From contig MCFE01000179.1 of NCBI GenBank assembly GCA_002104905.1, positions 62,001 to 126,000 of the forward strand: a DNA stretch of 64,000 bases, in the 5' to 3' direction. Positions 1 through 64,000 of this stretch are shown piece by piece. Position 1 is the stretch's first letter. Every line of letters starts with the position of its first letter. Both the position numbers and the translations under genes were made by a program. The DNA comes from Basidiobolus meristosporus CBS 931.73 (taxonomy: Eukaryota; Fungi; Basidiobolomycota). A model generated the notes under the pieces. It was not told the DNA's origin. It saw only the letters and a list, made by a program, of their open reading frames with translations, and did no database searches.

Positions 1-396
1 GTAGGTATCTCCAGGTGCACATCTGTACTTGTAATATTCCTACTCTTCCTGGCTGTCTTCCAGGTGCCAACTCATCACAACCATGATGGACTAGAAGGTT
101 ATATTCCTGAAAAGATTGAGATATGGAAGTAGTTGCAACTTGACTTGTCTTCCTATCTCCCCACACATTTGCTCTATAGAAAACTCTCAAAAGATGAAGC
201 ATGATCCTATATTCTCCACACCAAGCAAGATAGAGCAGAGAATGAATGTAGTAGTGGCAGAGATCTATCTGCCAAGCTTTGTACCTGCAGTGTAGCTGAT
301 CAAGTCCCAACACAAGCTCCTTACATAAAAGCTGTAGATGCATTAAGTGTGAATTGGTAATTGGCTTCCAGATAAATATACTTACAATGTCAACAT

Positions 397-744
397 TGCT
401 GTAAAAGTATATAATTCCACCTAGATATTCACCTAACTTGGTCACTTAGATCATTACCTTCCAATCCTAGAGAGTACTGGCCATATTCCTGATTGGGATT
501 TACTTAGAATATTTTTACCAATATACCAGGCACCCAGAACATGAAAATTCTCAAAGTTGTCCAAACAGCCCAAACTTTGTACACATGTTCTTGGAACCTT
601 TCTTAACCTAATCTACATGTTTGTTATGCCAAGACCATGTAAAATAAAAGTACTACTTTTACATTCAATATATCATTAGATGAAAACTACATAATCTACT
701 TGTTCTCCCAAATTCCTACCAATATCTCCAACACTCTTACAGCA
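397..744 (+). repeat. 5' LTR of copia copy 1
   Basis: Starts TGCTGTAAAA, ends CTTACAGCA, aligns to 4724-5075, followed directly by the PBS. Confidence 0.93.
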
Positions 745-755
745 GGTTATGAGCC
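745..755 (+). promoter_or_regulatory. Primer-binding site, half-tRNA(iMet) type
   Basis: GGTTATGAGCC directly after the LTR; the same motif is at 19469 and 44072. Matches the Ty5/Drosophila copia internal-tRNAiMet PBS (established knowledge). Confidence 0.85.
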
Positions 756-779
756 TCAAGCTGTCACTCTCTGCAGTTT

Positions 780-3700
780 CTACTACTACTATTACTAGAA
801 TTTCTCCTCTGCTGAAAAGTTGGATGGATCTAACTACCAAGTGTGGAAGGTGAAGATGAAGATGCTGATGCAAGAAAGAGGCCTTTGGGATATTATCATG
901 GGAGAAGAATGCACTACCAAAAACATGGGAGAGGAAGCCTTAAAGCACCAGAAGAAAGTACAAAGTGCCTTTCACTGCATTTGCCTTGATGTTAATGCCA
1001 AATTGCTAATTCAATGCTCAAGAGCAAAAACAGTAAAGAATGCCTGGAAGGCATTAGAAGACACCTATCAATCATGTTCAGCTACTAAGAAAGTGTATTT
1101 GAGACAAAAATACTTTACTTCAAAGATGCTGCCAGGAGAAGAAATGAAAAATCTAATTAACAGAATTACCCTGCTGGTAGATGAGATGGAGTATGTTGGC
1201 GTACTAACTACTCATGAAGATGTGATAGTAGCCATCCTGAATAGCCTGACAGACAAGTTTCAAGGCCTTGTATCAGCCCCAAAGTCCAGAACTGAAGAAT
1301 TGACCTTAATTTATGTAAGTGGAAGGCTCCTGGATGAAGAATTATGAAAATCAAGCACCAATAAGAAGGAAGAAGAGAATGCTTTAATCAGCAATGATAA
1401 CCAACAAAGGAGGGACCCAAGACCCTACAAAGGCAACAGCAATCTGTTTTGTAGTTACTGCAAAAGGAAAGGACACACATCAGACCAGTGTCTTAAAAAG
1501 AAAGAAAGTTCGCAGAAAAAGCCTGAACATATAAATGCTGCAACAACTGAAGATAGACTATTCATATTTGCACTAAATATGACCACAAACAAGGATACTC
1601 AGATGTGGTATATTGACTTTGGAGCATCTCAACACTTTACACACCAAAATGAACATTTTACCAAATATCAAGAAATTCCAATTCCAATGGTTTTCATGAG
1701 TGGCAATAGAATACTTGATGCAGTGGGAGAAGGAACTTGCCAAGTAAACCTAAGAGGCAGTGACAGAAGCCATAGACTGGCCTTTAAAGAAGTACTCTCT
1801 GTAGCAGAAATAGCCAAGAACCTACTAGCTGTAAGCAAGGCTGAAGCAGAAGGATACAGTTTCAGCTTTGACAATTCTGGATAAAAGATCACTGATCATA
1901 TAGTGCCCATATTGCTTTGTGTACCAGAGATGGGAATCTATACAAGTTGACTTATATCTCATCATATTGAGAAGCCAATATAGTAACTTAAATGAAGAAA
2001 CACCAATGCTTTGGCACAGGAGATTTGAGCACGTCAATTTTGATTACTTGCACAAAATGATCAAAGATCAGCTAATTTCTGGAGTAAAAATTGATCCCAC
2101 AGATAATTTGGAGCACTATGAAGCCTGCATATATGGAAAACAAGCCAGACAACTGCTCAAGAGCTCTGGGTTAATCAAACTAAGAAAAATTAGATCCAAT
2201 TCACTCAGATCTGTGTGGACATAGGCAAAATTTATCCTTGGGTGGGATGAAGCTTATTATCACTTTTATTGATGATTATACAAGAAACATGTGGGTTCAC
2301 TTCATGGAGAAAAAGGAAAATGCTCTGTCTAAGTTTGAGGAGCTCAAAGCCATGGTGGAGAGAGAAACTGGTGAAAAAATCAAGAAAATACACTCTGACA
2401 ATAGTGGAAAATATACCTCAAAACAATTCATCCAGTTCTGGAAAATTCATGGGATAAAGCAAGAAACTACCATACCATACTCCCTACAGCAAAATGGTGT
2501 AGCAGAATGTGCTAACAGATCAATTATAAATATGGCAAGTTCAATGATTCATGATCAAAAATTGTCCTACAATTTTGGGCAGAATCAGTTGCCACAGCTG
2601 TATACCTTAAAAATAGGAGTTATAGCAGAATCCTTTGTGATTCTACTCCATTTGAAGCATGATATAGGTACAGACCAAGTGCAGAACATCTCACAATATT
2701 TGGGTGTACATCATATGCCAAGAGACTGCCTGGAAATCAGTCAAAATTTGAGCCACAAAGTGTAAGATGTATACTTTTGGGCTACTGCAATGAGATTAAG
2801 GCATAAAAACTGTAGAATACCAAGGCAAAGAAGCTGATCAAGTCAAGGGATGTGTTTTATGATGAAAATTCAAAAACTTGCACAAAAAATGACATCAGAA
2901 GATGACAAAAATTTGATCTCAAGTCCACCAATTGTCAGGAATGAATCAGAGCAAAACAATGAGACTTTTTTCACTCCAGAGGACTCTACAACCATGGTTC
3001 AGCCTGAAGCAGTGCTCAGGGAAATTCCAGAAGTGGTTGTTCCAGTATCAAAGCCGGGAGATCCAATTGGACATGAAATAGCCCAAATTACTAAATCAAT
3101 GAGGGTACAAACTTAGCCTATGCCTATTCAGTCCATATTGATGAGCCCAAGACTGTAAAAGAGGCCCTAAATAGCCCTCAGACAAAGTTTTGGAGATCTG
3201 CAACAACTGAGGAATATCAGGCCGTGATGGAAGATCAAACTTGGGACTTGGTCAAATTACCAATCAACTAAAAATCAATTAGATGCAGATGGGTCTTTAA
3301 GACAAAGTGCAAGGCTGATGCTATAGTTAAAAGATACAAAGCAAGACTTGTGGCCAAAGGATACTCTCAAACAAAAGGGCTTGACTATACTGAGACCTTT
3401 GCACTGGTAGCCAAGTTTAATTCCATTAGATTAATATTGGCTATTGCAGCCAAATATAAGTTTTTTACTCATCAAATGGATGTAAAAGCTGCATTTCTGA
3501 ATGAAGAACTTGATAAGGATATGTATATGGACCAGCCTGATGGATTTGCTGACCAAGATAACCCCAATCTGGTCTGCAAGCTCAAAAAGTCTCTATATGG
3601 TATCAAACAATTACCAAGTGCCTGGAATTACAAGATAGATTCTGGTAGGAATCTTTGAGTTTCAAAAGAACTAATGCTGACTATAGTATATACTATAAGC

Positions 3701-4704
3701 CAGATAGAGCAAATTCAGTTCTAATAGCTCTATAATTGGATGATCTTACTATAGCAACCAATAACCTAAAAACATTAGAAGAGACTAAATCCACCCTATC
3801 TAAAGAGTTCAAGATGTCCAATCTAGGCAAACTCAGTTACTACTTAAGGATTAAGTTCTCCATAGACAGAAGTACCCACACTATCACCCTAAGTCAGTCC
3901 AAGTATGTTAACAATATACTAAAAAAGTACCAAATGGAAGACTGTAAACCAGCAGCTACCCCAATGGAGACCAACCTTGACTTGGTCAAAACTCAACAAA
4001 CACAAGAGAGCTTGGTGCCACCTGAAAGCCCTGACTTTTCTTATCAATCTATGGTTAGCAGTCTGATGTATATCATGCTTGTAACACATCCAGATATCTC
4101 ATATTCAGTGGGAGTTGTCAGCCAATATAATCAGAACTATGGATCTGATCATATTGCAGCAGCCAAGCAGATTTTTAAATACCTAGAAGGAACTGCTTAT
4201 AAATGCTTAAGATACACTTATAAGGACTCAGAACAGGCTTTTGTGGGATTCTCTGATGCTGATTGGGGACAAAATTTGGAAGACAGAAGATCCACTGCAG
4301 GATACACCTTACTTAACAGTAAAGAAGCAATTTCATGGAATTCAAGTAAGCAACCAATTGTAAAACTTTCTACCACAGAGGCAAAGTATATGGCAGCCTG
4401 TGAAGCTCCATAAGAAGCAATGTGGCTAAGAAAGCTTTTTACAGATTAAGGCCTATGTCAAAAAATGCCTATTACTATATTCCAAGAAAATCAAGGATGT
4501 ATACAAATAGGTAGAAACCCAACTTTTCATGCCAGAACTAAGCACATAGATAGTAAACATCATCTCATACATGAAGCTATAGGGAATAACTTAGTTAGCT
4601 TAGTTTACTCTCCTTCAGATAAAATGATTGCAGATATATTTACTAGACCATTAGCTAGAGACAAGTTTGAATATCTTAGGTCAAAATTAGGACTAGTAGT
4701 ATGA
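780..4704 (+). pseudogene. copia gag-pol pseudogene (many stops and frameshifts)
   Basis: Gag ORF 820-1347; CCHC knuckle CSYCKRKGHTSDQC near 1450; protease WYIDFGASQHF; GAG-pre-integrase LWHRRFEH; integrase TFIDDY, HSDNSGKY, QNGVAECANR; RT QMDVKAAFLN; RNase H FSDADW and KHID. Confidence 0.95.
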
Positions 4705-4723
4705 ACATTTAGCTAAGTGGAAG

Positions 4724-5075
4724 TGTTGTAAAAAATTTGAAATTCTACCAAAATATTCACCTAACTTGGTCACTTAGATCATTACCTTCAAATCCTAGAG
4801 AATACTGACCAAATTCCTTGTCAGTATTTACCTCAAACTTTTTCACCAAAATATCAGGTACCCAGAGCATTAAAATTCTTAAAGTTGTCCAAGCAGCCCC
4901 ACACTTTGCACACATGCTCTTGAGTCCTTTCTTAACCTATTAAGCATGGCTTTTTATGCCAAGACCATGTAAAAGTATAATTACTACTTTTACATTCAAT
5001 ATATCAATAAGTGAAAACCACATAATCTACTTGTTCTCCCAAATCACTTCCAATATCTCCAAGACTTGGACAACA
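4724..5075 (+). repeat. 3' LTR of copia copy 1
   Basis: TGTTGTAAAA...GGACAACA, preceded by PPT, followed by TSD AACAT. Confidence 0.93.
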
Positions 5076-5665
5076 AACATATGGCTACCAATGCTTCCGG
5101 TGCACTTTAGGTAGAAGTTGCTTCTGAGGGGCACTTGAATAGACACATATTCAGTTCATCTAGTCCTTGCATTTATAACATTGCATTTGCATACAAATAC
5201 TGATGGGAGGGTGCAAAATATAATATGGGTAGAAGATACTCTCAAATATCTTAGCAATTTATTCTAATTTCTCCAGTATCTTAAAGGACTCATTCAGCTT
5301 GAAATGCCCCCTGTACAACTTGGTCATTAGTATACTTATATTGTTGAAGAGCACATAAAATGCTCCAAGTGGAAAGCTTTTGCTGCAATAGATTTCCACT
5401 ATCTCAAGTATCTCTAGCTTTAACTTAATGTTGTAATATAGCCAATAGCCTATAGCATGCCAGCTTTGCAGCAAATGCATGCTGACTTCTGTATGTCTCT
5501 CTGTGGGAAGATGATATTCTTATTATAATTGTGTAGATGAAAATAATGTGTGTGAGTTATGGAGTAAATCCACAGGATCTTGCAAATTTTGCAGCAGTAT
5601 TGTCCATTGTGCCCAGAAAAGCTGGCCATCCTACTAACAGCTGGATATCTACAGTACAGAAACTA

Positions 5666-7474
5666 GACCTGTTCTATTGTCTAGTGCAAAATTGTGCCAT
5701 CAGTGCCAAGCTATGCCCTGGTGTGCCAAAGTGCCATAGTAGAGCTATACTTTGTTACATAGTATGTAGCTTAATTCTAGATTTTCATACAGAGTTACCC
5801 TTGTGTTGTAGTGGGGTCACAGTGACACCCACAGGCAGATATGCTCATTCCTGTATGCTCACTTCCCTAAAAAAGATTACCCCCCCTATATTAGTATCAT
5901 CCCAAATTGCAATATTTTCTATCTGCCTAGGTGATTATTACTGTGTGACCTGGCAAGCTATTTGTCACCATAAACCCATTGCACAAGTTATTCCTATTCC
6001 TTGCCAAGATGCCAAGAAAAAATAGTTATCATATAAGGCAAGTACCCCCAACAGTGCCTATGTCATGAGACCATCCTGGTTTCATAACCCTCCTATCCTA
6101 CATCCATATGAGGTAACTACATGACACAGAGGTTTAATATTACCACTATCTGATTAGCTAGGTACTACTATGCCACATGGAGCAATCCGCCAAGAATATG
6201 AGCTATTTTTAGTACACAACAACATAATTGGCTGTCTACTATCTTGTGGAAACTTTGGGAAAGTATTTTCTAGCAAGAATTTGAACAGCAAAAAAGTATA
6301 TAACAGATGCTCTACCTTAAAAATAAATCATCCCTCTTCCAATATTCCAACTTATTGATTAGTGAGATCACTGCTGCCTATTACCACTACTTTTGGACTC
6401 AGACCTGTCAATACTTCCAGGAAACCATGCTGACAGCCAACTGACCTTGGAGGCACTACTTTTGAGGAATACTCAGAGTAGGTATATTTTATTATATATG
6501 ATTGTTTTTCCAAGTTTGTTCTTGTACAGGCAAAGATACTTTTCAGTCTTTATAACTAATGGTCAAAGCTGCATTCTTATCAAGTCCCTGTTGGTGGAGT
6601 GTACAGTTGTTTTGACTTTGGAAGCTTTAGTACACTGTCATCTCAGAGGACATTGAAGCCATTATGAACTTTTGTTAAGACACCAACTAAGTTGGGATTG
6701 TAGCTTAATAGTTTTCCCTTGACAAGCTTGAGGCTTTATCCCCCTTCACATTAGATCAGACAAAAGACCCAGTATTCCTAGCAAGCTTTTGCCAGAGGTT
6801 ATTGCACCCAGTGAACACCCCACACACATTCACACTTGAGAAGTGTTGACCATATTTTGCCCTTTGGACTTGTACACCACCACAGCGTTTCACCCATTAT
6901 GTTGGAGAAAATCCATTTTATGACCGGTTTTCTTGGATTAGAGTTGAGGACCATGTGTAAGAGTACCAAAGGTCTGAAGACATACATCCTATATGCAGCT
7001 CACATTGTACTCTCAGTCTAGCTGCAGAGGCTTTCAATATATTATAAAACTCAAGGCAAAATCTTGATACACTGGAGCTATCTGGTGCTGTAAGTGCTTT
7101 GCTTAGGGCTTTGTTTAGGGCTGATATTGAAATATAGTGTCAGATAGTTCCAGTAGACCAAGATGGTGCCACACATTCATGTGAGATGTTAGAAGCCTCT
7201 TCAGCAATACTAAAGAGCTGCAGGAGTTCAGTAACAAATGCATATCTTAAGCCCTTCTGCACTCTGAAATATCTAGCACAACATTGATCCCAAATGAGGG
7301 CAAAAACTGAATTTTCTGGCGTGCAGTAGGTTAAGCACAGGGGCTGCTTTGCATAAAGATGTAGCACTATGTTTCACGCTCTGTGACCAAGTATAGATCT
7401 ACTTTGCCTCTCTGGCACACTACACATTCTTTGGCACTCATGGCTCAATGTCACAATATCAAACAGAGCAAGTC
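5666..7474. mobile_element. Internally deleted TIR element (probable non-autonomous family A derivative) with ~100-bp imperfect terminal inverted repeats
   Basis: 5666-5760 (GACCTGTTCTATTG...GTGCCA motifs) is an inverted match to 7380-7474; the same end recurs at 31485-31591. The interior 6160-6810 aligns to the family A ORF2 C-terminal region also seen at 10.7 kb and 15.9-16.2 kb. Confidence 0.6.
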
Positions 7475-8400
7475 CAATACAATGCTATGAAGTATTACTT
7501 TCTCCTAAGAGTGGATATAATCCAGTTTGGTCATCATGATCCTGCAATAAGGCTATTATGATGCCAGCAGATTGGAACTATTCTCCCTGCACATGATCTT
7601 ACAACAGGAATGTGACAATATTTTGCTGCATTTGCTGCCTAATGAAGTTGCAAGCTTTGCAGTGTGTTAGTAGTTATTTGCCAAGTGTTGCATACCTGCC
7701 ACAATTGACATACTACTATGACCTCAACTCTACAGCTTTACAGTGTCCTACTGCAAAGTTGCTATATATCAAGTATTGCTGGTAACATTTATATGTTGAA
7801 ACATATGCTCTGATGCAACCTCTTTTCCTTGAGTGCCTCCTGAATATCTGCAAAGAACTTTTCAATGTTTAGCCAATTAATTTGCTCACCCTGCTGAGCT
7901 CTAGTACTCCTTTCAGGTGAGCTCTGGCTCTTGTTTATGTGAAATCTGTATAGAATGGTGTAGAAGTTGGCTTGTGACCAAAAAAACCCCAGCATACTTT
8001 GGAAACATTGTCCTAATGCAAATTAGTTGCTTTTTGCGTCCAACCCAACCATGCATAATGTCCCTCAAAACCTATACATTGATGTTTCTTAGCTTCTTAA
8101 TGCCAATGGCATGGGAGTCTCCATATACACATCTGTCCTTGTTATTTTTGTACTGTTTGTGGCTGGCCTGCATGTGTCAACTATTCACATCCATGAAGGA
8201 CCTGAAGGTTATATTCATGATGCACTTAGGATATAGTAGTGCCTGTGACTTGACTTGTCCTCCTATCTTCCCACACATCTGCAAAATAGGAAACTCCCAA
8301 ATGGTGAAGCAAGGCCAAATCTTCTCTACACACCAAGCAAAATGAAATATAGAATGGATACAATAGTGGCAGGGATCTGCACATTGTGGTGGGGTAATTA
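7475..8400 (-). mobile_element. Family A transposase C-terminal fragment
   Basis: ORF piece WSQANFYTILYRFHINKSQ aligns to 23900-24193; nucleotide match to 23.9-24.6 kb. Confidence 0.75.
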
Positions 8401-8799
8401 TGCCTCACACAGGCCAGTTTATTCATATAGCTATAATGATGCACTTTTACATATTTTATCTTATCAGTATTATCCCATTATTCTTTGCCCTAATTATTGG
8501 TATTACCCCCATATCATCTTTACCCTAATTGGTTACCAGTATTAGTTATCCCAAATGTCTTTCATATTCATGATCACCACATGTATCAACATTAGGCAAG
8601 TACCAACATTGCATTGGGGTCATAATGACACTCACTGACAGATATGCCCATTTGGTGGTAATGGAAAGTATTCCATTACTAAAATATCTCTAAACCAATA
8701 TTGCACTCATTTCTTTACTTTGCTTTTTGCTATTGTAACTCACAAGTGCAAGATCAACTTTGAAGGACAAATGCTCCAGACCCTGACAAGCAGTCCACC

Positions 8800-8985
8800 A
8801 AAGTAGATAATCATCTCCATGATCCCAATGCCGTTCAAGTCTTAGTTGATGATGTACATGTTGCCTACGTTTCTTGCAAAGATGCACCCAAACTTAGATC
8901 TATTGGCTTTGACAATAAACTTTGTACTTGTTTAGAAGCTTACTACCATAGTGCCAAATTTATACTTGAAGATATATTCTACTAA
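8800..8985 (+). pseudogene. 5'-truncated HIRAN-domain-like gene fragment (LTR cargo)
   Basis: Frame reads KVDNHLHDPNAVQVLVDDVHVAYVSCKDAPKLRSIGF...IFY*. Matches the HIRAN signature (N..DPNAV.V....+GY+.R..A..L). Reversing CpG decay gives VSREDAPKL. Confidence 0.6.
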
Positions 8986-9157
8986 CAACTTTTATTTCTA
9001 TCCTCTCTTTACACCCCATGTATATCTCTTCTTTGATTGTTGAACCCTACCCCCTGCCTTTTAAAAAATATCCCACTAAACTATCCATATCCATCCAATT
9101 CTTATCTCCATCCAATTAAATTGGGTACACCCTCATCCACCCCTTCATATATTGAAC

Positions 9158-9346
9158 ATGAGTAAAGAATCCATTGTCAACAAATACTTCAATTTTTTAA
9201 CTCTCTACCAACACCAATATGGTCAACAACTCATTGTTCCTATGCAAGTTGGTAGCTTCTACAAAATTTACGGTGTTCACAACAATATCAAAAAACTTGG
9301 TAGCCCAGCCAATATCTCTGAGCTCCTGAATATCATCCTAACAAAA
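9158..9346 (+). pseudogene. 3'-truncated MutS mismatch-recognition domain I fragment, MutS7 (giant virus)-like (LTR cargo)
   Basis: MSKESIVNKYFNFLTLYQHQYGQQLIVPMQVGSFYKIYGVHNNIKKLGSPANISELLNIILTK. Reversing CpG decay gives VDEY...QVGSFYEIYG..NDIEKLG..ADISELLNI, containing the MutS F-X-E motif. Cut off exactly where the LTR backbone resumes. Confidence 0.7.
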
Positions 9347-9734
9347 ACAGTGACTTTGGTTGCAAGTCACTCTCAAACCAGCCAATTAAATCATGTGAAA
9401 TATTCAAAGGAGCTGTGCCTATGTCCAATCCACTCCACTGCAAAAGTTTAGCTTTGTATCACATGTATTGCTTGTGCAACCACCCCAAAACTTTGATCCT
9501 TCAGAATTTTTGTATATATGACTTCCCCAGCTGAAAAATCAAGAGAGAGCCTCTCTTTCCAGAATCTCCACACTACAATTACAAGTTTAGAGGTTATAAG
9601 ACTTCCCCTGCATCACTTACACTGTTGAGTATTCTGACTTTGATTAGTACTACATCATTAATGAGACTGCAAAGCTCACAAAAATCCAATCTAGGTTCAA
9701 CAAGAAACTACCACTTTTCTGTTGGAAAAGTTCC

Positions 9735-9900
9735 CTTTAAGAAGCCCCTTTACTCTAAAGATACCCCTTTAGGCACCACTTTAGTGTAAAGTCCACTTTA
9801 GAGACCACTACAAGAAGTCCCTTTACTCTAAAATCACCCCTTTAGGTCTAAAGACCCCTCTAGAGACTTCTACAACACACCCCTTTAGGTTAAAGGGGAG
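9735..9900. repeat. Degenerate tandem/inverted CCCCTTTA / TAAAGGGG motif array in family C LTR U3
   Basis: Repeated cccttta, ctaaag and ccacttta units; counterpart with a different unit number at ~12985-13220. Confidence 0.7.
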
Positions 9901-10689
9901 TTCAGAATTTCCATATTGGGAAATATTTTCTCAGCAAGGAAAGTGATGTCCAAATAAGGAAAAATCTCTATAAAAGTAAATAAGTCCATTAGTCAATAGA
10001 TGGTCAGAGCACTGCTGCAGAAGTGATAAATACTGTCTATAGTATATTTTGAGCCTAAGATTGAGGAAATCAGTGAAAGCTATATCTTCTATTGGTATAT
10101 CAAGCTCTCAATAAACTATTTTGGTATTAGCATACTGGAAGTTGTTGTATATTGTTGATTAGCCTCTACATTGTAAAACAAGCTCCAAACTAATTTTAAT
10201 GCATCACAACAATTCTCATATTTTTTTCTTCCCCATACTCTACTGCCATTATTTTAGTTTTATCTCAATTTGTGTTATCTAATCATTATTTACCCATAAG
10301 CTGGCCAAGCATGGTACCTGCTTCTGTATTGCATAAGTTATCCCTCACTTTATGTAAGATTACTGATTGTATGTGCTTCCATATTAGGCAAGTAATTGCA
10401 TTAGGACCTGTGATATATAACCTATTTGTGTCACCATCCCTACCACTGTCATTCCATATACTGTATCCCTATGTTACACAGATTTCAGAATCCCAATTCT
10501 TGATTGGTTTGATGCATTGTGCCTCTTTGAACCTTTTCACATCTATTTAGAACATTCTTAGCCCATTCTGATGTCATTGATATTTCTACTGATCTCTGGA
10601 ACCTTCTGGAAAATTATGATAAGTAATCACTTAGCCAGTGAGAAAAGTATATATGGGAGGCAATCCCTTAGCAGTAAATCATCATCCCT

Positions 10690-13600
10690 TTTATCAATAT
10701 ACCAGCTTATTGATTAGTATGATTACTGCTACCTGCTGCTGCCTGAACTTTCAATTCCAGACCACAGTACACTCCTAGGAGACCATGCTGACAGCTAACT
10801 GGCCTAGGAAGCACTACTTGTGAGGAATTCCCACAGTATGTGCTCCCTATGAGAAATAATTGTGATGATCCCATCAAAAGGCCTCCACAATTTCTAAGTC
10901 CAGTGACCAAGAGGTATTGATCACATCAGGATGCCACACAAAGACCATTGGAAAGTAATTGACCCCTGAATTTCACAAAAAACTTGGTCAAAATTTTTCA
11001 TCACAACAATACAAAAGTGGCTTTTGAATTGTTTGCTGCCAATTTTTACATTTCTGATCTCAGACACTCTATTGCCTCCTATGCTTGTGTGTATTGATTG
11101 GCCATTGCCTCTTTTTCACACTTCTTACTTCCTGAGTCAACTGTTTCTCTTACATTCCATGCTTACAAATTGATTCACTTACATTGAAATTTTGGTTGCT
11201 CCTCAATTGCCATTTGTATTAACCTATACAAGTCTCTATTCCCTACACTATCATTACGCCTACCTACACACTCAACAAGTAACTCTATTAAAATCCATTA
11301 CTCAATAAGTATTTCAGCTATGAAGCTCTGTTTCTATGACTTTTGCAGGAATCCTGCAACTTCATGCCACTGTGCATTCACTGGTACCTATACATCCAGG
11401 TCTTCAGCCAGCACTGCAAGGTCTAGCACCTCAACTGCCAGTCTTTGCAATAAATCCTTGCAATGCTCAAATGCATTTTCTTGAACACTGCACTTGACAA
11501 AGTGCTGCAGCATCTTTGTGTGCCTAATAAGATTCCAAGGTTTCACTTGATGCATTGTAGTAACATATGAGTACTTGAAGCTGTTTTGTTGTTGTTCAGT
11601 AGAATATCCACTTGGTCCACAATTGAGGATGTGAAGGCTGTGTTAGACAAATTGCTTTTCTCTGCAAACTCATTTACATCATTGGAGTGTTGCCCAACTG
11701 ATTGCACTTCCAGCTCTTGTGAATACAGCTGTTTTCTTGTTGGTAATTTTTCTTGGCAATGATGGCATTCAGTTGGTTCTGGGTTTGCAGTGTTAATTGG
11801 CAAGAGCTGCAGCTTTTCCTCATGCTTCCCTGTCTTTGGCTTGGGAAAACTTCTATCTCTTTGCCTTTACCTTATGATTGCTGGGTCTTTCACTGCTACT
11901 CATATTAAGCTACTTTCTCTCCTTGATAAATGCTGCTCTGATGCATTTGTTTTGGCCAGCTTGTCTCTTGCTGGCTCCCTACAGACAACCCGACACTTTT
12001 TTCCTGCTTGTTTTGTGCTCTCAGCCAAAGTTGTGATGGGCTCCTGAGGTAGCCGCAGGTTTGACCACTGCCAGGTCCTTCACTGGTACTTTGACTGAGT
12101 GCTTCCTGAGTGGAAAAACACTTTTTCCTTGATAATGTAGTGCTGGTGTATCTGGGTCTGCCTGCTTGTCCCTTATTGGCACTCTTCCAGCTACCTGATG
12201 TCTCCATGACACTTGTTTGGCACTTTTAGCCATGCTTGTAACAGGATTTTGAGGAAGCCACTGGTTTTTAGCCATTGCACTCTTGTTGTTCTGCATTTGA
12301 TAGTTCCTGCCATTCTTGAGATACTTTCTTAGGATACCAATGCTGGCCTATAATCTGTTTGCTTGTTTGAGTCTAGCATAATGCTCTTAGGGCAAGTTAA
12401 GTGCATTCTGCTTGGCCTTGAGTTCCTGATGGTCCTATGGTATGCAGGTCTTCAGGTGCTGTTATGCTAGACTTCTAATAGGCTCTTGAATATTAGCCCA
12501 CTCTACATCATTGCAGAAAATGGCTTCACAGATCTTCTATTACTTTTGACTCTTGGGCTTGGGTATAAACACAACATTTTCTACCTCCCATGCTGTGATA
12601 GATTTTTGTATGGGCTTTATTTTTGGGGACTGTTGTTGTGCTTCAGTGACTGTGCAGTGTTCTGTTGTGTTACATTATGATTAGTTTGGGGCTTGTTCTA
12701 TGATGTAGAGGCTAATCAACAATGAACAATAGCTTCCAGTATGCTAATACTAAAATAGTTTATTGGGAGACTGATTTACCAATGGAAGATATAACTTTCA
12801 CTAATATCCTCAATCTTAGGCTCAAATATACTGTAGGCAGTGCTTCTCACTTGTACAGTAGTGTTCTGACCTTTGGTCAACTGTTGGGCCTATGTACTTT
12901 TATAGTAACTTTTCCTTACTCAAAAGTCACTTTCCCTTCTAAGAGAATATTTCACAATATGGAAACTCTGAACTCCTCTTTGCCATAAAGGGGTGTGGGG
13001 TAGAAGTCTCAAGCAGTCTTTAGACCTTAAGGGGTGACTAAAGGGGTGTCTTTAGAGGAGAGGGGCTACTGACAGTTGTCTCTTAAGTGAACTTTACACT
13101 AAAGAGGTGTCTAAAGGGGCTTCTTTAGAGTAAAGAAGCTTCTTAAAGAAGTCTCTAGAGGGGTCTTTAGACCAAAGGGATTGTCTTGGAGTGAAGGGAG
13201 CTCTTAGAGGGGACATTGCTGACAGAAAAGTGGTAATTTTCTTGTGGAACTTAGATTGTATTCATGTGAGATTTGCAGTCTCTTTACTGATGTAGTACCA
13301 ATCAGAGTCAGAATACTGAGCAGTGCAAGTGATGCAAGGGAAGTCATACAGCCTTTAAACTTGTAACTGTAGTGTGGAGATCCTGGAAAGTGAGGCTCTC
13401 CTTTATGTTTCAGCCAGGGACGTCAAATACATGAAAATTCTCAAGGATCAAAGTTTTTGGGCAATTGCACAAGCAATACATGTGATACAAAGCTAAACTC
13501 TTGCAGTGGAGCAGATTGGACATAGGCACAGATCCATTGAATATTTCATGTGATTTAATTGGCTAGTTTGAGAGTGATATGCAATCAAAGTCACCGTAAT

Positions 13601-15790
13601 AATCCCAGCAACAGAGGCACAGTGGAACTGGTTATTAGACTCTTTTGATGATAACTCCTCAAGTATTGCCTCAAATGGGCTGTAATTTAAAACATGCATT
13701 GGCTACAGAGTGTTCTGCATGACTTTAATACTATCAGGTGGACTACCTGTCCGGATCTTAAGCATTTGTACTTCAAATTTGGAATTTCTGAGCTTTCATT
13801 TGTGTGTTACAATAGCATAAGTAAAACAAAGAAATGAGTGCAATATTGGTTTAGAGATTTTGTAGTAATGGAATGCTTTCCATTACCACAGCTCCCCTGC
13901 TGTTAAATTGGAAAATGGCTCAATTCTTGGCTGTGGCACTGAGCTACTTGCATTCCTTCTTTGCAGCAAAGATTCTAATTTGCCTACCCGGGATGTTGAT
14001 TGCCCTAAACATATTATCTGCTCTGCCTGTTTCTATACTATTGCCTGATTTGCATTGCTGTTAGTAGTGGGGTTTGGTTGGTAACCAGACAAGTTTGCTT
14101 TATTTATAATGCCAACTATGGCAGGTGATCATTGAATCTTACATTTATATAGGTGCAATGTCTCAAATACAAGGCTGGCTTAAATTCACATCAGTATTGA
14201 TAAAATAATGATATAATATCATTAAGCTGATGAATGTCAAGCCTTTTGTCCCATGGACAAGACTACTTTGATTCAATGCTATAAGAGAAGAGAAAAAGAC
14301 CATGTGGCTATTGTAGCAAGCCTCTCTGCAATCAAGCACACAGATACCACATGACCACCATTTTGGCACGTAAGTCTTATTTGATCATTCATCAGTCACT
14401 ACCGTACCAACAATATTTTGCTGGCCAGCTGATACTTCTATAATGGCAACTGGCTATACTTGTTACCTTGTGCAAGCTGAGTCATGTGAGTTTGTGACAC
14501 CTTTAGGCTTACCCCAGCCTTATAAGTATGGAGCACCAAATGATAGCTCTGAAAAAGAAGGCTCACTGATGGAATCCGAGACTATCTCTCCTGACAAGTG
14601 CACCCTGCATGAGCCTGACAAAATACCAATATGCAATGTGACAAGACTTGTGGAAAAAATGCCAAGGAGACCATATGGAGTCATGTGAGCCCACTAATCC
14701 ATCTACTGGCTACTGATGTGATCTTGCGGCTAGAGAAGTGGTGAATCTCCACTAATATCAGTAATGGGGACTTTGAGGATCTACCACTACTTCTTGCCAA
14801 AATCATGCCAGAATGCAACTTATCAAGTGCATGGTACAATTAGACAATCATCACGTGGCTGGCAGAACATGACCCAGTGACTCTCTGGATACCAACATGT
14901 GCTGATAGTTACTAAGTATTCACATCAGGAAATGCTACTGTTGCAAGGTGTCCAACTTGTCAGAGATTCACCACCATTTGGGGAAAACCTCATTCATACT
15001 CCAGCTATATTCTGGTAATATCCCATCAAAAGTAGCTTATGCAGTCCAACAAATATTGTGAAGCTATAAAGTACTGTACTCATTATCAATCAAGTGCAAA
15101 TATATTCAATATATCCAATGGCACACATTACAAACAGCTAAGAAGCAAGCGCTACCTTGAAGATATGTATGACCTTGCTTTTGCCTTGGCACTTGAAGAT
15201 TTTAATTATATAAGTACTCTACCTGCAAATCCTGCTGGCCACCAATTATGATTTTCTAGTATCTGCTGCCTATATTATGGTATCAGAGCCAAAATCTGAT
15301 GGTATAAAAATGTATATGTTACGAGCAGTACAAGGTATATGGCAACTGTGCAAGTTTCACACTAAATAACTGTAAAGTTAAGGTGATAGAAGTATATTAA
15401 TTACAGCAGGTGTGTGTGTTTGTAGAGGTTAATAATTGTGAGGCCATAGTTTTTGGTTTGAACTATATGCAGAATACCCATGTAGTGGTGGGTAATCAAA
15501 TAACAAGGATATATTCTACAGTGGAATATATGAGTTGTGCAAGGAGAGGCTGAAAAGGGAAATCCTTTTTGGCTAATTGGTATGGTAATAATATACAGAA
15601 CTAGCTGTAGGGTGCAATACTGCCATAATAATGTCAACAGAGGCTTGCAATGAGGTCCTCAAAACACTGTCAGGTTTTTTGCCATATAAGGCAACTGGAT
15701 ATACTGGCAGCTTAGATCCGCTCAATTAGTTGTACAGAGCATTAACACTGCAACAATGCCCTGCAAGCCTCAGCACAACACTATGCAAAC
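10690..15790. mobile_element. Family A copy: ORF2 on minus (10.7-14.1 kb, split by solo LTR C2) and internally deleted transposase on plus (ATG 14158 to ~15.8 kb)
   Basis: Aligns to the copies at 16-18.8, 23.6-27.7 and 38.5-41.2 kb. Transposase motifs LAFALALEDF and LMILxxICC correspond to Transposase_21 LAL..DGF...PLIL. Confidence 0.7.
12663..13890 (-). mobile_element. Large solo LTR (family C, copy 2) with a different 140-bp cargo (13597-13736)
   Basis: TGTGGTAATGG...CACAACA on minus; 4-bp TSD GTTC/GCTC. Removing it restores family A ORF2 sequence (gactgtgcagtGTTCccctgctg; compare 17817-17840). Confidence 0.85.
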
Positions 15791-15899
15791 ACGGTCTTAT
15801 TTTAAATTTATTTTGTACTAAAACTAGCCAAATGCCATTGTGATTGGATTGGATCAACCTGTGGGGCCAAATTGTTTTTGAAAGGAGTCTTTATTTTAT

Positions 15900-18790
15900 G
15901 TGATGGTCTCCCAAGTTTGGTCTTTTACAGTCAAACATACTTTTTTGTCTTTGTAACTATTGACCACAGCACACTCTTATAAAGTCCCTGCTGGTGGGGT
16001 TTGTAGTTGCCTTGACTTTGGAAACTTTAGTACATTGTGATCTCAAAGGATGCTGAATTCAGAACATACTACTATTAGGATGCCAACTAAGTTGGGGATT
16101 GTAGCTCAATAGTTTTCCCTTCATAAGCTTGTGGCTTTATTCCCCTTCACCTCATCATATGATCCCATCAAAATGCCATCACAAAGTTAAAGTCCGGTGA
16201 CTAAGAGGTACTGATCCCATCAGGACATCATAGAGTGACTGTTGGAAAATAATTGCACCCTAGATTTCACCAAAACCTTATTCAACACTTTTCAACACAA
16301 CAATACATAAGTGGGTTTTGATTGGTTCCCTGCCAACTCACGCACTTTTGGATCCCAGACACTTTATCACCTCCTATGTTTGTGTGCATTGATTGGCTTT
16401 TGCCTCTTTTTCACATTCCTTACTTCCTGACTCAACTGATTTTCTTACTTTTCATGCATACAAACTGATTTATTTCTGTTGACACCTCAGTTGTACCTCA
16501 GTTGCTAGTTGTATTGACCTGTACAAGTCCCTATTCCTACACTAACATGAAGTCCAATCCCATAATCAACAAGTAACTTCATTTGAATCCACCACTCAGA
16601 AAGTATTTCTGCTGTAGAGCTATGATTCCATGACTTTGGCGGGAACCCAACAGCTTTATGGCATTGTTCATGCACTGGCTTGCATATGTCCCGGTCTTCA
16701 GCCAACACTGCAAGGTCTAGCTCCTCATCTGGCAGTCTTTGCAATAAGTCCTTGCAAAATTCAAGTGCATTTTTGTAAGCACTGCTCTTGCAGGAGTGCT
16801 GCAACCTCTTGATGTGCCTATTGATGTTCCCAAACTTTACTGTAGGCATTGTGATGGTGATATGAGTTTTTGATGTTGTAGGCCTGTTTATCAGTGGCAT
16901 CTCTGCTATGTCAGTAATGGAGGACATGGAGGCTGCAGTGGACAAATTGCCTTTTTCTGTAAACTCATCTACCTTTCTGGAGTGTAGCTCAACTGGCTGC
17001 ACTTTCAACTCCCGTGAAAACAGCTGTTTCCTTATTAGTAACTCTTCTTTTATATGATGGAATTCAGTCTGTTCCATGCTTATGGTGTGAATTGGCAAGA
17101 ACTGCAGTTTTCTTGGCATGCTCCGCTGTCTCAGGCTTGGGTAGACATTTTTCCTTTTACCTTTTTCTCTAACACTGCCAGGTCTTTCATTGCTACTTTG
17201 CCTGAGTGAATCTTGTAATGAACTACATTTTTTATCACTGCCAGGTTCTTGATTGCTACCTTGACTGAGTGCTTCTTGAATGGGACTATGCATTTCCTTG
17301 ATAGATGTTGTGCTGGTGCATCTATGCCTGCCTGCTTATCTTTAATTGGCACTCTTGCAGCTACCTGACATCTCTTTATTGCTTTTCTGGAGCTTTCAGC
17401 CCTGCTTGTAACAGGCTCTTAAGGAAGCTGCTGGTTTTTTGCTATGTCACCTATGTTCTTCTGCCTTTCATAGTTTCTGCTATTCTTAAGATACTTACTT
17501 ATTATACCAATGCTGGCCCAAAATCTGTTTGCCCATATGAATCCAGGATAACGTGGATGGAAAAAGTCATGTGCATTCTGCTTGGCCTTGAGTTCCTGAT
17601 GGTCCCATGGTATGCCAGCCTTAAGGTGATGGCATGTTGGACTTCTGATAGCCTCTTGAATATTAGCGCACTCTTCATTGTTGCACTCATCAGCTTCACA
17701 TATCTTCAATGGATTTTGATTATTTGGCTTTGGTATAAACACCACATTGTCTCCCTCCCATACTGCAATAGGTTTTTCTGTGGCTTTATCTTTGGGCACT
17801 GTTGTTGTGCTTCAAAGACTGTACGGAGTTCCCCTGCTATTACATTGGAAAATGGCTCAATTCTTGGTTGTGACATTGAGCCACTTGAGTTCCTTCATTG
17901 CAGCAGAGATACTGCTTTCTCTACCAGGGATATGATTGCTCCACAGGCCTTATCTGCTCATCCTGTTTCTGGAGTATTTCCTAATTTCTTTGGGCCATTG
18001 CATCTATTATATCAGCCACTGCACCTAGTTGCTTAGTCAATGCTTTGGTTTGAGCTGACAACACACTTGCTAATATTGGTGGTTGTGATGCTATGATGGC
18101 CACTAGCTGGTCTTCCACTGAGTGTACCACATTTACTACACTCTCATCTTCCTGAGCCTAACAGTCAGCTTGCAGCTCTGCAGAGGTTCTCAATGACTAC
18201 TTGACTGAGAGCGTGAGGAGTCCGCATTATTATCTTCAATGGGCACACTGTCCGCAGGGCCTTATATGGATGTAGCCCTGCTTATTGCACTGAATGTCAT
18301 TGAAAGCTGTTGTCCAACCATTCTTCTGCTGCCGTCAGCAATGGGGTTTGGTTGGGAACCAGACACTATGCTTAATTTTTTGGCAGAATACATATCAAAG
18401 TGGGTCAGACCAAAGGGGAAATACTGTTAGATATACATTGTATGTGGCACCACAGCTTTGTTTATAATGCTTACGATGGCTGGTCATCCTTGAACCTTAC
18501 ATTCATATAGGTGCAATGTCTCAAGTACAAGACTGTTTAATATTCACAGGAGTATTGTCCAAAAAGGGATATAATAGCATTAGTTTGTTGATGGTCAAAC
18601 TGTTAGCCTGATGGACAAGTCTACTTTGATTCAATACTGTAAGAGAAGAGGAAAAGACCATGTGGCTATTGTAGTCAGCCTCTCAATCATGAGGTACACA
18701 GACAGCATAGGATGTATCACAATGATTTTGTTGAGTGTTTTGCCACACAAGATATATTTGACCATATATCTGTCACTACTGTACTAGCCC
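15900..18790. mobile_element. Family A copy: relatively intact ORF2 (minus, ATG ~18320) and truncated transposase start (plus, ATG 18516)
   Basis: ORFs 16505-17293 and 17419-17799 on minus; conserved ATGGTTGGACAACAGC start shared with 26775. Confidence 0.7.
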
Positions 18791-19099
18791 CTGTTAAGAA
18801 TAACTTGGTCCCGCAGGTGGCTCCAATACAGATCAGCCATCAGGATCCCATTTAGAGACCATATAATACCAGCAGCTTGGAATTGGCAAGCCTCCTAACA
18901 ATCTTAGGATGGGATCACAGCTGTGTATTGCTAATTTTACAACTAAATATAGGGATAAAACTGACTAGATCTAATTGGTGCTGTTACAATAATTGCATAG
19001 TATTGTTGCTGGCTTTTAGCGCTCTACAACTATTTTAAGTAGATCCAACTGGCCAGGACATCTAATACCTGTATATGGCAAGAAATTTGACAGTATTTT

Positions 19100-22000
19100 T
19101 GCTGAAATATTGGACTATTAGGTATCATTCAGCAGCTAAAAATTTACTTAACAATTCTAGACTAGTCTTAGTCACTGTACAACTCATTTACTGCCTTAAC
19201 TTTGCCACTTTCTCCAGATATATGATCTTATGATTATTCCCCTATAGTCAGGATCAAATTAGCACTATTACCAAACATTATGTACTAACCATGAAACTGT
19301 TACAGAATGCTCCTGAATATTGAGAAACCCTCCCTACTTAGTGTTGCAGCTGTATTACTTCTACAAAGGTATAAATACTGAGCTTCTTTATGAATAAACA
19401 ACAGTTCAACTATTATTACTATTTCTTGATAAGTTTGTTATATCCAAATCACTTCTTAAATTGCAACCGGTTATGAGCCCCAATTGCCTTAATCTATTCT
19501 AAAGATGACTTCTACCAGCAAAAAGAGCAATAGCAACTTCTTCCCTGTAAAGGAGAGGTTTGATGGGAAGAACTACAGACATTGGAGAATCAAGACACAG
19601 ATCCACCTTGAGGGAACAAAGCTTTGGAACAGAGTAACAGAAAAGGAACTTGAGCCCAAAGGAACAGCAGAAGATGTGGAGAAGTTTCAAGAGAAGGAGA
19701 GAAAGGCCTTCAATGCCATATGCAACAATGTGCAAGACTCCTTTATTGGACAAATCCATGCCTCAAATACTGCCAAAGCAGCATGAGAATCCTTAGAGAA
19801 GATCTTTAGAGCAAAGTCAGTATCAAGCAAGCTTTATTCAAAACAAAAGTTCTTCAGCATGAGGAAGAAGCCAGATGATGACATGCTACAACTCATTACC
19901 TAAATGGAGACACTTGCAGAAGAACTTTACAGTATTAATGCTGGTGTAGATGATGAAGAAAAGATACTCTGTCTGCTTAGCAGCCTTCCAGACAAGTATG
20001 AGCCACTTGTACTTTCTTTTGAAAGCAGAGAAGACAACTTGACTTTAGACTATGTCAAAGGAAGACTTCTCCATGAAGAACTCAGATGTTATTATCAAGC
20101 AGAGAAAATCAAAGATAATGCTTTATTCAGTTCAGAAAGGCACACAGAAAAGAAGGGAAAGCAACAAAACCAAAGAAAACCTGGCTGCTGTAACCACTGT
20201 AAAAAGCCAGGACACTGGGCAAGAGAATGCAAGACAAAACAAGCAGATGAAAAACAGAAACTAGAGCAGGCAAACCATATAACTACTGATGAACAGTTAT
20301 TTGTAACTGTACAAGAGAGTGCAAGTAACCAAAGTAATGAATGGTATATTGACTCTGGAGCATCACAGCATATTTGTGGTACAAAGGATTGGTTCAGCAA
20401 CTCAAAGACTATTCCCATAAGGAAGGCTTATCTGGGAGATAACTCTGCATTGGAAGCTACTGCCAGTGGGTCTATACAACTAAATATGAGTACTAACTCA
20501 GGGGCAACAACAGCAAAACTGACTGACGTACTCTATGTACCTGGAAGAGCTAAGAACCTACTCTCACTCAGTAAAGTAACTACTCAGGGACTGAAATTTG
20601 TTTTTACTAAGCTGAGCTGCTCAATATTGAGTGAAAATGGACAAAAATTAGCTTTGGGAATCAGAAATCACTATATATACAAGTTACAATGCAAGATCAT
20701 TGTACCTGATCATGTCAACATTGCGGAAACTGATGAAACCAACTGGGAGATGTGGCACAGGAGGCTAGGACACATAGGGGAACAGAAAATGAGCCAATTG
20801 GTGAAAAATCAACTAGTCTTGGGCCCAAGTTACACAATTCCAATCAAATTGAATGTCTGTAAGAGATGTTCATATGACAAACAAGCTAGGCAACATTTCA
20901 AGAGTTCAGGAGGCAGCAATACCGCTGAAACACTGTCAAGAACATGACAGAAATACAAACTGGGTGTGAATTGAAGGTGCTACAAAGTGAAAATGGAGGG
21001 GAATACTGCTCAAAAGAGTTTACAAAATACTGCTCATCTACTGGTATACTTCAACAGACCACTGTTCCTCATACTCCACAGCAAAATGGAGTAGCAGAAT
21101 GTGCAAATAGAATAATAGTAGACATGGGAAGATCTATGCTGCATGACAAGGGAATGGACTGCAAGTTTTGGGCTGAATCTGTTGCTACCGCTGTATACAT
21201 CAAGAACAGATGCCCAACAACAGCACTACGTGTTTCTATGCTCTTTGAAGCATATACAGGCAAATGACCAGATCTCCAGCACCTCAAGATCTTTGGCAGT
21301 TATGTTTTTTATCACATCCCTGACAAAAAACGCTCAAAGTTGGAGTCAAAGAGTAGGAAAGAGATCTCTCTTGGGTATTGTGATGATACTAAAGGGTATA
21401 GAGTGTATGATGGCAAAATTCAGAAGCTGATCAAGAGCAGGGATGTTGTATTTGAGGAGAACTCAGATCAGAAAGCCACAGAAATCATTGGCCAGCTGCC
21501 TAATGATGCAATCAACACTAATGAAGAAGATACGTACCAAATCCAGCCAGATACAGAAGATACTTCTACCAGTTTTAGATCAGAACATATTATCCCAGCT
21601 AGGAGATCTACCAGAATAAGAAATGCCCCTGGCTCCTGGTTGCAGACATCCAATGATCATGAAGAAGCTTATCTTTCCTTATGTGCCAAACCTCAGAATC
21701 TGGAACAGGCAATGCAAAGTCCAGATGCTACTAAGAGGCAACAAGCCATGCAGGAGGAGTACCAATCACTGATCAAGGCAAAAACGTGGGAACCGGTAGA
21801 TTTACCATATGGGAGAAAGCCAATAGGATGTAGATGGGTCTACAAGATCAAGATAACCTCAAATGGTGCCATTGATCAGTACAAGGCTAGATTGGTGGCT
21901 AAAGGCTATTCCCAGATCCAGCAACTAGACTTTAAGGAAACATTTGCTCGGGTTGCCAAGTTCAACTCTATTAGTACAGTTCTAGCCCTGTCAGCTGTAC

Positions 22001-23633
22001 ACAGTCTAGATCTACACCAAATGGATGTCAAAACCGCCATTCTAAATGGGGATTTGCAAGGAACTATATATGTGGAGCAACCAGAAGGCTTTACCAATCC
22101 AAAAGGCCCCCATAAGGTGCGCAAACTTAGAAAACTGCTGTATGGGCTTAAGCAGGCACCTAGAGCATGGTATAACAAGACTGACACATATCTAGAGGAA
22201 ATTGGGTTCTCTTGTAGCACTGCAGATCACAGCATATATGTGAAACAGCTCAAAAAGGGTGTGATCATCCTAGTTCTCTATGTGGATGACCAAATTATAG
22301 CCACAAGTGACCAAGAGGCACTTAAACAGACAAAATCCGATCTCTTCAGCAAGTTTGAGTTGAAAGATCTTGGAAAATTGAGCTATTTTCTTGGAATTGA
22401 GGTCAAATTTGACATACCTAAGCAGAAAATTGTGCTGAATCAGTCTCAGTACATCAGGGACATTCTTAGATGCTTCAAAATGGAAAATTGCAAACCTGCA
22501 GCAACCCCTATGGACAATAACCTGAAATTTAGCAAATCTCAGCCAGTTTTAGATGAAAACAGCTCAAATATGGACCAAAACGTTCCCTATCAATCATTGG
22601 TTGGTAGCCTAATGTACTTCATGGTGTCTACACGTCCAGATATTGCAGTTGCAGTTGGAATATTCAGTTAATTCATGCAGAATTATGGATAAGATGAAAT
22701 TGCAGCAGTTAAGTGGATTTTCAGATATCTACAAGGTACAATAAATATGGTACTGGAATACTCTGAGTAACTAATAGGCAAAAATTTGATGGTTATAGTG
22801 ATTCAGATTGGGGTAGGGATCTGATTGACAGATGCTCTACCACAGGCTATGTATTTCTTTATGCTGGTGCAGCTATTACTTGGAATTGCAAGAAACAACC
22901 AACTGTGGCCTTATCTACAACTGAAGCCAAATATATGACTGCATGTCAAGCAACTAAGGAGGCTCTATGGCTACAAGAATTATTCAAAGACTTAGGTTTT
23001 AATTGAGATGAACCAACATGTATTTACAAGGATAATCAAAGTTGTTCTTCATTAGCTAGAAATCCTACTAATCATGCCAGAACTAAGTACATTGATATAC
23101 AGCATCACTTTGTGAGGGAAGCTGTAGAGAATAACTTAGTGGAGTTAGTTTACTGCCCAACTGACAAAACGGTGGCAGACATATTGACAAAACCACTAGC
23201 TAGGCCACAGTTTGAGATCCTTAGAGAGAAATTGGGATTAAGAAATTATTTAGTTGAGGGGGAGTGTTGAAATATTGGACTATTATGTATCATTTAGCAG
23301 CTAAAAATTTACTTAACAATTCTAGACTAGTCTTAGTCACTGTACAACTCATTTACTGCCTTAACTTTGCCACTTTCTCCAGATATATGATCTTATGACT
23401 ATTCCCCTATAGTCAGGATCAAATTAGCACTATTACCAAACATTATGTACCAACCATGAAACTGTTACAGAATGCTCCTGAATATTGAGAAACCCTCCCT
23501 ACTTAGTGTTGCAGCTGTATTACTTCTACAAAGGTATAAATACTGAGCTTCTTTATGAATAAACAACAGTTCAACTATTATCACTATTTCTTGATAAGTT
23601 TGTTATATCCAAATCACTTCTTAAATTGCAACA
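19100..23633 (+). mobile_element. Ty1/copia LTR retrotransposon (family 2), young insertion with defective gag-pol
   Basis: LTRs 19100-19468 and 23265-23633 (369 bp, 7 mismatches counted). TSD ATTTT/ATTTC; PBS GGTTATGAGCCC at 19469; PPT AGTTGAGGGGGAG. Empty site matches 15.6-15.7 kb. Confidence 0.97.
19505..23253 (+). pseudogene. copia gag-pol pseudogene with in-frame stops and an integrase N-terminal deletion
   Basis: FDGKNYRHW; CCHC CNHCKKPGHWAREC; protease WYIDSGASQH; WHRRLGH; integrase SENGGEY and QNGVAECANR, but the HSD..GP/FIDD block is missing near 20940; RT QMDVKTAILNG and YVDD; RNase H. Confidence 0.95.
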
Positions 23634-23899
23634 ATTTCGACAGCCTCACATTGAGACTCTGATGGTATTATATTGGTAATATGACAGCCTACAGCTGGTT
23701 CTGTATAATGCTACTGTACCAATTAACCAAATGGTATTTCCTTTTCTACCTTCCCTTGTGCAATTCATAAATTCCACTGTAAAATCACCCCTCTTTATTT
23801 GCTTACACACTACTACCTTGGGTATTCCACATATAGTTTGAGTTCAAATACAATGGCCTCCTGCTTACTAACCTCTACAAATGCGCACACCAGCTATAA

Positions 23900-26579
23900 T
23901 TAACATACCTCTATCATCTCAACTTTGCAATTATTTAGTGTGATACTTGCAAAGTTACCATATACCTTATACTGCTGGTAGCCTATATATCTTGCAAACA
24001 TATGCTTGGTTGTTGCCACTTCTGCCATGAATACCTCCTGAATATCTTCAAAGAACTTCTTGATATTTAGCCAGTATATTCCTTCTCTCTGCAGGATTCT
24101 AGTCCCCCTTATAGGTGCACTCTGGCTTTTGTTTGTGTGAATTCTGTATTGAATGGTGTAGAAGTTGGCTTGTGACCATGAGATATCTGGCATCCCTTGG
24201 TAGGCCTTTCCAAATATAAATTAGTGGCTTGTTGCACCCAACCCACTTTGCATTACTTAACTGATTACCCACGCATTGGGGCTGCTTAGCTTCTCAATGC
24301 CATAGGCATAGGTGTCTCCATGTGCACATTTGTCCTCAGTATTTTCCAATTCTTCCTGGCTGTCCTCCATGTACCAACTCATCACATCCAAGATGGACTT
24401 GAAGGTAATATTTCTGATGAGATTGGGATATGGTAGTACCTTCAACTTGACTTTTCTTCCAATCTCCCCCCACATCTGCTCCATAGGAAACTCCCAAAAG
24501 GTGAAGCAAGGCGCAGTATTCTCCACACACCATGCAAGATGCAGTAGAGAATGGACATAGTAGAGGCAGATCTACATGTTCAGCTTTATGTTTGTAGTAT
24601 AGCCGCTCAAATCCCATCACAAACTCCTCACATAACAGCTGTAGATGTGTCAAGTTGGCATTGTTTGTCTGCTTGTGGATAAATTTTCCTGCAATGTCAA
24701 CATATCACTCCCAATGTTTTTAATGTACTCTTGGTTGGAATGGCTTCAGAACACCATTTGAATAAATGCATATCCAGTTCATTCAGTCAGTGCATTTGTA
24801 TTGTTGCATATGCATATGAATATTGATTGAAGCCTGTAAGAAGTGCTTAGGTTAGTTGATGCTCTATAATATCTTGCCAATTCTTTCAAATTTCTCTGGT
24901 ATCTCAAAGGGCGTATTTAAATTGAGATGCCCCATGTACAAATGGTCATCAGTAGAGAGAATTGCTCAAAAGCAAATGCAATGCTCCCGGTGGAAAGCTT
25001 TGGCTCCAGCAAATATCCTCTATGTTAAGTATCTCTGGTTTCCAATTGATTCCAAATTTGGGCCAATGGCTTTTAGCTTGCCAACTTTGCTGCAACAGCT
25101 TGCTGACTTCTGACCATTCTCTTTGTGGAAAGATGATGTTCTTAGTGCTGGTGTTTGGGTATAAAATTGTGTTTGAGTTATGGATTAATTTGCTAAATCT
25201 CACACATTTGACAGCAACACTATCCATTGCGCCCAGAAAAGCTGGTAATCTTGCTGATGGCTGTAGTATCTCCAATGCAGATGATAATATGCACTTTTGT
25301 ATGATGGCCATTGACTGTTATTCTGCTGGAAAGCATATAAATTCATCCTGCAATGAATACAGGTAGCTATTCAGGTTGGACAGTAATTTGGGCCCAGATG
25401 CTGGTAACACTACCATCAGATTATTGCTCTGATACTGTAAGATGTGCAGCGGATTCAGACTGATAAGAATCAATGGCCCACAGGATTTGCTGGTAGAGTA
25501 CTTGTTTAATGAGAATCCATCAGGAGCTAAAGCAAAGGCGTGGTTATACATACTTTTAGAGTAGGCCTTGCATCTTAGCTGTTTGTAATGTTTGCCACTG
25601 AATATATTGAATATGTTTGTGCTTGGTTGACACCAAGTGCAGTATAATATAGCTTTGCAATATTTGTGAAGCTGCATCAGCTTCCTCAAATAGTGTATAA
25701 CCAGAATATATCTGGAGTGTGAACAATGTTTTCCATCATTAGTGGTGGATTCCTAACAAATTGAACATGTTGCAATTGTAGCATTATTGTATGTGAGTGC
25801 CATGCAACTGCTGACACATGCTGAAATCAGGACAGTCTCTGCATCATATGTAGCCAGCCACATGGTGGTAGCCCACTTGTACCCTATATTTGGTATGTTG
25901 CATCCTGGAATGATTTTTGCAAGATGTAGTAATAAATCCTCAAAGCCCCCATTACTGATGTTAGTGGAAATGCGCCACTTCTCTAGCCACAACATTACAT
26001 CTTTCTCCAGTAAATGGACTACTGGGCTCACTTGGCTCCATAAAGTATCCTTGGCATTTGTTTCAATGGGTGTTGTGACATTGCATATTGGGATTTGATG
26101 GGGCTCATACATGGTACTGCTGTGAGGGGAAATTGGTTCAAAATCCATCAGTGAACCTTCTTTGTCAGAACTATCACTCTGTGTGCCACATTCAGAAGGC
26201 TGTGGTGAGCCTAATGGTATTGCAAACTCACTTGACTCAGTTTGCACAAGGTGACAAAGATGGTCAAGTGCTGATATAGAAGTATCAACTGGCTGGCAAG
26301 GTATTGTTGGTACAATAGTGACTAATGAGTGACCATATATGACTTGGGTGGCAAAACACTGGCTGTGATCCTTGTAATACTTCCTACGCTGTGCGCATGC
26401 TTCATGGCTGGGAGGCTTACCCCAATAGCCCCATGGTCTTTTTTCTCTTCTCTTACAGTGTTGAGTCAAAGTAGTCTTGTCCATTGGGCAAACAGTTTGA
26501 CCTTCAACAATTTAGCGCTACTATATCACTTTTTGACCCATACTCATGTGAACTTAGGACATTCTTGTATTTGAGACAT
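23900..26579 (-). pseudogene. Most complete family A transposase (Tnp2/Transposase_21, CACTA/CMC-like), disrupted
   Basis: N-terminal Cys cluster (ISACVSSCM...CSIC); NIFSGKHY...FALAPDGF...SCGPLILISLNP...GPK..NLNSYL..LQDEF (Transposase_21 core); C-terminal FWEFPMEQMWGEIGRKVK...PYPNL. The highest CpG retention of the copies. Confidence 0.8.
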
Positions 26580-26774
26580 TGCACCTACATGAATGTAAGA
26601 TTCAATGATGACCTGCCATAGTAAGCATTTTAAATAATGTTGTGGCACCACATACACTTGTATTTGCAACACCTCTTCCACTTTGGTTAGACTCACTTTC
26701 ATATATAGGCTGACAAAAATAAAGCAAAGTCATCTGGTTCCCAACCAAACCCCACCGCCAATGGCAACAGTAAA

Positions 26775-27689
26775 ATGGTTGGACAACAGCTTACTTTGAC
26801 ATTCAGTGCAACAAGCAGGGTTACATCAAGAAAAGGCCCTGTGGACAGTGTGCCAATTGAAGGTAATAAGGCAGACTCCTCAGGCTCTCAGCCAAGTAGG
26901 CATTTGAGAATCTCTGAAGAGCCACAAGCTGACTTTTCTGCTCAGGCAGATGAGAATGTGGCAAATGCGGTACCCTCAGGTGAAGACCTGCAAATGGCTG
27001 TTATAACATCACCACCACAAATATTAGCAAGTATGTTATCATCTCATACCAAAGCATTTGTGAAGCAATTAGGTGCAGTGGTTGATAGGATTAAAGCAAT
27101 GCCCCAGAGAAATTAGCAAATAGTCCAGAAACAGGATGAGTGGATAATACTTGTAGAGCAATCAATATCTCAGGTAGAGAAAGCAGTGTCTTTGCTGCAA
27201 AGAAGGAACTCAAGTGGCTCAATGTTGCAACCAAGAATTGAGCCATTTCCCAATGTAACAGCAGAGAAGCACCATACTGGCTTTGAAGCACAACAACAGT
27301 GCCCAAAAATAAAGCCCACAGAAAAGCCTATCACAGCATTGCAAGGAGACAATGTGGTGTTTATACTAAAGCCTAAAAATCAAAAGACATTGCAGATTTG
27401 TGCAGCCAATGAGTGTAATAATAAAGAATTGTGTATGAGCAGATTTTATCAAGGAAAATACCTAGTTCATTACACAAAGCACTCAGACAAAATAGCAGTG
27501 AAAGACCTAGCAGTGATGAAGGAAAAGGTAAAGGGAAAAATGTCCACCCAAGTCTGAGACAGGGAAGCTTGCAAAAAAGCTGTAGTTCTTGCCAATTCAA
27601 ACCACAAGCCTGGAACAGACTGAATGCCATCATTGGCAAGAAGAATTACCAACAAGAAAACAGATCAAAGTACCTCTTAGTCATGGGAC
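26775..27689 (+). pseudogene. Family A ORF2 (unknown function), divergent from the transposase, internally deleted
   Basis: MVGQQLTLTFS... starts 195 bp from the transposase ATG; homologous to all other ORF2 copies. Confidence 0.6.
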
Positions 27690-28016
27690 TGCTGAAATAA
27701 GTAGGAGTCCACCTAATTATTAATAAATTATGAACTAGCTCTTTGTTAAAATGACATATTTCAGAACATTAACTTAGAAATTAGTTTTTAATATTTTTGT
27801 AGATTATTAGAAATTAGTGTAGTACTGAATTTTAGGAAAATTTGAAGCTGATCTAAATAAGCTGAAACTTGGCACATGTACTCCTGAGACTCCCCTGATA
27901 ATGAACAAAAAGCTACATTTATGTAGTTCTGCAATTTGATAAATAAACAAGTGAATATCATGTAAATCTTCCAATTCTCCATTTCACTTCCAATATCCCT
28001 CTCTAATATTTCAACA
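27690..28016. mobile_element. Solo LTR (327 bp, third copia-type family)
   Basis: TGCTGAAAT...ATTTCAACA with perfect 5-bp TSD GGGAC (27685-27689 and 28017-28021). Removal restores the ORF2 sequence seen at 38475-38500. Confidence 0.9.
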
Positions 28017-28059
28017 GGGACTTTAACTTTGTGACAACCTTTTGACAGGATCATTTCAA

Positions 28060-29900
28060 TATTTTTTAATAGGGAAGCTGTTGGCCAACTGTTCTTCTTC
28101 TGTTGTTAACAGTGGGACTTGGTTAGGAACCAGACAACTTTCCTTTATTTTTGGCAGCATATATATGGAAGTGAGTCAAAACAAAGGGGAAACAGTGTTA
28201 CATATACATGTGTATGTGGTGACACATCTTTATTTATAATGCTTACTATTGCAGGTCATAATTGAATCTTTCATTCATATAGGTGCAATGCCTTAAATAC
28301 AAGACTGTATCAAAGTCACATGAATATTGACAAAAAAGCAATATAATAGTGTTACATTGTTAAATGTCAAACTGTTTACCCTATTGAGAAGACTACTTTG
28401 ATTCAGTGATGTAAAAGAAGAAAAAAAGACCATGTGGCTGCTGTATGAAGCCTCTCAGCCTTTAAGCACACAGACAGCATAGGAAGTATTTATACACTGT
28501 TACACCAGCATCTGCCCATACTTGTCAACTTGGGCAAACTAAGTTAGGAGAGTGTGTAATGCCTTTAGGCTTATCCCAGCCTTTGGAATATGACATGTGC
28601 AGTGATAGCTCTGAAGAAGCAAGCTCACTGATGGATTGTGAGCCCATCTTCCCTAACTATAGTACCGTGCATGAGGCTGGCAAGATCCCATTATGCAATG
28701 ACACAACACTAGCCAAAAAATGCTAAGGATACTTTATGGAATCAATTGAATCGTGCAATCCATCTACTGGTGAATGATTTGATGTTGTTACTGGTGAATT
28801 GGGGTGTTTCCATTAATATCGGTAATGTGGGCTAGGAGGATTTATCACTACTTCTTGACAAGATCATCCTGGGATGCAACTTACCAGGTACATTGTTATA
28901 AATCAAAAATCAGCATGCATCTGGCATCACATGACCCGTAGACAGTCTGGTACCAGCAGGTGTTGACAATTGTATGGTGTTTACATCAGAAAATGCCACC
29001 ATTGCAAGGTGTTCAACTTGTCACAAATCCACCACTATTGGGGAAGACATTGTTCACACACTGGATATATTCTGGTAATACCCCATAAAAAGAAGCACAT
29101 GCAGTCCTGCAAATATTGTGATGCTATAACATGCCACAATTTGTAGCAATAAGGCACAATCATATCAGATAGGTTTCATGGCAAACCTTACAAACAGCTA
29201 TGAAGTAAGGGCTACTTGGAAGGTATGTATAACCACACCTTTGCTTTAGCTCCTGATGGATTCTCATTAAACAAGTACTCTACCAGTAAATCCTATGGGC
29301 CATTGATTCTTATCAGTCTGAATCTGCTGCACATCTTACAGTATGTATGACTGAGTCTTTGCCTTGGCATGATGGATTCTCATTAAGCAAGTACTCTACC
29401 GGCAAATCCTGCTAGCCACTGATTCTTGTCAACCTGAATATGCCATATATCTTATGGTATTGGAGCAACAATCTGATGGTGGTCTCACTGGTATCTGGAC
29501 CTAAATCACCATCCAACCTGAACAGCTACCTTTATCAACTGTTAGATGAGTTTTGTATGCTTTCCAGCAGAATAACAGTAAATGGCTGTCATGTAAAAGG
29601 ACATATTATTATTTATGTTAGTGATACCCCAGCCATGAGCACAATAGCAGGTTTTTCTGGGCATAATTGACATTATTGCTGCCAAATGTGTGAGATCTGA
29701 GGGACTTACTATATGGATATTGTTGAAAAGCAAATGCAATGCTCCCAATGGAGAGTGCTTGCCCCAACAGATACCCTCTATTCTAGGAATCTCCAGTGTC
29801 AGATTAGCCACATATTCCAGGCAATTGCTTATAGCTTGCCAACCTTGCAGCATTGCATGAAAACTTCTGTGTGTTCTCATTGTGGGAAAATGCTGTACTT
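28060..29900 (+). mobile_element. Family A transposase copy (plus, ATG ~28288), degenerate
   Basis: Aligns to the reverse complement of 25.0-26.7 kb; GPKSPSNLNSYLYQLLDEF at 29.5 kb. Confidence 0.75.
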
Positions 29901-30482
29901 AGTGTTGGTGTTTGGGTGATAATATCATGTGCATGACATATGGAGTAAGTCCCCTGAATCTCACAGATTTGACAGCAATACCGCCCATTGTGCCTATAAA
30001 AGCCAGCTATCTTGTTGATGAGAGGGGTATCTCCAATGCAGATGATAATACGCACTTTGACATAACTGCCATTTACTGTTATCCCACTGGAAACTACTCA
30101 AAATTCAGACCGCAATGATATAGGTAACTTTCCAGGCTGGATGGTAGTTTAGGCTCAGACACTAGTGAGACAACCATCAGATTTCTGCTCTGATACCTTA
30201 AGATAGGAGGCAGATTTAAGTTGATGAGAATCAGTGGCTAGCAGGATTTGCTGGTACAGTATTTGTTTAATGAGAATCCATCAAGTGCTAAAGCAAAGGC
30301 ATGGCCATACATGACTTCATAGTAGCCCTTGCTTCTTTGCTGTATGTAATGTTTGCTATCAAACATATTGGAAATGACTGCACTTGATTGATATTGGGTG
30401 CAATACTTTATAGCTTCCCAATATTAGTTGAACTGCATAAGCTACTTTTGATGGGATATTACTAGAATGTAGCTGGAGTATG
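29900..30482 (-). mobile_element. Family A transposase fragment (minus), abutting the plus copy in inverted orientation
   Basis: Aligns to 25.15-25.7 kb. Confidence 0.7.
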
Positions 30483-30484
30483 TA

Positions 30485-33046
30485 TAAATATTCTCCTAAC
30501 TTAGGCCAGCCCCTTCAAGTACTACAGAATACTGACCAAATTTCTTTTTGGTATTTACTTGGAATATTTTCACTAAAATATCAGGTACCCTGAACATGAA
30601 AATGCTCAAAGTTGTTCAAACAGCCCCAACCTGTGCACACATGTACTTGGAACCTTTCTGAACCTATTTTTTGTGCCACTATACTAAGACTATGTAAAGG
30701 TATAAATACTACTTTTGCATACTATAAATTCCTAAATAAATCTACTTAAATCACAGGTTCTCACAGACATGTCCAATATATGCTACTATGATGCTGCTGG
30801 GAGATGAAACTGCAAATCTAATTAATAGAATTACCCTGCTAGTGGATGAGATAATATCTGTGGTTATTCCAACTACTGATGAGGATGTGATAGTAATCAT
30901 CCTGATTAGCCTGAACAACCGGTTTTAGGGCCATGTATCCACCCTGGAGTCCAGAGCTGAATATTTGACTTGATTATGTATATGGAAGACCTCGGGATGA
31001 GAATTTCAAGAATCAAGTGGAAATAAGAAGGAAGAAGAAAATGCTTTAATACAGAATAACAACTAACAAAGGTGATACCCAAGACCTGCTGAAGGCAAAA
31101 GCAACCAGTTTAGCAACTACCACAAGAGGAAAGGATGCACATCAGATCAGTGCTTGAAAAAGTGAGATAGGCGGCAGAAAAAGCCAGAATAATGAAATGC
31201 TGCAACAACAGAGGACAGACTATTCATATCTGCATCAGATATGACTACCAACAAGGCTTCTCAGACATGGTAAATTGACTCAGGAGCATCTCAACACCAA
31301 TATACACCAAAAAGAACTTTTTACCCTTTATCAAGAAATTCTAATCAAGAAGGTTTTCATGGGTGACAATAGTACACTTGATGCAGTGGGGGAACAAACT
31401 ATCCAAATAAACCTCAGAAACAGTGAAGGAAGCCATAGACTGACCATTGGAGAAGCACTCTATGTACCAGAAATAGCCAAGAACATATTTCACACTCTGT
31501 GGCCAAGTATAGGTTCACTTGGCCTCTCTGGCACACTATGGTATCATTTGGCACTCATGGCTTAATGTGGCACTATCCAACAGAACAAGTCTTTTATATA
31601 GACTCAAACAATCACTGAGAGCCTGGAGTTGCAAAATAGATTCTAATCTGGAATCTTTGAGTTTCAAGAGGAGCAATGCTGACTATTGCATGTACTATAA
31701 GACAAATTGAGCAAATCCAGTTCTATTAGCTCTGTATGTCAATGATCTTATTGAAGCCACCAATAACCTATAAGTAGTGGGAGAGATTAAATCCAGCCTC
31801 TCTAAGGTGTTGAAAATGTCTGATCTAGGAGAACTCAGTTACTGCTTAGCAATAAAGTTTGTCATAGACAGAGGTACCCAGACTAACACCCTAAACTAGT
31901 TCAGGTATATTCAAGATATACAAAAGAAGTACTAAGTGGAAGACTGTAATCCAGCAGCTACCCCTATAGAGACAAATCTCAACTTGGTCAATACTCAACC
32001 AAATCAAGAGATTGGTGCCATCTGAGAGCCTTGACTTTCCTTATCAATCTATGATTGGCAGTCTGATGTATATGATGCTTGGAACATGTCCGGATATCTC
32101 ATCTTCAGCCGGAGTTGTCAGCCTGTATAATCAGAGCTATTGATCTGATCATGTTGCAGCACTTTAGTGAATTTTCAGATGCCTAAGAGGAACTGTTGAA
32201 ATCTGCTTAAGATACAATTATGAGAATTCAGAATAGAATCTTATTGGATACTCTGATGCTGATTGGGGACAAAATTTGGAAGATAGAAGATCAACTGATG
32301 GACACACCTTTCTTTACTGTAAAGCAGCAATTTCATCAAACTCAAGAAAGTAGCCAACTGTAGGACTCTCTACCATGGAGGCTATAAAAGGAGCAATTTG
32401 GCTAAGGAGGCTTCTTGAGGATTTAGGCTTATGTCAAAAAACACTATTATATTATTTCAAGATAATCAAATATTTATACAATTAGTCAGAGATCCAACTT
32501 TTCATGCTAGGACTAAGTACGTAGATATTAGATACTACTTGAAATGTGAAGCTAAAGAGAACAGCTTAGTTAACTTAGATAACTCTCCTACAGATGAATA
32601 ATTGCAGGCATATTTACTAAACCATTAGTTAGCAATAAGTTTGAATATCTTAGGTCAGAATTTGCTAGTCACTATGAGCATTTAGTTTTGTAGGAGTGTG
32701 GTAGAAATTTGTAAATCCACTTAAATATGTGCCTAACTTAGTCACCTAACGCACCACCTTCAAGTCCTAAAGAATACTGACTGAAATCTTGTTGGGATTT
32801 ACTTAGAATATTTTCACCATAATATCAGGTACCCAAAACATGAAAATTTTCAAAATGTTGTCCAAACAGCCCCATACTGTACACACATGTTTTTGAGACC
32901 TTACTAAGCCTATTGTATACGTCTTTTAGGCTCAATCCATGTAAAAGTATAAATACTACTTATAAATGCAATAAGCCATTAGGTCAACACAGCATAGTCT
33001 AATTGTTCTCCCAATCACTTCCAATATCTCCAGGACTCTGAGAACA
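30485..33046 (+). mobile_element. Heavily deleted copia family 1 element (copy 3)
   Basis: Truncated 5' LTR ~30485-30760; gag, PR, RT and RH remnants; PPT then 3' LTR 32697-33046. No matching TSD (left junction deleted). 31485-31591 is a TIR-element end. Confidence 0.85.
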
Positions 33047-33975
33047 TCATCAAGTATGTTGTCAGCTCATACCAAAGCATTAATGAGCCAATTAGGTGCA
33101 GTGGCTGACAGGACAGATACAATGGCCCAGAAAATTCAGGGATTAGTCTGAACACAGGATGAGTGGATCAAAGGTGTAGAGCTATCAATACACCCGGTAA
33201 AGAAAGCAGTATCTTTTCTACAAGAAATGAACTCAAGTAGCTCAGTGTCACATCTAAGAATTGGGCCATTTCTCAATGCCACTGCAGAGGAACGCCACAC
33301 AGTCCTTGAAGCATGTCAATAGTGCCCAAAGATATAGTACACAGAAAAACCTATCAAAGCATGGGAGGGAGAAAATGTCTGTTAATAATACAGCCCACAA
33401 ATCAAAAAAGACACTGATGATATGTGAATCCTTTGGGTGAAATAATGAAGAATGGACTAATATTCAAGATGCTGTTAGAAGTCCAGCATGCCAACACCTT
33501 AGGGCCGGCATACTATGGTATAATTGGGAACTCAAGGCCAAGCAGAACATGCTTGACTTCTTCCATGAGCATTATACTGAACTCAAACAAGCAAACAGAT
33601 TTTGGGGCAGTGTTGGCATGCTAAGAAAGGATCTCAAGAGTAGCAGACACTATCAAAGGCATAAGAACCAGGAAACAGTTGCTGAAAACCAGTAGTATCC
33701 TGAAGAGCCAGTTATAAGCAGAGCCAAAAGCTCAAAACAAGCATCAAAGAGATATCAGGTAGCTGGAAGAGAGCCTGGAAGGACAAAGCAGCCAGAAACA
33801 TATGTACTAGTATTACATTCATCAAGGAAAAAGTGTAGGCCCACTCAAGAAGTACTCAGTCAAAGGAATAGTGAAGGACCTGACCATGATAAGCACCAGC
33901 AGTCTCTAAGTCCATAAGTAATTTTTGCAGCCATATAGCCTTCTAAGTTGCTTGACAAGCAGCCATGTATTCAGC
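33047..33975 (+). mobile_element. Family A ORF2 fragment
   Basis: Aligns to 27.0-27.5 kb and 39.35-40.2 kb. Confidence 0.7.
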
Positions 33976-34950
33976 GTCAGTTTAGATAGGGCCACAGTTG
34001 GTTGTTTCTTGCAATTCCAAGTGATAGCTGCACCAGCATAAAGAAATGCATACCTAGTGGTAGAATGTTTGTCAATTGGATCCCAACCCCAATTGGAATC
34101 ACAATAACCATCAAGTTTTGGCCTATTAGCTGCTCTGAATACCCCAGTATCATATTTGTGGTTTCATATAGATATCTGAAAATCCACTTAACTGCTGTAA
34201 TATGATCTGATCCATAATTCTGCATGAGTTGACCTACTCTTCCAACTGTCAGTGCAATATCAGTAAATGTAGACACCATCAAGTACATCAGGCTGCCAAC
34301 TATTGACTGATAGGGAAACTTTTGGTCCATATTTGATACATTTGTGCCTACAACTGGCTGGGAGTTAGACACTTCTGGATGCATTGTTCATAGGGGTAGC
34401 GCAGAATTGCAGCTTTTCATATTGAAGTGTCTGAGAATGTCCACAATGTACATAGACTGATTCAGCACAATTTCTGCATAGGTATGTCAAATATGACTTC
34501 AATTCTAAGAAAATAGCTCAATTTCCAAGATCTTTCATGTCAAACTTGCTGAAGGGATCTGATTTTGTCTGTTTAAGTACCTCCTGGTCACTGGTAGTTA
34601 TTACTAGGCTGTCCACATTAAGAACTAGGATGATCATACCCTTTTTAAGCTACTCCACATATATACTGTGATCTGCAGTGCTGCAAATGAACCAAATCTC
34701 CTCTAGATATGTGTCTTTGCTGTTGTACCATGCTCTAGGCACCTGCTTAAGCCCCTATAACAATTTCCTAAGTCTGCACATATATGGGGGCCTTTTAGAT
34801 TGGTAAATGTTCTGGTTGCTCTATATATATAGTTTCTTGCAAATCCCCATTTAGAGAGGGTGTTTTTTTGTCCATTTGGTGTAGATCCAGACAGTGTACA
34901 GCTCCTAGGGCTAGAACTGTCCAAATGGAGTTACACTTGACAACCAGAAC
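33976..34950 (-). pseudogene. copia family 2 RT/RNase H fragment
   Basis: PYQSIVGSLMYLMVST...YGSDHITAVKWIFRYL; nucleotide match to the reverse complement of 21.95-22.92 kb. Confidence 0.85.
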
Positions 34951-35289
34951 AATCTCTCCCTTTAGAGTATTGGAAGCCCTGGAGGTATCTTGTTGACATT
35001 TTTGTGGTGTTTATTCAGAAGCAGATCACCAATGCCAGTTTGGTACACCTACAGGCTTTATGCAAGAAGTACTACATGGCATTCAAACAGCAATACTACA
35101 AGCATAAACCTGATTGTGTAGCTCTCTGCTGTTACTGTATCAATTCTCTACTCCATCTTGCTTAGTGTGTGGTGAATACTTGATCTTCCTTCACCTCTAG
35201 AGAGTTTCCTATAGAGCAGATATAGGGGAAACAGGGAGAGAATTAAAGTTGCAAACACTATCATTCCCCAATTTTATTACAAATATCAC

Positions 35290-35890
35290 CTTTTAGAAAC
35301 AATTGCACCCTAGTTTCCACAAAAAATCAAGTCAGAGTTTTTCATCAGAACATTGCATAAGAGGCTTTTAATTGGTTGTCTGCCAATTATCTTAGGTTCT
35401 GATTGCAGACCCTCAATCACCTTCAAAATCTGTGTACATTGTGTGGCAATTGCCTCTTTTTCACACACCACCCTTCCTGATTCAAATACTGCTCTTATAT
35501 CTCATCCATAAAAATTAGTTTATTTCCTTTCAATGGTGGGTTGCAACTCAAATTCATGCTGCACCAACCTATACCAGTCCCAATATCCAACACTAACATT
35601 ATGCCCAATCCTACACTCAACAAGTAACTTCATTAAAATCCACAATTCAAGAAGTACTTCTGTCAAAACACCCTTTGCCATAGCTTTGGTGGGAACCCCA
35701 CAGCTTATGAATTATTCACCTACTGGTTCCTATACATCCTATTCTTCAGCCAGTACTGCAAGGTTAAAAACCACATCAACCAGTCTTTGCAATATATTTT
35801 TGCAATATTCAAGTGTGGTGTCTTAGGCACTGCTCTTGAAGAAGTGCTGCAACCATTTGCTGTACCTATTATTGCCCCAACACTTTATTA
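35290..35890 (-). mobile_element. Family A ORF2 C-terminal fragment
   Basis: Aligns to 16250-16830. Confidence 0.65.
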
Positions 35891-36219
35891 TACCTTATAA
35901 CAAGCAATTAGTTCTTGTAGGTGAGTCCAATCCAGATAAGCCATCAGGATTCTATAATGAGTCTCTTATAATCTGGCAATTTGAAATTATTGATCCTCCA
36001 TACAATCCTATGACAGGATTGTTCCCATGATTTGCTTTTTCACTGCTAAAAAATGCTAAATATTTTACAGTACGTTAGCAGTTGTTTAGCAAGAATAGCA
36101 TGGCATTCTAATAGTCTTGATGTGCTCTACAGTATTTGAGATCCCCTAATTGGCCAATACATCCTATTGCCATATATGCAAAGCAGCTTGATGGTGCTCT
36201 GACAGCCTCATTCCATGCA

Positions 36220-38560
36220 AACATGTAGTGCAATCAATATCCCAGGTAAAGAAAGTAGTATCTTTGCAGCAAAGAAGGAACTCATCTAGTTTAATTAGCA
36301 GCTAAGAACTGAACCATTTTGCAATGTAACAGCAGGGGAGCACCTTACAGTCTTTGAAGCACAACAACAGTGCCCAAAGATGGAGCCCACAGAAAAACCT
36401 ATCACAGCATGGGAGGGAGATAATGTGGTGTTCATACCACAGCAAAGAAATTAAAAGATATTACAGATCAGTGAAGCCATTTGGAGTATTAATGAAGAGC
36501 AGGATAATATTCAATAGACCGTCAGAAGTATAGCACACCATCACTCTGAGGCCAGCATACCATGGGATCATCTGGAGCTGAAGGCAAAGAAGAATGTGCT
36601 TGACATGTTCCATGAGCATTATCCTAGATTCAAACAGGCAAACAGATTTTGGGTCAGCATTGGTAAGCTAAGATAGTATCTTAAGAATAGCAGAAACTAC
36701 CAAAGGCAGAAGAAGGATGCCATGGCTAAAGACCAGCGGCTTCCTCAAGAGCCTATCACAAGCAAGGCTGAAAGCTCTAAGCAAGCATCAAATAGATGTC
36801 AGGTGCTGGAAGAGTGCCAATAAGGGGCAAGCTGGCAGACACAGATGCACTGGCACAGAATTCAGCAAGAAAAAGCTTTTTACTACTGATGAAGCACTCA
36901 GTCAACATAGCAGTGAAGGACCTGGCAGTGATAAAAGCCAGCAGCTTTCTCAGGAGCCCCCCCACAACTATGGCTAAGTGCTAAAAACAAGTGATAAATA
37001 AATGTCAAGTTGCCAAGATAGTGCCAGCAAGGGACAAGCAGGCCAAAACAGATGCCTCAGAGCTGAGTTTATCAAGGAGAAAATGTAGCTCATTACAAGA
37101 AGCACTCAGACAAAGTAGCAGTGAAATACCAGGCAGTGATAAAGGAAGAGGTAAAGGGAAAAACATCTACCTAAGCTTGAGACAGGGAAGCATACAATGG
37201 AAACTGCAGTTCTTGCCAATTAGTACTCTAAGCCCAAGACAGATTGAGTCTCATCATAGACAAGAAGAATTACCAACAAGAAAACAGCTATTTTCACAAG
37301 AGTTGGAAGCACAGGCAGTTGTTACAAGTCTTGGTATAAGAGCTGTAGAGGAATAGCAAGTTTAGCTAGTATTGTACTCACTAAAACTTGAACTGATTTT
37401 TATTGAGGTTCCTGCAGCTCCTTATATACACTTTGCTAGATCAATTACTGACTAATTGTATTTCCTAATGTAGGCTGTGGCTGATGACTCATTTGATTGC
37501 ATCATCATCCTCCTATAAGATCCTGCTTAATATATCTATTTCTGTCTGATAAGGATCTGCTGATTCATTTGCTGACAAATGCTACTGATTTGATAGGTAA
37601 TACTGATATACTGAAAGGCTAAACATATAACTAATTGATTTGACTAGAAATGGATCTAACTTCAACATTCAAGTTGTAGATCATAACACAGCTGAGCTAC
37701 ACCCTAGCAAGATATATGGGTTTGCAGAGAAAGACAATCCATCCACTACAGCCTTCATGTCCTCCATTGTTGACAGAGTGGAGATCCAAATGACAGATAA
37801 GGCTACATACTGAAGAGCTTAAAAACTATCACAATTCCCTTGGTGGAATTTTGGAACATTAATAGGCACACCAAGAGGTTGCAGCACTTATTCAAGAGTA
37901 TTACTTGGGTAAATGCACTTAAATATTGCATGGATTTATTACAAAGACTGGCAGATGAGGTGCTAGACCTTGTAGTGCCAGCTGAAGACCAGGTTGTGTG
38001 GAAACCAGTGAATCAACAGTGGCACAAAGCCATTGGGCTCCTGCTGGAGTCATGGAAACAGAGTGTTACAGCAGAAATACTTATTGAGTGGTGGATCTTA
38101 ATGGAGTTACATGTTTGGTGCAGGGTTGAGCTTAATGTTGGTTTTGGGAATAGGGACTTGTATAGGTCAATACAATTGGCAATTGAGGTATAACTGAAGT
38201 TTCAATGGAAATAATTCATTTTGTATGCATAAAAAGTAAGAAAATTGGTTGAATCAGGAAGTAAGGAGTGTGAAAAAGAGGCAATATCCAATCAATGTGC
38301 ACAAACATAGGAGGTAATTGAGTGTTTGGGATTAGAAAGTGAGCAAATTTGCAGGGATCCAGCCTAATGCCATTAATATGTTGTTGAGATGGAAAATGTT
38401 GGCTAAGTTTTTTGTGATATTTGCGGTGCAATTATTCTTCAATGATCTCTGCACAGCATCCTGCCAGAATCAGTACCTCTTAGTCATTGGACTTTAACTT
38501 TGTGATGGCATTTTGATGGGATCATAACAATAATTTCTCATAGGGTTTCTGATAGAAATG
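36220..38560 (+). mobile_element. Family A ORF2 copy interrupted by a solo LTR
   Basis: ORF pieces RRKCSSLQEALRQSSSEIPGSDK and VEFWNINRHTKRLQH...AEILIEWW match the other copies. Confidence 0.7.
37320..37688. mobile_element. Solo LTR (369 bp, fourth LTR family)
   Basis: TGTTA...TAACA termini; 4-bp TSD CAGT/CAGC. Removal restores ORF2 (gcacaggCAGTtgagctacac; compare 40750-40770). Confidence 0.75.
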
Positions 38561-41200
38561 CCATGCAAATGTTAGTACAGGCAGGTATCAGGATGGTGTC
38601 TGGGTCATATGATGCTAGCAACATGATGGTTTTCCATTTGTACCATGTACATTGTATGTTACATCCCACAATGTTTTTGGCAAGAAGTAGTAGTAAATCC
38701 TCAAAACCCCCATTGGTAATGATTGTGGAAACACACTACTTCTTTGAACACCACATCACATCATTCACCAGTTGATGGATTTTTGGTCTCACTTGGCTCC
38801 ATAGAGTATCCTTGTCAATTTTTTTCACAGGTGTTGTCTCATTATATATTGTCATTTTGCAGAGCTCATGCCAGGAACTGTTGATAGGGGGATGGGCTCA
38901 CAATCCACCTGTGAGCCTACTTCTTCAGAGCTATCACTCTGTATGCCGTATTTAGAAGGACAAGGCAAGCCCAAAGATGGCACAAGCTCACCTGACTTGG
39001 TTTATTCAAGGTTACAAGTACAGCTAAGTGTTATTATTGACATATCAGGTGGCAGGCAAGATATTGATGGTACTATAGTGACTGAAGAATGGTCAAATAT
39101 GACTTGTGTAGCAACATACTGGCTGTGATCCTTATAATACTTTGTATGCTATCTGTGTGCTTCATGACTGAGATGCTTGTTACAATAGCCAAATGGACTT
39201 TTTCTCTATGAATCTCTGCAGAGCTACAATCTGATTATGATTCTCACACAGATGAGAATGTTGCAATTGCAGTGACCATGGCTGAAGACCCGCAAGTGGC
39301 TGTCATAACATCACCACTACTGGTATTACAAAATATGTAGTCAGCTCAGACTAAGTCATTAATGAGGCAATTAGATACAGTGGCTAATATGATAGATACA
39401 ATGCCCCAGAGAAATCAGGAAATAGTCAAGAGACAGGATGAGTGGATAGCACATGTAGAGCAATCAATACTCAAGGTAGATAACTCAGTAGTTTTGCTGC
39501 AAATAAGAAACCCAATTAGCGCAAAGTCACACCCAAGAATTAAGCCACTTCTCAATGTTACAGCAGAAGAACACTGTACAGTCTTTGAAGCACAACAACA
39601 GTGCCAAAAGATAAAGCTCATACAGAAACCCCTCACAGCGTGGGAGGGAGAAGCTGTGGTGTTTATATCCCAGCCCAATAATCAAAAGACTTTGAAGATC
39701 TGTGAGGCTGTTGAGTGCAGTCATGAAGAGCTGGCTAATATTCAAGCAGCTGTTAGAAGTCAAGTGCAGCATCAGCTTAAGGCCTGCATACAATGGGGCC
39801 ATCAGGAGCTCAAGGCTAAGCAGAATTAACTTGGCCTGTTTTATGAGCATTATCCTGGATTCAAGCAAGCAAACAGATTTTGAGCATACATTGGGATGCT
39901 AAGAAAGTATCTCAAGAATGGCAGAAACACTCAAAGGCAGAAGTACAGGGGTACCATGGTTAAAAGCAGCGGTTTCCTTAAAAGCTTACCATAAGCAGGG
40001 CCAAAAGCTCCAGAAAAGTAACAATGAAACATCAATTAGCCAGGAGAGTTCCAGTTAGGGATAGACAGGCAGAAACAGATACAGCAGTGCATTAATTATC
40101 ACAGAGAAAATGTAGTTCAGTACAAGAAGCACTCATCACAGCAGAAGTGAAGGGCTTGACAATGATAAAACCTGTGGCTTTCTCAGGAGCCTATCACAAG
40201 CAGGGCTGGAAGGTCCAAACAAGTGGCAAAGAAGCATCAGGTTTCCAATAGAAAGCCATTATGGCACAAGCAGGTAAAAACAGAGGCACCAGTTCATCAT
40301 TTCTCAAGGAGAAAACAAAGTACAACACTAGAAGCACTTGGTCACAGTAGCAGTGAACCACTTGACAGCAACAAGAGCCTGCAGCTCTCTCAGAAGCCTG
40401 ACACAAGCAGGGCTGATAGTTCCAAGCAAGCAGCTAAGAAATGTTAGGTTGCCAGGATAGTGCTGGCAGGGAACAAGCAAGCAGAAATGGATTCAGCAGT
40501 GCAGTGTTCATTTAGGAGAAAACAGAGTACAGCACAAGAAGCACTACAGTGAAGTTGCAGTGATATTCCTGGCAGTGATAGTGGTAGAGGTAGAGAAAAA
40601 AAATCTATCCAAGCCAGAGACAGAGAAGCCTGGACAAAAACCTGCAGTTATCACCAATTAACACCATCAGCCCCAAACAGGCTGCATCACATCATAGCCA
40701 AGAAGAATAACAAACAAGACACCAGCTGTTTTTTCTAGTGCTGGAAGTGTAGCCTGTTGAGCTACACTCCATTAAGGTAGATGTGTTTACAGAGAGAAGC
40801 AATTTGTCTACCACTGCCTCTGCACCCTCAATTGCAAACAGAGTGGAGTTCAAACCTACAGACAAAGCAACAATGTCAAGAACTCAAAAGACACTCACAA
40901 TTCCTTCAGTGGAGTTTTGGAACATTAATAGGCATATCAAGAGGTTGCAGCACTTCTTCAAGAGCAGTGCTCAAGAAAATGCACTTGAACACCTCAAGAA
41001 TCCATTGCAAAGACTAGCAGATGTGGTGCTAGACCATGCATTGCCAGCTAAAGGTCAGGACATATATATATGAAATAATGAGTGAGCAGTGGCACAGAGA
41101 CAAGGGGTTCCCAACAAAGTCATGCAAAATAGGCATTACAGCAGAAATTCTCATTGAATGGTGGATTTTGATGGAGCTGCTTTTTGAATGTGGGGCTATG
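38560..41200. mobile_element. Family A copy: transposase N-terminal piece (minus, 38.56-39.19 kb) and ORF2 (plus, 39.2-41.2 kb) with three ~206-bp internal repeats
   Basis: Aligns to 25.78-26.5 kb and 26.9-27.7 kb; repeat anchors a(c/t)aagcaggg at 39991, 40196 and 40403. Confidence 0.72.
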
Positions 41201-41479
41201 CTTAATGTTATATGTTTGCCATATTGCTCTGGAGGCACCACCAAGTTACTTCTAATTATGATGTCTGCAGGAATTGACCAGTTGAGTCCACTCAGATTGG
41301 TGTAGACTGCATTAAGATAGCTGGGATGCCATGGAAATCCTGCTAAAGGTCCTTGTAAATGCTTTCAAGCTTATTTTTCTGTTTGGCAGCAACAGCAGCA
41401 AAACACCATCACAGTTTCTTCAAAAGGTTGTGGGGAAGGTTAATAATTCTTACATGATCAGTAATGTGGCTAAGCAAGC

Positions 41480-44400
41480 ATTTAAAGACTGGAACTTATA
41501 ATCTATAAGCAGGACTGCAGCAACAGGACTCAATTATAGGTCTGGAAATTCAGTGTATTGTGCAAATGATCAGAATGCCACACATTTGTTCCTGGAGATC
41601 AGAGGATATACATGTAAGCCTATATTCCATCATATCTGGAATTTAACTCAAGGATCCTTCATGAAGAAACATTAATACTTTGGCATTGGAGAATTGGATA
41701 TGCCAGTTTCAACCACTTGAACAACAAAATCAGCTATCCTCCAGAGTGAATATTGATCCTCAGCTGGTTTGAAGCTCTGTAAGGCTGCACAAGTGGAAAA
41801 CCAGCCAGACAACTGCTCAAGAAATCTTGGCCAACTAAAGCATAGACAAATCCAGATGTGACCTATGGAGCTCAATGTTGATCTATGTAAGATGTATCAT
41901 TGGCTGAAATGAAGCATCTAGTTACTAGACATACTCCATCTGATAGTGCTACATAGTGTCAGCCATTTTGCAGTGCTTAATCCATCTGGCACTCTACAAC
42001 TCTATCCAGGGCTTTAAGCTTTGCCATAATCCTATTGATGGGATCTAGCTACTGGTATATTTGTTAAATTGTACCTATATTGCTCAGAATAGGGGCCAGC
42101 TTGATTATATAATGTTATAATGCTCCAGAGACATTTCTCTCATTGGATGTCATCCTGTGTAATTACACTGTATATTAATAAATATCTTGACTATTAGCCT
42201 ATTCTGCTGTTTTCTCTTATTTGTGACTCTCCTCTGAATTTATCAGCCAATGTGATGCATTTCATCAGATATTATTTGCTTCATGCTATGCACACCATTT
42301 ACATGGCTTTATACAAGATGTAATACATCCTTATCTCTGACAATCCTGTTATATATAGGCCTAGCCTGCCATACACTTATCTACTCTACTGTATTCTAGA
42401 AGATTCTCAGCCCAGAGTGCTTTGTCATGTCTACTTCTAGTAAATAACACATGGAACCAGATGATATTACCCTCAGTTTTAGACAGTGCTTGAAACTCAT
42501 ACTGTGTGCTTTATATTTGCCAGAATATAGTGCTTCTGCCCACAGAATGCTTACTAATTCTCACTGGGAAGGTCCCAAAGATACATCTGATATATAATCT
42601 GGTGCAGAACACTGTTTAATATGAGAGTCATTTGGATCTTCTGTGCCTAGTATTCCAAGCTTACTCTAACTTATTCAAGTCCTCTGCAAGATGGCTCTCA
42701 ACTGTTGTCAGCTAGGAGTAAAGGCTTGTAGCCTTTTGTTGCCATTATTTGTGTAATAAATCTTATTGGGCAGTAGCAACATAATCAAAAAATGGATCGG
42801 ATTTTGTTGCAGCAGCTCAGCAGATTTTGAGATACCAAAATAGAACTGCTGATGTTGGCTTAAAGTACACCAATAAGAATCTGGAACAGGCACTTCCAGG
42901 ATACTGTGATGCTGATAGGGGACAAAACTCAGAAGACACAAGGTTGGCCACAGTACACAACTGTTGTGCTTCAACATTTACAACTTAGTCAATTTCACTC
43001 CATTAGAAAATCTAGTACCCTAGCTGATTCTCCCTAACCCAAACATAACTAATCTCTGTTATGGTTTATTTTATCACTTCTCAGAAGCTATTTTTAGCTG
43101 TCACACCTGATCAATTTTCATGTGGTCATTACAACCTCAACTGATCTGCTAAGCCTTTCCAAAGGATTAGTCATCTGAGATCTATCCAATCACTTAGTAG
43201 TTACCAAGACATCAGCTGATTAATGATGCAATTTTTCCTTTATCTTATGCACCTATCAACACCCCAACAGATTTCAATTAGTCCAGTCTCTTGGCGCTTA
43301 CTAATTCAACTTGATCAGGAAAATATAAATAAAGATTACTGCACCTTTTGGTTTAGCGTTTGTCTCAATGAAATTAAGATTGTACCTCAGCAAAACTAAG
43401 AATTCAGCAATGCTGTGCTAGTTTCCACCCAAGCCTGGCATATCTAGCATTCCAAAAAGCACCAAGCCTAGCCTGCATAACAAACCTACTTGGTTGCATT
43501 TATAACCCTACTCAACTATATACAAAACCAATATTAGCCCAGAACTTCTCTGCTAATATTTCTGTTACCCTTGACAATTGTAAGATTCTGCACTTAGTTA
43601 TCACTTAGGTTCAGTTCACTCATTCAAGAGCTTTATTACACTCTTCTCTTGGATACAACACCACCCTTACTGGAACAGAGCTTGTTGCAATGCTCAAGAA
43701 AGCACCCAACCTAAGCACTTTCTGTTGTAAAAATTTGTAACCTCACCTAAATATTTACCTAACTTATTCACTTGGATCCTTACCTTCAAATCTTAGAAAA
43801 TACTGACCAAAATCCTTGTTGGGATTTATGTAGAATATTTTCACCCAAATATCAGGTACCTAGAACATGAAAATTCTCAAAGCTGTTCAAGCAGCCCCAA
43901 GCTGTGCACACATGCTCTTGGGACCTTCAAAAGTCTATTCTATGTCTTGGTTATGCCATGACCATGCAAATGTATAAATACTACTTTTACATTCAATTGA
44001 TCATTAAGTGAAAACCACATAATCTGCTTGTTCTCCCAGTCAGTTCCAATATCTCCAAGACTCTTACAGCAGGTTATGAGCCCCAAGCTGTCACTCTATG
44101 CAATGTCTACTACTGCTATTACTGGAATTTTTTCCTTTTCTGAAAAGTTAGATGCATCTAACTACCAAGTGTGAATGGCAAAGATGAAGATGCTGCTACA
44201 AGAAAGAGGCCTTTAGGATATTGTCAGGGGAGAGGAATGCCCTCCTAAAAACATGGGAGAGGGAGCCTTAAGGTACCAGAAGAAAGAATAAAGTGCCTTA
44301 AACTGTATTTGCCTTAATGTCAAAGACAAATTGCTAATTCAATGCTCAACAGCAAAACAGCAAAGAATGCCTGGAAGGCATTAGAAGACCCTACCAGTCA

Positions 44401-47400
44401 TGTTCAGTTGCCAATAAAATGTATCTTAGACAAAAATTCTTTACTACAAAGATGCTGCCAGGAGAAGAAATGAAAAATCTTACAACAGAATTACCCTGCC
44501 GGTGGATGAGATGGAATATGTTGGCATACCACTTACTGATGAGGATGTGATAGTAACCATCCTGAATAGCCTTAAAGACAGGCTTCAGGGTCTTGTATCA
44601 GTCCCAGAGTGCAGAACTGTATATTTGACCTTAAATTATATACATGGAAGGCTCCTGAACAAAGAATTCAGAACATCAAGCACCAATAAGAAGGAAGAAG
44701 AAAATGCTTTGATGAGCAATAATAAGCAACAAAGGATATACCTAAGACCTTTCAAGGGCAATAGCAACCTATTTTTCAACTAGTTCAAAAGGAAAGGACA
44801 CACCTCAGACTGGTGCCTGATGAAGAAAGATAGTCAGCAGAAAAAGCCTGAACATGGAAGTGCTGCAACAACTGAAGATAGAGTTTTCATATCTGCACTA
44901 CAAGTGATAACAATCAAGGATTCTCAGTTGTGGTATGTTGACTCTGGAGCATCTGAACAGTTTACACACTAAAAAGAAGTTTTTACCAAATATCAAGAAA
45001 TTCCAATTTAGAGGGTTTTCATGGGTGACAATAAAGCACTTGATGCAGTGGGAGAAGGAACTGTCCAAGTAAACCTTAGGAGCAGTGAAGGAAGCCACAC
45101 ACTAATCTTTAAAGAAGTACTCCATGTACCAGAAATAGTCAAGAACCTACTATCTGTAAGTAAGTCTGCAGCAAAAGGACTCAGTTTCAACTTTGACAAT
45201 TCTTGATGCAGGAACACTGATCAAAATGGTGCTCATATTGCATTGGGTATCAGAGATCAGAATCTGAATAAGTTGACTATATTCCATCATATCTGGAAGC
45301 CAATCTAAGTAATTTAAATGAAGAAACACCAGTGCTTTAGCACAGGAGTTTAGACAAATCAGTTTTGCTTATTTGCCCAAGTTGATCATAGATCTGCTAA
45401 ATTCTGGAGTAAAAATTGATCCCCCATCTAGTTTGGAGCACTGTGAAGCATGCATATGTGCAAAATAAGCCAGACAACCATTCATAATCAAAACTAAGAA
45501 AAAATTAGATCAAATTCACTCAGATCTGTGTGGGCCTATGTAGAATTTATCATTGGGTAGGATAAATTATTTAATCCCTTTTATAGATGATTTTACAAGA
45601 TACACATGGGTCTACTTCATGGAGAGAAAGGAAGAAGCTCTGTCTAAGCTCAGGGAGTTTATAGCCATGGTTGGATGGAATCAGTTGCCACAGCTGTGTA
45701 CTTAAAAATAGGAGTTATAATATAATACCTCATGATTCTACTCCATTTGAGGCATGGAATGGATACAGACCAAGTGCAGAACATCTAAGAATACTTGGGT
45801 GTATGGCATATGCCAAGAAACTGCCTGTAAATCAGTCAAAATATGGGCCAAAAAGTGTAAAATGCATACTTTTGGGCTACTTCAATCAGAGTGAAGCATA
45901 CAAGCTCTACAATACTAAAGTAAAGAAGCTGATCAAGTCCAGCAAAGAGTTGTTTGATGAAAAGTAAGACTTTTACAAAAAATGACTTCAGATGATGACA
46001 GAAATCTGATCTCAAGTACACCAATTGTTATGATTGAGTCAGAGCAAAACAATAAAAATCTTTTCACTCCAGAGGACTCTACAACCGTGGTTCAGCCTGA
46101 AGCAGTGCCCAGGAATATCCCAGAAGTGATTGTTCCAGTATCAAATGCCCAGAGGTCCAACCAGAAAAGAAATAGCAAATTACTCTATCAATGTGGGTGC
46201 AAACTTAGCCTATGCCTATGCAGTCCATATTGATGAGCCCCTGACTATAAAAGAGGCCCTCAATAGCCCTCAGTGAAAGTCTCGGAGATCTGCAATGACT
46301 GAGGAATATCAGGCCCTAATGGAAAACCAAACTTGGGACCTAGTCAAATTACCAATCAACAAAGAACCAATTGGATGCAGATGGGTCTTGTGGACAAAAT
46401 ACAAGGGTGATGGTACAGTTAAAATATCTGAAGCAAGACTTGTGGCCAAAGGAAATTCTCAAACAAAAGGACTTGACTATACTGATACCATTGCACCAGT
46501 AGCCAAGTTTAATTCCATCAGATCAATATTGGCTATTGCAGCCAAATATAAGTTCTTTACTCATCAAATGGATTTAAAAGCTGCATTTTTGAATGGAGAA
46601 CTTGATGAGGACGTGTATATGGACCAGCCTGATGGGTTTGCTGACCAAGATAACCCCCATTTGGTCTGCAAGCTTAAAAAGTCCCTATATGGACTCAAAC
46701 AATCACCAAGAGTCTGGAATTGCAAAATAGATTCTTACTTCAAATCTCTGAGCATCAAAAGAAGTAATGCTGATTATGGTATATATTATTAGCCAGATAA
46801 AGCCAATCCAGTTCTATTAGCTCTATATGTGGATGATCTTATTACAGCCACCAATAACCTGGAAACAATGGAAGAGACTAGATCCAGTCTATCTAAAGAG
46901 TACAAGATGTCCAATCTAGGCAAACTCATATTGCAGCAATTAAGCAGATTTTTAGATACCTAAAAGGAGCTGCCAGTATCTGCTCAAGATACACTTATAA
47001 GGATTCAGAGCAGGATCTTGTGGGATACTCTGATGCTGATTGGGGACAGAATTTGGAAGACAGAAGATCCACCACAGGATACACCTTTCTTCACTGTAAA
47101 GGAGGGATTTCATGGAATTCAAGAAAGCAACCAACCATAGGACTTTCCACCACAGAGGCAGAGTATATGGCAGCCTGTGAGGCTACAAAAGAAGCAATGT
47201 GGCTAAGGAAGCTTTTTAAAGGTTTAGGCTTATGTCAAAAGATGCCTGTTACTTTATTTCAGGATAATCAAGGATGTATACAGTTGGGTAGAAACCCAAC
47301 TTTTCATGCTAGAACTTAGCACATAGAAATTAGACATCATTTTGTATGCAAAGCTATAGTGAATAACTTGGTTAACTTAGCCCACTGTCCTTTAGATGAA

Positions 47401-48543
47401 ATGATTGCAGACATATTACCAAACCATCAGCTAGGGACAAGTTTGAATATCTTAGGTCAAAATTAGGACTAGTCAGTATGAGCATTTAGCTGAGTGGGAG
47501 TGTTGTAAGAATTTGGAATTCCACCTAAATATTCACCTAACTTAGTCACTTAGATTATGACCCTCAAATCCTAGAGAATACTGACCAAATTCCTTGTTGG
47601 GATTTACTTGGAATATTTACCCAGGACATGAAAATTCTCAACGTTGTTCAATCAGTTCCAAGCTTTGCACACATGCTTTTGGGACCTTCCTAAAGCTATT
47701 CTACATGCTTGCTATACTAAAACTATGTAAAAGTATATATACTACTCTTACACTTAATAAATCATAAAGTGAAAACCACATAATCTACTTGTTCTTCCAA
47801 TCACTTCCAATATCTCCAAGTCTCTTACAACACTTTCCACCACAGTGGCATAGTATAGAGCAGCCTCTGAGGCTACAAAAGAAGCAATGCAGCTAAGAAA
47901 GCTCTTTACCAAGTTATGTTGTGTGCAAAAGCCCCTGCTGCATTATTTCACAGTATAAAGGATGTATACCATCAGGTGGAAATCCGGCTTTGGGTACTGG
48001 AGTCCACCACAGTGGCATTGGAGATTGCTTCATATGGGAAGCTATTGAGAATAACTTGGTTGAGTTAGCTTACCATCCTGCAGACAAAATGAATGCGGAC
48101 ATATCTGCCAAACCATTGGCTAGAGACAAACTTGAATATCTTGGAACACAATGGAGGCTGGGTAATATGAATGTTCAGTCAAGTGGGAGTGTTGCAAAAT
48201 CTCATGGTTGCTCCCAAATATTTGCCAAACTTGGTCACTTGGAACATCACCTACAAATCTTTGAGAATTCCAACCAGATTCCTTGTTGGAGGCCACTCGG
48301 AATGTTTGAACCAAATCATCGGGTACCCAGAGCATGGAATTCCTCAACGTGGTCCAAGCAGCCCAGAACTTTGCACACATGCACTTGGGACCTTCCTTGG
48401 CATATTCTGCATGGGTTTTTTTTTTTGCCAAGACTGTGTAAAGGTGCGAATACCACTTTTATGTTCAGCAAATGATGAGGTGAGAACCACATAATCTACT
48501 TGCTCCCCCAACCACTTCCAACATCACCAAAACTGTTACGACC
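41480..48543 (+). mobile_element. Old, fragmented copia family 1 element (copy 5), host of copy 4
   Basis: LWHWRIGYASF at ~41.68 kb; RT/RH remnant at 42.78-42.96 kb; RKQPT..LSTTEA motif split by copy 4 at TSD CTTTC; RH end and PPT AAGTGGGAG, then 3' LTR 48190-48543. 5' LTR not found; interior interrupted by unassigned DNA. Confidence 0.65.
43723..47832 (+). mobile_element. Ty1/copia family 1, copy 4 (internal deletions in IN and RT)
   Basis: LTRs 43723-44071 and 47501-47832; perfect TSD CTTTC (43718-43722 and 47833-47837); PBS GGTTATGAGCCCC at 44072; PPT AGCTGAGTGGGAG; RT QMDLKAAFLNG, RH GYSDADW. Confidence 0.96.
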
Positions 48544-49199
48544 AGAGTGACCAGGCAGGGCCCATCACCTATGGGAATATTCATGGCAACATTGGCATTG
48601 ACCAAGGGGAGATGTTGATTATGTGGGTGTTCACCCCATAATATAGTGCGTGCAAAAGTGGCCTTGGTGATTGCGCACAATCTTGGCAAAAAAAAGGGGG
48701 GGTGGGAGATATGTGCCGAAGGGTGTAAAGAGCCTGTGGGCCTTTGGACAGACTTGAGATTCCCCGTGTCTTGGGTATATGCTATTCTGGTGATATGTCC
48801 CTGGCAAACCCAACTCTGACCATGCTGATAAAACCGCCAAAGTCATTTCGAGTGCCAGTGAGCTTGGTAGCAGGGGGGTACTTGGGCACCTGGTGTGCTG
48901 GGCCATGGGTAATCCGGGCTTGTCGCCAGGCAACAGAGCAGCTGCTGAGATCGGTGCATGTACCCTGAGAGGAAAAAATCAACAAAAGGCCAGCAGAACG
49001 CCATCATAACATCGGCTGAATCCCCAGTTTCTCTAAGCTTACCACTCTCCGCAACTCAGGTACCAGCCATTTGGCAGACAAGCAGACCCATTTTTCAGGA
49101 GGAGACCAGGCCAACTAGCCTTCCTACCGAATTCGCTGTTCCGCCACCCGCTACTTCCCCCGAAAATCGCAACAAACCATTTGAAGGAAAAACACCAGC

Positions 49200-49420
49200 T
49201 GAATGCCAGCAGATTGTCCGATGAATTCCAGGTTTGTGATCTTTCGTGGGGCGTGGAGTGGCCGATCCGGACAACGTTGCCCAGATTATGAGCCTTAGGT
49301 GACAAATTGATCAAAACCAACACGGCACCACCTGGAGCCATGACCAATGGCACGGTGGAATGAGTCTATTGAACGGGAACTTCAGACCAGGGGTGTTCCG
49401 TTCCGGGTAACGCGACATTC
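49200..49420 (+). pseudogene. Possible LTR-retrotransposon (Ty3/gypsy-like) integrase core relic
   Basis: DPDNVAQIMS resembles SDNG.QF.S; TAPPGAMTNGTVE*VY*T resembles T..YHPQTNG.VERVNRT, with TGA where CGA is expected. Frameshifted. Confidence 0.35.
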
Positions 49421-50040
49421 TTTACCGATGCCCGCCAGTTTTGTCGTGAGTGGACCTGAGGGGGGTCGGGAGCGATTCGGCCAGAAGTCGAGATCACCAT
49501 GTACTCGGAGTTGTGGGGGGGGGGGAGGGGTCCGACCGATTTGTTTGTGACGTGCCCCAAGTGGGAGAGGATGGATTCCTGATCCACTGAAGGCATTGGG
49601 GAAGATCGAGTATTGAGCACGGCCGCGTATGAAGCACAATGCTGCTGGGGAACGGATCGAGCTTCTCCGCCCCAAGGTCTACAAAGAATGGGATTCCCTG
49701 GCGATAGGTTCCGTGGGGGGGACATGCCTCGAGATGCTTCAAGTCCCCAACCCTGTCTGCCCAGTCAGATCTGGGGAAAATGGCTGGTCCTCAAATTTGG
49801 CATTGGTCCTGGGTGGGGTACACGGATGGCTGGGCGGAGTGGGAGCGTCCCTGACTGACCACCAATCATTCATACAACTTAATACACACTAGTTGTATGA
49901 GCGCCGGTACTACTCGGTTCACAGATGGTATTCCCAGTTGGAGGGAACAGTAGAACCAGATGTGATGGCCAAAAGGCTCGGGAATGGGTTCTACCATATA
50001 TTTATTAATGAAGCACGGAGTGAACAGCGTGTGCACATCT

Positions 50041-51846
50041 CTAGTAATGATAATTGACCTTCTGGCCATGTGGTAGATATTTGGCTGGGTTAAATCCGAA
50101 TCCTTTGGACGAAAAGAAGCCCGGGGTAAAGAAGCTCTTCGCATTGAAGAATCGGTTCCCACCATCGTGCTCTACGTCAAATGTGGTTTTGGAATAGTTC
50201 TTCACCTCCTCTATTGGGATCTTGAAGTAGTTATCACGTACATACTTCCTAGTGAATTGGGCCGCTTCGTCGATGGTCTTTTTCCATTTGGCGGGACAGA
50301 TGGGCGATACGTAGCCTTCATTCTGGTTCAACTGCTCGATGGCGGAAGCATGGCGTGCCTCAGCCTTTCGTACTTTAGACCTGTCGAAACCCATCATCTT
50401 GATCCATTTTTCCGTTAGTGGTCCTGGTCTGCGGAGCTTGTATTTACTGGGTGAGGTTTTGTCCTCGGCAGCAACCTTTCGAGTGGGCTCGGTGTAGACA
50501 TGTTCATTAGGCTCTCCCTCCAAGCCGTGACTGGTAAATAGGTCCTGAACCTTCGAAGAGCTCTCCGATGCAGGGTCCGCCTGTGGCGCAGAATTGATCT
50601 GTGATGAAACCTGGTCATTGGTTACTTCAGGCTGAACTATGGCTGAAGGCTCAAGAGTCGTTTGACCGTTATCGATCTTCCCCTCCAACCCTTCTGGCCA
50701 ATCGAAGTCAACGGTTGAACGACGCTGGAGCACATTTTTGTCCTCTGATTCGACGACTTGTTCCTCTTCGGCATCGCCAAGCGCACTGATATTGTCACTA
50801 GGTGATTCGGAATACCTGTAGCACAGCTTCTTTGTATCCAACATCTGGCCCACATTCCCGGTGAGTCCGGGAAAACGATCTCTGAGGGAGCCGTGCTGAC
50901 CTCCCCAGGTGGTTGGGTAGTCACTAGCAACCTCTGGATGCTGCAACTGCCACCTTTCCCATATCCGATCAACAAAGGCGTGGTGCATCCAGAAGAACGG
51001 GCTAAACAAGATGAATCAATCACTGAGTATTCGTAGGAGATCTGTGGCAAATACTTACTCTTGGGCACTCCAGTGCTCTGACATGTCTCCACCGATCCCA
51101 GTGTGAACATTCCCGTGAGGGTCAACCTCAATCAAGGCCCTTAAGTCTTCGTGCGTCTTGGCCAGTTTAATATCACGATTGATCAGCTCTGGAGCCACAA
51201 AAGGCTCGATCTTGTCTCCGTTACTGAACTCTCTCTTCAGGCACCTTCTAGCGTTGATGGTGGGATCAACGATCGTCCAATTTTGGAACGGCCCGTCAAT
51301 ACATCTATCGACTTTGCGACCGTTTCCACCAAACCACGAGAATGCCACGGAGTCTTGCGGATCTTGAGAATCCAGTGACCAGTCCTACGATGAAAATGCA
51401 AAGCGTTAAGTCATCTAGCGCCGAATGCATCCCAAAGGGATTCCAGAAAGCTTGAGAAACGCTACCCAGTACGGGATGGTGACTTCGGGGTCGACCTCCC
51501 TGATGGCGACCTCGAAATCGTAGAGGAATTTGCGATGCCAAGGGAAAAACATTGGGTTGTTGTGGATCAACTCAAATACTTGTGCATGTATATTGGCCAC
51601 CCTCTCGTAACTCCCACTTCTTTTCATTTTCTGCAAGGCAGTGATGAATTGCTGTCTCTCCTTGTCACTCAACTGGCGGATCTCACGTCGAGCGCGGATC
51701 AAGTCACACTTTGGTAAGGTGAAGCTTTTTCCTGTGGATGCCGGAGTCTTCGCCTGCTGCCTTCCTTGGGCCCCTTGACTATTCACCACTTCATTGGAGC
51801 AGGTAAGTAGAAGGGTTAGTGCAAAGATAATTGGTATGGTTCGCAT
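50041..51846 (-). CDS. Secreted tyrosinase / di-copper-centre protein (3 exons: 51846-51466, 51384-51059, 51001-50041; 555 aa)
   Basis: Signal peptide; CuA (IHAQVFELIHNNPMFFPWHR), PYW|DWS, CuB (PHGNVHTGIGG...D|PFFWMHHAFVD). GT-AG introns of 81 and 57 bp keep the frame. Confidence 0.93.
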
Positions 51847-52430
51847 TGCTAGCTAGGCCCGGGCAAAACCAGAGTGACTGGAGAGAAAGGGGTTGGGAAG
51901 GAGGAGAGGGAGGGAGCGAGGCGACGCCTCCGGAATGAGTCTGGGGTGTTTATATAGCTCCACCCATTCTGAAACTGCCCTCTCCAAGGCACTTGAGGGA
52001 TTTATGATCCTATCGAGTGACGCGAGAAGATTATGAAACGTTTCATGACTCCTCATCTTCAACGTGGATAAACTAGCGATCTAGACGAAACCTTATGTTA
52101 CAATTCACTGGCAACGATGCCTTGGTGAGAGGTCGGGCATGACATGCGTACAACCTCTCCCACGACCACAGCATGATCGACGAGTTTGAAAATCAGAAGA
52201 CTCACTTCGCATACGGAAGCCTATGGACCTTCCGGATTGGTTTGGCAGGTTCGATGTGGGATATGTGACTTTTGAACACCTATTTAGGATCGGCACGTCG
52301 CGGTTGGAACAGTGCAGAAGCGCGAGGGATTTATTGGATTCAACAGATGCAACAGATGCAAAATACTCAAATTTACAAGGATAGAGGATTCATCTGGATA
52401 CTGATTGGATGGTGTGCACAGAAGGGAAAT

Positions 52431-52721
52431 CTAAAGCAACTGGTATGTAATCACACTGCCAGCTAGGATAACCACGCCGGCAGAATATGTGGAACGGTCA
52501 CCGGAGTTCCCGAGAATCCCCTCCGTAGCGTTTCTAACATTGGAGGGGACCGCACCAATACCCGAGGTCACTCGGTTCCAAATACTAGGGAGCACTCCTT
52601 GAGAAGTGGCCGTTGGGGTTGAGGTGGTGAGGCCAGTGGTGGTGGCGGCCGGCGCGGTTGTCTGGGACAGGCTATCAGATGCCAGTAAAGTAGCAACCAG
52701 GGGGATCCACTGAAGTTTCAT
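52431..52721 (-). CDS. Small secreted Ser/Thr-rich protein with hydrophobic C-terminus (GPI-anchor-like), 96 aa
   Basis: MKLQWIPLVATLLASDSLS signal-like start, TTAPAATTTGLTTSTPTATS tract, terminal AGVVILAGSVITYQLL. Confidence 0.7.
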   Translation of the reverse strand: MKLQWIPLVATLLASDSLSQTTAPAATTTGLTTSTPTATSQGVLPSIWNRVTSGIGAVPSNVRNATEGILGNSGDRSTYSAGVVILAGSVITYQLL

Positions 52722-54009
52722 GATGGAGGCGTATGTTGGAAGTGCCACTGGTTACCGTGCTCTTTTTTATACGCTGTCGTTGCATAAGCAAGGATGCGCG
52801 AAATCGACTCTTCGCATGAGTAAGAGGGTCATGGGTTTGTCACCCAAGCCCAAAATAGCACTTGTTGGATGCAGCAATCAACCATGATGCAAATGAACAA
52901 GCACGTTGGGCCCGCAATATTGATCGTCAATACCGGGGTGTTCCCTATTCTGTGAGCTCACCGTCCTCAGCGAACTTCCATCGTGTCGTGCACCCAATCA
53001 CCTGATGGGAATGATCATCAACACGCTGGCTTGGCTGAGCCGAATTTTAGATGAGAGCCACACGAATTCTTGGTGAGAATCGAGTCGCTCCCAATGCTGA
53101 CATCAAACAACCAATGAACACTTGGTGGGACAACATTTACAAAGTCTATTGCCGCCCATCAACAAACAGGTCATACGGGTCGATTAGCTCGGACGCTGGA
53201 GCTGGCGGCATCAGGAGCCTCAACCCATGGCTCCGACTTCACTGGATCGCTTGGATTGCAAGATCCGTGCTTTTCGTTCAGCCAACTGACTCTTGGCAAA
53301 GGCCTGTGATGCGTTTAACTGCTAACCTAGCCATCAGTTGTATCGATTTCATAGCAAGGACTCACCTCACGTAATCTTGGCGCCGGCCGATATGAAGCGG
53401 GTGTAAGGATCCACACATGAATTACCAATGATGCTAAACTACTATTCTTGTTGTTTCGAGTCAATGCCACATGAGTAACCATGGCCCTGCGACTGATTGG
53501 GAATGCATTTACACAAATTCTCCTACAGATCGTCAATGGGCTTCCTCACAATTCCCGGTGGAGAAATATGCATGCAGCATGACAACTTCCCCCATACACC
53601 ATATCGATCGAGATCGGTTTCGAAAGTACGATGTGGTTTTATTTGAACAATGCATACATCTTGAATCTCCACAGCTTTGATAGTTGCAAGAGCAAGACTG
53701 TCAGCTGGGGCAAACACAAACGGATGAAAGCAATATATATTTTCAAACAAGGGAGGCAGTTAAAGGTCCGTATCGGAGCCACTAGGACCAGCTTCTAGGT
53801 TAGCACGACTCCGATAGATCTTCGCAACCTTTGGGTTCATGAGTATATCAAAGTATTTACATGTGATGAGCAAAAGCAATTCGTCGATTGATTGTAATCG
53901 GGCACTTGTCCCGTGTGCATACAGACGCGGTTTGGGAGCATCCGTCGTATGGGTATCTCTCCGAAACATGATGGCGCAAGTGCGTTCCGAAAGTGCTACA
54001 CTCCGAGAT

Positions 54010-54858
54010 TTATATGCACAGCGCGGATTTTTTCCGGTCTGGTTGCATCTGCTGGAAGTGTACGGAGTCAGAGGATTCCTTCTTCCCCGAAGGAGCCAGC
54101 TGGAGCGACTTCTCCAGCTCAACGAGTTGACATATTAGACTCATGTTGGGGGATATTGAGCCGCTTCGCGATTTCACATAATCGTAGGCCTCATTGACTC
54201 CTAATCGCTGGGCGCGCATCACATAGGCGATAATAAGGCTGGCAGAACGTGATACGCCAAGCTGGCAGTGGACAAGAATTCCAAGTTTTTTGGAGCGAGC
54301 TTCATCAATGAATGAGAAAGCATCGTGCAGCGACGCTAGAATGTTCTCTTCGTTATGGCCCCAGGCGAGATTTTTGTATCGAAGCGTCCTGGATGAAGTC
54401 TCGGAGGGTTTATGGTCCATATCTAGTTGGATTGTATGTGATACTATTGAAGGAGTAGTGGGTGAAGCTATCCCATTGATGTACGGGGAATGGGTCTCTT
54501 TCGCCACGTTGAGGATGTAATGAATATTATTTGCAACCAGCATCTCCTTGTCTTGGGCATTCTTCTCGCAACCAAGAAACAGGTAGGGTAAAACGCAGGC
54601 CGGGCCAGATTCGTAGGAGCTCTTTTTGCACGGGCTGACATCGTCCTCGGACAATTGCACGTCAGTGAACCGCTGTGCGATCGAGGTCATCGGTGTTTTC
54701 GGGCATGGCCCGCCTGTCGCATCGTTTAAGCCACAGCCGTTAGGGACAACAAGAGAAAGATTCTTCGAGTTTCTTTTCTTGCTTGACAACGAGCGTTTCT
54801 CTGCGAGTGAAGGGAACGAAGAGTGGGAAAGAGCACGATTAGAGAAAGCGAGAGTCAT
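54010..54858 (-). CDS. Dual-specificity (MAP kinase) protein phosphatase, Pmp1/Msg5-like
   Basis: GPACVLPYLFLG, ILNVAKE, catalytic VHCQLGVSRSASLIIAYVM, ISPNMSLICQL, N-terminal KRNSKNLSL. An upstream exon cannot be excluded. Confidence 0.92.
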   Translation of the reverse strand: MTLAFSNRALSHSSFPSLAEKRSLSSKKRNSKNLSLVVPNGCGLNDATGGPCPKTPMTSIAQRFTDVQLSEDDVSPCKKSSYESGPACVLPYLFLGCEKNAQDKEMLVANNIHYILNVAKETHSPYINGIASPTTPSIVSHTIQLDMDHKPSETSSRTLRYKNLAWGHNEENILASLHDAFSFIDEARSKKLGILVHCQLGVSRSASLIIAYVMRAQRLGVNEAYDYVKSRSGSISPNMSLICQLVELEKSLQLAPSGKKESSDSVHFQQMQPDRKKSALCI

Positions 54859-57233
54859 ATGATTTGGTACACAAGGGATATATCTAAAGGTAAAGAATAA
54901 ACAAGAAAGATGTTTCTATGGGAGTAGAATCAACCGGCTGGTTAAATCAAAAAGGTTATTTTAGGAAAGGTGGATGTATACAAGGTAAGAGAGCAAATAT
55001 ACAATTACGTGTGGTGGCCTTTAGGGAGAGGGGCTACTTATATGCCGAATCATCACGTGAGCGCCCGTCGGCACAGGCTTCAGGTATGGAGGATTAATTT
55101 TAGATAGCAGAGATTCAGAGATTCAGAACCAGTGAATGCAGGTTGGCTACGTCTAGTCCATTGGAAACGATCGAGATGAACACTGATTTTCAAGCGCTGC
55201 TGAATGTCGCCCATCAATAAATCGGATTCACCAGTTGTACAAACAATATCATTCTCTATATGGCTCTTTGTTTTAAAGGCGAAGACACTGAATTTCATTG
55301 GTACATCATTTAACCAAGTGCCATCATTTAGTGGATGATTCAAGTCCAAGAATTTATCTTAATTTCAAGCACCAATCCCCGTGCGGAGCAATTTCGCCTT
55401 GTGCTCCCCGACTTATCCCCTGTCTTCTCGTGTCTTACTCAATTGATTCATGTCTCAGCTCTCCTTTTGCGTGCATGCCTATTGACCATTCTGTTAGCTA
55501 TCTTTGGTAAACTCTAATATGATCCACCCATATCGGTCACACAATATATATAGTATAATGTCATCCAAGTATCGCAGCTCTTAACTGACTGGTCCGGAAA
55601 GCTGTCCTATATCTACCCAATATGGCTGGGTTTTTTCCGTTACAATGATGAGAATGATGGACTGAATAGCCATCAGCCACCTCGCAATCATAATCAATAT
55701 CACAATCACCATCCTAATCACAACCGATATCATCTCCAAATGCATACAATATATGCGCATACAGTTGGAGTTGACGGTGTGAAAATGTATCAAGCCTGGC
55801 AACACAGGTTTCATAGGATACCATTGTCCGTTCCCACTTTAGCGAAGAGCAACGTGCACTCGTGCCAGACAGCGTTTGCTTTGAGAACATCGATATTGGT
55901 TTCTAAATGGAACGTAGTCTCGACAGCAGTCGTCCTAGTTGTTGGCAAATGAAATTATCCTGGGCAGTCTAGACCGTTTGACTCTAGCCAAATTGCAACC
56001 CTCCAGTGAATCAACCGTGCTGAGGTCTAATCATTTCCAACGAATTTCTACCCTGGCAATATGGGTGGAATTTCCATTCTCATTTCTTCCATGTGGAGGA
56101 TTGGCTGAAGAAGAACTGTATCCATTGGCCGAAAATTCTCGACGAAATTCTTATCCAAGGGATTGGGTTGAGCGGGTTACCATTCGAATCTGGCTCGGAA
56201 TATGTAACCATCCCCATGTGACACCAGTCTCAAAATATCGCAATCTGCTAGGCATTTCGAAAATTAACACTAATATGGCTCCAGTGTGAGGATTGACACT
56301 TTATGCAGCCGAAGGCATCGTAAACCCGTATTTTCAGGAACAATATCGATCACTTGCACCATGATCGATGAAACCAGCGGCATTCACAACATACAGACCG
56401 GATTGCCAACCGCCAGAGCGCCAATGAGTCTCCCCGCTGACGTGCTTCTGACTGTTGTCGTTATGTGCGAAGTATTTTTCTGTGTTGTTTCACCGCACAA
56501 GTAGAAAGGCTATTTCTAGATCTAGCAGATGTATCATGATCCAATTAATCACCCATTTCTGCATGAGACAAAGAGGTCACCTCAAGGATTCTTGGAATTC
56601 GCAAACACAAACCTGGCGAAACACCTCGTTTCTAAAGGCCAATGCCCGTTGGTTGTGATTTCGTCAACTCATTAGATAGCGGTCGTATCGTTCGTTCAGC
56701 GAGATTCGGGTTTATTTCTTTAGGATTGATTCAGTGGTGCCATTGTAGGCCCCCCTCCCAGATTGCCCACCGTAATCTCATCGTATTCAGTAAGGCGACG
56801 AGGGATCATTCGAATTGGCAGTTCCCTTGTGAATGATGTCAATCAAGGGTGTCGGCATTGACACAAGGCTCATATTTATCATTATGAAGCATATTAAAAA
56901 ACCATCCCACAGGGAAAATCGTGTTTACCACACCCCACGTTCGAGCGGTGAAAATGCGATCCACTGCCATTGTTTGTGATCCGGATCACCCATCCATCCG
57001 CTGCATGCTGCTGGTGATGGATTACAGTTACACTTTCGCTAGTTTATCGAGATGACATGCGTATAGTGGGGATATGAAGGGGCCAAGATGGATCTGAGTG
57101 GTGTGATGTTTAATGATAAGGCCGAGCATTTCTCGACAAGACTCCTTTTCAAAGATATTAAGCGAGACAGAGGTGGTAGGAAGATAAAGGGGGGGGGGTA
57201 ACGGATGCGCCCAAACCCTGATTCCATCAAGGT

Positions 57234-59541
57234 TCAGCTGAGATCGGAGGACATCTCTATCATCCCCACTTCAGGAAATTCGTTGATCTCCTCATCCCGA
57301 CGACAAAACAGGCCGCTCCAATATTTCAGGTACTTCGTGTCCGGGGTGATGACGGGGTTTTGCTCGTCCCGTTCTCGCTCAAACACCTGGTTCTGGAAGT
57401 CTTCGGGGTTGGAGTTGAAGTAGGACCAAACCGAGTAGGTGGTTTTGTCTGGTTGCGCCTCGACTCTCTCCTTTTCACAGTTGAACAGAAACGTGCCGAA
57501 TTGGCAGGAGTACAGGTGGTAGTGCAGCTGAATCAAAAACCGTTCGTTGAACTCGAACCGTGTAGGGTTCTGGGTCCAGATTTGATACACGCAGTCCAGA
57601 AACTGATGGAATACCGGCGAGGAGTAGCGCCCCTGATTCTGCTTGAAGTACCGATGGTGGACGTTGTTGAAGGTGCTGGCTGCTGCGTTGGTGGTGGTGT
57701 TGACTAGGAAGCTCTTCTCGTTCGCAAGGTGTCCGCAGCGTTCGGTAAACTTGTGTCCGAAGGAAATCCATTCCTTTTCAACCAATACCTCAAAGCCTCG
57801 TATGGTGCGGTAAAAGGGATCCAGACAGAGCTCCGCCAGTGACGTCAACTGCGACGTTCTATCCCAACCATCCGAGCAGTGGACCAGCACGTGGGAGTTG
57901 GACTGTGCAATGTTGTTCACGATCACCGCTGCCCCTTCAAGGATGGACCCGATGTGTTTGAGCCAGTTGGTTTTGGAGAGTTGGATCTTGGTCACTATTC
58001 CAGAAGTATCGGTGGATTGTATCGCTGGGGAAAAAGAAGACAAATCATTTAGCAACCATATGCAGGGGCAGGTGAGGTGAGGTGAGGTGTGAATCCTGGC
58101 GTTATTACCTTCTATGACTTTGTTAAGGCTATCTCTCATTACATGTATATTGTCAATGCCAAGGTACAGTTTCTTGCAATTTTTGTAGTGCTCCATGTTT
58201 TCCGAGCCGGCACCAATCGCCACATTGGCCATAGCATTGGCGGTGGGTCGTGCGTCCACGATGAGGTTCGTTGTGGTTGGCGAGGGGGTGTTAGGGGATT
58301 GTGGGGTGTTGCTCAAGAAGATGGCCTCCACAAGCTTCTCATCTTGTACCGATCTCGCCTGCTTTAAGCCGACCATTGGTTGGCTTGACCTAGATATCGT
58401 AGCCTAAAGATGTAGAATGGACGTGTATGAGTGGACTAGCAAATGGCACGCCAGTTGATGACGTTCAATAACAACCATGTTCGAGCTGTGGATGTAGCTC
58501 AGCACTGGGATCCGGTTCTTGCTTCGATATTTTGCAGCGTAGCTGACGACCGTATCGCTGATCTTACTCGGTACAGCGAGTATCCGCGGATACGTGGAGC
58601 ACAGCTGGGGGTAAACGGGGTCAGTCTTGACGCGAAGGGGGAGGAGGCCATACGAAGGGAAAGGGTGGGTTTACCTGGTATTCCTGGTTCAACGAAGTGA
58701 ACCGCCAGTGGTTCGTCTTTGTCCCTACCCCAAGTCTTTGGTACTCCTCGACAGGGTTGTAGATCGACCAGCCGTCGTCAACGACAAATTTTGGAAACGG
58801 CTGATAGAAAAATGCGTACAGTTGGGTGATGGACTCTGCATAAAAAAAAACGGTCGGTGAGCACGTCGCCTTCCCGTAACGAGGTTGCTTCATGGGGAGA
58901 GGTCAAAGTGTGTAGTATTGAAGCGCTTTGGAGAGTGAACTGAAGGAAGGGGGTTTTCCAAAGGTCCGCTTACCGATGCACGTCAGCTTTTGTACACTCT
59001 CGAACACGTCGACGGCGTCCTGCTCCTTTTCCACCAGGAAGGTGACGAAGAGGAAGTTGCGGCACTTGAAGTTCAACGGGTGGTATCCGTCCGAGGTTGG
59101 GGCCCTACGTTCGACCGTGTAGATAATAGGGTAGGAGATCTACATGGGGCGAGAAGTTGTCACTTAAAGCGGGGAGGGGGAAACCGGGTATCTCGACGGT
59201 CGACCCGGCTCGGGCTTGGGCTTGAGCAAACCGACCGTAGCAAAGATACCGCCATGCGTGAGAAAGGCCTATCTTACCCAAAGCTCTTGCTCAGGGTGGT
59301 TGAATATAAGTTGGTGTGCGGTCAGGTGAAGTGTGCCCAGATGCACCTGGTGCCCTTTCTCCAAGCGAACGTTATCTACCTGGGTGAGCCGGGGGAGGGA
59401 AAGAAAGAAAAACCAGGCATTAGTATAGCTGTCCGGTGTGTGGTGGGAGGAAGGGGAGAAAGATCTCTGGAGAATGCGAAATGCCTGTCTACGATGCAGG
59501 TCTTCGAGATACACAACCTTAGCAATCTTGATAAAATCCAT
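57234..59541 (-). CDS. YMR1: Myotubularin-family phosphoinositide 3-phosphatase (7 exons: 59541-59518, 59379-59278, 59139-58974, 58835-58675, 58604-58476, 58403-58109, 58024-57234)
   Basis: MDFIKIAK|VDNVRL...GTLHLTAH; CSTYPRILAVP; RSKNRIPVLSY; RSSQPMVG; IVDARP; catalytic VHCSDGWDRT; EKEWISFGH. All introns are GT-AG and frame-consistent; the 3' end may have a further intron. Confidence 0.93.
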
Positions 59542-60619
59542 GGCTGGTCCAGATAAAGTTCGTGGCAGTACACAAGAAGTGCCGTCAATGAAAGGTTGGT
59601 CACTTTCAGTTGGTGGGTGAGCGGGGGGAGGACTTACGGAGATGGGTCAGGGCCTAGCAGGTAAGGCCGTGTTGGAAGTCACAAGAAATGGGCCTAGAGC
59701 AATGAGAGGCTTCGTCGAGATCAATGGGGGGGGGAAACGGAATTTCTTAGGTCGTCACCCACTCAGCTACATTATGCCATCTGGATTTATTGGATGGGAT
59801 TTCGCGAATTTAGGAAATCAGGATATCATTTCAAGAAAGAAGTCCACCCATGATGGCTTAAAGCTGGATGACAATCAGCAATCGGGATTCTAGTGGGGGG
59901 GGGGATTTGATTAGAATGAGGGGGACTTGGAATCGGCGAGTGGCTTGTCCACCACTAATCGCTTGGATGAACCTCACACCCTCCTTCATTGGTCTTGAGG
60001 AGAAGGGGGACTGGGTCCAATTCGAACGATTCCCACGTGATTGCTCACCCTATTGGTGACGAATCATATAGGCGCATCACTGATCCCCTAATTCGAGATC
60101 ACCATGCAGCAACACACACTCTGAGGCTAATTTATTGTGCTTGGGTAACGGAGTGAAATGAAAGTTAACTTGGAATATGCTGTGACGCAATCATCGAATC
60201 CTAGTCTCGCCATATTTCGGGCACCGTGGTGCTCTGTAATGTAGTGTAACAGATTTACTTGATTTTAAAACACATTCATGGACGCAACATGATTCATGAG
60301 TATCTCTCAAAGGGGCATGATAACGGACAAGGGGATGGGTGGGGGAGGAAAAACGAATGGGCGAGGGCGAGGGTGAGGGAGAGAGAGGAAAGGTAAAGAA
60401 AGGTAAGTATGGGCTGTTTATCTATATACTAAATAGAATTGGACCTGTTCTATTCTGAAGATTGGCAAAGTTTAGTTACTGCCTGGCGGGCCTGGAACAC
60501 CAGTCACCCAAGCAAAGAGGAGGGCGGTTTATTCTTCACTAGGCCAGTTGAGGTCATGTCAGTCTCCTTGGTCAACATTTTCACGGAAGTCCGGCTAGTG
60601 CGAGGAGTGGCGAGGTGGT

Positions 60620-61634
60620 TCATTTGCCCGGGGCAAGTATATCCATCCGCACCCCACCCCGATATTCCTCCCAAGACTCCATGTCGGTGTATTCTGCGGG
60701 ACGGGCCTTGTTGAAGCTGGCCCCGAGGCTTAGCGAGTGTGTTGCCGAGCTGGGGTCGTGCTGCGAGCCTTGGTATGGGTATTGGTTCGACAGGCTGTGG
60801 GAGAAGTTGCTACGCCCTTGGCGTATCCTACTCGAATGGCTGAGCTGAAGAGTGATGAGAAGACACTGCAGTACCCCTGGGAAAACCAAGCGAGTTAGTA
60901 GGTGGAATAGTGTGCCGGGCCGGGGCCAACGCATACTCACAGTCGATATCAAAGATGATGGAGGAATTGTCGCCCAATATGGCGGCGGTCACCAGACACG
61001 GGGTGATGATGTTCGACGCGGTGATGAGCAAGAAAAAATACATCCCATCTTTGAGGAAAGACTTGAAAATAGGGGATCGGTTTCGGCGGTGGTGGATGTA
61101 GATCGCATGGAGGAAGCACCCACTGAGGAACGTGTTGAGCGTCCACAGACACCCAAACCACACAATGGCAATCACCGGGTCGGGGATGTTCCCGCAGGCA
61201 CCGAAGATCGATTTCGTATATACAGCGGTGGTTGCGTGCCAGGTGTGGACCCCTATGGATGCAGCCAGGCAAATGCCGCCTACGACGTAGATGAACACAT
61301 TGTGCTTGTTGCTTATCGTGGCCTTGATCAGGAGGATGACCATGATGGCATCCAGAGAAAACTCGTGAGCATAGTTGGTGATGAAAGAAACCACCCGGCA
61401 GTCGAGTTGCACGTGCAGCAATGGCAGTAGGAACGCCAATTCTCGGACTGGGCCAAGAAGGTTGGCGAACAGGCAAAGCCAGTAGATCAGCTGCTGGTTG
61501 CTTCGCAGCATCTGGATGGACCGTGAGATGCACCACAGGAAAAAAAACAATACCATGGAGAGGATACAAATGGCTATCTTCTCCGAGAGGATTATCTCCA
61601 TTACCGCCGGATCTACATTCGCGACTACACCCAT
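60620..61634 (-). CDS. Seven-transmembrane receptor-like protein (2 exons: 61634-60941, 60876-60620; 316 aa)
   Basis: Seven hydrophobic segments once a 64-bp GT-AG intron is removed (DID-W-VLQCLLITLQL). Cys at the top of TM3 (LDCRVV) and in ECL2 (GACGN); hydrophilic C-terminal tail. Confidence 0.75.
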
Positions 61635-62978
61635 GGCGATACCTTCAACTAACTGAAAACGGGCGTCGATACGCTAAAAGAAAAAGTCGTCTCCCTTGAG
61701 GGGGTATTCAAGACCGAGTTAGTCGCGGCGATTGAACATCGTCTTCCCTGGTTCTTGGAATGGTTCTTATATCCAACGGCTGCCCGGTACCTGGCAATCA
61801 AATTACGATGGATTTCCTGAATGAATTCCTATCTAGGCAACCCATTAGTCGAGATAACGTTTTTGTCTGCTGTAACGTCGCACACGTATAGTTCTCTTCA
61901 TTATGTTTAGGTTTGGCACTCTGCTCAGTCGTAATTAGATGCGTTGAAGTTGTCCCTTTGAGCCCAATCATATCGACAGCGTAAGCATGGGAGAAGCTGG
62001 CAAAAACCAGCAGCTGCTCGCACCTACGGTGGCGAAACACACAAAAGTGGCGCCTGGCTTCATAGAGCAGATCTTGTCGTGGTAGCACCGCATTAATGAC
62101 CTTCAGCATTGGTTTTCTTAGGTGATCGATCCAGTGTTTGTACTAGTTTGCTACGAGAAAGGCATCCCCAGCCCTATTCTGCATCCCCTCCTGCCCATAC
62201 CCGTCTCATCTATGCTGGATATGGTGCAAAGCTTTCGGAATTTTCCAGTTTGATGGTAGGCCAAGCTAATTATACCGGCATCGCACATGTCGCAATCACC
62301 ACGCTGCATACTCCCAGAGCCTGAATGGAATGCCCTCCTATGAATAGGAGGACCATGTGCTCTGTGCGACGTGAGGCAGGTTCAATCACCAAACACAGTC
62401 GTTTCTTTAGGTTCAGTTCAGGTTGGGCAGCAGCAGATGGGTTGACCGTGCAACTGAGATGGAGCGATCTATGAGCTTTCATGGAAGCCGCCATGCACAT
62501 CCTTTCGAGATACGGCCATCCTATTCGTCGCCCGCGCTTACCACGAGCCGATCAGATCCATTATTGCGCATCAGCGCTGGGATCCGCGAGCTTCTTCCCG
62601 CGTGGATCCCCACCAGCCTCTCACTCAGGGCTGCGAATCCTGAACCGGTGGTCCCAACCGTGATTACACCCGCCCATTCGCTTGAACGTGTTGGACACCC
62701 CCACCCGATGGAGAAGTCGCTGAGCCCAAATCCGTGTTGGTGCCAAGGCGAATGGTACAATTGCACCGGTTGCGACGAATCGTACCGCCATTCGCCACCG
62801 CACATTGGGGGACAGATGGGAGAAATCCCAAATCACATCTGTGACACCAGGATTGATTTATATAATCGGGCGCCATCAACACCAGCACTCCATCCTTTGT
62901 CCCGGTGTGGCTCGTCAAGCGTATTTATATCGCATTTCTCCGTCGTCTTCTTGATAATCTTGGCCGCGAGAATTGATC

Positions 62979-64000
62979 ATGAGGAGGGAATTGCTATTTC
63001 TGATTGGTGTGCTGGCCAGCACCGCCTTCTCTGTTGACGAGAGGCTGCCGGTGGAGAGCACCGCTTCATTTCCTCATCGGTGCCCGAGCACCGACATCCC
63101 TCAACGATTCCTGCGAATTCTCTCCAACTCGGTCTCCCCCAAGACCGCCATTGTCTTTCCCGGCTCGAATGGGTACGTCAACGCCCTTCATCACTGGTCA
63201 GAAACTGCCCAGGTTCAATCGGCAGCCATAGTGCAGCCGGCCAACTCGAAGGACCTCTCCAACATCGTAAGTTCCATCAGACCCCTCTGACAGAGACTGT
63301 TATCATTGACTCGCCTCTCCAGATCGCTTTAGCATCGTCCTACAACATCGACTTTGCCGTCGCCTCCGGTGGGCACAACAACGACGGTGCCTCCTCGACC
63401 AAAGGCCTGCTCATCGACCTATCGAGATTCAACGAGGTGCGTGTGTCCAGCAATAAAAAAGAGGTCACCGTAGGGGCAGGCCTGCGATGGGGCAAAGTAT
63501 ATGACCGTATCGCTCCTTACAACATCTCGCTGGTCGGCGGAAGAGTTAGCACCGTGGGTGTGGGCGGATTTACCCTGGGTGGTGGCTACGGGTGGAAGAC
63601 CGGCAAGTACGGTCTTGCCGCAGATACCATTATCAGAGCGGAGATGGTGCTGGCAAACGGTAGGATCGTAACTGTGTCTTCGACAGAAAACCCAGACTTG
63701 TATTTTGCTATCCGAGGCGGTGGAGGACAGTTTGGTGTCGTAACCAAATTCGTCTTTAGAGCGCTGCCACAGAAGAACCCGGTATTCTCCGGATTCTACT
63801 TCTACAGCAAAGACCAAGTCCAGGCTGTGGCCAAAACCATGGAAAAATGGGTTGCAACAAACAAAGATGAAAAGGCGAACCTGATGCTGATCTTCGCCAA
63901 GCCACCTCCTAGTTTTGATGTAAGTGTTGGCCTTTGGCCTGCGGAGTTGCCTGGTGATGTGGGATCCTACTAATCAATGCCTCCACCCAGCCCGTTCCCG
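62979..64000 (+). CDS. Secreted FAD-linked oxidoreductase (FAD-binding PCMH / berberine-bridge-enzyme-like), partial (exons 62979-63266, 63323-63919, 63991 to beyond the window)
   Basis: Signal peptide; AIVQPANSKDL; FAVASGGH (covalent-FAD His); LLIDLSRFN; VTVGAG; VGVGGFTLGGG; DLYFAIRGGGGQFGVVT. Confidence 0.92.

Follow-up and report, generated by a model that had tools for sequence, protein, structure and literature searches.

A giant-virus gene fragment within a solo-LTR-like repeat of Basidiobolus meristosporus, probably copied there during DNA-break repair

A nest of decayed transposons in the genome of Basidiobolus meristosporus CBS 931.73 contains a dead, single-copy piece of giant-virus DNA, which replaces about 135 bp of a solo-LTR-like repeat and was probably copied there once during the repair of a DNA break. 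The piece, here called the cargo, lies in a stretch of 64,000 nucleotides, the window, and joins the end of a HIRAN-domain gene to the start of a mutS7 gene. The source virus is already known: a 2020 study described endogenous fundsalphaviruses in Basidiobolus (PMC7017919). The original prediction, that a piece of a giant virus had been transduced by an LTR retrotransposon, was a real observation and named the origin rightly from sequence alone; it is the route of arrival that we read differently. The HIRAN end with its stop, the 172-bp spacer and the ATG with 63 codons were found at the positions where the prediction had placed them, and the features of the region are as follows.

8650–8653, + strand: likely left copy of the C1 target-site duplication, 4 bp, three of four letters equal to the right copy
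8654–8803, + strand: 5' part of C1, solo-LTR-like, 87% identical to C2
8802–8985, + strand: end of a viral HIRAN-domain gene, 60 codons and stop, 55 of 60 residues identical to residues 163–222 of ORX78499.1
8986–9157, + strand: viral intergenic spacer, 172 bp, matched by LTR-free contigs in sequencing runs X1/X2 and X4/X5
9158–9347, + strand: start of a viral mutS7, ATG and 63 codons covering part of domain I; the peptide shares 53 of 63 residues with ORX78500.1 (residues 1–63)
9347–10211, + strand: 3' part of C1, solo-LTR-like, 84% identical to C2, carrying a TATA-like box (9969) and an AATAAA (10110) and closing with ACA
10212–10215, + strand: likely right copy of the C1 target-site duplication, 4 bp
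12663–13890, − strand: sister repeat C2, 1228 bp, TGT...ACA, without cargo, sitting within another repeat

The borders of the foreign stretch were taken from contigs, 8802/8803 on the left and 9347 on the right, which gives about 545 bp, and the mutS frame reads on for 34 codons into the LTR before a stop at 9449–9451. C1 aligns with C2 at 8655–8799 and 9347–10211 (C2 13889–12663, inverted), and between these parts there is no match. At the cargo site C2 has some 135–139 bp (about 13732–13598) that are absent from C1, and these are unrelated to the cargo (local score 17.0, shuffle mean 17.3). Since C2 keeps what C1 has lost, the cargo is a replacement and no clean insertion. The segment had been described as present in C1 and missing from C2; it is indeed foreign to C2, but it took the place of about 135 bp, and its borders are now refined to 8802–9347.

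C1 and C2 are 84–87% alike and mutually inverted, and must therefore be two separate insertions; the same two facts rule out that they are the paired LTRs of one element. C2 runs from TGT to ACA, and C1 also ends in ACA, although at its 5' end it departs in the first base from the TG with which C2 begins. Both are flanked by a likely 4-bp target-site duplication matching in three of four letters, and for C2 the empty site in five sister repeats fits the insertion site. In both copies the distance to the 3' end is 242–243 bp for a TATAAA and 102 bp for an AATAAA. None of the six frames of C1 matched a Pfam family, no full gag-pol element flanked by the C1/C2 repeat was found within the 64-kb window, and the Copia elements of the window have LTRs unlike C1 and C2. 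By these features C1 and C2 have the character of solo LTRs from a family with many copies, and the view of the carrier as an LTR holds up on its termini, the order of TATA and AATAAA, and the lack of a coding domain.

Neither of the two raw cargo peptides matched a Pfam family at E<=1, and the domain names therefore rest on the intact relatives, which match MutS_I (E 1.5e-10) and HIRAN (E 3.4e-6). The search for these two domains that had been proposed thus gave nothing for the raw peptides and both domains for the intact B. meristosporus proteins. Each peptide had one database match: the MutS piece to ORX78500.1 (921 aa) with 84% identity, and the HIRAN piece to the C-terminus of ORX78499.1 (222 aa) with 92%. 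In Basidiobolus meristosporus CBS 931.73 these are consecutive proteins, encoded on one contig of 33,329 bp. On a profile of seven environmental relatives the raw MutS peptide scored 67.7 bits, the best of 1000 shuffles reaching 9.8, and a fragment from B. ranarum is 67% identical across the same 63 residues. For the HIRAN protein the best score in an Atlas search was 0.83, which is a lead only. A weak hAT match (E 0.072) on the frame reading through from MutS into the LTR was treated as chance. The cargo holds 63 of the 921 mutS7 codons, with neither the ATPase nor the HNH, its F-X-E mismatch-recognition motif is altered, and its HIRAN piece has no start; it would therefore encode nothing useful, and a function is unlikely.

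The intact protein ORX78500.1 carries MutS domains I, III and V (Pfam E 1.5e-10, 3.1e-14 and 7.7e-39) and a C-terminal HNH motif with its H-H-N-H residues present, scoring 16.1 bits where the Pfam cut-off is 21.4; its close relative L241 reaches 28.2 bits with the same family. This is the composition that defines MutS7, domains I, III and V with a C-terminal HNH (PMC3166940), and the donor shares it, together with the absence of a leader, with the MutS7 of Mimiviridae, epsilonproteobacteria and octocoral mitochondria (PMC3166940, PMC6163669). About 100 residues of domains III/IV that the relatives have (alignment A3, columns about 430–560) are missing from ORX78500.1, and there is a short tandem repeat near residues 145–175. 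Going by its sequence, the donor gene may itself be decaying or mis-modelled.

The main MutS tree had 44 rows, drawn from about 400 sequences as the best-scoring together with evenly spaced viral, bacterial and environmental ones; fungal MSH1 and octocoral mtMutS are absent from its rows. ORX78500.1 falls in a clade of eight (SH-aLRT 100) with five environmental proteins and the IMG/VR contigs L241 and L242, apart from bacterial MutS7, and an earlier 77-row FastTree agrees. The intact donor thus lies inside the MutS7 radiation, of which the window holds 63 codons only, and its nearest viral contigs are a separate clade. In AU tests with 22 of these rows, grouping with bacterial MutS7 was rejected at p-AU 7e-8 and grouping with MutS1 at p-AU 0.017, and the second result keeps the protein apart from MutS1/MSH1, as had been expected, in a set of rows without fungal MSH1. 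Host MSH1 was rejected as the source, as that lineage lacks an HNH (PMC3166940). The Atlas features of the eight rows shown were 83–100% viral clusters in six cases, most commonly Nucleocytoviricota, and Campylobacterota and eukaryotic in one case each.

L242 has its mutS7 beside a C-terminal piece of RPB1, PolB, a FEN1-like nuclease, D5 and a dUTPase, and L241 bears an SF2 helicase together with an N-terminal piece of RPB1; both are plainly NCLDV contigs. They were among the matches given by alignment scans of viral contigs, and single-protein scans with P0001 (ORX78500.1) and P0003 gave none. A bacterial-like globin (L242:15624–15980) and a DUF5757 protein (L241:11758–13518) were also observed. 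The fundsalphavirus gene set comprises D5, an SNF2-like helicase, a split RPB1, RPB2 and RPB5, and in these nearest relatives we see D5, the RPB1 pieces and a helicase. A HIRAN gene adjoining mutS7, which had been expected in a viral contig, did not turn up at E under 0.7 among 6564 ORFs of 311 loci; B. meristosporus and the runs X1/X2/X4/X5 alone showed the adjacency.

Gong 2020 lists for B. meristosporus the contig MCFE01000822.1, 33,329 bp, with MutS_III twice, POL and Helicase_C (Suppl. Fig. S2, PMC7017919); the gene row comes from a PDF table in which the layout may be off and the 33,329 bp is exact. The donor contig has this same size, and the donor is therefore the published endogenous fundsalphavirus. 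The shared size and the published row together show that the HIRAN–mutS7 pair is linked to the family-B DNA polymerase of a fundsalphavirus. A host locus with the same two genes had been named as a finding that would speak against a viral origin. Such a locus is present in the B. meristosporus assembly, yet it bears a viral DNA polymerase and therefore supports that origin instead of refuting it. It also places the donor pair on a published endogenous element of this species, in line with the proposed fungus-associated virus with endogenous copies, and the protein matches, the HNH tail, the tree and the PolB of the donor contig all point to a giant virus as the origin of the HIRAN end and the MutS7 start.

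The hosts of fundsalphaviruses include both B. meristosporus and B. heterosporus, the contig of equal size has MutS_III next to POL, and retrotransposon sequence surrounds those elements as it does the cargo (PMC7017919). That study differs from ours in that it was a screen for DNA polymerases, with a main text that does not treat MutS and a row for MCFE01000822.1 that carries no HIRAN label; as presented there, the elements are fossils only, and neither a fragment embedded in an LTR nor a form at high depth is described.

A donor of non-viral kind, either a horizontally transferred bacterial mutS7 (Campylobacterota or Patescibacteria) or a host MSH, is very improbable. Basidiobolus has been reported to acquire bacterial genes (Tabima 2020), and the best score of a bacterial MutS7 against the intact protein is 496 bits, close to the 546 of ordinary viral ones. 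The closest contigs, however, are viral at 778 and 761 bits, the AU tests rejected both groupings, the donor contig bears a viral PolB (PMC7017919), and solved MutS1/MSH2/3/6 match at E 1e-35 or worse only. The polymerase linkage, the tree and the AU tests in practice refute such a donor. MutS7-type genes were also observed in Patescibacteria MAGs (Magasanikbacteria, Kerfeldbacteria; L161, L163–L166, L169–L171, L177 and others), as a clade sister to the MutS7 of Campylobacterota; the bacterial MutS7 named in PMC3166940 and PMC6163669 are from epsilonproteobacteria alone.

X1 and X2 are sequencing runs of one sample, in which the unique flanks of the window were matched without differences; this sample may be the very one from which the window derives. 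Contigs of the repeat family follow C1 to 8803 and then diverge, and LTR-free contigs match from 8802 and up to 9347 and continue beyond these borders as HIRAN or mutS. The overlaps at the cargo ends measure 2 nt and 1 nt, no more than chance would give. The right junction was spanned without differences by one contig in each run, with a depth of 93 in X1 and 90 in X2, the unique flanks lying at 91–105; among the contig pieces listed, none spanned the left junction. At 9305–9326 the depth of 226.9 in X1 is the sum of the junction contig (92.8) and the contigs continuing into mutS (80.8 and 53.3), and in X2 181.7 is the sum of 90.1 and 91.6. Nothing is left over in these sums, so a second loaded LTR has no place among the retained contigs, and a single right LTR–cargo junction at single-copy depth was found among the contigs listed for X1/X2. 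The X1 contigs keep 46% of sampled words, rare and short pieces being dropped, so further copies of the junction could be missed. A chimeric join of LTR and viral DNA made by the assembly can hardly be the explanation: the left junction is uncovered among the contigs listed, but the right one is bridged exactly and at single-copy depth in two runs, and the cargo bears CpG-type changes of its own.

The LTR-free, donor-type contigs in X1/X2 are 90–99% like the cargo and have about genome depth. Those nearest to the cargo depart from it at 23 of 547 positions, and the seven X1 pieces listed do so at 60 of 931 in all (about 4–6%). The spacer was matched with 2 differences in 135 bp, and the spacer contig has about three times genome depth, which implies some three or more viral copies. 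The A-run at the 3' end of the cargo is present in the donor too, which rules out that it is a poly(A) tail, and neither an added poly(A) nor a target-site duplication around the cargo was found.

The source of the cargo is the HIRAN–mutS7 pair of B. meristosporus, of which there are several LTR-free copies in the sample that matches the window, and break repair is its likely route into C1. An LTR already inserted would have been broken and its ends resected, after which a free end would have copied about 545 bp from endogenous (or infecting) viral DNA in the nucleus. Rejoining would have left the 2-nt and 1-nt overlaps, and CpG C-to-T erosion within the repeat nest would have followed. Repair is favoured by the cargo running from the stop of one gene through the spacer to the ATG of the next, and by the loss of sequence from the acceptor LTR. 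The divergence between cargo and donor is below that between C1 and C2 (13–16%), and the cargo retains more CpG; being less decayed than its LTR, it fits a capture after the LTR had been inserted. This timing is soft, as C2 may be of a different subfamily and short family contigs 95–99% like C1 exist. The repair-mediated duplications of Pace et al. 2009 (PMC2671141) are similar in that a transposon is interrupted, the donor lies elsewhere, the acceptor loses sequence, the overlaps are short, and there is no poly(A) or duplication. They too were recognised through interrupted transposons, and the marks used there are shared by the cargo, namely one copy, an internal gene boundary, sequence lost from the acceptor and no tail added. 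They differ in losing 1–15 nt, which the loss of about 135 bp seen here exceeds and which counts against repair, and in that our donor is viral and lies outside the 64-kb window. It also counts against repair that the overlaps do not exceed chance and that the cargo is in sense with the TATA and poly(A) signals of the LTR, an orientation that a template switch needs and repair does not.

An unlikely alternative, and the weightiest one, is that reverse transcriptase left the RNA of the element for a read-through viral RNA packaged with it and then returned, so that the cargo came to lie in U3 of an element that later collapsed into a solo LTR. We keep it because the cargo lies in the LTR sense, upstream of the TATA box, and because a single insertion would also leave one copy. 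A double switch would likewise give a replacement with tiny overlaps, and retrotransposons have been suggested to aid the integration and spread of these viruses (PMC7017919). Against it, an RNA covering two genes and their spacer is required, the one junction copy among the contigs listed means no spread, the cargo is less decayed than its LTR, and the neighbourhood of C1 holds no internal retrotransposon sequence or primer site. As signs of an RNA intermediate, the viral genes have no introns to lose and the cargo crosses a gene boundary, and the sense orientation alone fits. LTR retrotransposons capture genes by transduction, as in maize Bs1, and the cargo resembles such cases in being foreign coding DNA in an LTR element in sense orientation. 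It differs in having no spread, no sign of an RNA intermediate, an intergenic span and no internal element. In a literature search judged by title, no precedent for LTR capture of giant-virus DNA was found. With one junction among the contigs listed, at single-copy depth, the span from stop through spacer to ATG, the replaced LTR sequence and neither poly(A) nor duplication, the transduction by a retrotransposon that was originally proposed is not supported.

It is improbable that a virus inserted at this very site and that the cargo is what deletions or recombination left of it between the halves of two LTRs. In favour of this, insertions and deletions are nested here, and two viral polymerase remnants of B. 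meristosporus lie amid retrotransposon domains (PMC7017919). The LTR halves are, however, collinear with about 135 bp missing and share a likely target-site duplication in three of four letters, and 2203 viral-locus proteins match nothing more in the window save a host phosphatase. We therefore hold to a copy made during break repair, and the cargo itself is most likely junk, the product of a known kind of repair accident that copied a published endogenous virus. If so, viral DNA in Basidiobolus serves as a repair template and is scattered into repeat nests.

The cargo shows CpG decay. The cargo peptides depart from the two intact proteins at 15 residues, 8 of which can be explained by a single CpG-type change, against a background of 35 CpG-type changes among 836 possible non-synonymous ones (p about 5e-8, with no weighting for transition bias). 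At the nucleotide level 7 of 17 differences from the X1 donor-type contigs are CpG-type, among the differences listed, 20 rows being judged informative. The cargo keeps 3 CpG in 543 bp and the LTR part of C1 none in 1016. The restoration of CpG sites that had been proposed is correct for the bulk of the changes, as these eight differences indicate, but three of the restored residues are absent from the intact B. meristosporus proteins, which have the unrestored residues of the window there. CpG methylation of the repeat nest is the presumed cause of the C-to-T erosion of the cargo. CG methylation on transposons is described in Phycomyces, and no publication on 5mC in Basidiobolus was found in the literature search.

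The runs X4 and X5 come from another study, of organism B, and contain the HIRAN–mutS7 pair (window 8805–9262) in contigs with a depth of 4390–5440. Sister variants have a depth of 5–18.5 and the other listed X4 contigs 9.5–28, and the deep contig, with a depth of 4390 in X4 and 5361 in X5, exceeds a 445-bp sister 271-fold and 290-fold, although contig depth is no copy number. Its HIRAN end and its mutS7 start are joined by a spacer core of 131 bp unlike that of the cargo; upstream it continues as HIRAN, and it has no LTR flanks. Of 332 positions compared with the cargo 39 differ, and the deep contig has CpG at sites of TG or CA in the cargo. The unbranched deep contig of 1419 bp implies many near-identical copies. 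This intact form may be a replicating virus, a reading to which we give slightly less than even weight. Other possible sources of the depth are a tandem array, a place on the mitochondrial genome or a plasmid, bias in the library, or DNA of a second organism. The cargo may then be the footprint of a still-replicating, pithovirus-related virus with an HNH-fused MutS7, with endogenous copies as repair templates and a deep, CpG-bearing form in X4/X5; we suggest this tentatively, as falling just short of an even chance. Our literature search, which misses most subscription papers, found no active virus of Basidiobolus, and fundsalphaviruses appeared in it only as fossils. In run X3, which has next to none of the window repeats, more distant HIRAN and mutS7 pieces were observed at 8921–8973 and 9147–9196, in a 490-bp contig of depth 176 and a 3705-bp contig of depth 95, from another relative of the virus.

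The Mycodnaviridae of zoosporic fungi are likewise giant viruses integrated in fungi (PMC13533422). In an Allomyces strain the viral contigs had about 50-fold the coverage of the genome, which was taken as a high titre and a first sign of activity (PMC13533422), and the deep contigs of X4/X5 are a parallel to this. Their authors place the Mycodnaviridae in a different lineage, and the main text treats neither Basidiobolus nor MutS or HIRAN. If the X4/X5 form replicates, a culturable, non-flagellated fungus is host to a live giant virus of a lineage so far seen as fossils only.

Fundsalphaviruses are placed near Pithovirus by their polymerase (PMC7017919), whereas MutS7 is, according to a 2018 review, unique among viruses to Mimiviridae (PMC6163669). 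The donor virus combines such a polymerase with a MutS7, which brings this gene into a pithovirus-related fungal lineage, and MutS7 alone is therefore unsafe as a marker of Mimiviridae.

Window positions 1–48400 are a nest of decayed transposons with CpG at 0.00–0.12 of expectation, which rises sharply to 0.5–0.9 from about 48.5 kb. The host genes at 50041–63973 include a tyrosinase, a dual-specificity phosphatase, a myotubularin and a FAD-binding oxidase, and a membrane protein at 60828–61673 has no Pfam match. These genes are fungal; the best named matches of the myotubularin, within the length limits of the search, are 53–59% hits from Mucoromycota, Glomeromycota and Zoopagomycota, with none at genus level. 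A multi-copy repeat family, 70–81% alike, occupies 10845–12660, 16159–18784, 26310–27663, 33043–33892 and 36224–41210; it has a degenerate ORF and internal repeats of 205–207 bp, and one of its copies hosts C2. Decayed frames at 23885–26511 (− strand), 7690–8372 and 14100–15304 share a cysteine cluster resembling that of CACTA/EnSpm transposases, from which they may derive. Copia-type elements, with gag, integrase, RT and RNase H motifs seen in their ORFs, lie at 400–5075, 19100–23630, 30500–33050 and 43720–47830. They have LTR-like repeats of about 340 bp, and the pair at 19100–19467 and 23265–23632 is 98% alike and therefore recent.
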